Assembly (NCBI GenBank): GCA_036172245.1
Contig: JAYWIR010000011.1
Location: forward strand, 496,001 to 560,000
Direction of reading: 5' to 3'
DNA: 64,000 nt
Source of the DNA: Raillietiella orientalis
Taxonomy: Eukaryota
Numbering within the stretch: the stretch's first letter is position 1; the number at the start of each line of letters is the position of its first letter. The notes under the pieces are model-generated. The model saw only the letters and a list, made by a program, of their open reading frames with translations, was not told the origin of the DNA and searched no databases. Made by a program: the position numbers and the translations under genes. Positions 1 to 64,000 of the stretch are shown here, one piece after another.

Positions 1-560
1 CATGTTCTCCCTAAAGTGTCAGGACTTGGCATGGTGACTGCTGTCTTGGGCGCGCCTTGACCACTGCACCGAGGGAAGTGCGGCTACAGACTGTGAGAGG
101 TGAGGTGCAAGGGAAACCTGTGCTTGCTTTCTGAGTGTGCTGCCCTCCGGAGTGCTATGCAACCTCTGGCTGCGTCCCTGGACCGAACGAGAGACAACAG
201 AAAAAAATCTCCTGGGAAGCCTCTTCACTCGTGGCGGAATGTCGCTTGCGGCGGAAATCGCAGATTTGTGCTGCTGCCTCCGTGAGAAGCCACGATGAAA
301 TGCCATGGAAACAGAGACGCCATTCCTCATCATCTTCGCTTTCCCGAGAATGACGATGTCATGACTGCACCGGAGACATAACAAACAAGGAGGAAGTTGC
401 CGAGATACTGTCAAGGATCCTAAAGATACTCCAAGGAGGTGTCGATGATCCCTTTCTTTCCTCCAAAACTTTTAGAAACATTTTGTGTTTTCGTTGTTTA
501 TTTTGCACTATTGTTTACTCCCCACCTTTATTCTTCATGTGCAAACCTCTGTCGGCAAAC
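1..560 (+). mobile_element. Degenerate 3' end of L1/Tx1-like non-LTR retrotransposon (family A)
   Basis: Broken translation (FSLKCQDLAW, LSECAALRS) aligns to FPLKWQETAL and LVDCAALRP of the copy at 8280-10240; followed by TGATCCC and the T-rich 3' UTR typical of the family. Confidence 0.7.
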
Positions 561-889
561 TTCATCGGGAGGCCGCCGGCTTTATCCACCGCCGGGGCCA
601 CGCCCGAATGACTCGGCCAACCAGCGCCGTTGCAGGAGAAACTCGGAAACGACGCAATGGCGTCAAGTTATCTGCCGAAGTATTCGAACCCGCGACGCAT
701 GGTGCCACGCACGGAAGCCTTAACCACAAAGCCTCCGACGCGGGCATTCTTTTTTGCATCGGCAGTTTAATTAGAAGGATGTTTTTTTTTGTTTTGTTTT
801 TTTTTGTTTTTGTTTTGTTTTTTTTAGAATGAACGACTTGATGTCGCCGTAGGGACTGCAGAGTTTCAGCCAAGAGAGTGGCGGCTTCT

Positions 890-1900
890 CAGACCCACAT
901 CTTGTGGTCCCTTCTCACTTCCAACAAGGCGACTTTTCCCAGGCTGTGGATGGAGCAAATCAAGATCTTCGTGGCATGAGTTTAGTGCCCACTGTCTCTT
1001 GCCTTCATGCGTTGTAGTTTGTAGGGTGGAAGGAAAGCCATTGATTTTCTTCCCACAAGGAGATCTGCCTTAGTGGGAACCCAAGTGGCTTCGTGCGGTC
1101 TCGGTTGCGAGGTTGTCTCGGTAGCCCATTGCGGGCCTCAGACTTTCGCACACAGGAAGGCCATCAAGGCCATCGTATTGAAATGGAGCTATCGTCTCAT
1201 CTTCTTCAGTGTTAGGATGCCGAGTCCTTCCACCCTTCATGGGACAATGAGATTTCTGACGCGAACCTTCGTTCTTGTGGAGACTCATAGTTCTTTTCGC
1301 AAGAGTCCGTCCGTTTTGCGCCTTTCCTCGTACGGAGGGACGAAGGGTTCGTATGATTCTTTTATAAAGAAAATGTTGTTTCATCTCCATATGGATCTTT
1401 TGTCCCAAAGCAGAGCACTTGCGAGGATTGACTACGAAGCCAGCCTCTGTACATAATACCTTGAGCATTTCACGGGGCAATAGCAGTCCATCTTGAGGTT
1501 CCAACAAGAGCACTAAGTCAGTTGCGTGAGTTAAGATGAGATCTCTCAGGAAAAACCGCTCCAGCTTTCATAAAATGAGTTCACTTCCAGCAAGGATATT
1601 GAAAACCCTGCACCACCCCTCTTATCAGTGGAGTGTTCCATGTGGGTTCGAACCTAGAGTACACTCAAGTTACCCACTCCTGAATAGAAGTCTCCAGTTA
1701 GGGAAACGACGGTCTTGCACCATCTCCACTCTCTCTCAGTGTTTCTAGCAAAAGTGCGTGAGAGACTGATCCCAAGACATCCTCCAAAGCAATAAACACT
1801 ACATAGATGTCCTTGGATTTTATCTTCACTTCATATAGCTTATTCTGGAGATGAAGTTCTCAAGAATCTCGTTGAAGAGGGGAAATACACTACAGAGGGT
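890..1900 (-). mobile_element. Degenerate non-LTR retrotransposon ORF2 C-terminal remnant
   Basis: Remnants EGWCRVFNI (like EGGLG) and a decayed Zn-knuckle (HCP...ETIAPF); many stops; boundaries approximate. Confidence 0.45.
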
Positions 1901-2641
1901 GCGCTTGCGAAACGTCTGCTCTTCTCCGTTGTGACCGGGTGAAAAAGCAGAGACTACGACCTAAGCGGATTGCATGTTTGTTGCTTCATGTTATTCTGAA
2001 AGTTCAATTCCAGAAGAGCCATATATTGTGTAGCAACGTGGAACAACTCGCCAAAACAAAATGGGATTCTTAGAAGAAAATTTGTCTCAAAAAAAAAATA
2101 GGTCTTGAAAATACTACGCAGCATTTGATACGGCGTTACATGCTTGCGTAATGTCTAATTTGAAAAAGAATGAACATTAACATTTGGTATGAAAAATGGC
2201 AAGCAGTCTTGGTTACCGCTGCATATTTCTGCAATATGATGTAATTCCATAGTGGATCTCCTGCATCGGACTGTTTGGTTTGGTAATCATGCATGTGAAT
2301 GCATAGGCTTGTATGGAGTGGCTATGTTTGTGTAGATTGCTCAGCACAGGTCACCCTAAAGCGTTGATGCGTCCCATGAGGCGGTCTGCATGTACTTTTC
2401 CAATCCGATGAGATTGAATATAGTGTACCTTTACATTCAGTTGGCAAGCAAAGGCTTTCATTTTTCAATACAAATGGAAATTTGTGTGCACGACTCTTGG
2501 TACGTTTGTAGCGTTCGTTGACCAATCGGGTGAAGATGGGCATTAAAGAAAGCATGCCTTTCATGTAAACATTGCTGTGAAATTTGGGTTTTCAAGTGTT
2601 TTGTGAAATGTCTTGAGTTATTAAGAATTTAGCCTGCCAGC

Positions 2642-5600
2642 ATGACCAAATTATATTTAAAGGATGCTGGAGTCAGTTTTGACTTCCCCATCGAAAAAAG
2701 TGTACTGCAGTAAGTATGACCCTTAAAGATTATACCGTTTATATTATGTTTGTTTGATGGTATTCTGTTCTCCAAAACTATAATTCATTTCCGAGTTTAA
2801 GCTGGGATTGCTGATGATTTTACTGATTATTATGCCCTAGTAGTCAAGATCATAACGTGATTTGCTCCGTAGCCTTTAAGGTTTTTCACTTCACAATTGG
2901 GATACTTCATCCCTGAATTGTAGAACTGACAATTTGATTGAATTAATTTTTATGTAATTTCTTAACATAGTGACACTTGTGTTTTTAGCTGCAAGTTTCG
3001 CGTTTCAAAAATCTTGCGAATGCAAAGTTATAAACTTGTGGCACTTGAATGTTCAATCTCTGAAATTTTTTTAGAAGTATAAGTTCACGAAAGGATGAAA
3101 AAGTTGCCATAATTGGAATTGTAGGAAAAACTGATCTATTGTCACATGGATTTAAAGCTGTCAAATTAGAAGAACTTTTTGGAAGGAATGTATTCTATCC
3201 TTGTAACTTAGGTGATATAAAGTTGGATATGTCACTTGGGGTGAGTTAAGTATGGAATAATCTGCAAAGTCGATTCCAGTTTCATATACAAGGTTATTTT
3301 GATCCTTCAACTCACATTGTGGTATTAAATTTCTTCAGCTTCGGGGATACTGTATGCTTGCAAACACTGTTAAAATCCAAAGAAAATGAAATTGCAGAAA
3401 AAGCAAGTAGAATTTAAATGTGTCCTAGGGATGTCATTGTTTGTTTAAATGTCATTGCCTTGTTTTATCTTAGGGATTTTTAAGTGTTTGGTCTGAACTG
3501 AAGTGTGGATATGCCCAAGGATTATTGTATCTTTTCTCCATTTGCCATATTCTTGTTTTTTATCATCCTACATATTGCTTTGATTTAACTTATGTGTCTT
3601 TATTTCGTACTCTTGATATTGTCAGGTAATGTTGGGAGGAATTGGAAAATAAATTTTCTCTCAGACAGAAACTTCTCCCTTCAGTGCTGGAAGTGCTCAA
3701 GATTGTGCCTGGTATATCTAGGGACTGGTTGGCACATGGTCGATTTTGTTCTCCACGAGTGTTGTTTTTCTTCAATACATGTCCAGAGTTGTTGAAGAGT
3801 AAAAATTTGGACAAAGATGATCGTGATGCTGATATGAATTGTTCTAATGCTAAGCATGGTCTTCAGAAACATCCAGTAAAAAAGTTGGAACATACACTGG
3901 AAGACCAAATATATCGCATTTTAAGAAAGAGTCGTGTAATTACCAATATGAGGTCAGTCTCCTGTGCTATTGCTATATTATTCTATTGTATGTTATGAAG
4001 TTCTAATTCTTTATTTGCGATTCCGGTGAACCATGAATTTGTGTTTATAAATACGGAAGAACAGAATGGCCCATGTGAAGTTACTGCTATGCTGCAGCAA
4101 TTAGTGACTCTGTGTCATCCTTTGGACACAGGTAAGAATGCAATGTGCATATGTGTGCATGGTGCTCTAGGAATCTTTCCTAATGTAGATAATAGTCAGA
4201 GCAGCCTGTGCCAAGGTATTTCCTCCATCACTAATGGTGTATTGGGTAGCAAGAAACCACTTGATGATTTGCATAGTACTTATCCAGAAAGGAGTTACAA
4301 GCATTTTCTTAAGCAACATGTAGATTTGGCTTTCAGTAAGGGTTTTGATGACAATGTTGGAAGACACATGGGTCAAATGCTTTTTGAAGTGAGTCTCTCA
4401 CTCTCACTGTCAAGTTACTGGTTGTTTCAGGTCCCTTTGGCATCAACATGGTTTCATGCTGCATCTAAATTATTTGATCTGTTTTTTATGGATAATACAG
4501 AACGAGATCCCAAAGCAAAGCAGGTTCGGATCATAGGAGTAAGCCCTCTGATGCGCTTATGTTCTCAGGCTTTTGCTACTCTCAACAATTTAGTGGATAT
4601 TGATAGACGTTTTAGCAAAAACCGCTGTTCCAAGGTGTTACCACTTGCTATTGCAGCTTATCAAGAAGGTCTTCCGCCTCGTTACACAGCAGAATACCAT
4701 CTATCTAAGGTATATTAGAATGAAATCAAGGGAGCAACTCTGAAAAGTTGTCCCATGCAGTGGCCATGTTTAGTTTCCATGCGAGAGGATCAGCTGCTGA
4801 TGCATATATCATGCAGCTGCGTGAGGAATGTGACCGGCACTGGCGCAATGGGCGTCAGGTTTGTGAAGTGCTTAGCTTGACAGGCAATCTGTGTACCAAT
4901 CCAGTACACCGGTTGCGTTCAACTGAGGACGAGGAAGAAGAATCAGATGAGAAACGGCAAGTAACTGCTGTCCTTACATTTGTTTATTAATATTCTAGGA
5001 ATCTGCCTGAAATGCCCCATTGTAGTGGTGTCAAGTATATCAGCACATGCAATTGTGGACATAAACAGGCATCACGAGATGACCCATTTGATATTCAGGT
5101 GGCCAATGCACAGTTTTATGAACAGTTAGCAGACTCATGTTGTCATGGACTGAAAAGTGTTGCCTTTCCTGTGTTTAAACCAAGTGGGAAGGACTTTAGG
5201 CAAGTTAATAAAGTGCCCAATTTGTTATTTACTCATTTTAGGGCTGCAGAAATGCCACAGGGGAATATTCAGGAGCAACTTGTACATGAATCATCTGATG
5301 GCGCACTTGAAAATGAATGTTTGAGCTTCGGTTGGTACAACTTTCACATAGCAGTTTATTTTTCAGATCAATTTTCAGATCAGTCCTCTGCCAGCAATCT
5401 CTTCATTCATGAAGGAGCAGACAACCTCAGTCCTCCTCCTCTAAGAATAGAAGTGTCCAGCCAGGAAGAAGACAGAGAAGAAAGTGTAAAAGGTTCAGTT
5501 ACCTCAGTTGCTTCATCCGAGGACACATTCTCTAAAGAGGACGAAGTATTGGATGAAAAAGATGTAGAAGTAGCTGAGACCTCCACAGGTAACCTTTGAT

Positions 5601-6523
5601 TAATGGAGGCATACTATGGTTTATTTGCTCATCAGATTTGCAACCATCGACTACCGAATATCTTCCTGGAATGTTGCATTCTGATTGTCCTTCTGGACTC
5701 TTACCTAGATTTTCTTCTTGGTCCTTAGTTTGCTTAGGGCCATCTTCTTTATATTCTCATAGCTCTGGTATTCATGATCAACCAGGTTTCCTAAACGGAA
5801 CCAATTTTCTGCTTCCTTGGGATGTTATTATTAAAGTAGAAAATAAGGAGAAATGGCCAGCCATAGCAGAATCTATGGGCAAAAAGGGCATGTACCTGAA
5901 ACACAAAAAAGGTACAGGGGAGAGTGCTGCGTATCATGTATTGCTCTTTAGATTTGTCTGAGTTCAACATTAAAATTTTTGTGGGTATGGAATATGAGTG
6001 CCCTCGAGGACATCGATTTATGTGCTCAAGCCCTGATAAAGTACTTAAGGCTGGAAGTTCAGGGCTAATCAAAGACAATGCAAGCAAAATCATTAGCAAT
6101 GACATGCCGTTATATTTCTACTGCCCTTGCAGGTAAGTGGCCACTTGAGAGCTACTTATTGTTGTCGTAGAAGTACAAACCCTTGGATTGCTCAGTTGAT
6201 GCGTGTACATGTAGTCACTCCAAAAGCTCCTGTCCACATTACAGTGTTTCCCAAAGTTCAGCCAGCACCAGCTCCTTGTCCTGTGTTTTTGACAGGCATG
6301 CAAGAACCATTAAAACTTTCCCAAAGTACATACTGGATTTTAAGATTTCCGTATCCTTTTTGGAGGTGCGAACTTGAAGTTCTGTTCCTTAGCATATGCC
6401 AGGTTCATTTATTTGGGTCCTCAAGGACCATATCTGCCTCCAAAGAATGAAGATCCAAAGTTCTTTGGAAGGTTATTGAAATCCACTTTTGGGATTACCG
6501 ACATAATTTTGGAAAAATTATAA
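2642..6523 (+). CDS. SMG8: Nonsense-mediated decay factor SMG8 (about 17 exons)
   Basis: Spliced frame from ATG 2642 to TAA 6523; motifs LLYLFSICHIL, LEDQIYRILRKSRVITN, KGFDDNVGR, WRNGRQVCEVLSLTG, STTEYLPGMLHS, FVGMEYECPRGHRF, AQLMRVHVVTPKAPV. Confidence 0.95.
6351..6402 (+). other. U12-type (minor spliceosome) GT-AG intron in SMG8
   Basis: Donor GTATCCTTTT; branch-like TTCCTTAGC at 6385-6393 close to the CAG; removal restores the frame LRFP-FIYLGPQGPYLPP. Confidence 0.8.
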
Positions 6524-7624
6524 TCATTTGGCATGTATGTTTGCATTTTCTGTTTGGTGCTACAAATTTCGTTCATACACCCCAGATTGATATGATGGGT
6601 AGCAAGCAGCCTTTACTGTGTTCAGGTCATTCCCGACTCGGCTGGCAATGGAAGAATATCAAGTAATTTCGATGCATTGCGTCATTCAGCTCGATGAATG
6701 TTCAATATATGCAGAAAAGAGGTCATAATTACGTTTCATCGCAGAGAATAGGAGATTTTGTGACGATGTGCATTCGTTTTGCCACTGCTATCTGTATAGG
6801 AGATAAGTACCAATCATCATGTGAAGGAAATAAAAATTGTCCATCTAACTATGTTGTTTAAGTACAAGAACATAAAGAAAATGATTATTAAAAAGGATTA
6901 AGTACGGACATTGTGCACATCTTTTTTCTTATACCGTATCTTGGTTAGAACTCTTAATTTCTCTTTATTAAGAAAATTACGCATGAATCATCATATAACC
7001 ATTTTAAAAACTAAAGAAAGTGCGTTCTCTATCTGATGAATTATCCATATTCGACTCGCAATTTTCCGTCACTGAAAAAAATTGAGAGAATCACGATTTT
7101 ATGAGCTACCCTCTCATACCCATTACTACTTTCTCATTACTTTTCACCTACAAATCCTCCTACTATCGGGCAGTGTTCTCATAACGGGATTTCTCATTTC
7201 CTAGCAACGCGGATCATTCCACGGGTAAGCTTTCAGCTCGAAACACCCCTCCGGCCCACCGAGTAACGGCGCACCCAAACCACAAACAACACGTGGTATT
7301 GTCAACTGATACATCCTTTCGCAACCCAGCGTCCTTGACGAGTATCTTCTCAATCATGCAACATATGACATGGATCCCTATACGTTGCGCCCCCGGAGCA
7401 AAGCTTTCTATTCATTATCAGGTCAGTGCACAATGCTGGCTGCTACGCCATGTCGGCACAAAGTGTCTCTATGTTTGCTAGCCCAATGTACTTTCATATC
7501 TTTCGTGGGTTGCACTCCTTGCCGCGTGAAAATGCCGCTGAAAGTAACATCTTCTACTCTTGATTGCTCCGAAACCGTCCCTCCGAAGCGGAGGATATTA
7601 TCTGAGGATGGATGCCAATCTGAG

Positions 7625-8280
7625 TTTTTCACCCGGATAAGCCGGGGCGTTTATTTTCAAAATTACACATAATTTGTTATATTTAAATGTAGTCTTTTGG
7701 GCACTGCTTCTTATAGGACACATGGTTCTGGCAGTGTTTTTTTGCTTCTCCTTACCGACCCGCTGGCCGGTGTGGTACTCTCCACGGGCGAAAGGGACGG
7801 GAAAACCAAAAGAAAAAAAAGCTAAAACGCCCGGGAGACAAAGTTGTATGGGGTGGGGAGGGATGGGATGGGATCACTGCTCGCCGGGAGAAGTCCTTGC
7901 CCGCATCCGGTTTCGGATGCGGGCAAGTGCCGGTGGAATTGCCCTTAACCGGCGCCATGGCATGCCTTCTCCATGGAGAGGACTGCCCAATGAATGGCGT
8001 TCCGGCTTCTACGTCCTCTCCTCGATGCATCCCCACTTCTCCAGTATTCCGCATATGCAGCAGAGGACTGCAACACACGCGGCTGCTCGCAGGGCGTTCC
8101 GCATCAGGAGGCGACGGAAAAGGTCGTTTGGGTCGCCAGCCGGAATGTTCAGGATCGACGGCAGTCGATTCCACATGGGGCGGAGGGCGACACAGTCAAC
8201 TAAAAGGTGCGGGAGGGATTCCCACCCCCCACACCTGGCACACTTCCCCGTGTCCCTGTGTCCCGAGGACAGAACGTGTT
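7625..8280 (-). mobile_element. 5'-truncated L1/Tx1-like element, family A
   Basis: LMRNALRAAACVAVLCCICGI matches VRDALPPASALAALCCLRGI; T-rich UTR; terminus AATAAACGCCCCGGCTTATCCGGGTGAAAAA at 7655-7625. Confidence 0.8.
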
Positions 8281-10240
8281 CGGCGTGCCGGTAAGGCGCG
8301 GCATCCGGCAGGGCGACAGCCTGAGTCCCCTGCTCTTTAGCACCTATTTCGAACTGGTGCTGAGAGCATACAAAGTGACATTGGCTGCCCTGCCGAGCTC
8401 GTGCCCAGGTACGCCGGCCGTGTAGGCGTATGCTGACGATCTTCTGCTCCTGCTGCCCATGTCCGCCCCGGCCTCGGCAGTCGAGGATTTCTTCGACTTG
8501 CTGAGCCGTGGAACAGGACTACGGGTGAACAGGACGAAGTCGTCGCTGGTAGCAGTTGGTGCAACGTGGGCAGGACGACCTGATTGGATCCGCCTGGGGA
8601 TCCCCACGGAGAGGTACTTGAAGTACCTCGGCGTTCCGTTGGGGGACTTCTACCAGTCAGAAGCCCGGTCAGGTCGTCTCCAGAAAGTAAAGTCGGCGAT
8701 CGGCCCGTTCCTGGAAGGCAAGTTTCACTTGCCGGAACGGGCCGCGATGTGGAACGCGTTCGCGGCCCCCCTCCTTCGCCCCCTGCTTTTTGTTTGCCCC
8801 GTACCCCGTGAGATGAAAAAAAGAACAAAGGACCTCCTGCGCATCGCCCTGTGGGGCGGCGGGGGGCCTCGTGTGCCGCTGGAGGATTTGTGCGCTCCAC
8901 ATCGGGACGGAGGTCTTAGCGTCCTGACGCTGGAGCGCGTGGAAACACAGCTGCGGTCGCGTACCCTAGCCATCGCGGCGAAGATCTGGAGCACCCCTTG
9001 GTGCGTTCCGGCCCGCCTCCTCGCCAGACGTGTGTCCGGGACTGAAGGACTCGCGTCTTTTCTTCTGTGCCCCGGCCGGAAAATAAGAAGATGCGGACTT
9101 CTCCTGGGACGCATGACCACCCTGGCAAAGGAGAACGGCTGGATGGCCTGCAGCCCCGCCAACTCGAGCGCATGGCTGGAAGAAACAGTTGGAACGTGGG
9201 CAAAGTTAAACCAGCCTAGTGGAGAATCCTGGAACCGCCTGCGTCCCGGCATCTACACCCGCTGCACGCTGCGGAACATGATCGAGTGTCCCACCAGAAG
9301 CACTTGGGCGGAGACGACCCCACTGGCCACGGCGCTGCCCTTCCTACGAAGGGCGCTTCAAAACAGCCGGAAGCCGAGGTGGCAAGTCACCTGCCGGATA
9401 GCGGGCAAGGAGAAGGATTTAAGTGGGTGGACCATGAGGGAACTGGCAGACGCCGCGACCCCAAGCGTTGTCCCGCGAGGAATCCAGAGATGGGGCGAGC
9501 TGCTTGGCATCCCGGTGGATGACCTAAAGTGGCCCCCGTTGTTCAGAGACGCATCCACCTTCCCCCTCAAGTGGCAGGAAACGGCGCTGCTGCTGCTGCA
9601 CTGGGGTCTTCCCTGCGACGCGCGCCCCCCACCACTGGACGTTGGGGAAGGTGGGACAGAACTGTGCAGTGTGCGGGGAGAAGGAATCCCTCCCCCACCT
9701 GTTAGTGGACTGCGCTGCTCTCCGGCCCTTGCGGGAACGTTTTGCTACGACCCTCCGGATGCCGGTCGGCAGCCCCCCCAGAGACGTTGTACGCCTCCCC
9801 TTCGTGCGAGATGCCCTGCCACCAGCCTCAGCCCTGGCAGCGCTCTGCTGCCTCCGAGGGATTGTGGCAGCGTGGAGCGCAGCCAACAGAGGAAGCAGCG
9901 ATAGGGACGCCATCCTACACGTGGGTCGCTACCTGCGAATCGCGATCGGCTGGTCCCATCTGGGAGCAATGCAGAGGGACCTCGAGGGCATCCTGGAAAG
10001 GATGGTCTCTTCCTCCAGAGGGCTGTGATCCCCTCCCGCCCCCCCAAATAGTTTCTTTTTTTTTGTTTGTTTCATTTATTTTTGTTTTTGTTTTACCCCC
10101 TATCCCCTCCGCTGCCGAGGAGAGTCAAGCCGGAGTCAGAACCGGCTTCCTGGCAGGTCCCATGAACTATTGGCTGTAGAGAGGCCTAGTACCGCAAATG
10201 TAAATTGTTTATTAATAAACGCCCTGGCGTGACCCGGTGG
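8281..10240 (+). mobile_element. 5'-truncated L1/Tx1-like non-LTR retrotransposon, family A (best-preserved copy)
   Basis: RT motifs GIRQGDSLSPLLF, YADDL, GLRVNRTKS, KYLGVP; LCAPHRDGGL; Zn-knuckle CAVCGEKESLPHLLVDC; stop at 10028; T-rich UTR; AATAAA plus GC-rich end at 10214-10239; one in-frame stop and a frameshift. Confidence 0.92.
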
Positions 10241-10280
10241 GAACTCCCTGATGTCCAGTGGAAGAGGCGTGCTCTGCGAT

Positions 10281-10450
10281 GCCGCCCGGATACGCCGGGA
10301 CGTTTATTTAAACTCTTGCATGGTCAATACAACACGTGGTACAAGGCCCCACTAACGGTCAGCATCGCGCCGGACCTGACGGGACAGCGGTACGCAGTGC
10401 AGCGTGACTCTCCTCATCAGTAGAAGGGGAAGGGGGAAAAACCAAAAAAG
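10281..10450 (-). mobile_element. Isolated family A LINE 3' UTR and terminus, fused to viral Rep
   Basis: T/C-rich tract followed by AATAAACGTCCCGGCGTATCCGGGC, the same terminal motif as other family A copies. Confidence 0.75.
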
Positions 10451-10894
10451 TGGGTGTTATTCTTGAGAATGTACAGTTCATCGGCACCATTCTCGATAAG
10501 TTGTGGTATCTGGAAAGAAATGTGTTGAATATAATGAATGCAGCAGTTAGCGTACCTGTTCTTCGTAGCTCTTGGCTTCAGCTTGTTCGGAGAGTGCATC
10601 GTAAACCCAAGCATCTTTGTCCTGCTTGGTGCAGTACCTAATGTTGCTCTGAGCAGAGCCTTTGGCTTTTTCCAGATGGCATTTGTGAAACGGTTTCCTG
10701 CGGAGTCCTGGTAGTGTTTTCGGTCCCTTTAGCTGAAAGTATCCCTGTAGGCGCGGTGTGCCAGTTTCAGCTGTTTCTTTGCCAATGCAGGCAAAGATGC
10801 AGTTACAGCGGCACCACTGTTTTATCGCCTTGAAGTCGTCTTCACTGTAGTTACAGAGAGTGAGGCACCAATTGAAAAATGGTGCGTACGGCAT
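10451..10894 (-). pseudogene. rep: Endogenous CRESS virus Rep, copy 1 (HUH endonuclease domain and start of exon 2; truncated)
   Basis: Motif I WCLTLCNY, GKE..ETGTPRLQGY (motif II region), HLEKAKGS, motif III YCTK; GT-AG intron 10555-10510; exon 2 IPQLIENGADELYILKN. Confidence 0.93.
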
Positions 10895-10985
10895 CGTGCG
10901 TGTACTCGGTAATTCACTGGAAGTAAGACTATGGTGCGGATGTAACTGGTGGCTTATGTACTGGCTAACTGCGTAGTTTTGTTGA

Positions 10986-11017
10986 GCGCAGTCTGGTCAG
11001 TATTACCCAGATTGCGC
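10986..11017 (+). promoter_or_regulatory. CRESS rolling-circle origin stem-loop, copy 1
   Basis: GCGCAGTCTGG-T-CAGTATTAC-CCAGATTGCGC: 11-bp stem with one G-T pair and a NANTATTAC nonanucleotide at 10998-11006. Confidence 0.92.
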
Positions 11018-11308
11018 GGCAATCATCCGGCACCGTGGGAAATTGTTGTGTACGTATGTTTATCTATGGTGTTCGGTTTTTGTCCGCCTACGTGGAAGAC
11101 TTGGGAATGCGGAAAAGCGGTTTGCTTTCAGCCGGAGGGCGTCTGGTGAAACCCGACCTCGTGGAAGACTAGAGGAGTCGGGTGGGCGTGGCCCACCAGC
11201 TGAAGTATGAAAGGGAGCGGGGAAAGGAAAATACGTCAGTGGGCTATCTAGTAGGCGAATGTCCACAGCGGGTCGGTTTGCTTCTCGAAAAAGGGAAAGG
11301 TGGATCGA

Positions 11309-11508
11309 ATGGCGTGTTATCGAAGAGGCGTAAGCTGACCAGATTGCGCTGGGGTTACGGAGCATTCGAGGGTCGCCGTCGTTTTCGCGTCGTGCGCAAC
11401 CCACGTCGGAAGTTTGCGAGGGCTTTGCGTGTGGTGGAGCGATCGGGCGTGGCTGGAGCAACGCACTATGCGTCGCGAAGAACGGCTGACCACGATCCAG
11501 TAAACTGA
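11309..11508 (+). pseudogene. Putative CRESS capsid N-terminus, copy 1 (frameshifted, truncated)
   Basis: ATGGCG then Arg-rich KRRKLTRLRW...GRRRFRVVRNPRRKFAR, divergent from rep across the ori; same position as in copy 2. Confidence 0.65.
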
Positions 11509-11544
11509 TCTTGGATGTTTTTGTATAAGGAGGAGGTCGCGTCT

Positions 11545-11740
11545 TGAGTCTTGCGGCACGGATGAAGCGAAAATCCGCAAATCTGAGGTGGCCAGCCGAA
11601 GTTAGGGAGTGGCTGGGATCCCGGTGTAGTGCGACGCAACGCGTGGCTTTTGCTTGGTCCTTGTGATTTCCTATTAGGGAAAGCCACATTTTCTCTCGCG
11701 TTGGAGTGAACGGACGTTGGCCACGAATTTCTTCCACACT
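11545..11740 (-). mobile_element. Fragment of NeSL/Utopia-like (restriction-like endonuclease clade) non-LTR retrotransposon
   Basis: KDQAKATRCVALHRDPSHSLTSAGHLRFADFRFIRAARL resembles the DQGK...SNHF...TRFADWRFIHRARL block of these elements. Confidence 0.7.
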
Positions 11741-12169
11741 GAGCTGTCTAGCACCTCTCCATGTATTCTTATCTTTGGTTCACCTTCGTCGAAAAAATCA
11801 AAGATGGTGTTCCATTCACTAAAGTTAAAGAACATTTACAGAAAAAATTGGAAGAATTTCAAAAATTCTGATCTGCAATAATAACAACGGGAAGGTCTCA
11901 CTTTCCCGAAAATGAGTATATTGTAGATATCTCTCATTATAAACCTGTTACTAGGCAAGGACTCAATATGATATCCAGAACTGGGTTTAGAACATCTTAA
12001 TAAAACATCACGCCGTGCAAGATACAGTTTTCCTGAAAAAGCTATCAAAGTAATAATTAAATTTATTTACAAAATAAATCGTTTTTTAAGGCAAAAAAAA
12101 GGAAGAGCAGGCAGAGCCAGCGAGAATAATATGGCGGATGTAACACCCACTAATTCAATTAACAAATCA

Positions 12170-13250
12170 GGGACACCACAGCCAACTGGGACGACTGGCC
12201 ATACGCGGCTCACAGAGCCTACTCTTTGTTGTTGAACAACTGATGACTACCCTATTAAGCTGAGAAGGGGGATGGATCACCATCGGCCAAACATGGAGAA
12301 GGAAGCAGACACTGGTGCAGAAGCACCAACTCAAGATCGTGCCTGGAAGCAAGAAACTCTGGGAGGAGGAATCCATCCTAGTAATCCCCTGGTTACTCCC
12401 TGTCCCTAGTGACACAAGGAACTGGATATACCAGAGGCCCAGAGTTACCTTAAGAAGAATAGAGCAGCGGAGACGCGGTGGCTACTACCACCACTCCCGC
12501 CTGCTCAGGTACATCGAGATGGCGAGGGGAAAGCTCACACACAGAACGCGCGAAGTGCGGAAAAACCACAGTAACTAGAGTGGTCCAGGATGAACAAGAA
12601 AAACATCATCTCATACGTGAAGACGATCAAGACACTGATCCCCTCCAGGAAGCTGCCAATCGCTACGGGAGCGACACCATCGACACGTTGGAGATTGGAA
12701 CGACTCTCTGAAGGAGTGACCTGCTGGACACCCAAGAGACCTCCTAATGTTCTACTACGAAGGAATCCGGAGTGGGTCCAGGATGAAATACTTCACGCGC
12801 AACCAAGCAGATGAGGATTGCAGGGCATGTGGTGACGTGGGCACGAGACTTCACGTCTCAGATGTATCAAGACTGGCAAACCCTTAAAAGGGTGATAGGG
12901 CTGCCGAACAGCACGAAGATGGAATTCGTGGCGGGGATGTTCCAGAGAAACGGAAACGCCCCCCGCTACAACCCGACGGTTAGGGCGACCGTCGCCCTGT
13001 TCATCACCGCCATCCTCGTACGATAGCGGAAGATGAGGACCGCCAGTGTAGCCTTCTTTCCCTTGGAAATCCTGAAGAAGAAGATTGCTAACCGGAACTG
13101 TGGACGAATGTAGACCTGGACGTACCGCTACATCCTGAGAAGGATTGAGGATGCTCTCCAGGCATACCCAACGCTCAGTCCCCACTAGTGCAAAACCTTA
13201 GTGTAGTGCAGTGACCCAAAGAAGTGAACATCCAACAGAGAAAACATCTA
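12170..13250 (+). mobile_element. 5'-truncated non-LTR retrotransposon, family B
   Basis: KIVPGSKKLWEEESILVIPW..WIYQRPRVTL shared with 28505-29361; knuckle CRACGDVGTRLH; C-terminal GMFQRN..PRYNP..RNCGR..WTYRYIL shared with other B copies. Confidence 0.75.
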
Positions 13251-14079
13251 GTAAATCTGTGCCCCCTGTTTGAGTGAATGCGTTTTGTAGTATGAATGGA
13301 AAAATGAATTTTCCCACCCTCGAGGTACTGGAAAAAGCGTGGTTCTTCTATTCGAATGATCTATCCCAGTAATTTTTTACCTGATCGTTCTGAAACCGTG
13401 ACGGTAGTTGTAGAAAACGAAGAGGTGGGAGATCGGGAACAATTTGTTGCTTCCGAATGTTGTTCTAGGAAACTGCATCCAACGATTTGGCTATTGTCGC
13501 GCTTAAGTTCCTTGGTTACCATGCCTTCATTATTCTACAAGCGTGTTGCATCACCTTTTTTTTTTTACAGCTTGTTAGATGGCGTGTGCCGTTCTTCAGG
13601 TAGTTTAAAAATAATGGGTTGGTACAACATGTTAACTTGCCTGCTGCTCCAGGTTGATCCAGAGACCGCATCAGGTTTCTTGGATGTGGGGGTTCTTCTA
13701 TATTCAAGCGTGCCCGGTTGCCATTTTTTGACTTGAAAGTTTTCTAGAGGACTGGAAGTGTTCGTTCTTTGCCAAGGTTCTTTGCCCTTTGAGAAAGTTC
13801 ACTGTTCTTGAGGTACTCGGATTCGTTAGTGGAATTATTCACTCGGAAACTCCTTCCTGCGTCATGCCTCACGCTTCGGTTTCTTAGTCTGGGTGCAAGG
13901 AATCTCTTGATGGTTCCATGGAAACAGGATTTTCTCTGTTGCAGAACAACTGTCTGTCTGCAGGACTTTCTCTGTCCTGGGGCAGCGGATAGAATTTGTC
14001 CTTAGATTCTTCTGGACGAGCTACTGCCAAGGATTTTCCCTTAAGAACTGGCATTCCCCACGAATGACAGGATCCGGGT

Positions 14080-15090
14080 CGGAGAAGTGGAACTGCCTGT
14101 GACTCTGCTACGACATCCTCTGCTCGCTGCAGAAAATCCTGGGGAGTCACAGTCTGAGTACTTGGGCGGAGCGTACCTTGCCGCAGCACTGCCCTCCCTA
14201 AGGGAGACTAATATCAGTATGCAGCCAGCGATGTGGGAAGTTTCCAGCGAGAGTGCAGGCAGGAAGAAGGAAACGAGTGGTTGGACCAAGGGACAGCTGA
14301 CTGACGCTGTGATTCCAAGTACCCTTCCACTCGGACTTGTGAGCTGGGGCGAGCTGATGGGTGTTTTCTGTGAAGAGCTGAAGTGGTCTCCAGTGTTCAC
14401 AGACAACAGCACTCCTCTCCTGAAGTGGCAGAGGTTGGCACTTCTGCTGCTGCACTCGGGTATTCCTTGCAGCACCCACCGACATCACTGGGCGTTGGGG
14501 AGTGCGAGCCCGGACTGTCACAGGTGAGGGAAACGGAGATCCCCCCTCCCACACCTGACTGCGGATTGTGTTGCTCTCCGGACTCCGTGGGAACGTTTGT
14601 GGACCACGTCTGGCAACCCCAGGGACGTTGTGAAATCCCTCTTCACGCGGGATGTCCTGCAGCCAGCCGCATCCTCAGCAGCTCTTTGCTGCATCCGCGG
14701 GATTGTGGCGGTCTGCAGCGGCGCTGAAGGAGGACCGAACGGAGGGTATGCCATCAAGTATGCACTTTGCTTTCTGCGGATAGCAGCAGCACGGCCCCAC
14801 CTGGGTCTATCCAGACGAACTTAGCCGGCATCCTGGAAAGGATGCAGAGGACTCCATCCAGCGGACAGTGATTCCTTCCTGGTCCTCCATAATGTTTCCA
14901 TTTATTATTATTTATTTTTTATTGCCTCCCCCCCCACCTCAACTGCCGCCGAAGTGAACCTCGTTGTTCTGCCTACCTGCAGCCCGGAAGGCGCTTTTCT
15001 GAATTGAGCATGGCAGGACTACGTGGCCTATCACAAAAGTCTCAACTTTATTGTTACTTTCAATAAACGCAGCGGCACGACTGGGTGGCA
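14080..15090 (+). mobile_element. 5'-truncated L1/Tx1-like element, family A
   Basis: LAAALPSLR, LKWSPVF..LKWQRLALLLLH, ALCCIRGIVA align to 8281-10240; terminus AATAAACGCAGCGGCACGACTGGGTG at 15062-15087. Confidence 0.85.
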
Positions 15091-16049
15091 ACCAATGGAA
15101 GAGCTGAACATACCCTCGGAGAAACCGGTTTCTGAAAAGCCTTCGCCTCTGTGACGAAGGCAAGCAAACTGCTAACTGTCTCAAAGACGACGAGGGCGCT
15201 TTCCCTGGAGGCTGAAGGGGAAAGCAGCACCCCTAGCGGCCGTGACGGTAGCGTTGACAGCTCTCGCTTCTGGCAATGCCTGGGGTGCCAACGGCAACGG
15301 CAACAGCTGTACGGAGATGATGAGAAGGAAGAACAGAAAGACTTCCCAACTACTTCCACCCACATAGGGGAGGGAGGATGCAGGAACCCAGGCGCGCGAC
15401 AACAAAAATTCTCACCAAGGTCCCTGAAGCCGGTACGTGCGCCGCCGTTGTCGCAAACTGCGACAAGACCGCTGCCGTTGGAGCAGCAGAAGCTTTGGTG
15501 GCAGCATCCACATCGGAAATCGCTGGGGAGGTCGCTGGCCCTCCGGCGATCCACGCTACAGTCCTACTACGCATTGGAGACCGACTGTCACGGTAAACAG
15601 CGCGTCACACGCTTCGCGCGGGTGACGCGGGATATGGTCCAATGAGAGGGAAATGGTCTCCTGCGTTCATGGAATTTTGGACTCAGTCATGTTTCCTTGA
15701 ATAATAGTTGAATGTGAACACCACTCACTCTTAGAGGGATGTAGAGGATCCGATCGACGCTCCAAAATCACGCACTGCAGGTCAGGGCAGATGCTGTACC
15801 TTGTTCTAGGTCAGAGGTCGAGAAGCAGAGAGTTCGGAGTTACGAGGGCTCTCTGTACGTGGTCAGAGGCTTTTCCCTAGTCCGACTTGCAACGGAGGGA
15901 ATTTCTCAATTCAGCAAGAAAACGAACGAAGGATGCTTCGTTGCCAACGCAACATTGGAAAGGTTCCACACTGTTCTTCGTACCACAGGATAGGGAGACC
16001 GCTGCTCCTGCTGGATGCGGTCTCTCTGGGAAAAGCGTCATAGGTGAAT

Positions 16050-17160
16050 GAGGTCCCTAGAAGCAACTCTTGCGGTCCACTGAATGTATCTGTACTAACG
16101 GTCTGTTAGCTTCTTGCATCTCTTGTAGGATGTAGCGGAGGGTCCAGACTGGAACTCCTCCGCACTCTCTGATCCCGATTTCGTGCTTCCAAAGGTCCAC
16201 CAGGATTTCTCCCGCATTCGCCTGTATTCCTTTCTGGGGTTTCATCCTCTCGATGAGGATGCTGCGGACAGAGGAGGCCATGATCACCCTCACCGTAAGG
16301 TTATACAGGGGGATTTTCTGGTCCCTCGAAGAGTCCCCTAAGGATCTCTTGGACAGGGCTTGGAGCCACGTTTTCTGCTTCACCCCTTCGGAATCTTGGA
16401 CGAAGGTCCGTGTCGTAGGCCACGTTGTTGTGGTCTCCGGGCGTAACACCACCAAGCGTCGTGGGTTCAAATACTAGGCAAGAATCGACGCCGAGAGATT
16501 GGGAAGGGTACGTCGTGGGTTCGAGTTCCTCCCGCAAGATGACATTGATTGACCTAAATTCATTCATATGCGGAGCATTTAGTGGTTGAAATAGGATGCC
16601 CCCGATGAGTGGCCGGGATTGGGAGTCGACCTCCAGGTCCTTCCAGGAATCAAGGAGTGAGTAGTTTCCCTCCAGTTGTGCAAAGGAGCGAAGCCCCCTT
16701 CGGAAGGGACCCTCCGTATCATACCATAAAGTAGGTGTGATTGGATTTATAGGGTGGCTCCCTCCTAGGGTACCCCCTATCTTGAAGCATTGCAGGCACT
16801 CTCGAATGGAGTGGAACAGCGTCAAAGAGCTGCGTGGGCAGCCGGGCGAACACGGTTCTTGGAGCACTTGGCGAACCAAAAAAGAGCTGAAAGGAAAGCA
16901 GCGAAGGCAGAAAAGAACCCAAAAGGATTCCCATCGTCATGCAGATGGATGCCGTCTTCGGTGTTACCGCATGCTAAGCGTAGTCCATCATCGGGGTTTT
17001 CGCGATCCCGCGTTGAAGTCCCTTGCCGCACTGAATCGCTTCGCGATCAAACACCAGGAGAGTGTCCTGGATCTCCATAGAACAGCTCGGATTTCGAGAG
17101 GCAGATCCCGATGGCTTGCAGGTCCTTGGAGGGTCGCTTGGACCTTGCCCATGTCATCTG
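16050..17160 (-). mobile_element. Degenerate non-LTR retrotransposon, family B-like
   Basis: C-terminus PLYNLTVRVIMASSVRSIL...GIRECGGVPVWTLRYILQEM is homologous to the other B copies. Confidence 0.7.
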
Positions 17161-17349
17161 TGGCTTCCTATGTAGTGGTTAGCCGCTATAGTCGTTGAAA
17201 CGACATCGTTGACTTGAAGCGGAGCACATGGGGGAGTTCGCAGTGGACTGAGGACTCGGGAGTCGACCTCAGTGCATTACGATTCCTGGCCTTTCCAGAC
17301 TTTGAGTGATTCGTGGGTCATCTACCCATTCATAAGGCGTTTGCTCTAC

Positions 17350-17350
<1 letters not shown>

Positions 17351-17382
<32 letters not shown>
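17351..17382. repeat. (CA)n microsatellite
   Basis: About 16 AC units seen directly. Confidence 0.95.
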
Positions 17383-17385
<3 letters not shown>

Positions 17386-17726
17386 CCCGAGAAATGTTCG
17401 CAGTCCGTCCGCGGTCGTGTCATGTCGTCTCTGGAGCCATTTTTCGCCGATCCATGAGACGATCGCTAAGAGCGGGATCACTACGACCAACTCTTCACTT
17501 TAGAGTTCTCGTCCCTTCGGAACGAAATCACTCCTTGCACTTTGCGCGAGGTCACGTCCACATCTGTCCTCCTCCAGTGCCCCGGTGCTCTGGACAGGGA
17601 GGATGTGGGGCCATCGCTTCCGCGGAGTTCGACCTCGAGCGGGTTCGGTGGAGCACGTGCGGCCGTTCGGCCCGTGAGTTCCCGTTTCCTGATGTGCCGC
17701 GAGTCCTGGAGCGTGGCACCGGTTGA

Positions 17727-18655
17727 CACCTGGTCACACCGGGGCGTTTATTTAAAAAATAAACATGTCTGTGGAAGGACGTTTGATCCTGCCATCCTGA
17801 ATACGAGAAGGCACCTGCCGGGATCTGGCACGCAGACCAGCGGGGCCGCCTCGGCAGCACAAGGGAAGGGGAAACAAACAAAAAGAAAAATAGAAGGAAA
17901 AATACAAAAAAAAAGTGGTGGGTTTGGGAGGGGATCACTGCGTGCTGGAGGGTGTCCTATGTATCCTAGTAAGGATGCCGGCAAGTTCCTGTTTCACTGT
18001 TCCCAGATGGGACCATCTTGACTCTATCCTCACGAATAGGACAGATCAATAGATGACGTTCCTGTCGTTCTGGCCTCCTCTGGCATTATTCTATGCATCC
18101 GCGATCCCGCGTAGGCAGAAAGTGCTGCTAGGGATGCGACCTTTCAGAGTGAAAGCGTCTCCCAGGAAGAGGCACTGATGGAAGCCGGAAACTTCCTTTG
18201 ACTGGCCGGGATTGAGAGTCAACCCTCCGGAAATCCATCGCGCATCTGCGTGGAGCTTGGCACCGGCAAATGCGATGCCTCCCACACTGGCGCCTCCCTC
18301 AGCTCGACAGCGGCAAAACAACCTCAACTGCACCTGCAGTTTCTTGGTGTTCCACACCAGACTTTCTTGAGCGTTCAGTGGACGCTTTGCCACCTTCCCC
18401 AGCATGTTGTAGAAGACCGTGCCAATTAGGGGACTTGGGTGTGAGCACCCCGTTCAAAAGGGTTGTTGGCCTTGCCCTTGAGGGGCAGATTCCCGCTACT
18501 GCACTGTTTGTTTCCGAGACAAGTCCTGTGGTGTTAGTACATCACCAATGCGGACCCTCTTCCACTGTCCTGAACCCACGAGAGCGCAGGACGGTGGAGC
18601 CGATATCCCAATGGCGACCAGCTAGGACTTGGTCGCGTTGATCTTCAATCCGAGT
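17727..18655 (-). mobile_element. Internally deleted L1/Tx1-like element, family A
   Basis: GLKINATKS RT remnant near 18655-18625, FCLRGIA near the 3' end, TGATCCC and T-rich UTR, terminus AATAAACGCCCCGGTGTGACCAGGTG at 17752-17727. Confidence 0.8.
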
Positions 18656-18699
18656 TATAGGGGACTCACCATGCTCCATCTTCTGATCTCATTCCTCCG

Positions 18700-19690
18700 C
18701 CATGACGGAGAACAGATCGTCGTCGTAAGCAAGGTGGGCCGTGGTCTCCCCATTCCAGGATGGGACCCTTGACTCCGTCTCCCTCGCCCGCGTTGGCGAT
18801 CTTGTCGCTACGGTCTCCGCTCATGGTACCAAGCATTGCGGGTTCGAACCCCTCCCTTCCCCCCTCGCGGAGGATCGAGGTCAAGCATAGGGGTGTCGTG
18901 GGTTTTCGAGTCCCTTCCCCTCCTTCGCCTCCCGGATGATGTTGGTTGGCCTGCAGGTTTCGGCTGCGGCGCAGGTGGAAACCAGATGTCCCCATCGACT
19001 GGTCAGGATGGGGGAGTTGACCCTCTAGTCTTCTTCCAGGAATCAAGGATCCGATTTTCTTGGGTTTTCTCCCTCCAGTTGTGAAAATGGAGCTGTATTT
19101 TCTCCCTCCGGGGTGGACCCTTCTTCGCGTTTCCTGAGGCTGGTTGATACCTCCCTCGGAGGGCTGCCTCTCCAGAGTGCGAGTCTCTTCGTGGAGCGAT
19201 CCTTTGAAAAATTGGGAAGCGTCCCTTAGGGGTTCTCTTCAGAGGAGGAAACAAGGAGCAGTTCCCTCGAGGGTTTCCTCTGGAGAAGAAACGAGTGCTT
19301 CCCCTCCGGGGGCTCCCTCCAGAGAGAATGAGGAAGCTAATGTCTGCCATGGAAATCATGAGAAGATTGATCCATAGGGGAATCAACATTAGGAACAGCG
19401 GACGAATCCCATTCTGGACTTATGGCTACATCTTGAGGAAGACTGAGAATACTGCCCAGGAGTCTGCAATGTCCAACATTCTTTAGTGACCGGATCCCGG
19501 AGACATAAGCTTCGGATTTGAGTAAAAAAAAGTGACAGTGCATCGAATGACAACCTGCGATTGCATAATGTGCACAGCACGACAGACACCCGTACCATGC
19601 TCGAGCGACAAAGATACCAGTTTTCCTCAGTCCGACAAGAGGTGGGGTGATTTTACTTAATCCACGTGCATACAAAAGCGATTACAAAAA
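18700..19690 (+). mobile_element. Degenerate family B non-LTR element with 3' UTR
   Basis: GINIRNSGRIPFWTYGYILRK then TAGTGACC, as at 30805; 5' boundary approximate. Confidence 0.7.
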
Positions 19691-19877
19691 CGCAATACAC
19701 CCAAAGAACATTCTAAGTGGTTTACTACTCTTTTCACTCAATTCAACGTTTTAGTTTGCAAGGGATTAAATAAAATCACCCCACCTCTTGTTGGACTGGG
19801 GAAAACTGTGGTATCTTTGTCGCTGGAGCATGGTGGGGTTGTCTGTCATGCTGTGCTCAGTATGCAATCGTAAGGTT
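19552..19877. repeat. About 120-bp inverted repeat (arms 19552-19673 and 19754-19877)
   Basis: Arms share CGATTGCATA, AGCGACAAAGATACCA and CAAGAGGTGGGGTGATTTTA in opposite orientation. Confidence 0.9.
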
Positions 19878-21060
19878 TGGGAAATGATGGGCATATGTAT
19901 ATGGAGTTTTAAATCCTGTTTATGAAGGCATACAGGAATTTTCTTCTCTACTAATAAGTTGGTTCCTGACATTTGAAATCAGTTTCAAGCTTCTCATATC
20001 TCTATGAGCCTGAATTCTTTAATATTCTCGAAGAATACTGCAGAAATGTTTTGGTTCCTAGTATCTTTCTTGCAACTTGAATATTCGTTAGTCAAGCAAA
20101 TTATATGGATAATTGATGTCGTTATATCTGACTTTTTCGAGCTTGCTGCACACCTTTTGAATAGATTCAGTAAACTAATGCTTTTGTTAAAGCAGTTGGC
20201 ATGAAACATCAAGACTATCAACGCGCATCTTGTCGCAGGATTTCGATACTTTTTGAAATAAGACCGAAGCTATATTCTTCGCTTTATCCTCTCGCGAGAT
20301 ACTTTCAGAAGATGAAACAATTTTTTTTAGCTTTTCAGTGTTTCCCTTTTTTTCAAAGAAACATTCACTCCTGAGAAATGTTTCAAAACAATTTTCAATA
20401 GAATTTTCAGTATTATTTTGAGTTATTTTGAACAATAAAATCAAAAAGAAGAATTTCTTGATTTATGATGATCTGTATTTGTTATTTTCATTTTTATTCT
20501 TCTTAAATTTGCAATGTTCCTATGTTCTCCAAACAATAGTATTCGAAAAGCAATTGAATTATTATTCTTCAGTGACTTTTACTGACGAATAAATAGATTT
20601 TCACATTCCTAGGTATATTTTAATAAATTTTGGCAAAGTGAATGGCATGCATTGCCTTCAGTGAGCGCTTGTTATTTCCTGTAGCTTTGGTTCATGCTTT
20701 GGTTCATGTTTTGAATGTTGAATGATCAATATTTAATTTGTAAATCATTCATTTGTAATCATGAAAACTTGCAATATTAACGATAGATAAGGCAGAGTTT
20801 TCTGCAGTTGTCAACAGCTTAGTGTTTAGTTTGGATAAGTTGAGGTAGATTCTTTAAAGATAGTGGATTGTTTCAGTAATTTGTTTCTTTGGTTTTAATA
20901 CTTCTGTAAACTGTACTAGTTCGTATTTTGGATTAATCTAGTGAATAATTCCATCGTTTATTTCTATATGAACGCATGTTTCACTGAAGTTTTCTGTGTT
21001 TAAGAGTAGCAGCTCCAAACAGTATTTAGTGTATTGTTCTATTCACGTGTTCAACCCAGT

Positions 21061-24988
<3,928 letters not shown>

Positions 24989-25849
24989 GTGTTTCAGTGA
25001 GCAGTAATTTAAATAAAATCGCTTACATCACAGCATGGTTGTTCATGAAAAGTCTGATAAAACATATAAGAGTCTTTTCTGACACTTGAAAAAATAAATT
25101 TGCGATAAACTTACTCGTGTTAAATTCCCACCATTTCAGATTCCATCTGCTTTATTTTATCGACCCCCCTTTAATGTTCTACAAATGTAACTCACCAGTA
25201 TGCTTTGCTGGCTGGACAGAACTATGTAATGAAACATTTAAGTATTCCTTACTTAAAACATTTTAATGGTGGGAATTGTGGATATCTACATGGAATTATG
25301 GCTAAAGGAAAAATTGAAGCGTTTGCAAGCTTATGCAATGAAATTCGAATGTGAATTGGACCTGAGCGCGGATGCTGGGGCTGCAAAACATCATTGCAAA
25401 AAGATATGACCTGTGCTCACAAATAAGTTTGTCAGGGAAGTGTCTGATGTGAAGTTGATGAAAACTTTGAAATGAAATCCAACATAGATTTGTACAGTAT
25501 GCCGATTGAGGATAACGCTGTATTGGCAGCTACCTTCAAAGTTCAAAGGAATCTCCGATATCGGTAGTAATCGCCTACGAGGTTTTTTTTTTGCTTCGAT
25601 TATCCTGCATGTCGTCGACAGAGTTGTGGACGAACGTTCAAGGGTTCGGTTTGTGGATGTAACCGCCACCAGTGATTGCGCGACTCCGGGCTTGCAGTTG
25701 CGGCGGGGGGGAGGGTGCCAAAGAAGAATGGCATAGATGCAGAACGTGAGATGGTAGGTAATGGCTGCAAGAATGTTTCCGCACGGCAGTCCTTGCCAAG
25801 TTGTCAACCACACCAGTCCTTGTGGTGTGGTTGTTTTCGTCTGCCTGTT

Positions 25850-27349
25850 TTTCGCATCTAAAGGGAATGCCCGACAACCTGCTACCAGACACTCAGAAAG
25901 GGCGCAGACGATCTGCTGCTGCTGCTCCCCGTGTTCACCCCGGCGTCTGCACTTGAGAGCTTCGAGTTTCTCATCCCCGGAACGAGCTTGAAAGTGAACA
26001 GGGAGAAGAAGTCTTCCTTGATCCCAGTTGGGGTGGCGTGGGCAGAATGACCGCACTGGATTCGCTTGGGGATCCCCACGGGCGGGTGATTGAAGTACCT
26101 TGGCGTTCCGTTGCGGGTCTTCTGCGCTGCAGAAGCCTGATCAGACTGTCTTCAGAAGGACGAGCAGGTGCTCGGTTCGTTCTAAGGAGACGGATTCCAC
26201 TTGCCGAAACGAACCGCGGTGCGGAACACTTTCGTGCCTTTTCTCCTTGGCATCCTGCTTTTTGATTGCCTTCCACCGGAGAGCATCAGAAAGCTGACGA
26301 ATGACTTCCTTAGGATCCTTCTTCAGAGCAACGGGAGGTCCTGAGTCTGCCTGAAGGATTTGTGTGCTATCGGGACAGCGGCCTCGGCCTCCTGACGCTG
26401 GAGGAAATGGAGCTTCAGCTCCAATTTCGGATCCTGCGCACCTCCTCGTCCGGCAAGCCACCATCAGCGAAGGGTTGCATCCTTTCTTACTCGTCTCCCA
26501 CTGCAAACTGCAGCTCCAGCGCGTGGCAACCTCGACAACACCTGACATTCATGGCACCTGGATCTCCTGCCGTCCTGTGAACGGTACTGTCTGGCTGCAG
26601 GAAACCATTCGCACGATTCGCAGGTGGACGAGGAACCAAGAGCGATGCCCGGAACAGGTGCAGCGATTCCTGTATGCGCCTTACAACAGCTGCTCTCTTC
26701 GGGAAATCCTTGAACATCCCGAGAAGAGCGCGTGGGCAGGTAGAACTTCCCTTGCCGCAGCGCTGCCCTCCCTGAGGGAACACATAGGCAGCAACCTTCC
26801 GGCTAGATGCAAAGCCTCCATGGAAATGTCCGACAGGAGTAGAGCACTGCGTGACTGCAAGAAGGGTCAGCTTTCATACACTGTGACCCCGAGTGCCTCA
26901 CCTCGAGGACTTCTGTGCTGGGGCAGGCTGCTGGATATTTCGCAGGAAAGTACTACAATGGTTTCTAGTACTTTTGGGCACTCACACCCTCCCTTAAAGT
27001 CGCAGGAGTCGGCGTTGATTCCCCTGAACTAGGATCCTCTTTGCAACGTCCACCGTTAGACCCGAGGGTATGTGAGTCCGAACTTTGGCAGATGTGGGCG
27101 CGTGAATCCCTCCCGCACCAACTTGTGAATTGTGTTGCCCACCAGTCCAACACTTTTCCTCGACTTTAATAAGCCTTCAATGACCTTCAAGGACGCTTTC
27201 AGACCCTCCCTCGTGCGCGACGCCCTCGGTCAGCAGCCTTGCTAGGATCTCTCTGCCGCCTACGTGGAACGAGGGCGATGCAAGAGGGGCCCGAACGACA
27301 GGTGTGCCACATCCACTTTGTCGTCCGCTTCATGAGGATGGGAACAAGA
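25850..27349 (+). mobile_element. Family A LINE, 5' part (interrupted by CRESS genome)
   Basis: ADDLLLLLP, LKVNREK, KYLGVP, RDSGLGLLTLE, LAAALPSLR, ESLPHQLVNC align to 8281-10240; frameshifted. Confidence 0.88.
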
Positions 27350-28009
27350 TTTTTGCAGGAGTGCACGTAGATTGCTCCTCTTTTTAGATATGAGTATTTC
27401 GCCACGGTTGTCTTGCCGGCGTTTCCAATGGTGTCGTAGTACGAGTATATTTGTCATTCGCTGGCAGGTTTGCGAATGACGTCAAAGAGGTCCATTGTCC
27501 ATTTGTCGAAGGTTGGCGGGTGGGTTTGAATGAGTTCTATTTCTTGATAGGCGAAAGCATTCCTTGATGAACTTGATATCGCGTGAGCAGAATTTTGCAT
27601 GGTTTTCCAAAATAAATGTTTCGTCTGCGCCTGCTTTAATGAGTTCGACTACCTAAAAAGGGATGGCGTTAGTTGAGAGAGGAGGTTAATTGGACTCACT
27701 TCCGTTCGTAATCATGCCGAATGTCCAAGCTTGTTCATCCTCCTTTGTGCAGTACCTCAAGTTGCTTTGTGCGATGCCGCGACTCTTCTCCAAGTGGCAC
27801 TTCTGGAAGGGCTTTCTGTGCAGCCCTGGCAGAGTGCGTGGCTCCTTTAACTGCCCTTGAAGAAGACGCGGAGTGCCGGTTGTTGCAGTTTATCGTCCAA
27901 AAATGCAGAACCTGCACTTGGTGCGGCACCAGCATTTGATTTTTCGAAAATCGCCTTCGGAGTAGTTGTTCAATGTGACGCACCAATTGAAGAAGAGTCC
28001 GTAAGGCAT
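27350..28009 (-). pseudogene. rep: CRESS Rep N-terminal part, copy 2 (HUH domain, intron, Walker A)
   Basis: MPYGLFFNWCVTLNNY, TGTPRLLQG, HLEKSRG, YCTKED; intron 27699-27653; YYDTIGNAGKTTVAKY (Walker A at 27426-27409); frameshifts and stops present. Confidence 0.9.
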
Positions 28010-28089
28010 CGTGGAATTCACCGATGGTATGACTGTGGATCGGTGCTGGTAGGTGGTTTATATACGCCGGAAGTGAGTAGTTTGTGGCG

Positions 28090-28121
28090 CAGCAGTCTGA
28101 TGAGTATTACCCAGATTGCTG
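28090..28121 (+). promoter_or_regulatory. CRESS origin stem-loop, copy 2
   Basis: CAGCAGTCTGA-T-GAGTATTAC-CCAGATTGCTG; nonanucleotide at 28102-28110; TATATAAA on the minus strand about 50 nt upstream of the rep ATG. Confidence 0.88.
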
Positions 28122-28326
28122 TAAACCGATCCGGTTGGAAGTTGCAAAGATGTATTTTTAGGAAGTGGTCTGTCAAGTCCGAGATCGCGAAGGACTTACG
28201 CGGAAAGCCTGCAGGCTTACCAGATGTTTCCGCTGGTGAAATCCGACCTCGTGGAGGGCTTGGAAAGTCGGATGGGCTCCGCCCACCAGCCACCAAATAG
28301 ACAAGGGGAGAGGGGATAGGTGAAAA

Positions 28327-28505
28327 ATGGCGGTACGCTGTCAATAGCAGCAGGATGGAAGCGCCTCGCCGGTTTTCTTCTCGTAAACGAAGAAGTGTTT
28401 AAGAAGAGGCCTGCAGCTAAGCGTCGGCTTTTGCATAAATTTGGTTGTGATGCGCGTAAGCGTAGGCGTCGGTCCAACGCAAGAAGAACAAAGTCGTTGC
28501 TGTCG
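28327..28505 (+). pseudogene. Putative capsid Arg-rich N-terminus, copy 2
   Basis: ATGGCG in the same context as copy 1; RFSSRKRR and KKRPAAKRR...ARKRRRRSNARRTK across frameshifts. Confidence 0.6.
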
Positions 28506-29361
28506 CCAGGATGAACCAGGGACCACCAGAGAAGTTGAAAAGCTGCAGAGGAAAACACTATGGGGGCATTATCGCCCAAGAGTACGGTTAAAACCCCTGT
28601 GTCATCCCAGGGAAGAGGGCGGTTCCGGGATGAAGTCGCTTGCACATTCCATGGAAATCATGGATTCACGACACATCCTGAACATCACTACTCACTGGGA
28701 TGACTGGCCGTACGCGGCGCATAGGGCCTACGCGTTGTTGAACAACTCGACAGGTCTGATGACTGCGCTGCTAGGCCGAGCAAGGGAATGGATCAACATC
28801 GACCCCAGATGGAGGGGAAAACAACGGTTGGTGCGAAAGCACAAGATCAAGATCGTGCCAAGAAGCAGGGAGCTCTGGCAGGATGAATCCATGCTGGTGA
28901 TCCCGTGGATGCTTCCGGTCCCTCCTGACACGAGAAGCTGGATCTACCAGCGGCCCAGAGTTACCCTGCAAAGAATCCAGGAATGGCAACGAGGAGGATA
29001 CCTACATCCCACTCGTATACTTCGGTATATAGAGATGATGTTAGGTAGGTTTACCCACAAGACTCGCGAAGTATGGAAAAACCACGACTTCGCGTGGTCC
29101 AGGGCAACCAAGATGAACTACCGAAGAATTTTCAAAGAAGGGGAACAAGATACCAGTGCCCTCCAAGAAGCTGCCGATCGCTACGGATCAACCTGTTAGC
29201 GATCGGCACGATGCTCTGGAGGAGTGACCTACCACCGGACACCCAGGACAACCTCCTGATGTTCTATCATGGAGGAATCCTGAGCGGGTCCAGATTGAAG
29301 CATTTTACTGGAAGACGGGATGACGAAGACTGCAAAGCGTGTGGCGACATTGACAGTGTAC
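28506..29361 (+). mobile_element. Internal fragment of family B non-LTR ORF2 inside the viral capsid gene
   Basis: LCHPREEGGSGM (L1/Tx1-type motif), WIYQRPRVTL, knuckle CKACGDIDSV; homologous to 12170-13250; no 3' UTR. Confidence 0.82.
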
Positions 29362-29669
29362 GATGGTATCAAAAGGGTATACTGTATTGAGTTAAAGGTT
29401 TGCCAACTGGGAAGAGTGTAAAGTATCCTTGGCTGGATAGTGGCGAGGAAAGCGGCCTGGATATGGAAATGAAAGTTCAGATAGGGTTCAGCCGTGTACA
29501 TGTAATGAAGCATATGTCTGGAGTTGATATATCAGATGAGCTGAAAGACGGTTGTTCCCGAGGTGTGTGTCCAAAGCAAGGGACATTGAACAAAGGTTAT
29601 CCTGTGTATAGAGTAACGAGAAAACTCTATCTGGAATCTAAACAAACGAGAGACGTTGGGTTTTATTGA
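29362..29669 (+). pseudogene. Putative capsid C-terminal part, copy 2
   Basis: Non-LINE frame WYQKGILY*VKGLPTG...MKVQIGFSRVHVMK ending convergent with the rep stop; assigned mainly by position. Confidence 0.5.
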
Positions 29670-29792
29670 CTGATGTGGCTATTGATGGGAGACAAAGTAC
29701 TTATTAAAGAGTCAGGGGCTCGTTCTGTTCTAGGGCTTGAAGAACAAGCCCATGGAAGAATGGCTCCTTCCTCATTCATTGTCCAATGGGTG

Positions 29793-30045
29793 TTATGTTT
29801 CTGCTCTTGCAATATTCTTGATAACCCATCTGTCACTGGACATCTTGGAGTAGTCAGGTTCCCAGTTTGCGAAGATGATGATGTGGGGAACAGCAAAGTA
29901 CTTGATTGTACCTTGATATTTGGAGTCGAATACAATTCCATTTTTTAGACTCTCGATGAAGCCGTACCTGACGTGCTCTTGGCTGTCCCGAGTTACGTCA
30001 ACAACGATGATCAGCTCGCCGTTATAGATGTGGGCAGCGTCTTGT
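29793..30045 (-). pseudogene. rep: CRESS Rep C-terminal SF3 helicase part, copy 2
   Basis: QDAAHIYNGELIIVVDVTR (Walker B), YGFIESLKNG..SKY, PHIIIFAN (motif C), SDRW; resembles nanovirus/alphasatellite-like and related unclassified CRESS helicases. Confidence 0.92.
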
Positions 30046-30331
30046 TCCCACTCTGGAGAATATGCTAAGTGAACTTGCCTGCATCCTCGAAAAGAAACAG
30101 AGGACTGCCCCTGGCAGAACGTGATCCCTTCCTGCATCCTCCCAAGTGTATTAATTTTTTTATTTTTATTTCTGCTTCTTTTTGTTTGCTCCCTCCCTCT
30201 GCTGCCTTTGCGGACCTCACCGGTCTGTTCACCGACAACTTGGCAGAATCCTTTGAAAATTGACGTGTTTGGACCATCGGTCCAAAGACGTCAATTTCAC
30301 CCGAGTACGTCCCGGCGTACTCGGGTGAAAA
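30043..30331 (+). mobile_element. Family A LINE 3' end (continuation of 25850-27349)
   Basis: TCCCAC..GAACTTGCCTGCATCC..GTGATCCC, T-rich UTR, terminus CCCGGCGTACTCGGGTGAAAA. Confidence 0.85.
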
Positions 30332-30419
30332 GGCACTCAGGATAATCTCATTTCTATCACGGAGTCATTCCGAGTTGTTCCAAAATTAAACATTGGACAG
30401 GCAACTGACCAGAGAGCTC

Positions 30420-31010
30420 CGCAAGGCATATGGAGCCAAGGAAAACCAGCTCCACATACATCCCCATGTTCCCGACGCGGAGCCAGGATTGAGCAAAGCT
30501 GAAGGCGATGACCGGCCGGCAGGTCCAAACGAAGACCTTGGTGGGCATGTTTAAAGGGAACGCAAACGTTCCCAGGTACAACCCCATGATCTGCACCACC
30601 ATGTCCCTCTTCATCGCGAGCATCGTGATAAGGGCAAAGTTGCAGAACACCAACGTGTCAGTGCCTGCTGCCAATATCTTACAAGGCCTCATCAGGAGGG
30701 AGATTGGGATCAGGAACTGCGGCAGAGTATCCGCCTGGACTCATCGCTACATCTTGAAGAAGATGGCGGATGTGGATCCAGTGAGTGGAATGCCAACCAG
30801 AGCCTAGTGACCCCTACGCCAAAAGGAAATTTCCAGAGTTAACAAAAAGTGACAATTACTGACTCGAAGTGTTATGTGCAAAAACACTCGAGAAAGTGTC
30901 TACAAAATTGGTGATTGTAATTACCGTTTTCAAAGTTGATGAACAGATTCATCTCCTCGGCCGGTCGGACTGGGGACATTTTTGTATATTCCCCGTTAAA
31001 CAGCCGTATC
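30420..31010 (+). mobile_element. 5'-truncated family B element with 3' UTR
   Basis: GMFKGNANVPRYNP...GIRNCGRVSAWTHRYILKK, then TAGTGACC. Confidence 0.78.
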
Positions 31011-32299
31011 CGAAAATGGTGACCGAAGTGTTATCGAAATGGTAAATGTATCCAGGGCCCATAGATACAAGCTACAAACAATAAGTTGGGGCGTTGATAC
31101 GATGAAGAAATATTCTGAATTAACATTTTGAACGACGGACAAACTTCTTTGTATAACGAGGTCATCATCTTTGGATATGCGCGTGTGACAGTGCTCAGAG
31201 GAGGGGGGGAAAAAAACCAGAAACGAAGTAACTCGTTCTGCGAATGGGTTGCGACTTGCCGCGAACTAAAACACAAGTAGAAAAGAATGTTAGCCTGATT
31301 CATTTGCTTTGGAACTTCATGAGTAAAATAAAGACAAAAAGGCTCCAAGAGGAATAGGGAGGGCAGTAAAAATTTCTACGACGTTCTCGGTTCAGTCATA
31401 CATGCTACAAAGGCCGTCATTAGGTTCTTTTTGCGACGCCAAACGGTTGTGAGTAAATGCAGGCAAAATCATCTCTTAATTATACCGTCTGCTGCTTATT
31501 ATGCATCATTTTATCGTTTTTCGCTTTAGTTTTCAACTCATAGGTATCGGTTCGTTTGCTGCCAAACCTAATGCACCATTCTTTCGACATCCGTTAAGAA
31601 ATATTTCATTTTCTCAAAATAATCAATCAAAACCAGAAGCACATCAGTGTTTCTGCAGAAGCCCTCATTTCTTTCATTTAATTCAAAGGGAATGCCCGAT
31701 GAAGCATCCTAAGATATAATGTGGAACGGGAGAATGACTGAAATTCAGGCAGGACCGGAGAACTTCGTTCGATTTCAGCAAAGGCCTCCTCACGGACTCC
31801 CCATATTTCTTCATCCCGACGCTGATTCAACGCCGAGGGGGCCAACGATTCTCTAAGAGGAGATTCACGGATGATGAAAATCATCGATGCTGTAACAATG
31901 AAAGCAGCATCTTAGAGATTAAACTTAAAAAAGGGAGTATCTTAGAAACCAACATTTAACATGATAAGAACTTTGAATTTTTCTCTTTTTCAGGAATAGT
32001 TTTTTTTTCTGAGGAAAATTTTCATGGTTTGCAAAAAGAAACTCCTATGAGCGGCTGGAGAACAGAAATTATCTTATTAATACTTCTTGCTTCCTACTGC
32101 ATCTACATTTACCTATGCATACAGCAAGATAGATTAGAAAAGGAGCTGGAAGAAGCAAGAGAGAGAGCCTCCAAAAAGTAGAGATGGGCAAATTTGTGAC
32201 CGTCCATGACCTCCAAGAACAAATACAAAATCCGTTCCAAGGTCTGCTTCCCCCGTCCCCCCTTCCTCGTTCCCACTCTGAACATTCTTTTTCCTCCGT

Positions 32300-33300
32300 A
32301 CGATCCACTAGAAGCGTCTGAAGAGTTTCTGTTTTGCAAGAAGACCTTGTCTGGAGACTGGATTCCGAATCTTTAAGGAATCTCTTAACGCAGATTCTCG
32401 AATAGCATCGGATGAACCTAGGTACCCGGCTTACCTTGGGGATCCCTTTGTCGGTCATGCATCGGAGGAGGAAAAAGCATTTACCCTTTTGTACAGACGC
32501 ATTTTCTAAGCACGACCCATCCTGTGTAGCCACTTGAATAAAAATGCCATGACATAGTAACCAATGGAGACAGTCGATGCAACTGGAAAAATCCTTCCGG
32601 TTGATTTTGGCCGAAATCTCCAAATTGGTCTTTCTCTTCCTTATTTACAGGAATGCCCCCATGGCACGGGTGCTTTTGCGATTGGAAGCTGGAATCCAAG
32701 CCGGAATCACTTGAAGCTCTCAGATGCAGAAGGAAGCCTCGGTCTCGATTCGGGTGTTATCTCCCACGTTAAACTTTACAGCGAAATGGGAGAACGTTCG
32801 CTATTTCATCTTTGGATTCTTGCTGCCCGAGGATCAAGGCCCACTGCTCCACCCACTATAACAGACTGAAGTGTGTTATGCTTGCCTGATGACGACTCCT
32901 ACGGGAAGCGCGTGTGCTGTGCGAGAGACGACCGACTTTGACACTCGTGCTGTTCGAATAGTTCCACATGGGTAAGACTCCAGCGTGAACAAATTCGGTA
33001 TGCATCCACCTGCGACTGTCGTGGATGTCTGCAGCCTCATTGCCTTTCCGCGTGTACACCTTGCAGACGTGGCTGAAAGGAATGCGGGAAAAACTTCCCA
33101 AAAGCAGGTTCTGGAAGGTTTGTCGGAGATTCCAACGTTTACTTACCAAGTTGTGAGACGACGGCTTGTGAGTGACAAGAATCACGTAGAGTTCGCAGGG
33201 TTGTGTCTGCTGTTCCATTCTGCCACGAATTGGCACTCATTTGATAGCTTCCCAGGGACCAGGTGATGTAAAGGTCTGCAGGTTGGAACATTCAGGAAGT
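32300..33300 (+). mobile_element. Highly degenerate non-LTR-like remnant
   Basis: TGFRIFKES and YLG-like remnants, GC-richer than host sequence; weak evidence. Confidence 0.35.
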
Positions 33301-34685
33301 CTGGTGATCAGGGAAGGGATCGTTGAATCTGATGGCTGCTGCTGTCTTGGGAACGAGAGACAATAGGCCAAGAGTTTGTTTTTTTCATAGGATGATGGAC
33401 TTGGGAACCATACGATTGCGAAAGAAGCATAAAAGTGGAGGGAAGCGTTAAAATATTCTCGTGGTTTGTTGCAGATGGAGCATTCAATGACGATAAAACA
33501 AAGTCAATTGCAACTTTGCCTCAAACCAGTGGCAACCAAACAAACATAAGGATGCCAAAGAGGACCTTCTGGAATGCACATTTGCATTGGACTGCACTGT
33601 TTCCTTAAATTCTGCATGGAAACTAAGCCTCTGGGCAGAAACAGGTTCTTGCTATAACGTTATGTACGTTGTATATACGCAATGCTTAAACATTCAAGTT
33701 TCTGGTGTATCGGACACACAAATGATAAACAAAAAAGCGTCTTCATAACTTGAAAGTGCAGTGTGCCTGAAGTTCATGCGCATCCACGGTCCCAACTCTA
33801 TGCGCTCTGAGCAATTGCCTTACACATGTAGAATTATAGAAATATTAATATTAGCCCCGATGTACACGATATCAGAAACCTATTTTGGATGCCACGAGTA
33901 TCAGGGTTAATATTTGATTTCATGTCGCCTATATCAGGCAAATAACCAGAAACAAATGTTGATGGCACAATGCCAGTAAGGATTAAGACCATAAGTGCAT
34001 GCAAACATACTTTAATCTGGGTCTGAATCTGAGTACAATACATACACATCTCATATGCTGAATGCATATGAGATGAGTCCCAGGTACGAACTTCTTTCAA
34101 CATTATAAATAGCAAGTGAGAGTGCAATACATCTACGAGGTAACAGTGTTAACCTTAAGCTAAGCTCATTTGCAGTGGGCAGTGAACAAGGAAGGAAGGG
34201 GCCGTGAAATGGAAAGCCAGATGGGAAATGTAGCTGATCTACATCAGCACAACATCTCATGTATGGGTTAAATTCCTGAATTATTGTAATAATGTAATGT
34301 TGACCTATACTGCAAGTTCAAGCTTGAATAAAATATAGGCTCTGCCAGATCATAAAGCTGGGTAAATAGAATAAGTTTAAGCACGATGTTTGTTTCACAA
34401 AGTAAAGCAATTCTTGGATAAGATCAAAATTCTTGCAAACAATTCAATTTTAACACCTTCCAGTAATTTCTCACACAGAATAGGAAATCTGATAGCTTGC
34501 AGAACGAAATTTTAGATTAGAAAACGACATCATGATTCTGTAAAAGGGTTTACAATGTATTCAACTTCTTGAACTTGAAAGTGAATTTAATTTGTGTTCA
34601 AGTATCAATCACCCTGTAGATGCAACAAATGGATGCATCCTCAATGATTTGCAAATGACTTATACAAATTAAGAAACCATGAACA

Positions 34686-36928
34686 TTAGTCATCTCTCAA
34701 TTTATAAGGCAAAATGGTAACTTTGAGATCGAGACCCATTTGACTTCGAAGCATAGATGCTGCATGACTCATCTGAATAGCACAATCAGGATGCATATTG
34801 CCAGGGAGTAAGGTGCACTCCCTTTCCAGAATAGAAGCTAATCCTTCCAACAATTCGTAAAATCCCAAAGACAGAGCACCTTTACGTATCCGGTTCAATT
34901 CCTAATAGCTCAATAGAATCTACAATGTAGTTACTACACTTACTTTATAAAAATGTTGAATTTTTTCTGGTAGCTTGCGTGCATGTCTTAACAATTTTTG
35001 AATATCAGTTTGAAGGCCAGATTGCCTTATCCAAACTACACAATTCTGTGAATAACTTCTCTTTTCAATAACTCTCTGTGCAGAAATGTTATCAGGAAGA
35101 GGAGGTCCTAGTCTTCGCAAATCACCTAACCAAGGAACTGGCTGATGACCTGCAAAATACTCTGGAATGCATGATCTTTTCCAACTTACCTGGCACAAAT
35201 AACGTTAACATAAGATTAGCTTTCTTGCGATTATCAGCCCAAGAATAGAGAATACCAAACCAGTCAGCATCCACTGTGCACAGTGCAACCATATTTCTTA
35301 CTTTAAGTGCACCATGCAGGAGGACACAAAATGATGGAATAGTTTCCTCCTCCTCTTTGATATCATTTTCAGGAGCTACTGGACATACTAAATGCCTTGA
35401 AAGAGCAGGTGGAGATGCCACATCAGAAACACTCATGAAGCCACAAATGTCTATGGTTTCAGATATGCACTTATATACAACATCAAAATCATGAACACGA
35501 TGATATGGTTGAGGAATAGGGGACAATATGACAGGAGAAGATAGTTTACCACAACAAATCTGTCTTTGAAATGAACGAAAATGTTCTTCTGCCAATTTAT
35601 TGAACATGGTATTGACAGTCTGCAATCTCTTAAAAGAATTCTGATCACCCTGCAATTCATACCAGCTGTGTTATAGGATTATCTGGGAAATACACATCTC
35701 CTCCAGGACTATTTGCTTCTATTATTTGTTTGTAAAATGGAATGCTTTTTTTTATTGACTCTTCATTGGGATCAGCAATACACATAACATGCAACTTGCA
35801 TGGAAATGAGAAAATGATAGGGGCTTTCTGCTGAAGGCTAATACTACCATCAGTTACTAAAACAATCTACAAAATCGAAAACCACGTATTACATTACTAA
35901 AGTCTCCATCTGAAGCATATAAGTTTAAAAAATGTCAAAAAGTTTACATGTTCTTGTCTATTCTCCCACTTTTTTTTTTTTTTGTAACTCCATAGTTCAA
36001 GAAAATGATAATTCTTAAAATTTGTTTTCAGTGTTACTCTTATGATGCTATAAAGGGTAGTATACATGAAACAAAGACAAATGGCATAAAAAGAAATTAC
36101 TTATCGGAAAACGAGAGTTTTACTTTAATTGAAATTCCTCTTTTTTTGTTGCCTAGTTTATGCATCCCAATTCACGAAAACAATACGTGGCCTTTCAAAC
36201 AACCACTTTTTCTATAAGCTAATAACGCATTTACTATTATCAAGGTTACTAGTATACAAAATTACATTATCTACACCATACCTGACATGGAAAGTTGGAT
36301 CCCCATTCCTCGAGAACAACACCATTCACTCCAATTAACGCATCTTCCACAGAAGTTTTATCATATATCTCCAATTTGTTAAGAGATTGGTCGATTTGTT
36401 CAAAATCTCGAGTGAATGCAACCATAACTTCGTACAATGACGAAAAAACAACCTATTGATAAATATACAATGCAGAAAATTCAAAAACTTATCAAGTTGA
36501 CAAATTTAATTTTTGCATCATTTACAATCAACTGGATTTCACTGTAAATCTATTTATGGCAAGCATGAATCCTTCATTGACTTCTATGCTTGACTTTCTC
36601 AAAACAGTAGAATAGACTTGTTTATTGCAATAGAAACCTGTAAATTGAAACATTCCACGCAAATTACTTATGACATACATGGACAATATAAATATAGGCT
36701 TAAAAGTATTTAGATCCACTAAAATAGAACATGACATAATACCGATTCTTTTCAAAGTCTTACCAAAGAAGCAAATTCCAATTTGCAATGCTGAGCCATA
36801 AAAGTTATAAAGTGTTTCAAACCATTAGTGGCTAATTGGATACAAGTTTCTGATTCTTGTTTTTCAGATGAACACTTGATAGGTCTCAACATAGACAAGG
36901 AAACATCTAGTAAAAGCACAGTAGGCAT
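34686..36928 (-). CDS. INTS14: Integrator complex subunit 14 (VWA9)
   Basis: MPTVLLLDVSLSMLRP..KLEFASL, PSFCVLLHGALKV, WFGILYSWAD, KRSYSQNCVVWIRQSGLQTDIQKLLRHARKLPEK, LERECTLLP..HPDCA; multi-exon. Confidence 0.95.
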
Positions 36929-39900
36929 ATTTCCGTAAAATTAACGAATCCTGGGCACTTATAATTATAAAATGTATCCAATCTGTAACCCACAGTACTT
37001 TTGTGCTTCAGTCGCCATGAAAATGTTGGATAACACGCATCCAACTTAAGAACCTCTTTTCCTTCTCAAGCTTTTGTTGTGAAATGAAAAAACCAACACC
37101 TAACAAATGTATGGAGGACCGTTATTTGATGTCCGCGTTTCATGTTTTGGAATGCATCCCTTTTTCCTTGATTAATGTTTTCGATTAATTTGTTTATATG
37201 TTGGCCAGTAACATATTCGGATTCGAAAATTTATTGATTTGTTATTTATTGGTTTAATACAATTTAATTCATGCTTACGGCGAAGTGATTCAGTACTTCA
37301 GCATATTCAATGACAAAATGGAACACGCATTTGCTATGTCGAAAAATTAAGAAAGTTATACTAATTTTCCCATTTACATCATTTTTTGTTGTGCAACATA
37401 ATTTGCTTACTGTTAAATGCATCGCGCTTATTTCGAGCAGTGTATCCTGTGGATAAAGCATCCATTATTCCTAGAGTAAGTTTAATTGCACATAATGCAA
37501 GACAAAAGAAGGAGTTCATGCCAACATACAGACTTGTACAAGAAATCATGATTACATTTTAATTTTCCAAACTCTCTGCCTATATTGTGTTTTTAAAGAT
37601 ATTTTAATACAATGCAGCCATTATCTTAAGTGGCATCATATTCCATTTATGGATACATATTCGTTTTTCCACGGGATTCTATAACTAGTGTAGAAGCGAA
37701 ATACATAATTTAATCTTTATTTTATTAAGGAAGATTATTTTTTTGAAAAATGCTTACCTTAAAGATAGAAACATAATGTTAGAAAATGAGTCAAATGACA
37801 CTGTGCATACAATAAAAACGTGTTGCATTCATGGCAACAGTTTCCATTCTAGAACCTTCATCTGGAATCTTACTAAGTAGCTCTCATTTGAATTTAGTTT
37901 CTTTTCTTTATAATTATAGGAGTAACCATGTAGATTATGCGTGGACCCAGGAGTATATGGATGTAAACTCTCGAAATCACTTGCTGCTCAATCACGGAGT
38001 CAGTAACATACGTAATAATTAACATTACAGCAAGGAGAATTTATTGAATTTGTTACAAACATGATTTTTGAAATACCAGTTAGCATTGATTTCAGGTCGA
38101 TCATGCAATGGTGGGACAATGGCACCTTGAAAGTTTGAGGAAGAAGGATCAGAAGTGGGAATATTTAAAAGATACCGTTCTCTGAGCAAGCTACTAAACA
38201 CTTAGCATCCTCCATCCGATTTACACATACATAAAAAAAAGTGTAATCATGATAATGTATCAAGTAAATCTTTTTTGACTTCAGTAGTTCCCTATTAGAG
38301 TAAAAGCGTCGATAATAAAGTACATTCAGTGCATGCGGAGATCATGTGACACCTACTCGTGCTTTGTCATTCTTAAGTGAATTCAGAAAAATTCAAAACA
38401 TGGACTTCAGAATCCTCCCATAATTATTGAACATATAGATACATATTTTCTTCGTGATACCTATTCAATTACACAAACAGATTCAAGATCAGTTCGAAAT
38501 ACTTTCTATGATGATTCTTTGCCTCCGGAATAGTTATGGCTGTGTAGTAAATTAGCATGACTTCTATAGCATGTTCATGAAAGAAAAAAAAATATATACC
38601 TTCTCTTAAGAAACTTTCTGTTCATCGGAAAATGAGCAGAATTCGAGGGATACGCAGAATTTACGGGGTGGAGCGAGCGGCTATGTGCAGACGATGCCCG
38701 ATTCAAATGAGAGTTGCAAAAATTCCTAATTAAAGTTAACAGAACATCTGCATAAGCTAGAAGCAAATCATTATTTTAAACGTCTAGCATCATTTCAGAA
38801 AGCAAAATCAAATAAGCTAAAAGAATTAAGTGAGTTTAGAAAGATACGTTTTGAAAGAATGAACCAACTGCTAGCATGAATGGGAAAGCGTCACGTAGTT
38901 TCGAAACGGGCTTATTAAAAAAATTAAATTTGCCACTATTTTCCACGACTGTCATTGCCTCCAAAGTGTTTTGCTCACAAACAGGTTTTAAAAACTTTAC
39001 TCCATATGTTTTTTTTTTTCATAGAGACAAATAATTTCAGAACTGAGACAGATACTTGCATATTTTCATAAGTGTATCAAGAGAAGAAAGTTACAGTCTG
39101 AAAATATTGGAAACGTTCATCCACCCTGGCAGTAGCATTTGTTTCAAACGACCATGGGAACCTCAAATCAATGAAGAATTAGTTAAGGACTTCAACAAAA
39201 ATCTAGGGATATTCAGTTTAAGTGTTTTACCACTACAACGATTTGTTCGAAATATGACTCAAATCACAAATGAATTTGCAGCATTAAACGAGAGATAAGT
39301 ATGACGGAAAAAAGGCATTCGTGAGGAAGCACAATGTAATAGTGAAAGAATAACAAAAATCATGGGTCCTTCCCAAAGTGTTTTTAGGCAAAAATTACCT
39401 GGATGTATCTCCGTACAATTGCCATGGACATTCCCAAAATGAGAGCTTGTGAAAGTGACTTCGAAATATGGTGGACCTGAGAATCATGGACAGTTCATAA
39501 ATATCTTAGGACTCTTCTGCAAATTTTCATATAGAGTTGACCATTGACCATTCTGTCGTTTTTCAGATGTCTTCATCAACGTACGGATAAATTATCTCCT
39601 TTTGATTTATGAATCAGTGTGCAGGGAAAGAGCGGATATAAAAATCATAAAAGGGGCTTACGCTACCTCAGGCAGTACATTACTCCAACAATAGTTCGAG
39701 TCATCTAAATAGGATAACCTTAGCTTTTCCGATCCCTAACCACCAATGATTACCGGGGCATATGATGGCACTAAACAAACAGCAACTAGGTTTTCTTATC
39801 CTTTCCTGATATTCTATTTTGTTTATTCGCCAGCTACTACTCAAAATATAACGTCATTCATTGCAATCTTGGAGTTTATTACTAATCTGTGGTTATTCAT

Positions 39901-42129
39901 TACCAAACCCGCAGAAGCCTACCACAGAAAGCCATCGAAAATTCGCCTGTATGATGAAAAGCAAATTTGTTGTGAGTGGTTATCTTATGACACACAAACA
40001 AATTTTTGCCATCATGCGATGAAAAGGCAATATTTCCAACTTCGTGTGCAGTGCGAATAGATGTTTATTTCTTGAATCCCTAACTGCAATGCTGACAAAG
40101 GAATTTCTTTCCATAAAATCCTTAAGTATTATCTCAAGGAACCTTCTGGTAGCAAAACAGTTTTTTTTCTTCTGAAAAAAAACGATAATTAAAAGACTTG
40201 TGAGGACTGTGAAGACTAAATCATGCTCATGGGTCATTACGAGAAATATTGCAAGCAAACAAACTTTAAAATGCCAATTCATTTGATATAAGAGTTTCAA
40301 ACCGAAAGCGCTTGAAAACAGTCTCGACTTGGGGTTAGATGTTGGCAAAGGCTATTGACGAAATGCAGTCGTTCTCCTGAAAACTAAGTGTTTCACTGTG
40401 ACATGTGTTTTCTGTCAAGGCTGCTGCTTTCCCTTCAAGCTTTTTTTCTTTTTTTCCTCAGTATGACACTTTTCAAGTAGGAAAGACAAGATTAGCAAGC
40501 CAAGTTAGGTCTTTATTTATGTCCGCAGTGCAGAAAGCTTATTTTTTTTCTTAAAGGTTGATACTATTTTTTTGTTTCTTCAAGTTACCAAATCTCAGGA
40601 GAGTTGCTGTGATAAAATGCTTCACTTTGGAACATTAATTCTGTAGTATTTTGCATGCTCACATCGAGTAAGCTGTGGAAGTAATCGCGTGCACGTGTAG
40701 TGTTTTTGCTTTGACACACATGAAGGGAGCTCTAGGAGAATGAGCACATTTGAAGAGCACCTGTCGAAAGAATTTTTCTTTCCAAAAAACATAGTCAGGT
40801 GACGGTTAGCTGAAAAGGTGGTAACCTGAGGCTCTTTAGAAATAATAAAAAAAAATCCATGCAGAGGGGTCTCTCACTGAGAATGCTGCTCACTTTTGAC
40901 CAAGTAAGCTGTCTCTCAGGTTCTCTCTTAATAGCAATTAGAACGGTGTTTGCAGTGATGGACGTGATAGACATGATATGACAGTACAGTGCAACGATGA
41001 GTTCTTCAGTTTGAAGTTTTCCTTTTCTTATTCTGCTAAAGTACAGAACTGTTCCCATCAGAGAACCCGAAAAGCGTCATTTTCCTTTTCTTTGGATAGA
41101 ATCATTTGCTGTAGTCGCAAACTACTTAATAGTCTCAGTATGTTGTTCCTTTGAGTTTCAAAATAGTTTTTATGGCTGCTGTACATATTAGTGTCCATCA
41201 AAAGTTAAGAAGTAACACTGATTATTGGCTAATGCATATAAATCAAAAACAGCAATAGTTCTTTGCTGGATTTACCGCGCTATTTTCTTGAATTTGGGAA
41301 CTTTGTGGTATGTTTTCTAAGAAAATGAAAATGTGTATTCGACAAACTGAGTTATATAGAGTTAAAGAAAAGGGGGGGGGGGAGGGACACGGTAGTGTTG
41401 TGTGTATGTTGCATATAAAGTTTCGGAATGAAATTTTGCCATTATTCCTGTTCATTAGCTAATTCGTAGTCCAATAATAACGATACATCCTACTTGTGTA
41501 CGTTAAAAAAGCACTTTTATTTGCTTAAAATAGAGTTTGAATTCGGTTACCCTGCTGATTGTTTTCGTGATGAACTTTCTGCAATGTTCGCAAGGCGGGT
41601 TTTGGGTTTGCAGCTGCAAGACGTAAATGGGGTCTTCCCAGAAGCCACGGTAAGATCCCGGGAATAGGATAGAAAAACGGGAAAAAAAAGAAAGAAAAAG
41701 AGAAACAGTCCACAAGTTGTGACCTGATTTGTTTAAAGTACCATAAACTTTTCCACACCGAAGATAAATTTCAAGAAAATTTTCTCTTGAAGACAGCAAA
41801 GCCTTTGTCTAATAACAGTCATCAGGACACACATAAGCCATCGAGTAATTTCCTTGTGATCTCTGAAGATCTCTCTTGTGAGGTGTTGCCGCGCCCTACG
41901 CGCATTGTGTCATGGCCACGTTGGTGATGGTCTCCTTTGTTTTCTTGCAATGTCCGGCTTAAGGTTGATGGAATCGTTTGGAAAACCTTAGGATAGTAAA
42001 TGTTTGCGTGTAAACTTTAGGAATGTGATGTGTTTGTACCACCATGCATTATCTTGAAAGATTGTAGTAGAATTGTTCGGATCATTACGTGAAAGTGAAA
42101 AAAAAAAAAAAAATACGTTTTCGTGCAAA

Positions 42130-42447
42130 ATGACCAATAGTTCGAAGTCTAGGTCTCCTAGACCAATTCCCTTGTATTTATGGACAACGTCAGATGTGTT
42201 GAAGTGGTTTCAGCGAAGGTGTTCCGAGTACTTTGTCTTATATGGAAAGTATCTTCTGGAGCATGAAATTAACGGGCAGGCACTTATGAAAATGAATGAA
42301 CATAGTTTACTATTGCTAGGTATCACAAATGAAATCCATAAACAAAATATCTGGAGAGAAATTCTGAAACAACGTCTTAAATCGGATATTTTAAGTATGA
42401 AAAATATTGAAAGCAAACACTATGATAATGTTATTAACCTTGAATAG
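42130..42447 (+). CDS. ave: Aveugle/HYP SAM-domain protein (SAMD10/12 family)
   Basis: Single-exon 105-aa ORF: PRPIPLYLWTTSDVLKW..HEINGQALM..LGI..IWREILKQRLKSDI. Confidence 0.85.
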   Translation: MTNSSKSRSPRPIPLYLWTTSDVLKWFQRRCSEYFVLYGKYLLEHEINGQALMKMNEHSLLLLGITNEIHKQNIWREILKQRLKSDILSMKNIESKHYDNVINLE

Positions 42448-43138
42448 TTTAAAAGTTGATAGCAAAAATAAGTGAAACATACACACGGACCCCTTTAAAA
42501 GTAATTGTACTTAATAAAGTTTTTATGCATTTCAAAATTCCATCATTACACCTGCAATTCATAAGTCTTTTAGGTTCTTATGCTAGATAATATCCCAAAA
42601 CATGTAATATGTTAATGTAATGTATTCTTGTTTCTAATGATTGTGATTTTTCTCCTGCTTGATGTTGGCTATTCATGTATTTTGTCAAATTTCATAATTC
42701 CCCTTGGAAAAGTATTCTTCATTCTAATATGTCCAATAGACGAAGATCACTTTGAAACTCTGCTGTTTTATGATGTTTTTTGTCAAGTTAAAACAATGAA
42801 TACATTAGACGAGTTACATTTGCACATCTAACGAAATCAATACCAGACTGAATATCATGTCAATTTGTTTAGATAAATACTTTACACAAGGTTGATCCTG
42901 AAGAATTCCGGGAACAAGATCCTAAAAGGTATAAAACTATTTTGGAGGACTATTCAGGTTAACTGAAAACTTTTATAAAAGAAAAGAAATTTCATTAACA
43001 TTCTAAGAAACAAAATTTCCCTTAAGATAAATTCATTCAAATATTGGAGTTGTTACTTAAGAAGAACTCTTGAAAGTGTGACATCATGATTATTTATACA
43101 GCTATGACTGTCACTATCTTCAATGTCAGTGCAATGCA

Positions 43139-44340
43139 TCAAGATTGACGTAGGCGTGCTAAACGCTGTGTCAATTCATCTTGCTCTCCAGAAGCAGTGG
43201 AAGATGCCATTCCTACTAGACTACTTTGCCCTGATGGTAGCTCCATGTTTAGATCCAAGCTGTTAACTCATAAAAATCACTTAACATATTTCTAGTATTC
43301 TTACCCTGCTTCATCTGCTACTTGCTGCATCAGTCTATCTACATCTGCTTGTGGCACAGTAGTAGTTGTGGTTGAAGACATGGCTTTGTCCATACAGGAG
43401 CTTTGTACATCAAGGTCCTCAAACTGACTTTCAAATTTGTCCATAAGGGTTGATATTTTTTCCAAGTTCATGGATTGCATGGTGGCATCCATAGCTTTCA
43501 CCACACCAACCATGGAACTTGTCACCTTCTTTGAATAATTTCAGCTGCAAGCAAGTAATCTACCTTGCGTGTATTTATGGCTGTTTGTACACGGCTAGCT
43601 ACTGCATCTACCCGAGCAGCCATTCGCAGATAATTTAGTGCCTGGTTTTTCTGGCGAATAGCATTTTCAGCATGGATTGTTGCACATTCTGCATTTTGAC
43701 TAGTTATTGCCTTTTTTAATTTCAACTTTTCTGCTTTTTCTTCTTTATAACATTTTCTTGCATTTCTTTCTAGATCCTTAACTGCCATTTTTAAATTAAA
43801 AAGATAATCTGTTTTAAGATAATAAAACAACTCATTTCATGGCAACAACGACATGACCAACACAAAATTATTTTATTATATGGGAAATACGTTAAATATG
43901 TAAGTGACATATAATTGGGTAGTAGTGGAAACAAATCATACAATTTACATCTCTACTTAAGTGCAAGTTGCTAGCTGATTGGGAAAAGTGAACGTAATAC
44001 ACAGTTTCATGGTAGGGGTATTCATTCACCACGATTTTATATGTACGCAGGGTTTTCTTACGATTGATAATTGCATTTGCAATTGCCTAATTTGGATTGC
44101 AACGTGTACTTTCTTTCCATGGTTTTTGTTTCAGTGAAAACTTGACAATTCCCTCGGTCACAAGGCAGTAATTATTTCTTGGAACTTTGACACCAAAAAT
44201 ATCATAACTTTTGAATACTTTTTGTACATACCGATCTTAAAAATACTAACAATATAATGATCCATATGAACTTGTTCCCGAAAAACGAGTTTACACAAGT
44301 TTTATAATATCGTGCAAGGAAACAAAAGGATACTGTCCAT
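43139..44340 (-). CDS. CHMP1B: Charged multivesicular body protein 1 (CHMP1B-like, ESCRT-III)
   Basis: LFNLK..IHAENAIRQKNQALNYLRMAARVDAVASRVQTA, MNLEKISTLMDKFESQFEDLDVQ, DELTQRLARLR; 7-nt first coding exon ATGGACA at 44340-44334. Confidence 0.93.
43809..44333 (-). other. U12-type intron 1 of CHMP1
   Basis: ATGGACA|GTATCCTTTT donor; TATCTTAAAACAG at the 3' end; phase 1 gives MDNYLFNLK. Confidence 0.78.
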
Positions 44341-47300
44341 TTTCGGATTTCGATCAATTACTGACACGTTGAATGTTCTGAATTTTTTTAATCATGTTTG
44401 TGAAGAGTCACTACACTTAAGGTAAACATTCACATTATACAACACGCAATTATCAGAAGGCAATGCAGATCGAACTTCCAGAATCTTGATTTTTAATGAA
44501 CAAACTGAATTGTTCTGTTGTAAACTGAGATTAGTGTTTCCGTATTAAGCAACTTCGTGATTGTCGAATTGGATAGTATACAACACTTGGACAAACCAAG
44601 TGATACATACACATTTGAAAACACGATTCAATTTCATTAAGAAAACTGTGCATTGACAGTGAAATTTAAAATGAAACCAAGGAAGATGTTTTCATTCATA
44701 AGGATTCGTGACTTTATTTGTGCAATCTGAGAGATATGCAGAGACAATACACGTGCACACAAGTGTTTTAGAGAAAGGAGTATTGTTCCATTAAACATCG
44801 GGAAATAACTGCCGAATAATTGTGAAAGTGTTGTGAAGCAACAGGACGATCGACATCCAGAACTTAAGAACCCAAGCTTTGTAAATTCACCCAAAAATTA
44901 TACAATTCTTTCAACACATATACATTGTTCATTCATGTCGACTCAAAAGCAAAAATTTACTTATAAGCTGGTAACCTCTAAACTAAATTCTCCAAATGTA
45001 GGAAAAACATGAGACACAAAAATCACACACACATACACACACAAACGGCTTTCATTATAAATCATATTCCCGAAAACTAAACTGGCAAGCTATTAACATG
45101 AAGGAAAGCATGTATTTCAAAGCAGTCCACGGACTAAATTTGCACGTGCACAAGAAGGGAATCCAAGTGATTATTTTTTGGCAGAAAAATAGGGTTGGTT
45201 TCGATTCAAAATCGTGAACATGCATAAAAGGAAAATCCGGGATTTCTTCAAGCCCACATCGCGAAAGGTCTTGCACTAGGAATATTGGAATGACGTGTGT
45301 GTACTGCCGAAACATTAAAAAAGAATGGGGAAGATGACAATAACTAACTTTTAAGTCCATATAGGTTGCCTTTATATATATATTAGCTACTTTGCCACTA
45401 AAAAGGAGAGTATGGTTCATGTCGAATCAAAGACAAAAATTTCTTTAGAAGCTGGTAACACTGAACTAAATCCTCCAAATGCAAGAAAAACACTAAACCC
45501 CTAAATTACACAATTCTTCAAAACCGTGAATACATTAAAGGAAGTCTGGAACACCAATTTGAGTGAAATTATGAGATCGCCAAAAGATCGAACCAACAAA
45601 TGAAATTGACGTGAAACACTGTGTAACATAAATGCAGAACTATGTGCATTTGATTGCAAATAATAATAATATATACACTGAATTTCGTTTTAAAATAATG
45701 TTGACTATAAGATGTAACTGATAAGACGTATGAACCTAAAATGCTTTATTATGAACCAGGAAGCACACTGACCCAATGCCAAGGAGAACAGTATGAGTCC
45801 TTAAAGCTGATGACTCTATATAGTATTAACACCCAAATGGCAGTCATCAGATTAATAAATAATTTAGAATGTTATAAAATAGCAGTAACAAACTATTACG
45901 ACCTTATCTAGAGCACATAAATGCTCTTGTAATAAGACTACTTCAAAATGATGCGCTACTTCCCTCCCAAAGTTTCAAGAGTCAGAGAGAACGCGATTTC
46001 CACATTGTTTTCTAAGTAGATAAAAATGTTGTTCCATTTTTAGCTATACACAGATATATCGATAGAAACAGATATACATATATAAATACAGGTCCTCAAG
46101 AGTAGCATATGGGTAAGGTACTCCTTCTCTTCATCTTTCCTAAAAAAATACTACTTGTTTCATGGAACAATCCCAACACAGCATCGTGACCTTTTGAAAT
46201 TAAAAGGAGAATCGCTATTAGATCCACCATCAATTCCAACAAAAGCAACAGAGAAGTGTATCACAATAATACCAAAACGAAAATGCTGCTTCTTAAAACC
46301 TTTAAATACCTCGTTATTGGTAAAGAGTAAACAAAAATTTTCAAGTGGATTTAATGTTGGTTGGCGTTGGTTTTCCAAGCACAGAATCAACAGGACGAAA
46401 GGAGATTCCGAGAGGAAGTTTCGTTCAGTTTGATATCTAGTATACATCCTTTGGGAACATTGTTTTTTTAGTCCTTTCAGAAGGGCTACCTGGCTTATTA
46501 CACAGAACCACGGTGGCTCTATGTATGTAACCTACTTAGCATTCACAAGGTATCAAAAATCAGTTTCACTTCTGTAGACAAGTAAACTGGGACTGCCACA
46601 ACATAAGATGCAAGCATTGGCGGATACGTAGGTCAAATTGAGGAAAAATTAATGCAACTGAACATGCTGTACAGGATGACAGGAGTACATACATTTGATT
46701 CGTCTCGAAATCCGAACCAGTCGGTTGATGTGTCATGTCGTGTTCTTCAAACATAACATTTTTCCAAGCTAAAGTAAGCTTTGCTTTCGAACATATAGAA
46801 AGACAAATCTGGTTTTGGACACTCAATGAGGAAACTATTCCGTACTCAAAAAGAAATAGAATGTACAAGCAAAATGTAATAGCCAAAAAAAAAAAATACT
46901 TTACTGGAACATGGCAAAGAGAAGGAAGGCAACATACAAACGAATGTTTCAGAAACACAGAACATGCTTTACAGAACAATTTTCCCCCTGAGGCCTATCA
47001 TCTAAATAAGAAGCACTGAAATGAGATGAAAGATGGATTTTTGTAAGCAGTTTATCTGCGTTCTGCTTGCTGTCACCCAAAATGTTCTTTAATTCCATTC
47101 GAAACTTGCAGTCAAGTTTACCAGCAACAAGCCAAACAGATTACTGTATGTGATGTTTTATCAAGGCAGGAAATTTTCGATGCTTTCAGCGTAGAAAGCG
47201 ATTCGAGTCAGTTGACCCTATTTAAATTATCTAGTTTCAATAATTCGCATGCACTTAGTAGCAACCATTCAGCATGAAAGGTTGTGTACTTATGGGGCAG

Positions 47301-48493
47301 CTGTCCAGCATATTATTTATATCTGAAATCTGAGACTGCTACAACATAAGATGCAGGCATTTGCAAAGTGGCTCAAATGAATTACTGCCACGATCAGCAG
47401 AGAAAAAACTAACTGAACAAAAAAAAAACACATTTGAAATGCTGTACAGTAAGACAGGAGTACATAAATTTGCAGCAATTTGCTATGCATAAATTTGCTA
47501 TGCATGCCATCCATCATTGAAAACTAAACTGCATGCCAATAAAACTGTTCTTCAGAAGCGTGGTCAAGAGCTCATGGAGGATCATGCTGACGTATAGTTG
47601 CTGAGAACTTGACCTAGAATTCAGCACCCGACTGTTAGAAGAGGATTTTCATAAGAGAGAACTGAATTTTTGAAAATATCTGTTCCCCCATGCACTCATG
47701 AGTCAATTTCTGCAATTTCAAAATGGGACTAGAGATGCTGATTAGATCAGTAGGCATGCATTTTACTGTATCTCCCCTGGAGTGGGCTGCTTAAGTTAAC
47801 AGATTGTATGGAATATGGAAACAGCAAAAACTTAAATCAGTAAAATGAAAGAGCGCAACTCCACCATACAACAACCTTCTTTGATGAAACAAATCAACAA
47901 GAGCCTTTATACAGATGTTAAGAATGCCATTCCCTGTCTCATGTGTAACTTCTACGTTCATTTGTTTTATATGGGACTGTTTGATACATCCACCATCAAA
48001 TATGAAGGTTTGTTTTAAAGAGCTCCTTCACAGTTTGGATTACACATTGTGATCATCCATATCACTCTTCTTCAATGGAGTGGGGAATCACGGGCACAAC
48101 ATGTGAATTTATTTGACATAACATAACTAATGGAGTGCCCTTCCCCAATACTGGTTTGGAATTCTGAACACTGAACACAGAATGTCTTTAATTTCTGGTT
48201 TTCAAAATTCATCTGTTTCAACACTAAGATGCTGAATGGACAATGCAAAGACCTGTGTTGGATCCTGCAATATTTTCTTCAAACATTCTGTATTCCCATG
48301 GAATGATTTTTCGTTGCTTTACTGTTTTTCAGTTTTCAACAACTCTTTATAGGTGGATGAATGGTACCTCCAACTCTGCATCACACATGTGATTGGTGAG
48401 AACAGTTTTGAGTTTTCCTTTTTCTTCCTTCCTTTCTTTTTATTATTCCAAATATTAATTTGTGCAAAATAATTCAGCCAAAACTTCCGATCC

Positions 48494-50676
48494 TTAAAAG
48501 CCATATTTTGATGCTGACTGCTGACGGTTCATACGCTGCTGGGCCCACATGTTTTTCAACTCCACTTCTCTTGCTTTGGCCTACAAAACATGTAAGATTC
48601 CAAATTTTTTCAGCACATGTCATACCAAGGATGCTAAGTATGTGATCTGGTGCCTTTTTTTTGAAATATGCGAGTGACTTTCCAACTCTGCAGTTGATAC
48701 AACTGCTTGTTCTTCTGTCATGCTCTTTATCAAGTCAGAAGTATCAGTCAAGGCATCATCACCATGAATATCAATGAGAGTTAAATCCTCATCTACTCTT
48801 CTTCGTTTGACATGGAGATTTGCTAACTAAAAAATTTGCATTCCGAAAATAAGATGACAATAATGAATATCAACCTACATCAGTATCATTTACACTTGCA
48901 TTGTCTTGCATTCTGGATAACAGCTTTTCTCTTTCTTTCCTTTCATGGGCTCTTGTATGGACTTCTTCTTGCAACTGAATCTGTATTTGTTCATCGATGG
49001 TAGTGGGTATGTCGTCATCACCAAGAGAAAAGAACCCACCCTCATCTTCAAAATCTACAGGCTGGTCTGGCTTTTTCAATGAATTCAGAAGAGCCATAGT
49101 TTTAGCCTGTGCTTTCATGATTTCAGTATTAAGAGAGGGACCCTTTGTTTGTTCCACTGATGAAGAGCACCAATCTGCACTTTTGGTTTCCTTTGCAAAT
49201 CCACCTGAATATTTTGGAGGCGGCAACACAGAAAATAGGCCCATTCTATTCTGCAAATTTATAAATCAGTAGCCTGAATAAAACATTATGATGTAATATG
49301 CTAATGTATGCATGGCCAATTATTTGGATTCCATTTAAGATCAGGCAAGAACTTTATGAGAGAAAGCACACAAAGAAATGAATAAAGTAGCCATTTGAGT
49401 CATTTACATGCATTTATGCACTGAAACTGTTTAGACAAAATTCTCTACTTTTTATTATACTTTTTTCACAGCAACAAATATGTGGTCAAGTGTAATTTTA
49501 ATGAAATAAAATTCCTTTGTTTAGAGGGCAATTCAGACAAGAGCTCTTAGGACAGCTGTTACTGCTCTATTTATTCATGGTGAAGAGACAAACCAACAAG
49601 TTTCAAAAAACATGGCACAATGATAAAATACTGTTCCCATCATATTTTGGCAAACAGTTCATCTCATCCTATTTTTAATTCAGAAAGTTACTAACATTTT
49701 TACACTAGTTCAAAACAGATTTATAAATAAGTATAATTACTACATCCACGAATTTATATAGCTTTGTACAACAATCCAACTTTTTCTAGATTTCAATCTT
49801 GCTGCAATTCATTAAATAAACATTCTAAAGCAGTTTTCAATAAAGGAAATGTCATAAAAAAATGAATGTGTTTACCTCAAGAATTTTCGGATGCTTTTTT
49901 TCTTCTTCATTGGTTTGGACATCATCATCCAACTAATGTCAAAACAAATCCACGTCAGATTCTTAAAGAGAGAAAAAAAGGAAATTCTTACATCCTTCAA
50001 TGATGGCACACCTATAAGCACTTTTTTCTTGATAACTGAGGAGGGTTTTTCATGATCCTCTTGAACTTCTTTGATAAGAATGTGATGTGCTAATGATTTA
50101 GACAGTTCTTTGGATGCATTCTGAGATATCCTCTAACATTAATTAAAAGCACAATTACATAATGATACAAATGCTTCTTTACTGATTAATTCAGTGGAGT
50201 AATATAAAAAATCAATTGAAATGGGAAAGCTGTGTGACACAATGTATTACTATTCTTCCTAAGGTATATTATTAGATAATTATGGAAAAACTAAACATCC
50301 ATATTATGAGTACTTCAAATATAATAGAATAACCGCCCGAGACTTTGCGTTAAATAAATTCTTTTGGGCTGAAACATAATTAATTTTTCTGTACTTCTTT
50401 ATTGACGTGGATCGAAAAATCAGTTTTACAAATGACATAGTAAAAAACAATTTATTTTGAACATTTATTTTCGTTTCGTGACACTTAACCGAATTATCTA
50501 CCAAATATCCAAAACAAAATACAGATGAAGTATCCAAACCATCTTACTGTTTCATTATTGCCCACTGATTCAGGCAAAGTTTCACTTTGTGCTTTATTTC
50601 TTGTTTCTGGAACAGATTTGTTTACTTCGGCTTCTTCATCGTCACTGCTGTCACACTGATATTCCACTAAACCCAT
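48494..50676 (-). CDS. PRCC: Proline-rich protein PRCC homologue
   Basis: MGLVEYQCDSSDDEE start, LFSVLPPPK, C-terminal KKRHQITYLA..AKAREVELKNMWAQ...SKYGF*. Confidence 0.9.
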
Positions 50677-53600
50677 ATTTTCTATGCATTCAAGTTTTTC
50701 AAATGCAGTTTCTACATTTTAGGGAAAAATCCATGACATTGGTGACAGTATATTTTTTTATATACACTCATTTCAAACGTTACCGATTTAAGCAAAATAA
50801 ATTCAGATGGCACAGCCCATGCACGCCCTGGAATAACTTACGGTAACCTAACTGTTTACAATAGAATAAAATTTAAAAAACAGCTTTAAAAACATTACAT
50901 GGGGATGATTTCCTCGGAGTTGGCGTTGAGTTTTGAAAAACTGCATCGCCAAATCCTAGCCCGAACATGCAAATAACGTAAACCAGATAAAATATTTTGG
51001 GGTTAGAGTTTATAAAACATAAGATAAAGGCATGGACTTAAAAACGTTTCGTTATTTCTTTTCACTGAAGTGCATTGATTACTTATTAACCATGTCACGA
51101 ACTGCGTGAACTTGGAAGAACACATCGACGCACGTGCACAGGATACTATAGACACACATAATTGGTACAACTATAAATTGTTTACATCTAATAAATTGTT
51201 TGCTTTATTGGTTTCTGCAAAATGAGAACGCGTTAATATAACTCCGTATAATAAATTTGAATCGGAGCTGTACAAGTATCTGTACAAATTGCCATGGAAA
51301 CTTCGAATACAATACAGATAAATCAAAACCATTGCGAAGAGAACGTCAATAGGATTCGAGGATAATGTACGATGTCGTGAAACTTCATTCGTACATACAA
51401 ATGAAGAAAGTAACCATCGGAAAAAATTTCCTGCCTAAGGGAAGTTACAAGAAGCACGTGAATCTATGCATTTTTGTTCGAAATCTTTGAAAAGATTTTT
51501 CGACACGGAATTTTCGGGTTCCGTTTTTTTTTTTTTTTTTTTTTTTTTTATTATTAAGAAAGACATCTCCGAGATCGGCCCTTGAAGTTTCCGTTTTATT
51601 GAATTGGACCAAGAAAATAACATATCTGTAAGAAAGTTTCTCAATGCCTTGCACGAAGAATGCACGTTAGACCACAATTGGACTGGTAATTGAATAGTCA
51701 AAATCAATCCTAGTTAAGGAGAGTGGTAATATTAAAAAGAGAAAAAAAAGAAGAAGAAAAAAACAAAGAAAATATCATCAAAGCATTTTCAAGATATGCA
51801 TTCACTTATAAGAATGATGCCATATGTGATTATCCTGCAAGGCAAAGAGCAATCCTAAGTCGAAGAAGTGCAAGTGAAGTAAATCTTTTATCTCTGGAAA
51901 TCAGGGCATCTCATCTTCGAACGAATAATCGAAAAGTCAAAATGCAAAGGATTCTTTTGATTTGGTCTCTGTTCGTTGACTGCTTAAAATCATATTTATA
52001 ATGTCGAAGTTGATGCAGTAAAGGAAGTTACGGTTATCAGGACATACATAAAGAAAACAATAATTTCCGACAAACATAAGAGAAGCCAAAATCTCCCCAA
52101 TAAAGAGATGCTAACCATTGTCAATTTAGAAATGAAGCAAAAAACTTATAGCATATTAATCTCTGCAATGAAAGTTTCATTGAAAGGAATTGTGGATTTT
52201 TTTTTCCTCGAAAACAAATGGCAGATTTTGGATAGGGAATATGCGAAAACCATTACACAATATCATGGTCTTTGGGACAACAGCCAGATACATATGCACA
52301 TGGATCTGTACGAATAGAGTCTCATGGAATGTATGCAATTTGTAAAGTGTGCTGAATTATTAATGAAATATGAGTTTCAGAGGGGATCATGTAATGAAAT
52401 TCAGCTACTAGTATTTCAATTTCGCCACCATATATCGGAAAATAAATAATGCATCCCTCCCTTTGTAATATTTACAAGAATGTCCTTGGCTAGCCTCTAT
52501 CAAATCTTCTAGCTATTTTGGCTCATTAGAGATTTGTAAGCAAGGTTTTCTCAAATCTTTTTCAGCACTTCATATTTTTTTTTCATTTTGTTGCTATTTA
52601 GGAGTCTTTTTTAAAATTCTCAAGTCTTTTTCTTGAAATATTCACAACCTACTGAATAAAAGCAGCTGAAAATATCAGGAAAAACGATTTAGAAATGAAT
52701 GCACAGACACAAAAGCTCACACGTATAAATACATATGCACGAACTAGTAATTTAATGTACGTAAGCTTCTGCATTAGAGTAAAGGTCGCAGTCTGTGTGA
52801 CTTCACTCAAAGAACATGATTTGTGTGACCTCACAATGGAAAACATCGTTAAAACAAGCGACGAGAACTTCCACTAATCTCGACCTCAGTCTGTTCATGG
52901 GAAGATTAACTTTTCAGGAACGCTTTTTGCGAAAGATAAAGATTTTTTTTTTTTTTTTTTTACAGATACAAGATAAAAGAAAATTCGCGGATTCATAGCA
53001 AACGTGACATCGTTCCACATATTAGAGAACTATTTAAAATGGTTAGGAAATGCAGCTCTCTAAATTTATTCGTTTTCAATCAGGTTTTCAAGTAAAAGTT
53101 AAAACCTGAGAGTAGTCAGCCAACTGTGTTACTTCCCACACATAAGGTGATAAAGGAGTAACAAAAAAATTCGTTTGACAAGAAGAAATGTACTAGCATT
53201 GGAAAATGTATAAAAAAAAATGGATTAAAAGAATAGTCCATGTTTTCTGCTTATCTGTTAATTCTTATCTGTTTTTGATTTTTGCGTTAGTTACTCATAT
53301 TAATAAAATGAAGTGAAACCAGCGAAAGTTTTGAAAGCAATGCAACTGTGATGGCTTTATTTATTTATTTTTTTCCAAAGCATTAAGTATCTATAAGCTT
53401 CTGAAATGGCCCCGGAGAAGTCTAGATCGCAATTTGTTAGTTACATAAACATCTCAGGAAGATTTTCAAGTAATAAACGAATCATTCGGTCAAATTTTTT
53501 TTTTTTTTTTTTTCCCCAAATCAGAATGTATAAAATAGAATAGAAGTACAGAATTAGAAACGGAACTGTTGCAAATTTCTTTGGAAACAAGAAGAATTGT

Positions 53601-55988
53601 TCTCTGAAATGACTAAAAAGGTACACTAATAAAATCATAAGAATTAGGATTCATTAAAAGCCATGAAACGGCAATCGATCATATTTCGCCATTTTTCAAT
53701 TTAATTAGATTTATTGAATGACGATGACAAATAATTAGTTCAAAAATACACATTAATTTCAAGATTATTGAAAATCTGTTTTCATGAAAATTTGAAGCCA
53801 TCATGGTAATCGTGGAGAAGTTTTCTTCTTTTTCTTGCCGAAGCGACTGAAACCCTCTTCATAGAGCCCTGAAAAACAGAAGAAAATTTTCCATAAGAAT
53901 CTTTGAATTCATCAACTTAAATTAGGTATGCATTTTTAGCAAATTTTCGCATTACAAAGAAAATCAGCATTTAGCAATACGTTCTTCTAAAAAAACAATT
54001 TCTACAAAAAACAATTTCATTCTAAATTTTCATAATTTCTCCTTTTCTTCAACGACAAATTATGAAGTTCGTAGTAATGCTCTGTATTTTTTTGTTTTGT
54101 TTTTTACTTGTATTGCAAAACGGTTAAAAGCCAACCAACACTTATCTTCACCCTCCCTTATACCATGCCAAAAAAAACATTGAATAAATATTCAGGTTTT
54201 CATAGCCAAACCTTTAGAAAGCTCGGATACAGAAGCTGTGAATACTTTCTAACATAAGGATTCAAAAAATTTAAAGACAGAAATGAAAGGTCAGCATTAG
54301 ACTTGGAAATTAGGACTTTTGGTTACAAAGAAAGTAATTGCCATTCACTATAAGCAAATAATAAAAAACAGTAGAACTACTGCCTTCATGAAAAGAGTGA
54401 GCTCATCTTTAAAATCGTTTCCGGATGATATCGTTTGTACATTTAATCATTTTATTCAAGGAAAAAAGAAGACCAAGTCAATGTCTTTGCAAGCATCAAG
54501 GAGAATGGCTACGAGAGCAGAATCCTAAGCTTAAACTGCTTCAAAGTTGAGCATAAACAGCAAAAAGGAGCCAATTTCCTTATAACCTAGGAGGCTCGAA
54601 ATTCATGCGTGCATGTACATGAACACTGTTTATTGTACTTGGAATAAGCTGAAACAAGCCGAAGCTCAGCTGAAAGGTGAAGCTGGCTGAAGGTAGAAAT
54701 GTAGAAGTGGCCGAAAAGTGGAATGAGAGGCGAAGGAGGTGGCCAGGAACCGCAATCACGGGTTGCCTCGAAAATCGCGGACATACATCCAAAAGAAAAA
54801 AATGGCAAAAAGATGATTCATCCAGCATCAACAACAAAAGCAGTTGGCTGAGTTCAGAGTTGGGAAAAAAGTCCAGCAATTTATTTTTAGCGTTTCTTTG
54901 TTCCTTTTATCCGAAACCGATCAGTTTGACTTGACGCTAACAGCATGCATTCTGTGCTCAAAGAAGATGCACACATAAGGAAGCCGTTGCCTTTCCTGAA
55001 TGTTCCTTTTGTCGTTTCAAAGTGCCTTTGCTTCCTTCTCAAAACTCAGTGAAATCTCAGCTTCTGTTTCTTCCACTGAACAGACGGAACTGAGACCGAA
55101 ACGAGTAGTTGTTTTCCAAAGAGCAAGCAAAGATCAGCTTGGAAGAAGTTGAAGAAGAAGAAAACCCCCAGAGTTTCCTCTGTAGTAGAAAAAAAAAAAA
55201 AATTCAAGATCTTTCTGCATGCCAACATTTAAATGAAGCGTATTCTTTCGAAGCTGAAACGAAAGAACAAAGTTCTCGGGAAACAGGCGGTGCGGCAGCA
55301 GCAATATCTTCTGGATGGAGCACGTACTCCAGCAAGCAACAGAAACGCAGTGACCATCACCGTGTTCGCGCGACACTTGGTGTTTTCAACGCGCCATAAC
55401 GTGCACGTGGGCAATCGTGTTCCCCACAGGAAAACTAGCCAGGCGGCAGCCAAAGGGGGACTATACCCAAAAGATAGGCGTGGAAACCTAACCAAATAAA
55501 GCCAGAACAGTTTTGCCAAAGATTCACTCACATTAAACAGTAAACCGTCTTCAAATGGATTATTCCCCTTTCCCTTTCTAATTCTCTCGTTTCATTTTAT
55601 CCATTTCTCTGGAGCTCAGATGCACTTAAACTTACGTTAAGCTTTAAAAATCGTTTCCCTCTCTACTTAAAGGCGGACAGTACTGCAATTGAAAACTTTC
55701 AGCTTCGAATAAGAGATGGTTCATTAAGAAAAGAAAAAAGAGCCATGGTCTTGCAATTTCCTCCCTTCACAGTTTCAAATTACCAAGGCATCGACAAAAG
55801 GGACAATCCACCTTTAATCGTGCCTAGTCGAAAAAATAAGCCCATGATGTGAGTCAGTTTCTGCTAAAGTTTTGAGAAACATTCGATCACTGAAACTTTC
55901 AGATTCATTTAGGGACCCTGGAAGACACGCGGCGCCGCATGTTTCACTTTTCAAACTTCTGCATCAGACCGCCCTGCAAACAAAATCA

Positions 55989-56015
55989 GAAGAAGAAGAA
56001 GAAGAAGAAGAAGAA
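55989..56015. repeat. (GAA)n microsatellite
   Basis: About 8 GAA units seen directly. Confidence 0.9.
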
Positions 56016-57107
56016 AGGACGCAAACTCTCCTTCATTCACATTCCATGCCGACTCCTCATTACTGAACCTCACATCCGCACTCCATAACATTACGGAGTT
56101 CTTACTGACCCAAAGCAGCAACACCAACTCTCGGGTCAGTTGGAGCGACAGCTCTCGGAGGAAGATGCATAATTTCCATACGATAAGGAGACACCAAAAA
56201 ATCGATATTTTATACAGCGAAATTTCCTCTTACTGCAATAACAGTCCCGTACACATAAATTTTTTAAATAGCAACAAGATTCCAACATTCCTGAAGATAC
56301 ATCAAGTAAACTTCCCAATAAACAAAAAAATATACGTGCACACGGATAAAAGCAGACGAACGATAAGTTTTTCAATTAAAGACCTCACAAGCCCCTATGA
56401 AAAAATTCCAGTGTGTTCTTGACGTCCGTGCAGTCCCACTCTAGAGCACCACCAAGCTGCCAGTGCTGGAGGGAAATCTGATAAGAGTGCAACGTGCAAT
56501 CATTGGATTTCCGCCCAGATGACGAATCCAGCTTCATAGCAAGATCCAGGAGAAAAAAAAGAATAAATTCTCCCAAAATTAATGAAATTCGGGCGCAAAA
56601 ATAAACGTCGCTCTTCGCTTTCTCACACGAATGGAAAGCATGCATCTCGATCTAATCTAGTGTAATTACACACACATTAATAAGAAGATAGAAAGAAAAA
56701 AACTCCACTAATCAAAAGTGAAAAAAAAAAAAAAAAAACCAAAAAAAAAAAAAGAAACAGAGAAAGGAACATAAATAAGAGAAAGCTCATTCGAAATGCA
56801 AACAAAGAAACGACAACTAAAAAGACATTAGAGCATTAAACCTGTCAAGACAAAAAAAAAACCACCAACATCAAAAACACAAGAAGAAAGTAATTCTTCT
56901 CGAAATACAAAAAGAGCAAGTACGGGCAAAAATTCAAGTGACATCGAAAAGCAGACAAAGAAAACAAAAATTCCTAGCAGGAATACCTCTATGCACCTAA
57001 GCTAAAAAACAGACACAACGAAACCATTCAAAAGAAAACACTACATCAAAAAAACAAAATAAAAATTGAATAAAAATTAAAATCCATAAAAAACCAAAAC
57101 AACTCAC

Positions 57108-60100
57108 ATCTATGGAAAGCATGGTATCTTGAAGCATTCTCGTCATCATTATCTTTCCAGGGACTTTCGGAAACTAAATCTTCTAATCCCGATTTGGCTG
57201 TTGGGACGCTATCAAAATTAGAAGCCGAAGGTTCGAGACTGGTACTTCTGAACGACTCCCTAGTGAACACCGGAAATCTGAAACCAGTTTCAAAACCTAA
57301 ACACAGTTTGCCAACATCCCCTTCCTGAAAGCAACCTTTGAGACAGCGAGGGTCGCTGGAATTCACAGAACACACAAACTCTGTTGTGGTTTCACGAACA
57401 ACAGATGGAATAGCTGTAGAAGTAAAACAACGGGCATCAGTAGATCCAGGGAAGCAAACAGGAGGACACTCAGGATCCGATGAACCAGGAATGCAACGAG
57501 AAGTAAACGCAGATTCAACAGTAGGAGTCCTAAAAATTTGGGAGGAAGTAGTAGTAACCGTTACAGGCGTTCCACGGCATCGGATGTCCTTAGATCCGGG
57601 ATGGCAGACCAATGGAGAGGAAGGTGTGCGTCGAGTGGTGGTCAGTGTGGCGATCGGACAACGCGGATCAGGAGAACCCGGGTAGCAGAAGGGCGGACAT
57701 CTGCTGTCAGTCGACCCAGGGTAGCATCTAAACGACGTGGTTGTCCTGGGCGTAGTGGGGATTCTAGGGAATCCCTGTTGACATCTGGGGTCCGTGGATC
57801 CAGGAACGCAGCGGAATGGGGTGACGATCGATGGAGTGGTGCTTGACGTGATTGTGGCTGGGGCTTCTGTTGAAGGTGTGGGTGTACTGCAACGGACGTC
57901 TGTTGATCCCGGTACGCAGAAGAATGGAGCGGACAGTGTGCGTCGAGTGGTGGTCAGTGTGGCGATCGGACAGCGGGGATCAGGAGAACCAGGGTAGCAG
58001 AAGGGCGGACATCTGCTGTCAGTCGACCCAGGGTAGCATCTAAACGACGTTGTTGTCCTGGCCGTAGTGGGGATTCTAGGAAATCCCTGTTGACATCTGG
58101 GGTCCGTGGATCCAGGAACGCAGCGGAATGGGGTGACGATCGATGGAGTGGTGCTTGACGTGGTTGTGACTGGGGCCTCTGATGAAGGTGTGGGTGTTCT
58201 GCAACGGACGTCTGTTGATCCCGGTACGCAGAAGAATGGAGCGGACGGTGTGCGTCGAGTGGTGGTGACAGTGGCGATCGGACAGCGCGGATCAGGAGAA
58301 CCAGGGTAGCAGAAGGGCGGACATCTGCTGTCAGTCGACCCAGGGTAGCATCTAAACGACGTTGTTGTCCTGGCCGTAGTGGGGATTCTAGGAAATCCCT
58401 GTTGACATCTGGGGTCCGTGGATCCAGGAACGCAGCGGAATGGGGTGACGATCGATGGAGTGGTGCTTGACGTGGTTGTGGCTGGGGCCTCTGTTGAAGA
58501 TGTGGGTGTTCTGCAACGGATGTCTGTTGATCCCGGTACGCAGAAGAATGGAGCGGACGGTGTGCGTCGAGTGGTGGTCAGTGTGGCGATCGGACAGCGG
58601 GGATCAGGAGAACCAGGGTAGCAGAAGGGCGGACATCTGCTGTCAGTCGACCCAGGGTAGCATCTAAACGACGTTGTTGTCCTGGCCGTAGTGGGGATTC
58701 TAGGGAATCCCTGTTGACATCTGGGGTCCGTGGATCCAGGAACGCAGCGGAATGGGGTGACGATCGATGGAGTGGTGCTTGACGTGGTTGTGGCTGGGGC
58801 CTCTGTTGAAGATGTGGGTGTTCTGCAACGGATGTCTGTTGATCCCGGTACGCAGAAGAATGGAGCGGACGGTGTGCGTCCAGTGGTGGTGACAGTGGCG
58901 ATCGGACAGCGCGGATCAGGAGAACCAGGGTAGCAGAAGGGCGGACATCTGCTGTCAGTCGACCCAGGGTAGCATCTAAACGACGTGGTTGTCCTGGCCG
59001 TAGTGGGGATTCTAGGGAATCCCTGTTGACATCTGGGGTCCGTGGATCCAGGAACGCAGCGGAATGGGGTGACGATCGATGGAGTGGTGCTTGACGTGGT
59101 TGTGGCTGGGGCCTCTGTTGAAGATGTGGGTGTTCTGCAACGGATGTCTGTTGATCCCGGAACGCAGAAGAATGGAGCGGACGGTGTGCGTCCAGTGGTG
59201 GTGACAGTGGCGATCGGACAGCGCGGATCAGGAGAACCAGGGTAGCAGAAGGGCGGACATCTGCTGTCAGTCGACCCAGGGTAGCATCTAAACGACGTGG
59301 TTGTCGTGGCCGTAGTGGGGATTCTAGGGAATCCCTGTTGACATCTGGGGTCCGTGGATCCAGGAACGCAGCGGAATGGGGTGACGATCGATGGAGTGGT
59401 GCTTGACGTGGTTGTGGCTGGGGCCTCTGTTGAAGATGTGGGTGTTCTGCAACGGATGTCTGTTGATCCCGGAACGCAGAAGAATGGAGCGGACGGTGTG
59501 CGTCGAGTGGTGGTGACAGTGGCGATCGGACAGCGCGGATCAGGAGAACCAGGGTAGCAGAAGGGCGGACATCTGCTGTCAGTCGACCCAGGGTAGCATC
59601 TAAACGACGTGGTTGTCCTGGCCGTAGTGGGGATTCTAGGGAATCCCTGTTGACATCTGGGGTCCGTGGATCCAGGAACGCAGCGGAACGGGGTGACGAT
59701 CCTTGGAATGGTGCTTGCCGTGGTTGTGACTGGGACCTCTGTTGAAGGTGTGGGTGTTCTGCAACGGACGTCTGTTGATCCCGGTACGCAGAAGAATGGA
59801 GTGGACGGTGTGCGTCCAGTGGTGGTGACAGTGGCGATCGGACAGCGCGGATCAGGAGAACCAGGGTAGCAGAAGGGCGGACATCTGCTGTCAGTCGACC
59901 CAGGGTAGCATCTAAACGACGTGGTTGTCCTGGCCGTAGTGGGGATTCTAGGGAATCCCTGTTGACATCTGGGGTCCGTGGATCCAGGAACGCAGCGGAA
60001 CGGGGTGACGATCCTTGGAATGGTGCTTGCCGTGGTTGTGACTGGGACCTCTGTTGAAGGTGTGGGTGTTCTGCAACGGACGTCTGTTGATCCCGGTACG

Positions 60101-63100
60101 CAGAAGAATGGAGTGGACGGTGTGCGTCCAGTGGTGGTGACAGTGGCGATCGGACAGCGCGGATCAGGAGAACCAGGGTAGCAGAACGGTGGACATCTGC
60201 TGTCAGTCGACCCAGGGTAGCATCTAAACGACGTGGTTGTCCTGGGCGTAGTGGGGATTCTTGGCACTTCCTGTAGACACCTGGGGTCCGTGGATCCAGG
60301 AACGCAGCGGAATGGGGTGACGATCGATGGAGTGGTGCTTGCCGTGGTTGTGACTGGGGCCTCTGTTGAAGGTGTGGGTGTTCTGCAACGGACGTCTGTT
60401 GATCCCGGTACGCAGAAGAATGGAGCGGACGGTGTGCGTCGAGTGGTGGTGACTGTGGCGATCGGACAGCGCGGATCAGGAGAACCAGGGTAGCAGAAGG
60501 GCGGACATCTGCTGTCAGTCGACCCAGGGTAGCATCTAAACGACGTGGTTGTCCTGGCCGTAGTGGGGATTCTAGGAAATCCCTGTTGACATCTGGGGTC
60601 CGTGGATCCAGGAACGCAGCGGAACGGGGTGACAATCGTTGGAATGGGGCTTGCCGTGGTTGTGACTGGGGCCTCTGTTGAAGGTGTGGGTGTTCTGCAA
60701 CGGACGTCTGTTGATCCCGGTACGCAGAAGAATGGAGTGGACGGTGTGCGTCCAGTGGTGGCGACTGTGGCGATCGGACAGCGCGGATCAGGAGAACCAG
60801 GGTAGCAGAAGGGCGGACATCTGCTGTCAGTCGATCCAGGGTAGCATCTAAACGACGTGGTTGTCCTGGGCGTAGTGGGGATTCTTGGCACTTCCTGTAG
60901 ACACCTGGGGTCCGTGGATCCAAGAACGCAGCGGAATGGGGTGACGATCGTTGGAGTGGTGCTTGCCGTGGTTGTGGCTGGAGCTTCTGTTGAAGGTGTG
61001 GGTGTTCTGCAACGGACGTCTGTTGATCCCGGAACGCAGAAGAATGGAGCGGACGGTGTGCGTCGAGTGGTGGTGACTGTGGCGATCGGACAGCGCGGAT
61101 CAGGAGAACCCGGGTAGCAGAAGGGCGGACATCTGCTGTCAGTCGACCCAGGGTAGCATCTAAACGACGTGGTTGTCCTGGCCGTAGTGGGGATTCTAGG
61201 AAATCCCTGTTGACATCTGGGGTCCGTGGATCCAGGAACGCAGCGGAACGGGGTGACGATCGTTGAAATGGTGCTTGCCGTGGTTGTGACTGGGGCCTCT
61301 GTTGAAGGTGTGGGTGTTCTGCAACGGACGTCTGTTGATCCTGGTACGCAGAAGAATGGAGTGGACGGTGTGCGTCCAGTGGTGGTGACTGTGGCGATCG
61401 GACAGCGCGGATCAGGAGAACCAGGGTAGCAGAACGGTGGACATCTGCTGTCAGTCGACCCAGGGTAGCATCTAAACGACGTGGTTGTCCTGGGCGTAGT
61501 GGGGATTCTTGGCACTTCCTGTAGACACCTGGCGTCCGTGGATCCAGGAACGCAGCGGAATGGGGTGACGATCGATGGAGTGGTGCTTGCCGTGGTTGTG
61601 ACTGGGGCCTCTGTTGAAGGTGTGGGTGTTCTGCAACGGACGTCTGTTGATCCCGGTACGCAGAAGAATGGAGCGGACGGTGTGCGTCCAGTGGTGGTGA
61701 CAGTGGCGATCGGACAGCGCGGATCAGGAGAACCAGGGTAGCAGAACGGTGGACATCTGCTGTCAGTCGACCCAGGGTAGCATCTGAACGACGTGGTTGT
61801 CCTGGCCGTAGTGGGGATTCTAGGGAATCCCTGTTGACATCTGGGGTCCGTGGATCCAGGAACGCAGCGGAATGGGGTGACGATCGCTGGAGTAGTGCTT
61901 GCCGTGGTTGTGACTGGGGCCTCTGTTGAAGGTGTGGGTGTTCTGCAACGGACGTCTGTTGATCCCGGTACGCAGAAGAATGGAGTGGACGGTGTGCGTC
62001 CAGTGGTGGTGACAGTGGCGATCGGACAGCGCGGATCAGGAGAACCAGGGTAGCAGAACGGTGGACATCTGCTGTCAGTCGACCCAGGGTAGCATCTAAA
62101 CGACGTTGTTGTAATGGCCGTAGTGGGGATTCTTGGCACTTCCTCTGGACACCTGGGGTCCGTGGATCCAGGAACGCAGCGGAATGGGGTGACGATCGAT
62201 GGAGTGGTGCTTGCCGTGGTTGTGACTGGGGCCTCTGTTGAAGGTGTGGGTGTTCTGCAACGGACGTCTGTTGATCCCGGTACGCAGAAGAATGGAGCGG
62301 ACGGTGTGCGTCCAGTGGTGGTGACAGTGGCGATCGGACAGCGCGGATCAGGAGAACCAGGGTAGCAGAACGGTGGACATCTGCTGTCAGTCGACCCAGG
62401 GTAGCATCTGAACGACGTGGTTGTTCTGGCCGTAGTGGGGATTCTAGGGAATCCCTGTTGACATCTGGGGTCCGTGGATCCAGGAACGCAGCGGAATGGG
62501 GTGACGATCGCTGGAGTAGTGCTTGCCGTGGTTGTGACTGGGGCCTCTGTTGAAGGTGTGGGTGTTCTGCAACGGACGTCGGTTGATCCCGGTACGCAGA
62601 AGAATGGAGTGGACGGTGTGCGTCCAGTGGTGGTGACAGTGGCGATCGGACAGCGCGGATCAGGAGAACCAGGGTAGCAGAACGGTGGACATCTGCTGTC
62701 AGTCGACCCAGGGTAGCATCTAAACGACGTTGTTGTAATGGCCGTAGTGGGGATTCTTGGCACTTCCTCTGGACACCTGGGGTCCGTGGATCCAGGAACG
62801 CAGCGGAATGGGGTGACGATTGATGGAGTGGTGCTTGCCGTGGTTGTGACTGGGGCCTCTGTTGAAGGTGTGGGTGTTCTGCAACGGACGTCTGTTGATC
62901 CCGGTACGCAGAAGAATGGAGTGGACGGTGTGCGTCCAGTGGTGGTGACAGTGGCGATCGGACAGCGCGGATCAGGAGAACCAGGGTAGCAGAAGGGCGG
63001 ACATCTGCTGTCAGTCGACCCAGGGTAGCATCTAAACGACGTGGTTGTCCTAGCCGTAGTGGGGATTCTTGGGAATCCCTGTTGACATCTGGGGTCCGTG

Positions 63101-64000
63101 GATCCAGGAACGCAGCGGAACGGGGTGACGATCGTTGGAATGGTGCTTGCCGTGGTTGTGACTGGGGCCTCTGTTGAAGGTGTGGGTGTTCTGCAACGGA
63201 CGTCTGTTGATCCCGGTACGCAGAAGAATGGAGTGGACGGTGTGCGTCGAGTGGTGGTCAGTGTGGCGATCGGACAGCGCGGATCAGGAGAACCAGGGTA
63301 GCAGAAGGGCGGACATCTGCTGTCAGTCGACCCAGGGTAGCATCTAAACGACGTTGTTGTCCTGGCCGTAGTGGGGATTCTTGGCACTTCCTCTGGACAC
63401 CTGGGGTCCGTGGATCCAGGAACGCAGCGGAATGGGGTGACGATCGTTGGAGTGGTGCTTGCCGTGGTTGTGACTGGGGCCTCTGTTGAAGGTGTGGGTG
63501 TTCTGCAACGGACGTCTGTTGATCCCGGAACGCAGAAGAATGGAGCGGACGGTGTGCGTCGAGTGGTGGTGACTGTGGCGATCGGACAGCGCGGATCAGG
63601 AGAACCAGGGTAGCAGAAGGGCGGACATCTGCTGTCAGTCGATCCAGGGTAGCATCTAAACGACGTGGTTGTCCTGGGCGTAGTGGGGATTCTTGGCACT
63701 TCCTGTAGACACCTGGGGTCCGTGGATCCAGGAACGCAGCCGAATGGGGTGACGATCGTTGGAGTGGTGCTTGCCGGTTTTGGCTGGGGCTTCTGTTGAA
63801 GGTGTGGGTGTTCTGCAACGGACGTCTGTTGATCCCGGAACGCAGAAGAATGGAGCGGACGGTGTGCGTCGAGTGGTGGTGACTGTGGCGATCGGACAGC
63901 GCGGATCAGGAGAACCAGGGTAGCAGAAGGGCGGACATCTGCTGTCAGTCGATCCAGGGTAGCATCTAAACGACGTGGTTGTCCTGGGCGTAGTGGGGAT
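57108..64000 (-). CDS. Giant exon of a mucin-like Cys/Thr/Pro-rich extracellular protein, papillote-like; partial gene
   Basis: ORF over 2200 aa with CxPGSxDxRC modules and Thr-rich linkers; ends RYHAFHR at a GTGAGT donor (57107); no ZP domain visible in the window, so family identity is tentative. Confidence 0.75.
57590..64000. repeat. Coding tandem repeat, 312-bp (104-aa) unit, about 20 copies
   Basis: Antisense ORFs recur at exact 312-bp steps (57794, 58106, 58418...); four Cys-pair modules per unit. Confidence 0.98.

What the first reader, a model, noticed from the sequence alone, without database searches (positions are those of the whole stretch)
10281..11740. Second, independent LINE-virus chimera: Rep fused to a bare LINE 3' UTR
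Seen: on the minus strand a NeSL/Utopia-like fragment runs into antisense capsid and ori, then rep, then directly into the T-rich 3' UTR and terminus of LINE family A, with no LINE coding sequence. Breakpoints differ from copy 2 and the Reps are clearly diverged (MPYAPFFNWCLTLCNY vs MPYGLFFNWCVTLNNY). Knowledge: a LINE 3' end joined to foreign sequence is the usual product of RT template switching. The retained intron and ori imply a DNA or unprocessed template rather than mRNA. The viral strand relative to the LINE is opposite to copy 2, so a single mechanism is not proven.
Basis: partly seen in the sequence, partly recalled or inferred. Interest (0 to 1): 0.8.

Follow-up and report, generated by a model that had tools for sequence, protein, structure and literature searches.

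The report
Endogenous circular-virus Rep abutting LINE debris
This is a fossil fragment of a small circular single-stranded DNA virus lodged among LINE retrotransposon remains in an animal-like genome. It is a real, separately acquired copy, but nothing shows that a LINE reverse transcriptase made the virus-LINE joint.

Summary
The core observation holds. On the minus strand, 10894->10450 encodes the N-terminal nuclease domain of a CRESS-DNA virus Rep (Pfam Viral_Rep, E 8.6e-13), with a 46-nt GT-AG intron. About 100 nt upstream lies an origin hairpin carrying AGTATTAC. Rep stops at 10450 and runs directly into a 168-nt LINE-A 3' UTR (10449->10282) with no LINE coding sequence. "Capsid" is only an Arg-rich stretch. 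"NeSL/Utopia" was not tested.

Independence from copy 2 is supported. The two Reps differ mostly at synonymous sites (pN 0.25, pS 0.81).

RT template switching is not shown. No target-site duplications were found, and the intron and origin are retained. Copy 2 (27340-30050) proved to be a whole, circularly permuted viral genome sitting inside one LINE-A element whose two flanks are contiguous. That points to DNA-level insertion.

Three features remain unexplained:
- Both copies carry a LINE-B ORF2 piece on the capsid side, in the same orientation.
- Both have Arg where all 7 exogenous relatives have the motif II His.
- An 11-nt inverted repeat marks copy 2's two junctions.

Verdict: a new member of a known kind (CRESS endogenous viral elements among non-LTR retrotransposons). 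The mechanism at the 10450 joint is unresolved. No host genome was available for a copy census.

The parts
10282..10449 (-). LINE-A 3' UTR fragment, from the T-rich start to the canonical terminus, with no ORF2 sequence
   Evidence: Alignment with 4 other LINE-A 3' ends; blastn against the neighbouring LINE-A; landmark coordinates
10450..10509 (-). Rep exon 2, first 20 codons only; truncated at 10450
   Evidence: Reading; tblastx to copy 2 exon 2 and the alignment of copy 2 to the L005 Rep
10510..10555 (-). 46-nt GT..AG intron with a pyrimidine tract, retained
   Evidence: a 47-nt intron at the same position in copy 2
10556..10894 (-). Rep exon 1 (113 codons, open): HUH-type nuclease domain with motifs I and III, and motif II carrying Arg in place of His
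   Evidence: Pfam E 8.6e-13; Rep profile E 1.6e-16; alignment
10986..11017 (+). Origin hairpin with an 11-bp stem; the loop holds the nonanucleotide CAGTATTAC on the capsid-sense strand
   Evidence: The motif lies on the strand opposite Rep, as in L003, L007 and L008
11143..11200 (.). Intergenic block 81% identical to copy 2 (28233-28290)
   Evidence: fold z -2.85
11259..11745 (+). Capsid-side segment: an Arg-rich reading from an ATG 365 nt from the Rep ATG. Capsid identity is inferred, not shown
   Evidence: Translations; no significant homology; GC and GC-skew drop at about 11745
11746..12100 (+). AT-rich block (GC 31-35%) ending in AATAAA (12073-12078) and a run of 8 A (12093-12100). Either native DNA or a retroposed RNA 3' end
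12101..13261 (+). LINE-B: 5'-truncated ORF2 post-RT region through the CCHC motif to the 3' region
   Evidence: blastn/tblastx to copy 2 (secure from 12162) and to LINE-B3
8264..10241 (+). LINE-A1, from the RT to the 3' end. It lies tail-to-tail with the minus-strand UTR piece, separated by a 40-nt spacer (10242-10281)
   Evidence: tblastn with P0003, 63% over 348 aa
27340..28009 (-). Copy 2 Rep N-half (nuclease, intron, linker, Walker A). It contains stops and a frameshift
29793..30050 (-). Copy 2 Rep C-half (Walker B, motif C, C-terminus, stop), open
   Evidence: Rep profile E 1.4e-28; tblastn with 7 Reps, E 5e-10 to 4e-19
28522..29407 (+). Copy 2 LINE-B ORF2 fragment, lacking both ends, inside the viral circle on the capsid side
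25832..27340 (+). LINE-A2, left part. It ends at LINE-A coordinate A1:9940 / A5:14788
30043..30335 (+). LINE-A2, right part. It starts at A1:9951 / A5:14783, so it is contiguous with the left part

Best explanation
Window 10450-11745 is a partial endogenous copy of a CRESS-DNA virus. The virus has Rep and capsid diverging from a common origin region, and the nonanucleotide lies on the capsid-sense strand. The copy entered the genome as DNA, with its intron and origin intact. It entered separately from copy 2, which comes from a related but long-diverged virus.

The Rep/LINE-A joint at 10450|10449 is most likely an end-joining scar between opened viral DNA and LINE-rich chromosomal DNA, possibly reworked by later LINE activity. 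It is probably not a LINE-A reverse-transcription product.

Shown: the viral identity, the origin, the intron, the exact joint, the purifying selection between copies, and the whole-circle structure of copy 2 inside one LINE-A.

Inferred: that copy 1 integrated in the same DNA-level way, and that its missing Rep remainder and right flank were lost to later rearrangement (the AT-rich block and LINE-B).
For: - Viral identity.
- Origin hairpins in both copies. The nonanucleotide lies opposite Rep in 3 of the 5 fetched loci that have an exact match.
- The intron is retained at the same site in both copies.
- Purifying selection: Rep pN 0.25 / pS 0.81; LINE-B dN/dS 0.14 (bootstrap 0.07-0.23); wrong-frame controls >=1.
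- Copy 2's two Rep halves meet between Walker A and Walker B, and its LINE-A flanks are contiguous within about 10 nt by two reference copies. So this kind of virus did enter a LINE-A element as a unit-length DNA.
- No TSD was found around the UTR piece or around virus+UTR.
- Whole viral genomes integrated as DNA are on record for CRESS EVEs (passages in 10.1101/207399; PMC10193959).
Against: - In copy 1 the other side of a LINE-A target is not seen. No minus-strand LINE-A ORF2 lies right of the viral part or right of LINE-B.
- The LINE-A piece starts exactly at the joint, ends at its natural terminus and has the same polarity as Rep. That is the layout a template-switch chimera would have.
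- The rest of Rep is not significantly present anywhere in the window. The next profile hit has E 2.4, and traces at 13350-13830 rank only about the 95th percentile.
- The analogy with copy 2 is an inference.
Confidence: 0.45

Rival explanations
1. LINE-A reverse transcriptase primed at the target, copied about 168 nt of its own 3' UTR, then switched in the U-rich stretch onto viral nucleic acid of Rep-sense polarity (complementary-strand DNA or unspliced read-through RNA). It copied through Rep, the origin and the capsid side.
For: The UTR piece is complete to its terminus. It is co-oriented with Rep and begins in the T-rich run at the joint. No TSD flanks the UTR piece alone, and no Rep remainder lies beyond it.
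Against: No TSD flanks the virus+UTR unit. The template would have to be the non-packaged strand or an odd RNA. A sense intron is retained. Copy 2 needs no RT.
Confidence: 0.2
2. A longer EVE was there first. A heavily 5'-truncated LINE-A later inserted into Rep exon 2, and the downstream Rep was then lost through the neighbouring LINE-A1 insertion or a deletion.
For: The region is a nest of 5'-truncated LINE-A copies: A1, A4, A5, A6 and A7. Two LINE-A 3' ends lie tail-to-tail 40 nt apart.
Against: No TSD of 6 nt or more flanks the piece. No Rep helicase remnant lies left of it or left of LINE-A1.
Confidence: 0.13
3. A LINE-B-primed chimeric cDNA. LINE-B RT started at the LINE-B 3' end (right), switched to the poly(A) end of a cellular RNA (the AT-rich block), then onto packaged-polarity viral ssDNA. 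It ran leftward to Rep codon 133. The LINE-A UTR would then be only the 5' target flank.
For: All three parts are co-linear on the + strand. AATAAA lies 14 nt before an A8 run that abuts the LINE-B 5' truncation. The + strand is the nonanucleotide strand.
Against: No TSD between the left flank and the sequence beyond LINE-B. In copy 2 the LINE-B piece sits inside the circle and lacks its 3' end, which this model cannot produce. The AT-rich block may simply be native DNA.
Confidence: 0.1
4. A virus had integrated into a LINE-A master copy, and this locus is a 5'-truncated retrotransposed daughter of that chimera, as proposed for carnivore circoviral elements.
For: Copy 2 shows that such LINE-A::virus composites exist here. 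There is precedent in the passages of 10.1101/207399.
Against: The sense-oriented intron is unspliced. No TSD was found. The LINE-A breakpoint and viral orientation differ from the only composite seen.
Confidence: 0.07

Closest known systems
Endogenous circoviral elements flanked by non-LTR retrotransposons (CVe-Carnivora-4; Dennis et al., bioRxiv 10.1101/207399, passages read)
   Same: A Rep-derived EVE directly flanked by LINE sequence, with retroelement involvement suspected
   Different: That element belongs to genus Circovirus in mammals and was amplified to 10-20 near-copies. Here there are two copies diverged under selection, with intron and origin retained. A copy census was not possible.
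Whole-genome CRESS EVEs: tandem complete circovirus genomes in cyprinid fish and paired Rep/Cap krikovirus EVEs (PMC10193959, passages read)
   Same: Copy 2 is a complete unit-length genome integrated as DNA
   Different: Copy 2 is a single permuted unit opened inside Rep, lodged in a LINE, with a LINE fragment on its capsid side. The finding itself (copy 1) is only a partial genome.
LINE-1 template-switch chimeric retrogenes, such as U6-L1 (recalled from the literature, not from a call)
   Same: A foreign 5' part is joined in the same polarity to a bare LINE 3' end
   Different: Those carry processed RNA copies and TSDs. Here the foreign part is unspliced, includes a DNA replication origin, and no TSD is found.
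Uncultivated CRESS viruses from IMG/VR (L002-L009, 2.0-3.4 kb contigs)
   Same: The Rep helicase half is 34-54% identical. The Rep/Cap layout is ambisense. The nonanucleotide lies opposite Rep in L003, L007 and L008.
   Different: All 7 aligned Reps (5 from these contigs, 2 from L001) have His in motif II, where both window copies have Arg. No LINE-like ORF was found in L001-L009. No intron was needed to read their Reps.

Membership tests
CRESS-DNA virus Rep (Cressdnaviricota) as an endogenous element | N-terminal HUH-type nuclease domain with motifs I-III | tested here: inconclusive
   The domain is recognised (Pfam E 8.6e-13) and motifs I and III are present. Motif II has Arg where 7 of 7 relatives have His.
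CRESS-DNA virus Rep (Cressdnaviricota) as an endogenous element | SF3 helicase half (Walker A, Walker B, motif C) | tested here: not met
   Absent from copy 1: Rep is truncated at codon 133, and no significant remnant exists elsewhere. It is present in copy 2 (E 1.4e-28).
CRESS-DNA virus Rep (Cressdnaviricota) as an endogenous element | Origin stem-loop with a NANTATTAC-type nonanucleotide next to rep | tested here: met
CRESS-DNA virus Rep (Cressdnaviricota) as an endogenous element | Chromosomal context (host genes and transposons on the same contig) | tested here: met
   Smg8 exons at 3999-6447, IntS14 at 35125-35670, LINEs on both sides
Circoviridae (Circovirus/Cyclovirus) | Rep clusters with the family; circovirus-type capsid | not tested
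   No phylogeny was made. The nearest sequences found are unclassified contigs. The capsid was not recognisable.
LINE RT template-switch chimera | LINE 3' end complete to its terminus, co-oriented with the 5' foreign part | tested here: met
LINE RT template-switch chimera | Target-site duplication flanking the whole chimera | tested here: not met
   No shared word of 6 nt or more between 10236-10290 and 11690-11800. Only 7-mers against 13200-13450; words that long arise by chance in about 19% of shuffles in the comparable test.
LINE RT template-switch chimera | Foreign part is a copy of a cellular or viral RNA (processed, starting at a transcript end) | tested here: not met
   The intron is retained, and the segment spans the origin and both divergent gene starts.
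NeSL/Utopia clade (label given to the LINE-B piece) | C-terminal restriction-like endonuclease; site-specific insertion | not tested
   Pfam finds no domain in the LINE-A or LINE-B C-terminal ORFs. There are too few copies to judge target specificity.

The most novel reading that the evidence does not exclude
The LINE-B pieces were already in the circular viral DNA before it reached the chromosome. Under this reading a host LINE retrotransposed, or was captured as filler, into episomal viral genomes on the capsid side. Such LINE-bearing, capsid-defective Rep replicons, with Arg in motif II, are what became endogenised, twice.

Points for it:
- In copy 2 the LINE-B fragment lies inside a unit-length circle and lacks its 3' end.
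- Both copies carry LINE-B at the same side and in the same polarity.

Points against it:
- The junctions differ between the copies.
- The two pieces are no closer to each other (67%) than to a free-standing LINE-B (68% and 73% over about 85 nt).
Probability: 0.15. Interest if true: 0.8.

Novelty: new member of a known kind. Interest (0 to 1): 0.45.

Why it matters
How DNA viruses without an integrase enter germlines is poorly documented. Here one window holds two separately acquired relatives of the same virus.

One of them (copy 2) preserves the whole event: a circle opened between the Walker A and Walker B motifs of Rep and set into a LINE, with an 11-nt inverted repeat at the two junctions. 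That is a clean substrate for asking whether end joining or reverse transcription does the work.

The recurrent LINE-B piece on the capsid side, and the shared loss of the motif II histidine, hint that the donor may not have been an ordinary autonomous virus. For the finding as written, the main lesson is caution. A viral gene abutting a bare LINE 3' end in a LINE-dense region is not by itself evidence of template switching.

Tried and rejected
- Whole genome: none is held, so no copy census was possible.
- Sequencing runs: none was listed, and no RNA holder was listed.
- The search for homologous proteins, 'longer' mode, with Rep N and Rep C: no hits.
- Protein atlas: uninformative for LINE-B and for Smg8.
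- PDB, Pfam at E<=10 and PHROGs did not recognise copy 2's Rep C-half. IMG/VR relatives did.
- A Rep remainder right of LINE-B in copy 1 (13350-13830, minus strand). Collinear Walker A/B/C-like scraps were seen. Frameshift-aware scores rank 14-30 of 424 tiles with viral queries, and 6 of 424 with copy 2's half. The profile chain gives 0.3 bit. Rejected as unproven.
- Capsid Arg-rich homology between the copies, and a LINE-B 5' extension in 11250-12150: not above background.
- The 40-nt spacer as a LINE-B fragment: 14 of 500 shuffles score as well, and other tiles score higher. Rejected.
- Copy 2's 29350-29800 as the LINE-B 3' part: no similarity.
- A third Rep at 24800-25900: nothing significant.
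- Target-site duplications: none for any tested boundary pair.
- Segmental duplication of one chimera: rejected on the codon-position pattern.
- Metagenome scan: only 3 loci, at most 49% identity apart from a 31-residue match at 65%.
- Literature: three full-text searches listed no paper describing LINE RT copying a CRESS viral DNA template. This is not an exhaustive search.

Full report
**Setting.** The window is eukaryotic and animal-like.
- Smg8 exons lie at 3999-6447 (+). An Integrator subunit 14 exon lies at 35125-35670 (-), and an M24 peptidase exon at 23782-24210.
- Between them lie GC-rich nests of 5'-truncated LINE fragments in AT-rich DNA.
- No whole genome is held. Everything below rests on this window and on public viral and metagenome contigs.

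**The observation.**
- On the minus strand an open 115-codon frame (10547..10894) matches Pfam Viral_Rep at E 8.6e-13. It matches a profile I built from 7 IMG/VR Rep proteins at E 1.6e-16.
- Exon 1 ends at 10556. A 46-nt GT..AG intron with a pyrimidine tract follows (10555->10510). Twenty more codons then continue the frame to 10450. Copy 2 has a 47-nt GT..AG intron at the same place with unrelated sequence.
- The 8-mer AGTATTAC occurs exactly twice in the window, at 10999 and 28103, both on the + strand. Two matches alone are not rare: 28 of 100 shuffles reach that number. However, each sits in the loop of a hairpin about 100 nt upstream of a Rep start codon. The fold z-scores are -4.66 and -3.51, and 0 of 200 shuffles fold as well.
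- The nonanucleotide therefore lies on the capsid-sense strand. The same holds in L003, L007 and L008. In L001 and L010 it lies on the Rep strand, and 7 of the 12 fetched loci have no exact match.
- From 10449 down to 10282 the minus strand is a LINE-A 3' UTR. It aligns with four other LINE-A 3' ends, from the T-rich stretch to the shared AATAAACG..GG terminus, and holds no ORF2 sequence.
- A second LINE-A (8264-10241, +) ends tail-to-tail with it, 40 nt away.

**What could not be confirmed.**
- 'Antisense capsid' is an Arg-rich reading on the + strand from an ATG at about 11259. That ATG lies 365 nt from the Rep ATG, against 346 nt in copy 2.
- This is where the capsid genes of the relatives L002 and L003 start, and those also begin Arg/Lys-rich.
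- Its similarity to copy 2 is not above background (rank 70-138 of 850 tiles). No capsid ORF from L002-L009 hits the window at E<1.
- The 'NeSL/Utopia-like fragment' is a genuine LINE ORF2 post-RT region. A 270-codon open frame in copy 2 (P0001) aligns at 30% over 128 residues (E 2e-11) with P0003, a 619-aa RVT_1 protein.
- I call this element LINE-B. It is sense on the + strand, and its clade was not tested.
- In copy 1 its secure homology starts at 12162. A 350-nt AT-rich block (GC 31-35%) separates it from the viral part. That block ends in AATAAA, then 14 nt, then a run of 8 A.

**Independence.** Over ungapped tblastx segments I computed Nei-Gojobori counts.
- Rep, 103 codons: 64% amino-acid identity, pN 0.25, pS 0.81 (saturated), and identity by codon position 0.69/0.75/0.45.
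- LINE-B, 189 codons: dN/dS 0.14 (bootstrap 0.07-0.23).
- The same alignments read in the two wrong frames give 1.0-1.5.
- The introns do not align, while the origin hairpin and one intergenic block (81% over 58 nt) do.
- The copies therefore diverged mainly as working genes, not as duplicated pseudogenes.

**Copy 2 changes the picture.**
- A minus-strand open frame at 30050->29796 is the C-terminal half of Rep (Walker B, motif C, C-terminus). It scores E 1.4e-28 against the profile and E 5e-10 to 4e-19 with 7 viral Reps. IMG/VR relatives are 34-54% identical.
- The N-half (28009->27340) runs through Walker A (E 2.5e-5). It stops 18-22 residues after the Walker A lysine. The relative L007 has 23 residues before the point where the C-half begins.
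- The two halves therefore meet at the same place. The 2.7 kb between 27340 and 30050 is one unit-length, circularly permuted genome.
- Its flanks are one LINE-A. The left part ends at A1 coordinate 9940 (A5 coordinate 14788). The right part (30043-30335) starts at A1 9951 (A5 14783).
- A return of a reverse transcriptase to the same point of its RNA, after one lap of a foreign circle, is far less simple than insertion of linearised viral DNA into an existing LINE-A copy.
- No direct repeat flanks the insertion. The same 11-mer stands at the left junction on the + strand and at the right junction on the minus strand (sequences printed). By my own estimate, such a match between two 40-nt windows is expected about 3e-4 times.
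- Each arm also resembles the local LINE-A sequence, so microhomology-guided joining or a viral palindrome at the break are both possible.

**The joint at 10450.**
- For template switching: the UTR piece is complete, co-oriented with Rep, and begins in a T-rich run. No TSD flanks it alone. No Rep remainder lies beyond it or anywhere else: the next profile hit after the four true ones has E 2.4, among 2984 six-frame peptides.
- Against template switching: no TSD flanks virus+UTR. A sense intron is kept. The template would be the non-packaged strand. LINE-B of opposite polarity lies beyond.
- Against simple insertion into a LINE-A: the upstream part of that LINE-A is not found to the right.
- I looked for the missing Rep half right of LINE-B, where copy 2's layout predicts it. 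I found collinear Walker A-, B- and C-like scraps at 13700-13400 on the minus strand, but they are not significant.
- I therefore rank DNA-level joining first (0.45), mainly by analogy with copy 2.

**Unexplained features.**
1. Both copies carry LINE-B on the capsid side, sense to the capsid reading.
   - In copy 2 it lacks both ends and sits inside the circle.
   - In copy 1 it runs to its 3' region and is preceded by the A-tailed AT-rich block.
   - The junctions differ between the copies.
   - In the about 85 nt that all three share, the pairs are 67% (copy 1 vs copy 2), 68% and 73% identical. The two virus-linked pieces are thus not a clade apart from the free-standing LINE-B3 (30340-30913).
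2. Both copies have Arg at the motif II position where 7 of 7 aligned exogenous Reps have His. This is a shared state of a lineage that otherwise evolved under constraint.
3. Two independent integrations lie 17 kb apart.

**Literature.**
- Passages of Dennis et al. (10.1101/207399) report circoviral EVEs flanked by non-LTR retrotransposons and apparently amplified with them. They also report tandem whole genomes in fish.
- Passages of Kinsella and van der Hoek (PMC10193959) report paired Rep/Cap EVEs integrated as whole genomes.
- Rosario et al. (PMC6186406) was seen only as a search listing.
- L1 chimeric retrogenes, twin priming and endonuclease-independent L1 insertion are recalled, not taken from a call.

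**Verdict.** This is a real, independently acquired CRESS endogenous element. The LINE-RT mechanism is unproven and, on present evidence, the less likely reading. It is a new member of a known kind, with some unusual side features.

Noticed in passing
27340-30050 (with LINE-A flanks 25832-27340 and 30043-30335): Copy 2 is a complete, circularly permuted viral genome opened between Walker A and Walker B of Rep. It is inserted in a single LINE-A element whose flanks are contiguous within about 10 nt.
   Followed up: yes
27339-27349 (+) and 30034-30044 (-): The same 11-mer stands at the two junctions of the copy 2 insertion in inverted orientation. Each arm also resembles the local LINE-A sequence. 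This could be a palindrome at the viral break or microhomology.
   Followed up: partly
10748-10762 and 27863-27880 (minus strand, Rep motif II): Both copies read Pro-Arg-Leu(-Leu)-Gln-Gly where all 7 aligned exogenous Reps have His after the Pro.
   Followed up: partly
12101-13261 and 28522-29407 (+): A LINE-B ORF2 piece sits on the capsid side of both viral copies in the same polarity, with different junctions. Chance, target preference and pre-integration capture have not been told apart.
   Followed up: partly
11746-12100 (+): An AT-rich block (GC 31-35%) with a short open frame, then AATAAA and an A8 run directly before the LINE-B 5' truncation. It looks like a retroposed RNA 3' end but could be native DNA.
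   Followed up: partly
10214-10309: Two LINE-A 3' termini face each other across a 40-nt spacer. The termini themselves are near-complementary and could form a long hairpin.
   Followed up: partly
30340-30913 (+): A third, free-standing 5'-truncated LINE-B begins 5 nt after the LINE-A 3' terminus at 30335.
   Followed up: partly
57049-63999 (-): A very long open frame (2317 codons, running off the window) in a GC-rich (59%), strongly GC-skewed, visibly periodic region.
   Followed up: no
8264-9304 (+) vs P0003: A 619-aa RT protein from a JGI metagenome contig (2870 nt) is 63% identical to LINE-A ORF2. DNA of a related animal is therefore present in that metagenome.
   Followed up: no

Follow-up and report, generated by a model that had tools for sequence, protein, structure and literature searches.

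The window, the whole stretch of 64,000 nt analyzed here, carries two degraded copies of a viral Rep gene, each with a short GT-AG segment between the endonuclease and the helicase part. This raises the questions of whether the segment is a real intron, whether it belonged to the virus, and whether its size points to the host, as had been proposed in an earlier note on this DNA. From a comparison of the copies in the genome, the best overall explanation is very probably a real viral intron in an ambisense ssDNA virus lineage that was captured repeatedly in the germline as DNA.

The first copy lies at 10447–11544, next to a retrotransposon remnant:

8204–9904, plus strand: flanking remnant of a non-LTR retrotransposon (RT), with a YADD motif and a weak Pfam RVT_1 match (E 0.013)
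10447–10509, minus strand: remnant of Rep exon 2, ~21 codons, ended by a retrotransposon-like 3′ tail
10510–10555, minus strand: intron, 46 nt, GT-AG, phase 0 on both sides (from the sequence and the same site in other genomic copies)
10556–10894, minus strand: Rep exon 1, 113 codons, HUH endonuclease with motifs I–III and linker (Pfam PF02407 Viral_Rep, E 8.2e-13)
10986–11017, plus strand: origin stem-loop with CAGTATTAC at 10998–11006, on the strand opposite to Rep (DNA fold)
11290–11544, plus strand: capsid gene remnant comprising the 5′ end with its Arg-rich arm, oriented divergently from Rep (tblastn)

The Rep reading frame starts at 10894 on the minus strand, and its first exon extends to 10556. 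The intron proposed for this copy was recovered exactly, with 46 nt from 10555 to 10510, GT-AG ends (GTACGC...TTTCCAG) and phase 0, and exon 2 opens with IPQLIENGADELYILKN at 10509. Without splicing a stop codon follows 2 codons past the donor, in agreement with the earlier note, according to which the unspliced frame ends right after the HUH domain. This copy has no helicase because exon 2 runs out after ~21 codons, at a tail that is similar to 10040–10140 of the other strand (blastn). The stem-loop folds with −11.2 kcal/mol (z −4.1, 0/200 shuffles), and the capsid remnant shows 47% identity (E 1e-15) in a tblastn search with the capsid of another copy as query.

The second copy is read as part of an insertion at 27350–30040 (insertion 2):

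27352–27652, minus strand: first part of exon 2, disrupted by a frameshift and a stop and reaching just beyond Walker A
27653–27699, minus strand: intron, 47 nt, GTGAGT...CTAAC...TTTTTAG
27700–28009, minus strand: Rep exon 1, interrupted by an in-frame TAA and lacking the usual last 26 nt at its 3′ end
28090–28121, plus strand: origin stem-loop with GAGTATTAC at 28102–28110 (fold z −2.3, 5/200 shuffles)
29412–29666, plus strand: 3′ part of the capsid gene (tblastn 52–55% identity, E 1e-27)
29793–30041, minus strand: end of the Rep helicase with Walker B and motif C, taken as belonging to insertion 2

The 47-nt segment at 27699–27653 is present as previously described. The claim that both copies are interrupted at the same point stands for copy 1 and for the acceptor of copy 2, which lies at the homologous codon, but not for the donor of copy 2. 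This donor follows 55 nt past the motif III (YCxK) anchor, compared with 81 nt in 23 of 30 anchored canonical copies; it is 26 nt early and therefore out of phase, which makes the two window copies a poor pair for the argument.

The two helicase pieces of insertion 2 correspond to exon-2 residues 1–102 (27652–27352) and 105–185 (30041–29793). Because of this coverage, we read 27350–30040 as one circle that would have been opened within the helicase gene, inserted in permuted form and since broken in several places. A retrotransposon-like stretch separates copy 2 from the capsid 3′ end and the last helicase part. The ORF at 29793–30137 was considered as a third copy and rejected; it is read as the far end of insertion 2 instead. 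The insertion is bounded by a 10-nt inverted pair (27340–27350 and 30040–30050), although the terminal G on the right may belong to the virus. The flanks of the insertion resemble two contiguous parts of a single retrotransposon ORF end, and it thus seems to lie at the center of a short palindrome in a retrotransposon.

In the 210-Mb genome, at least 116 matches to exon 1 and at least 150 matches to exon 2 were found. We examined 90 loci plus copy 2 of the window, yielding 70 exon-1/exon-2 pairs (rows). Donors and acceptors were placed with matrices built from exon-side letters only; the training set for the matrices was a part of these copies, from which three non-GT rows had been excluded by eye. 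Of the 70 rows, 22 were left out of the count, five as duplicates and 17, including window copy 2, for low exon-side scores. The earlier note had staked its proposal on splice sites being conserved in further copies, and so they are: the donor is GT in 40 of 48 copies (GT or GC in 42), the acceptor is AG in 43, and both GT and AG occur in 37, while inside the introns GT and AG make up 2.1% and 3.2% of positions. Among the 11 copies without GT or AG, some represent donors misplaced by indels (L026, L029, L041) and the rest look decayed.

The 36 canonical introns (within 30–60 nt) come in 13 different lengths from 36 to 51 nt, and in 24 of them the length is not divisible by three. On either side of the intron, the exon distances are nevertheless in frame in 28/30 and 24/25 copies in which the anchors were found. 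Sequence identity in the interior is 0.50 against 0.48 after shuffling, compared with 0.60 and 0.65 in the exon flanks. The position is thus fixed and the splice sites are conserved, whereas length and interior are free. The most common donor is GTAAGC (14/36); acceptors are CAG (17), TAG (17) and AAG (2). A branch-like YTRAY 12–35 nt from the 3′ end shows modest enrichment at best, being present in 23/48 copies versus 16.4 ± 3.3 in shuffled sequences (23 is reached in 13/500 shuffles). Another 47 loci, additional or divergent ones, yielded pairs in 22 cases. By eye, a GT...AG spacer lies at the same site in the most divergent subgroup (L056, L079, L083, L217, L220), and in L207 such a spacer measures 57 nt.

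No intron-less (processed) copy was detected among the 70 rows or among the pairs from 22 of the 47 further loci. A search with the exon 1–exon 2 junction pattern gave no exact match in the genome (best rows with one mismatch), and the 10 best loci were without Rep. L058 and L225 have larger deletions and do not join exon 1 directly to exon 2. A longer intron of ~160 nt with intact GT and AG ends was noticed in L048 (G000:C18:3626830-3630150), perhaps due to a later insertion, and L060, L064 and L087 have long spacers too.

Taken together, the comparative evidence is strong that the intron is real, and it supports a position-conserved, presumably U2-type spliceosomal intron that came into the genome with the Rep of the CRESS virus. 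In the infected nucleus, the host spliceosome would remove it; splicing itself we infer from the conserved sites and frame. Its removal would join the nicking domain in frame with the oligomerization and SF3 helicase half to give the full-length Rep (for domain names of PCV2 Rep, see PMC13618890). The intron lies directly after the endonuclease linker, ~78 codons before Walker A.

Two other readings of the segment have to be weighed. It might be a poorly conserved coding linker, or serve an expression trick such as frameshifting, instead of being an intron. The linker is indeed variable among continuous Reps and 5 of the 36 segments are in frame and stop-free, yet the lengths fall into all three classes modulo 3 (12, 17 and 7 of the canonical introns), stops are common, and GT and AG persist around a random interior. 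Moreover, where the alignment with continuous Reps is better (P0001, P0231, P0242, P0244; others align poorly), the two exon ends fall on neighboring positions, and the junction comes just past an R-x-D-L element after motif III. We therefore consider a coding linker extremely improbable. The second reading keeps the intron and assigns it a use: regulated splicing or intron retention would yield a nuclease-only Rep next to the full-length form, similar to RepA and Rep of mastreviruses or Rep and Rep′ of porcine circovirus. This would suit the position directly after the endonuclease domain and the 31 of 36 unspliced frames that end before the helicase; other CRESS viruses use two-product strategies (PMC13696870, 10.1101/687855), and a bare endonuclease requires no tail. 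Among the 36 copies, however, 16 stop within the intron, 15 are frameshifted with a later stop and 5 read through in frame, compared with 3.8 ± 1.6 read-throughs expected by chance from shuffled interiors. The stops are scattered from 2 to 171 codons past the donor without a conserved tail, and stops of this kind arise from any frame-breaking intron. Since the stop position is not conserved, the functional nuclease-only form that had been proposed is unsupported here, and we regard it as unlikely. Helicase production would need splicing in 31/36 copies, and unspliced RNA would mostly yield nothing useful. The introns of L018, L021, L028, L032 and L089 (36, 42 or 48 nt) are in frame and stop-free, so that gene callers would take them for coding.

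What kind of virus carried this intron can be delineated from the copies. Its Rep combines HUH endonuclease motifs I–III (PF02407) with an SF3 helicase, as in Cressdnaviricota, to which its Rep Atlas neighbors belong at 0.97. A profile of exon 1 from 11 copies best matched circovirus-type Rep endonuclease structures (7kii, E 5e-17), while the helicase match to Pfam PF00910 (E 7e-4) was just under the cut-off. An origin motif is found upstream in 38/70 rows, and the stems differ among copies yet still pair (by eye). The nonanucleotide NAGTATTAC occurs in 34/70 rows, giving the origin stem-loop typical of Cressdnaviricota. A capsid model from 14 natural pieces, of low to moderate confidence (pLDDT 55), had circovirus capsids as top Foldseek matches (BFDV, E 1e-7). 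The capsid reached 0.96 in the Atlas, with PF02443 on 14% of members and a recognition score under the threshold; as modeled, it has the single jelly-roll with an Arg-rich arm found in Cressdnaviricota. The genes are ambisense with the nonamer on the capsid strand in these copies. At one locus, Rep is framed by capsid ends with a spacing of 2402 nt, which a circle would give; together with the permuted order of insertion 2, this is an indirect hint of a circular genome. The virus would have had an ambisense circular ssDNA genome of ~2.4 kb, with Rep on the complementary strand and the capsid gene and NAGTATTAC origin on the virion strand.

To whom the intron belonged is indicated by the divergence among the copies. 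Median pS/pN was 0.77/0.28 for exon 1 (pN<pS in 55/55 pairs), 0.83/0.18 for exon 2 (36/36 pairs) and 0.69/0.28 for the capsid (88/88 pairs), and in a wider set pS was below 0.3 in only 3/465 pairs. Because synonymous sites are saturated while amino-acid change is restrained, the copies appear to have diverged as working viruses and to have been captured many times. Such purifying selection on both Rep and capsid argues that many distinct viruses were endogenized and that the intron was theirs. The phylogeny of the spliced Rep suggested in the earlier note agrees with this: in a quick tree, 17 endogenous exon-2 pieces formed one clade against 82 database Reps (SH-aLRT 99). As the copies diverged as working viruses and form one clade, we regard the intron as ancestral to the virus clade.

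A DNA route of capture, without spliced mRNA as an intermediate, is suggested by the retention of both the intron and an origin that is not transcribed. Many virus genotypes would thus have entered the germline as DNA, often beside or inside retrotransposon remnants, and would have decayed since. Several copies run directly into reverse-transcriptase sequence (RVT_1, E 3e-14 and 2e-20), and a stretch similar to the retrotransposon remnant of the window lies next to another copy (RVT_1, E 3e-14). The retrotransposon-like pieces of the window were matched at 24/89 virus loci versus 3/22 control loci, in a test that sees only these families.

We searched for exogenous relatives and found distant ones but no close free-living member. 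The exon-1 search gave 79 loci, all with ≤45% identity; metagenomes gave at least 14 loci among the matches listed (≤42% identity), and full-length database proteins reached at most 37%. In IMG/VR, the exon-2 alignment yielded no relative (0/199 stretches). Among 93 exogenous loci, 23 have a continuous Rep, 3 have a split one and 67 were not judgeable. L170 has no intron at the corresponding site. Two unclassified free-living CRESS sequences from IMG/VR (L131:320-373 and L137:505-558) resemble the present virus in a GT-AG intron, in their case of 54 nt, in the endonuclease-to-oligomerization linker of Rep. They differ in its phase (phase 1), in its position ~17 nt upstream if YQDL is equated with RNDL (an uncertain alignment), and in their separate tree branch at 31–33% identity; this intron was most likely gained independently. 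The top profile match, P0230, was rejected as a closer relative due to an internally duplicated helicase. This 354-aa protein consists of two tandem CRESS-type helicase halves, is labeled as from a Methylococcales bin, and is probably a viral contaminant or a misassembly.

Among known viruses, cycloviruses share the ambisense layout, in which the nonamer belongs to the strand of the capsid gene. They also have a circovirus-fold capsid and a GT-AG intron whose removal yields the full-length Rep. The roach cyclovirus "Rep 1" protein of 105 aa, compared as protein only, ends a few residues before the intron site. Rep introns are frequent in cycloviruses and have been predicted with 166 and 98 nt (PMC12481609) and, in a cyclovirus from dog faeces, at nt 1563–1508 (56 nt; PMC8622408); the former two are longer than the present one, and cyclovirus genomes measure 1.7–2.1 kb versus ~2.4 kb here. 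The cyclovirus motifs WWDGY, DDFYGW and DRYP, as named in PMC12481609, are absent from the copies. The exon-2 profile gave no match at E≤1 to a solved 314-aa circovirus Rep. The present Rep is mixed, with a circovirus-like endonuclease and a helicase unlike the solved circovirus Rep; its helicase motifs look nanovirus- or smacovirus-like by logos. It would work like the spliced Rep of cycloviruses, yet judged by its helicase it is not a member of Circoviridae. Mixed Reps are common (71%) among unclassified CRESS viruses according to PMC5923481, where such groups are described. The groups considered for the present Rep were CRESS4, CRESS5 and Mulpavirales-like ones, among them Anicreviridae; the database Reps that it matched carry no family names.

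In mastreviruses, becurtoviruses, capulaviruses, grabloviruses and genomoviruses, splicing likewise gives the full-length complementary-strand Rep. Their Reps belong to another clade and the present virus lacks a conserved RepA-like product. The mastrevirus intron sits further downstream than the present one. When looking for membership in the Geminiviridae/Genomoviridae Rep clade, we found only PF02407 and no Gemini_AL1 family, and the unspliced tail is unconserved. In porcine circovirus, a splice donor likewise lies close to where the endonuclease domain ends, but there the unspliced RNA gives the full-length Rep and splicing removes helicase sequence, the reverse of the present arrangement. 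Splicing of mastrevirus Rep/RepA is treated in PMC13696870, and for geminivirus and genomovirus Rep introns a single origin has been proposed, with a second one in circoviruses (bioRxiv 10.1101/687855). Endogenous circovirus-like elements have been described from crustaceans, 20 in Armadillidium (PMC4231630) and 46 across six species (PMC4573495). They have in common with the present copies that many Rep-derived insertions of unclassified CRESS lineages reside in germlines; judged by the published descriptions, they differ from the present genome, which alone has no fewer than 116 matches, often accompanied by an origin and a capsid. Neither paper uses the word "intron" in its main text, and a literature search, thin on subscription papers, found no report of Rep introns in endogenous cressdnaviruses.

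The genome carrying the copies is probably that of a crustacean, as an aveugle-like gene at 42130–42447 has six matches to decapods and an isopod (53–57% identity). Five hand-read introns of the host MetAP2 gene in the window measure 40, 42, 43, 49 and 54 nt, and 17 predicted introns of a host myosin gene range from 46 to 120 nt with a median of 56, only short gaps having been examined. When distances between donors and acceptors were tallied on host DNA, no peak rose above shuffles. The viral intron, with a median of 46 nt and proposed to be of host-typical size, does fall into the same size class, but the match is weak evidence on the host because unrelated viruses have Rep introns of 54–56 nt. 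The further proposal that this animal lineage is the true host draws little from size and more from the repeated germline insertion of dozens of divergent genotypes, which is the stronger evidence; from it we infer that the animal lineage was the replicative host.

Two scenarios would relieve the animal lineage or the virus of this role. The virus might have replicated elsewhere, in a parasite, a symbiont or a food organism with short introns, and have come into the germline of the crustacean as a bystander. Nematodes and fungi have short introns as well, and the 54–56-nt introns of unrelated CRESS viruses show that size is not host-specific; this reading would, however, require dozens of independent insertions over a long time, and the copies lie on multi-megabase contigs and, in the window, among host genes. 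We consider it improbable. Alternatively, a virus-derived transposon might have gained the intron once in this genome and multiplied inside it. Such a history would fit the number of matches in 210 Mb, at least 116 for exon 1 and at least 150 for exon 2, which is far above the 20 circovirus-like sequences in Armadillidium vulgare (PMC4231630), and also the failure to turn up an exogenous relative. Against it, the capsid is under purifying selection too, close pairs are rare, the ends fall at scattered places with no terminus shared among the copies, and insertion 2 was apparently opened within the helicase gene, unlike a Rep-driven transposon. We give this reading an equally low probability. 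A Rep-encoding transposon of the Helitron/Replitron type, with shared termini and without a capsid, was rejected on the same scattered ends and selected capsid.

Returning to repeated capture of a virus with its own intron, a more far-reaching version is that an undescribed, family-level lineage of crustacean ssDNA viruses, preserved solely in over a hundred germline fossils, gained a Rep intron of its own, which a host spliceosome tuned to unusually short introns kept at 36–57 nt throughout the radiation of the lineage. We put this forward tentatively and doubt that it holds in full. If true, the intron would be an obligatory, host-matched gate on replication, and the length of linker introns could predict the hosts of metagenomic CRESS viruses. 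In that reading, the linker would have been hit by introns independently at least three times, namely here, in L131/L137 and in cycloviruses.

CRESS-virus Rep introns have mostly been predicted in single genomes by gene finder or by hand (PMC6186406, PMC11463337). In the present case, dozens of independent fossil genotypes allow one intron of this kind to be tested by comparison. They also link an unclassified virus clade with a crustacean host and add one more independent intron gain to the two counted in bioRxiv 10.1101/687855. No new mechanism is revealed, as split Rep genes are already known in other CRESS viruses; the clade is undescribed but ordinary-looking and its fossil record is unusually rich. 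As a warning, ORF-based searches will miss or split the Reps of this clade.

Some further observations concern the surroundings. At least three virus copies per 10–16 kb lie in G000:C68:445000-461000, C40:319000-334000 and C4:41000-52000, which are candidates for small-RNA source loci. In the window, 13463–13753 on the minus strand weakly matches the helicase piece (26%, E 1e-5) and may be a much older or an unrelated helicase remnant. A self-inverted repeat of ~310 nt with 78% identity lies at 19558–19870, and the region 57500–64000, of uniform composition (GC 0.59, GC skew +0.3), is probably a tandem array.

Follow-up and report, generated by a model that had tools for sequence, protein, structure and literature searches.

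In Raillietiella orientalis, a decayed CRESS-DNA virus genome of 2696 nt (27352-30047 of the 64-kb window, the whole stretch of contig DNA analysed) splits a single 5′-truncated LINE copy into two parts (25907-27349 and 30048-30333). How did a circular viral genome come to lie within a retrotransposon, and did the retrotransposon bring it there? An earlier note on this DNA had placed one full turn of the viral circle at 27350-30045 and offered two origins, integration of the circle by single crossover or capture by the LINE reverse transcriptase (RT). The strings quoted in it are each present at the place given and the viral segment is real; its correct limits are those above, within a LINE copy spanning 25907-30333. 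The anatomy of the locus, the unit length of the insert, the position of the break and the absence of a target-site duplication (TSD) are read directly from the DNA.

Table 1. Features of the two viral loci (A, the insert; B, a second element) and of the surrounding LINE copies, in window coordinates.
Feature	Position	Strand	Evidence or remark
LINE-E copy B, unbroken across insertion point	8250-10300	+	552-codon frame, one stop
Locus B, second partial CRESS EVE	10420-11780	-	Viral_Rep 1.7e-12
Locus B Rep	remnant of exon 2, 10420-10509; candidate intron 10510-10555; exon 1 10556-10894	-	
Locus B ori hairpin	10986-11017	+	nonanucleotide CAGTATTAC at 10998-11006
Locus B putative capsid start	11259	+	Arg-rich N-terminus
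LINE-X tail (X′ + Y′) right of locus B	12162-13179	+	one contiguous 5′-truncated piece
LINE-E copy C, unbroken across insertion point	14088-15095	+	alignment
LINE-E copy D, unbroken, the copy quoted in the earlier note	17720-18170	-	alignment
LINE-X2 left stub (older LINE-X-type tail)	25868-25899	+	~30 nt resemble X just upstream of right-flank resumption; weak
LINE-E copy A, 5′ part	25907-27349	+	5′-truncated inside RT domain; GADD replaces YADD; several frame breaks
Two T's, left junction	27350-27351		filler, or 1-nt overlap with LINE
Rep exon 2 through Walker A (GNAGKT) and 19 residues beyond	27352-27648	-	ends ..IYVHSCK at junction
Candidate 51-nt GT-AG intron in Rep	27649-27699	-	predicted; excision preserves reading frame
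Rep exon 1, HUH endonuclease domain	27700-28009	-	Pfam Viral_Rep 1e-7, 32.6 bits (cutoff 26)
Origin stem-loop, 11-bp stem, nonanucleotide GAGTATTAC in loop (28102-28110)	28089-28122	+	dG -7.3, z -2.6
Putative capsid start, ATG 28355, Arg-rich N-terminus	28355-28500	+	broken by stops and frame changes
LINE-X fragment (second, high-copy LINE family)	28510-29355	+	ORF2 after RT, to zinc-knuckle-like CKACGD
437-nt stretch U	29356-29792		may be remaining capsid gene and/or 3′ intergenic region
Rep C-terminal 84 codons + stop	29793-30047	-	Walker B IIVVD, motif C IIIFAN, ..DRW
LINE-E copy A, 3′ part to own 3′ end	30048-30333	+	aligns to the other three copies
LINE-X2 tail, right part, target of copy A	30334-30830	+	degenerate zinc knuckle ~30412-30440, then region Y

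The insert is one circularly permuted viral genome

For the continuity test, 11 full-length relatives were aligned and each Rep piece was placed in this alignment on its own. The piece with Walker A stops at column 240 and the one with Walker B/C begins at column 241, with zero gap and zero overlap. Because the pieces abut, the insert is exactly one genome length, circularly permuted, and joining its ends rebuilds the helicase, both as had been claimed; at codon resolution, no viral nucleotides are lost at the insert's own ends. In blastp, the last residue of the left piece (K) and the first of the right piece (E) align with neighbouring residues of P0040, P0024, P0073, P0129 and P0004, i.e., in five of the seven relatives matching both pieces; in P0018 and P0041, which have indels, they are 6-7 residues off. 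The right piece is 50% identical to P0004 residues 234-313 over 80 aa (E 5e-27), and the left piece matches relatives at E 3e-8 to 1e-4. The break in the circle lies inside the helicase region of rep, between Walker A and Walker B.

Walker A of the insert aligns with GNSGKT/GNTGKS in relatives. Exon 1 carries motifs I (VTLNNY), II (TPRLLQG, with Arg vs. His in relatives) and III (YCTK) and an in-frame TAA at 27890-27892, while exon 2 is damaged by a frameshift (~27515-27535) and an in-frame TGA (27454-27456). The C-terminal piece begins with EQDAAH at the junction and has no internal breaks. The insert is thus marked by two premature stops, one frameshift and a foreign LINE piece. A 46-nt intron candidate lies at the matching place in locus B.

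As the nonanucleotide lies on the + strand, this is the virion strand; it runs parallel to LINE sense at locus A, in agreement with the earlier note. The homologous hairpin of locus B (dG -11.2, z -3.8) has a stem differing by two compensatory pairs. The reading frame at 28355 is probably the start of the capsid gene, judging from its Arg-rich N-terminus; homology of this region to locus B (blastn, 10911-11291) stops at 28387. No capsid was recognised beyond this N-terminus, and the Pfam search gave no match, Circo_capsid included.

Not all of the turn is viral: ~850 nt of it (~28510-29355) are a LINE-X fragment, and "one full turn" therefore holds for the unit length and not for pure virus. 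This fragment lacks the LINE's own 3′ end, matches LINE-E ORF2 residues 132-219 in blastp (E 2e-6) and is 68.8% identical to 12162-12843 beside locus B. Summed contig depth over it is 40-70 vs. ~2 for unique flanks, and the contigs continue past both of its ends in sequence unlike the window. For the adjoining stretch U, no match was obtained in the window, 80 viral loci, Pfam or Atlas. Without the LINE-X piece the viral genome is ~1.85 kb, and the closest relatives of the virus are contigs of 2.0-2.4 kb.

Cycloviruses are ambisense, with Rep complementary to the nonanucleotide-bearing strand and a genome near 1.8 kb. We take the insert to be cyclovirus-like from its layout, its (N)AGTATTAC loop and its ~1.8-kb size without the LINE piece. 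With cycloviruses (Circoviridae) it shares the layout, the loop and a candidate Rep intron, a likeness by layout and without a Circo_capsid match. Introns in Rep of some cycloviruses, and cyclovirus-like EVEs in mites and a nematode, are described in sections of PMC6186406.

The interrupted LINE and the virus-LINE junctions

The virus lies inside a real LINE, as proposed: copy B contains an RVT_1 domain (1.5e-8; motifs RQGDSLSPLLF, YADD and GLRVNRTKS), and RVT_1 together with an APE endonuclease domain was found in all 12 long relatives. The 5′ part of copy A matches copy B at 8432-9601 (tblastn E 7e-62; blastn 69.8% identity), and its alignment to the sisters stops at ...CAAGA 27349. Where the earlier note had quoted one uninterrupted copy, three cross the insertion point unbroken: B (~9925-9985), C (~14766-14826) and D (18045-17985, minus strand). 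A double hairpin at 30257-30330 (dG -34.9, z -10.9) is specific to copy A.

Judging from its flanks, copy A in turn sits inside the tail of an older LINE, within a cluster of LINE debris. The right part of this tail (LINE-X2) aligns with 12750-13153 at 60.6% identity over 429 nt (blastn, E 9e-21) and with 29240-29311 (E 1e-5). A candidate TSD of copy A, CACTCAG, is present at 25890-25896 and again at 30334-30340; a 7-mer recurrence of this type arises by chance in 517 of 20000 random window pairs and is weak. As both flanks of copy A are LINE-X tail and it has its own candidate TSD, its insertion appears to be ordinary TPRT, open to a later event.

At the left junction, LINE sequence ending in GGGAACAAGA (27340-27349) is followed by TT (27350-51) and by viral TTTGCAGG from 27352, the minus strand reading ..GAIYVHSCK. 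At the right junction, viral ...GTCTTGTTC runs to 30047 and LINE CCACTCTGG resumes at 30048; here the minus strand reads EQDAAHIYNGELIIVVD. Compared with copies B, C and D, copy A lacks ~4 nt (TGGT) at the insertion point. Neither a TSD nor a direct repeat was found at the two virus-LINE junctions, and no poly(A) at the viral ends; microhomology at either junction amounts to 0-2 nt only. A 10-nt inverted repeat is present across the junctions (GGGAACAAGA at 27340-49, TCTTGTTCCC at 30040-49), its right-hand arm being viral in 8 of 10 nt, and was matched by chance in 12 of 20000 random pairs. In one sequencing run, exact 151-nt contigs cover 26951-27101 and 27189-27339, the latter ending 10 nt short of the junction; none of the contigs or reads of this same single run bridges either junction.

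Nicking by Rep at the nonanucleotide was considered as the origin of the insert ends. It is excluded, because the break is in the helicase, the insert junction (27352/30047) is ~750 nt from the nonanucleotide and there is no TSD; the earlier note, too, had placed the break far from the ori and seen no TSD.

A second viral element in the window

Locus B is a relative of the insert that integrated independently. Its Rep is 64% identical in amino acids to that of the insert, the two loci differ with pS 0.86 and pN 0.23, and helicase Walker motifs are absent from it. A further LINE-E 3′ end, with matching orientation, lies ~100-170 nt away. In both EVEs of the window, virion strand and neighbouring LINE sense run in parallel, for which the chance expectation is 25%.

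Origin of the insert

We consider it probable that the viral circle was cut open at one point and taken up by end-joining at a break in a LINE, the latter being a bystander; this is essentially the single-crossover or illegitimate integration suggested earlier. A small CRESS-DNA virus, ambisense and cyclovirus-like in layout (Rep on the complementary strand, nonanucleotide on the capsid-sense strand), would have entered the germ line of the animal host. The circular DNA of this virus (in the simplest case its double-stranded replicative form) would have been opened by a single break in rep and joined by illegitimate recombination (0-2 nt homology) into a chromosomal break that fell by chance in an already inserted, 5′-truncated LINE copy. 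A 3′-truncated piece of another LINE would have reached the capsid gene after (possibly before) integration, and the element would then have decayed. What we infer is which enzyme pathway acted, that the substrate was double-stranded and in which order the events took place.

One break in a circle gives exactly one genome length with permuted ends, and end-joining accounts for the lack of a TSD, the ~4-nt LINE loss and the 2 unassigned nt. The contiguous LINE flanks need no exact jump back to the point of departure, as a break in a pre-existing LINE copy explains them. A hit on a LINE calls for no special mechanism, since nameable LINE-derived pieces occupy ~8.2 kb of the 64 kb, i.e., at least ~13% of the window. 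The insert shows none of the marks of retro-insertion: poly(A) and a TSD around the virus are missing, the candidate intron is kept, and both gene strands and the ori are present.

Several observations count against end-joining. The inverted 10-mer is not predicted by its plain form; zero viral loss is allowed by it, but is predicted by single copying of a circular template. The strand parallelism in 2/2 EVEs, the lack of a read or contig of the one run over either junction, and the LINE-X piece without a 3′ end, which requires at least one further non-standard event, weigh in the same direction.

It is possible, though unlikely, that a host DNA polymerase copied the circular virion ssDNA once by a template switch during repair or replication (MMBIR/SDSA-like). 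The 3′ end of a break or stalled fork in the LINE (bottom strand ...CCAGAGTGG-3′) would have switched onto virion ssDNA, synthesised until its own start was met, i.e., for one turn, and returned a few nt from departure. The exact unit length at columns 240|241 and the return within ~4 nt of the departure point agree with this, the virion (+) strand would template the observed bottom strand, and the inverted 10-mer hints at templated synthesis. Yet 0-2 nt of microhomology is poor priming, the product is indistinguishable from an end-joined unresected linear duplex, and the case would be a single example.

Capture by the LINE RT, the other proposal of the earlier note, found no specific support and seems to us quite unlikely. 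During TPRT of LINE-E, the RT would have jumped from RNA (30048) to virion ssDNA and, after one turn, back to RNA (27349), so that LINE copy and virus entered the genome together in a single event. The parallel strands, an insert of exactly one unit (as for single copying), the one candidate TSD bracketing the whole LINE-plus-virus unit, a frame-break density that looks alike in the LINE part and Rep (a rough count) and the closeness of locus B to a LINE-E 3′ end in the same orientation are all compatible with it. However, a pre-existing LINE copy gives identical flanks and TSD, and landing in a LINE is unremarkable here; the viral ends lack TSD and poly(A), Rep has not lost its candidate intron, two switches with a precise return are required (four if the internal LINE-X piece is included), and the composite is not amplified, Rep depth being 0.7-4.3 vs. 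~2 for unique sequence. The passages retrieved by full-text literature search mention no case in which a LINE RT copied a circular ssDNA virus; those on the topic deal only with circoviral elements that were already integrated and then amplified in association with LINEs (PMC6372831).

A further alternative is a retrocopy, in which the virus was end-joined into a LINE-E copy elsewhere and the composite then retrotransposed to locus A; we regard this as very unlikely. In its favour, the composite as a whole lies between the two copies of the candidate TSD, the candidate rep intron would be preserved because the LINE is transcribed antisense to rep, and the route has been proposed, in the part of PMC6372831 concerned, for carnivore circoviral elements in LINE-1. 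Against this, Rep contig depth is single-copy with no composite family seen at ≥85% identity, and copy A is 5′-truncated inside RT, so the source would have to be a longer composite. An assembly artefact, in which the contig of an episomal or contaminating virus was wrongly placed within a LINE repeat, is highly improbable: the junctions are unbridged in one run and repeats invite misjoins, but a misjoin would not give at once a decayed insert (two premature stops, frameshift, foreign LINE piece), ends at an identical point of the circle and LINE flanks contiguous to within 4 nt, and exact contigs from an independent-looking run extend to 27339, 10 nt off the junction.

Comparison with known systems

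Captures of NUMTs, plasmids, AAV and hepadnaviruses at breaks have no TSD, microhomology of zero to a few nt and a small target deletion, with junctions unrelated to the replication origin. The junctions of the insert resemble these; unlike simple end-joining captures, they combine zero loss at the circle's ends with an inverted 10-mer. For bornavirus-like EBLNs, processed pseudogenes and U6-L1 chimeras, copying of a foreign template by the LINE RT, with template-switch chimeras, has been proposed. Such retro-insertions are RNA-derived and intronless, with poly(A) and TSD, and the foreign part lies 5′ of the LINE 3′ end with no return. None of these marks is found in our insert.

The locus is a well-preserved viral fossil of an ordinary type. 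CRESS integrations of whole genomes or in tandem, and circoviral EVEs within LINE-1, are documented in sections of PMC10193959 and PMC6372831, which include krikovirus EVEs in saurians and insects, tandem circovirus genomes in cyprinid fish, and paired Rep and Cap EVEs interpreted as whole-genome integrations. Like the whole-genome EVEs described there, the insert is a germ-line copy of Rep together with the remainder of a small circular ssDNA genome, and stops mark its decay; unlike them, it has ends placed to the codon, exactly 1.0 genome and a helicase break, with a capsid that is only putative, a LINE fragment inside and a short candidate Rep intron. With the carnivore LINE-1 elements it shares a Rep-derived EVE fused to a LINE, a fusion through which, as inferred in PMC6372831, retrotransposition raised the EVE to 10-20 copies. 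In contrast to these, Rep here is at single-copy depth, the whole genome rather than rep alone is present, and the LINE is a dead, 5′-truncated copy.

Reconstruction of the Rep gene at locus A

Relatives of the Rep protein of locus A, a decayed CRESS-DNA virus genome of 2696 nt (window 27352-30047), were collected by profile search among 1.84 billion proteins; the queries were the endonuclease domains of both EVEs. The search gave 5126 hits at E ≤0.001, and the best 150 of these were used for comparisons of the Rep pieces. Close relatives were obtained only by HMMER library search; single Rep pieces gave no usable match with PDB, Pfam or one IMG/VR Rep. The Pfam domain Viral_Rep was recognized on the minus strand at 27707-28045 (1e-7, 32.6 bits, cutoff 26), and Rep motifs I and III (VTLNNY and YCTK) align with FTLNNY and YC(S/T)K in 11 relatives. 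On the 3′ side of a candidate intron, the gene continues through a degenerate linker and the Walker A motif GNAGKT to ...GAIYVHSCK, where it ends at 27352. The SF3 helicase motifs GNAGKT, IIVVD and IIIFAN align with those of the Rep relatives. Among the best 150 of the 5126 hits, the C-terminal piece aligns to full-length Reps over their Walker B/motif C region, with at most 50% identity over 80 AA (E 5e-27), and the Walker A piece matches relatives with E values of 3e-8 to 1e-4. The gene has decayed, with an in-frame TAA at 27890-92, a frameshift at ~27515-27535 and an in-frame TGA at 27454-56.

When the two pieces were added as fragments to the 11 full-length relatives, the left piece ended in column 240 and the right one began in column 241. 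As these columns abut, the viral circle was opened between two helicase codons with neither loss nor duplication, and the claim of the earlier note that joining the ends rebuilds a continuous helicase is borne out. In P0040, P0024, P0073, P0129 and P0004, all full-length relatives from the profile search, the left piece ends and the right one starts on neighbouring residues; in P0018 and P0041 the ends lie 6-7 residues apart from adjacency, and indels are present. The test for a common clade of the two halves is a weak one: P0004 ranks third by its endonuclease domain and first by its C-terminus, but over 106 full-length hits the endonuclease score shows no correlation with the C-terminal one (rho -0.02). 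Seven of the 13 Walker A-piece matches listed at E<1e-4 (15 printed) are also among the top 15 C-terminal matches.

Coordinates of the main features in the window
Feature	Position	Strand	Remarks
LINE-E copy A	25907-27349 plus 30048-30333	+	
LINE-E copy B	8250 to ~10300	+	
LINE-E copy C	14088-15095	+	
LINE-E copy D	18170-17720	-	
Rep HUH endonuclease domain, locus A	28009-27700	-	Viral_Rep
Candidate GT-AG Rep intron, locus A	27699-27649	-	51 nt
Rep C-terminal piece, locus A	30047-29796	-	EQDAAHIYNGELIIVVD...IIIFAN...DRW to stop
Origin hairpin, locus A	28089-28122	+	11-bp stem, GAGTATTAC in loop
Candidate GT-AG Rep intron, locus B	10510-10555	-	46 nt
Smg8/Smg9-family exons	3630-6447	+	
M24 metallopeptidase exon	23782-24210	+	
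Integrator subunit 14	34923-35670	-	

Origin, coding strands and genome size

Both locus A and locus B, the second and partial CRESS EVE (10420-11780, minus strand), contain a NANTATTAC-type nonanucleotide in a stem-loop. The loops read GAGTATTAC in A and CAGTATTAC in B, each on an 11-bp stem (z -2.6 and -3.8, respectively). The nonanucleotide of locus A (28102-28110) is internal to the insert and intact. Its position on the plus strand identifies this as the virion strand. The complementary strand encodes Rep, and the break lies ~750 nt from the nick site, in agreement with the earlier note, which had placed it far from the origin. Members of the genus Cyclovirus have ambisense genomes of about 1.7-2.0 kb with Rep complementary to the nonanucleotide strand, and locus A has the same orientation. 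Its 2696 nt include ~850 nt of LINE sequence, so that ~1.85 kb would be left if the LINE piece is an addition. The closest Rep relatives are found on contigs of 2.0-2.4 kb, and 79 relatives from IMG/VR mostly on contigs of 1.9-2.7 kb.

Capsid region and an internal LINE fragment

Downstream of the origin on the plus strand, an ATG at 28355 opens an Arg-rich stretch, which has the same position in locus B. Judged from this placement, it should be the expected start of the capsid gene; the likeness between A and B is limited to the ATG and the Arg-rich N-terminus. Regions 28300-28560 and 29340-29810 gave no capsid match in Pfam and no usable match in Atlas, and their six-frame translations had no match at E ≤1 in 80 viral loci and no meaningful one within the window.

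The segment ~28510-29355 is non-viral. It carries a 270-residue frame that aligns with the post-RT part of ORF2 of LINE-E, the repeat family around the insert (E 2e-6), and the spacing to a zinc-knuckle-like CKACGD agrees. Summed contig depth in a single run was 40-70 for this segment, ~2 for its exact unique flanks and 0.7-4.3 for the Rep parts, and contigs over the segment diverge from the window past both of its ends. On the basis of the ORF2 alignment, the copy number and further copies in the window, 28510-29355 derives as a fragment from a second LINE family of high copy number, LINE-X. The piece had no match in the protein collection, at near or longer lengths. Without a 3′ end of its own, it does not qualify as a plain TPRT insertion. 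The next 437 nt (29356-29792), with no match in the window, the 80 viral loci, Pfam or Atlas, may be the remainder of the capsid gene. The full turn of a viral genome claimed earlier is borne out by the abutting Rep ends, which make the insert exactly one unit, with the qualifier that it also contains a LINE fragment and that of the capsid gene only the Arg-rich start could be recognized.

The LINE-E flanks and the viral junctions

One repeat family, LINE-E, supplies the sequence to the left of 27350 and to the right of 30047, and four copies of it lie in the window. Copy B has a 552-codon frame with one stop, in which RQGDSLSPLLF, YADD and GLRVNRTKS can be seen, and is recognized by RVT_1 of Pfam (1.5e-8, 35 bits, cutoff 29.6); copy A is homologous to it with E 7e-62. 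Both RVT_1 and Exo_endo_phos (APE endonuclease) were found in 12 of 12 long LINE-E relatives, and zf-RVT as well in nine of them. LINE-E is an APE-type non-LTR retrotransposon. The 5′ start of copy A falls within the RT, with GADD where YADD is expected; upstream of 25907 copies A and B are unrelated, and the RT of B extends further. At the 3′ end of copy A (30257-30330), two adjoining near-perfect hairpins are predicted (dG -34.9 kcal/mol, z -10.9), which have no counterpart at the homologous place in copies B, C and D. Immediately upstream of copy B, 8033-8245 repeats LINE-E positions 9660-9875 in inverted orientation. This is not a simple 5′ inversion, as the same sequence also occurs in the direct part of that copy.

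For the junctions, the left and right ends of copy A were entered as separate fragments in an alignment with copies B, C and D. The left part ends ...GAGGATGGGAACAAGA (27349) and the right one restarts with CCACTCTGG (30048). Copy D reads CAAGA-TGGT-CCCATCTGG without interruption, and B and C are variants that are also uninterrupted. Since copies B-D cross the insertion point unbroken, ~4 nt of LINE were lost in copy A. Two T residues at 27350-51 could be assigned by alignment to neither LINE nor virus. We found no direct repeat between 27349/27352 and 30047/30048, a target loss of ~4 nt being present instead, and no A-run or poly(A) at either viral end. Hence, a CRESS unit interrupting a LINE without target-site duplication, as described in the earlier note, is confirmed once the coordinates are corrected. 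Both junctions are spanned by a perfect inverted repeat of 10 nt (GGGAACAAGA at 27340-27349, TCTTGTTCCC at 30040-30049); eight of its ten right-hand bases are viral codons, and random pairing of window segments produced a repeat of this kind 12 times in 20000. Templated synthesis during the joining may have left it behind; none of the simple priming schemes tried could be fitted to it. The single DNA run in which the locus was found (0.07 of sampled words) had no contigs bridging the junctions.

A LINE-X-type tail (30334-30830) adjoins copy A on the right, with 60.6% identity over 429 nt to 12750-13153 near locus B (E 9e-21). Over its first 68 nt this tail also matches 29240-29311, and the ~30 nt before copy A resemble LINE-X just upstream of the point at which the 30334 tail starts. 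Copy A is bordered on either side by the 7-mer CACTCAG (25890 and 30334; chance match 517/20000, 2.6%), a candidate target-site duplication of this LINE copy. The LINE-X tail on both sides, together with CACTCAG, indicates a nested order in which a LINE-X2 tail holds LINE-E copy A, which holds the virus, which in turn holds the LINE-X fragment. For locus A, we also considered X and Y, a tail part of this second family, as halves of one interrupted LINE, and rejected this because 30334-30830 overlaps the zinc-knuckle region 29240-29355.

A second, independent EVE

The Rep endonuclease of locus B (Viral_Rep, 1.7e-12) is 64% identical to that of A. Locus B has an origin hairpin homologous to that of A and an Arg-rich capsid start; no helicase motifs were found in it. 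It begins ~100-170 nt beyond the 3′ end of LINE-E copy B, and on its other side an AT-rich stretch is followed by a LINE-X tail. Between the Rep domains of A and B, pS is 0.86, with synonymous differences saturated, and pN is 0.23; the LINE-E segment of the two loci gives 0.27 and 0.29, which looks neutral. The origin stems differ by two compensatory pairs. On these grounds A and B as duplicates were rejected. They are instead two related viruses that integrated separately, with EVE B independent of A because the Rep divergence arose under purifying selection.

The candidate introns occupy the same rep position in both EVEs, and the reading frame is restored when either is removed; no intron interrupts the coding sequence of the closest database Reps. 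Rep introns do occur in arthropod CRESS genomes, according to a passage in PMC6186406, which also mentions cyclovirus-like EVEs in mites and one nematode. Both EVEs also share a deviating Rep motif II, TPRL(L)QG (27830-27850 and 10740-10760, minus strand), in which Arg replaces the first, metal-binding His, leaving neither an HUH nor an HUQ pattern. All 11 aligned relatives have this His. By pattern, 129 of the 150 best hits have His and none Arg; 21 fall outside the pattern, five of them with His in a near variant. The Arg may be a trait of the virus lineage or the result of (parallel) decay. That related cyclovirus-like viruses with introns integrated twice, independently and within 17 kb of an animal genome, points to a long association between this virus group and the host lineage.

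Route of integration

A CRESS EVE within LINE debris is by itself expected and known from other hosts. Excerpts of PMC6372831 describe tandem circovirus genomes in fish and, in carnivores, circoviral elements embedded in LINE-1 and co-amplified with it; part of PMC10193959 reports whole krikovirus genomes as EVEs, with Rep-paired Cap EVEs in 17 of 36 cases.

For locus A, three routes that yield the same product remain: end-joining, a copy made by a repair polymerase, and a jump of the LINE reverse transcriptase with return. We prefer end-joining as the probable route, in which a circular duplex, broken once, would have been end-joined into a chromosomal break. It needs no precise return to a template and accounts for the loss of a few target nucleotides and for how little homology there is, and the LINE target is unremarkable, since nameable LINE pieces make up ~13% of the window. 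End-joining is also a documented fate of extrachromosomal DNA. Against it stand the loss of zero viral nucleotides, the virion strand running parallel to the sense of the neighbouring LINE in both EVEs (25% by chance), and the 10-nt inverted repeat spanning the junctions.

In the two other routes, either a repair polymerase copied an ssDNA circle once, or, as the earlier note proposed, the LINE reverse transcriptase jumped onto virion ssDNA and then returned. Both predict an exact unit length, because the polymerase would stall at its own start. Overall, we consider it rather unlikely that a polymerase, primed at a chromosomal 3′ end, made exactly one turn on circular virion ssDNA before going back to the template it had left. 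The primer would be nascent LINE cDNA, with the LINE reverse transcriptase acting on a DNA circle, or a broken chromosomal end extended by a repair polymerase. The reverse transcriptase route requires two switches, four if the internal LINE-X piece is included. The LINE-virus composite was not amplified, as judged from the Rep contig depth. A full-text literature search, confined to main texts, found no report of a LINE reverse transcriptase copying a circular ssDNA virus. The interpretation in the earlier note is partly supported: integration of the circle, one of its two options, is retained here as end-joining; the LINE option lacks the target-site duplication, poly(A) and transcript template looked for. 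If copying once did occur, exact unit-length, origin-independent and strand-oriented CRESS fossils would be the footprint of a copy-once route by which ssDNA viruses are captured, differing from both end-joining and Rep nicking, and both EVEs of the window, virion-sense-parallel to the adjoining LINE tails, would be two such products.

Rep nicking is excluded because the junctions at 27352 and 30047 lie away from the nonanucleotide, and classical LINE retro-insertion of a transcript because there is no poly(A) or target-site duplication, the intron is retained, and both gene strands and the origin are present; the viral segment also ends inside the helicase coding region, unlike transcript ends.

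Since both ends of the genome are located with codon precision, the opening of the circle is directly readable: it took place inside rep, far from the origin and without target duplication. It is this precision that makes locus A an unusually legible viral fossil, on which the question of end-joining, our preferred reading, versus copy-once synthesis is sharpened.

Surroundings of the EVEs

The window is most likely from an animal, and its host-gene exons lie in AT-rich DNA (~30-40% GC). Two GC-rich islands, at ~8.0-20.0 kb and 25.6-30.8 kb, consist of repeat debris, and the one with EVE A lies between the M24 peptidase exon and the IntS14 gene. Of the eight LINE pieces in 8000-20000 and 25600-30830 that can be oriented, seven are on the plus strand, and both rep genes are on the minus strand. 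The islands resemble a one-strand graveyard for retroelements and EVEs, a type of locus that supplies piRNAs in some animals, and would be a candidate piRNA source. A tandem array at 57604-64000 (312-nt unit, 20.5 copies, 95% match) continues past the window end and is open for 2317 codons on the minus strand, the first 484 residues of which had no match in Pfam. At 19558-19870, a 313-nt long palindrome with 78% identity to its own reverse complement adjoins the LINE-X-type Y fragment 19346-19471.
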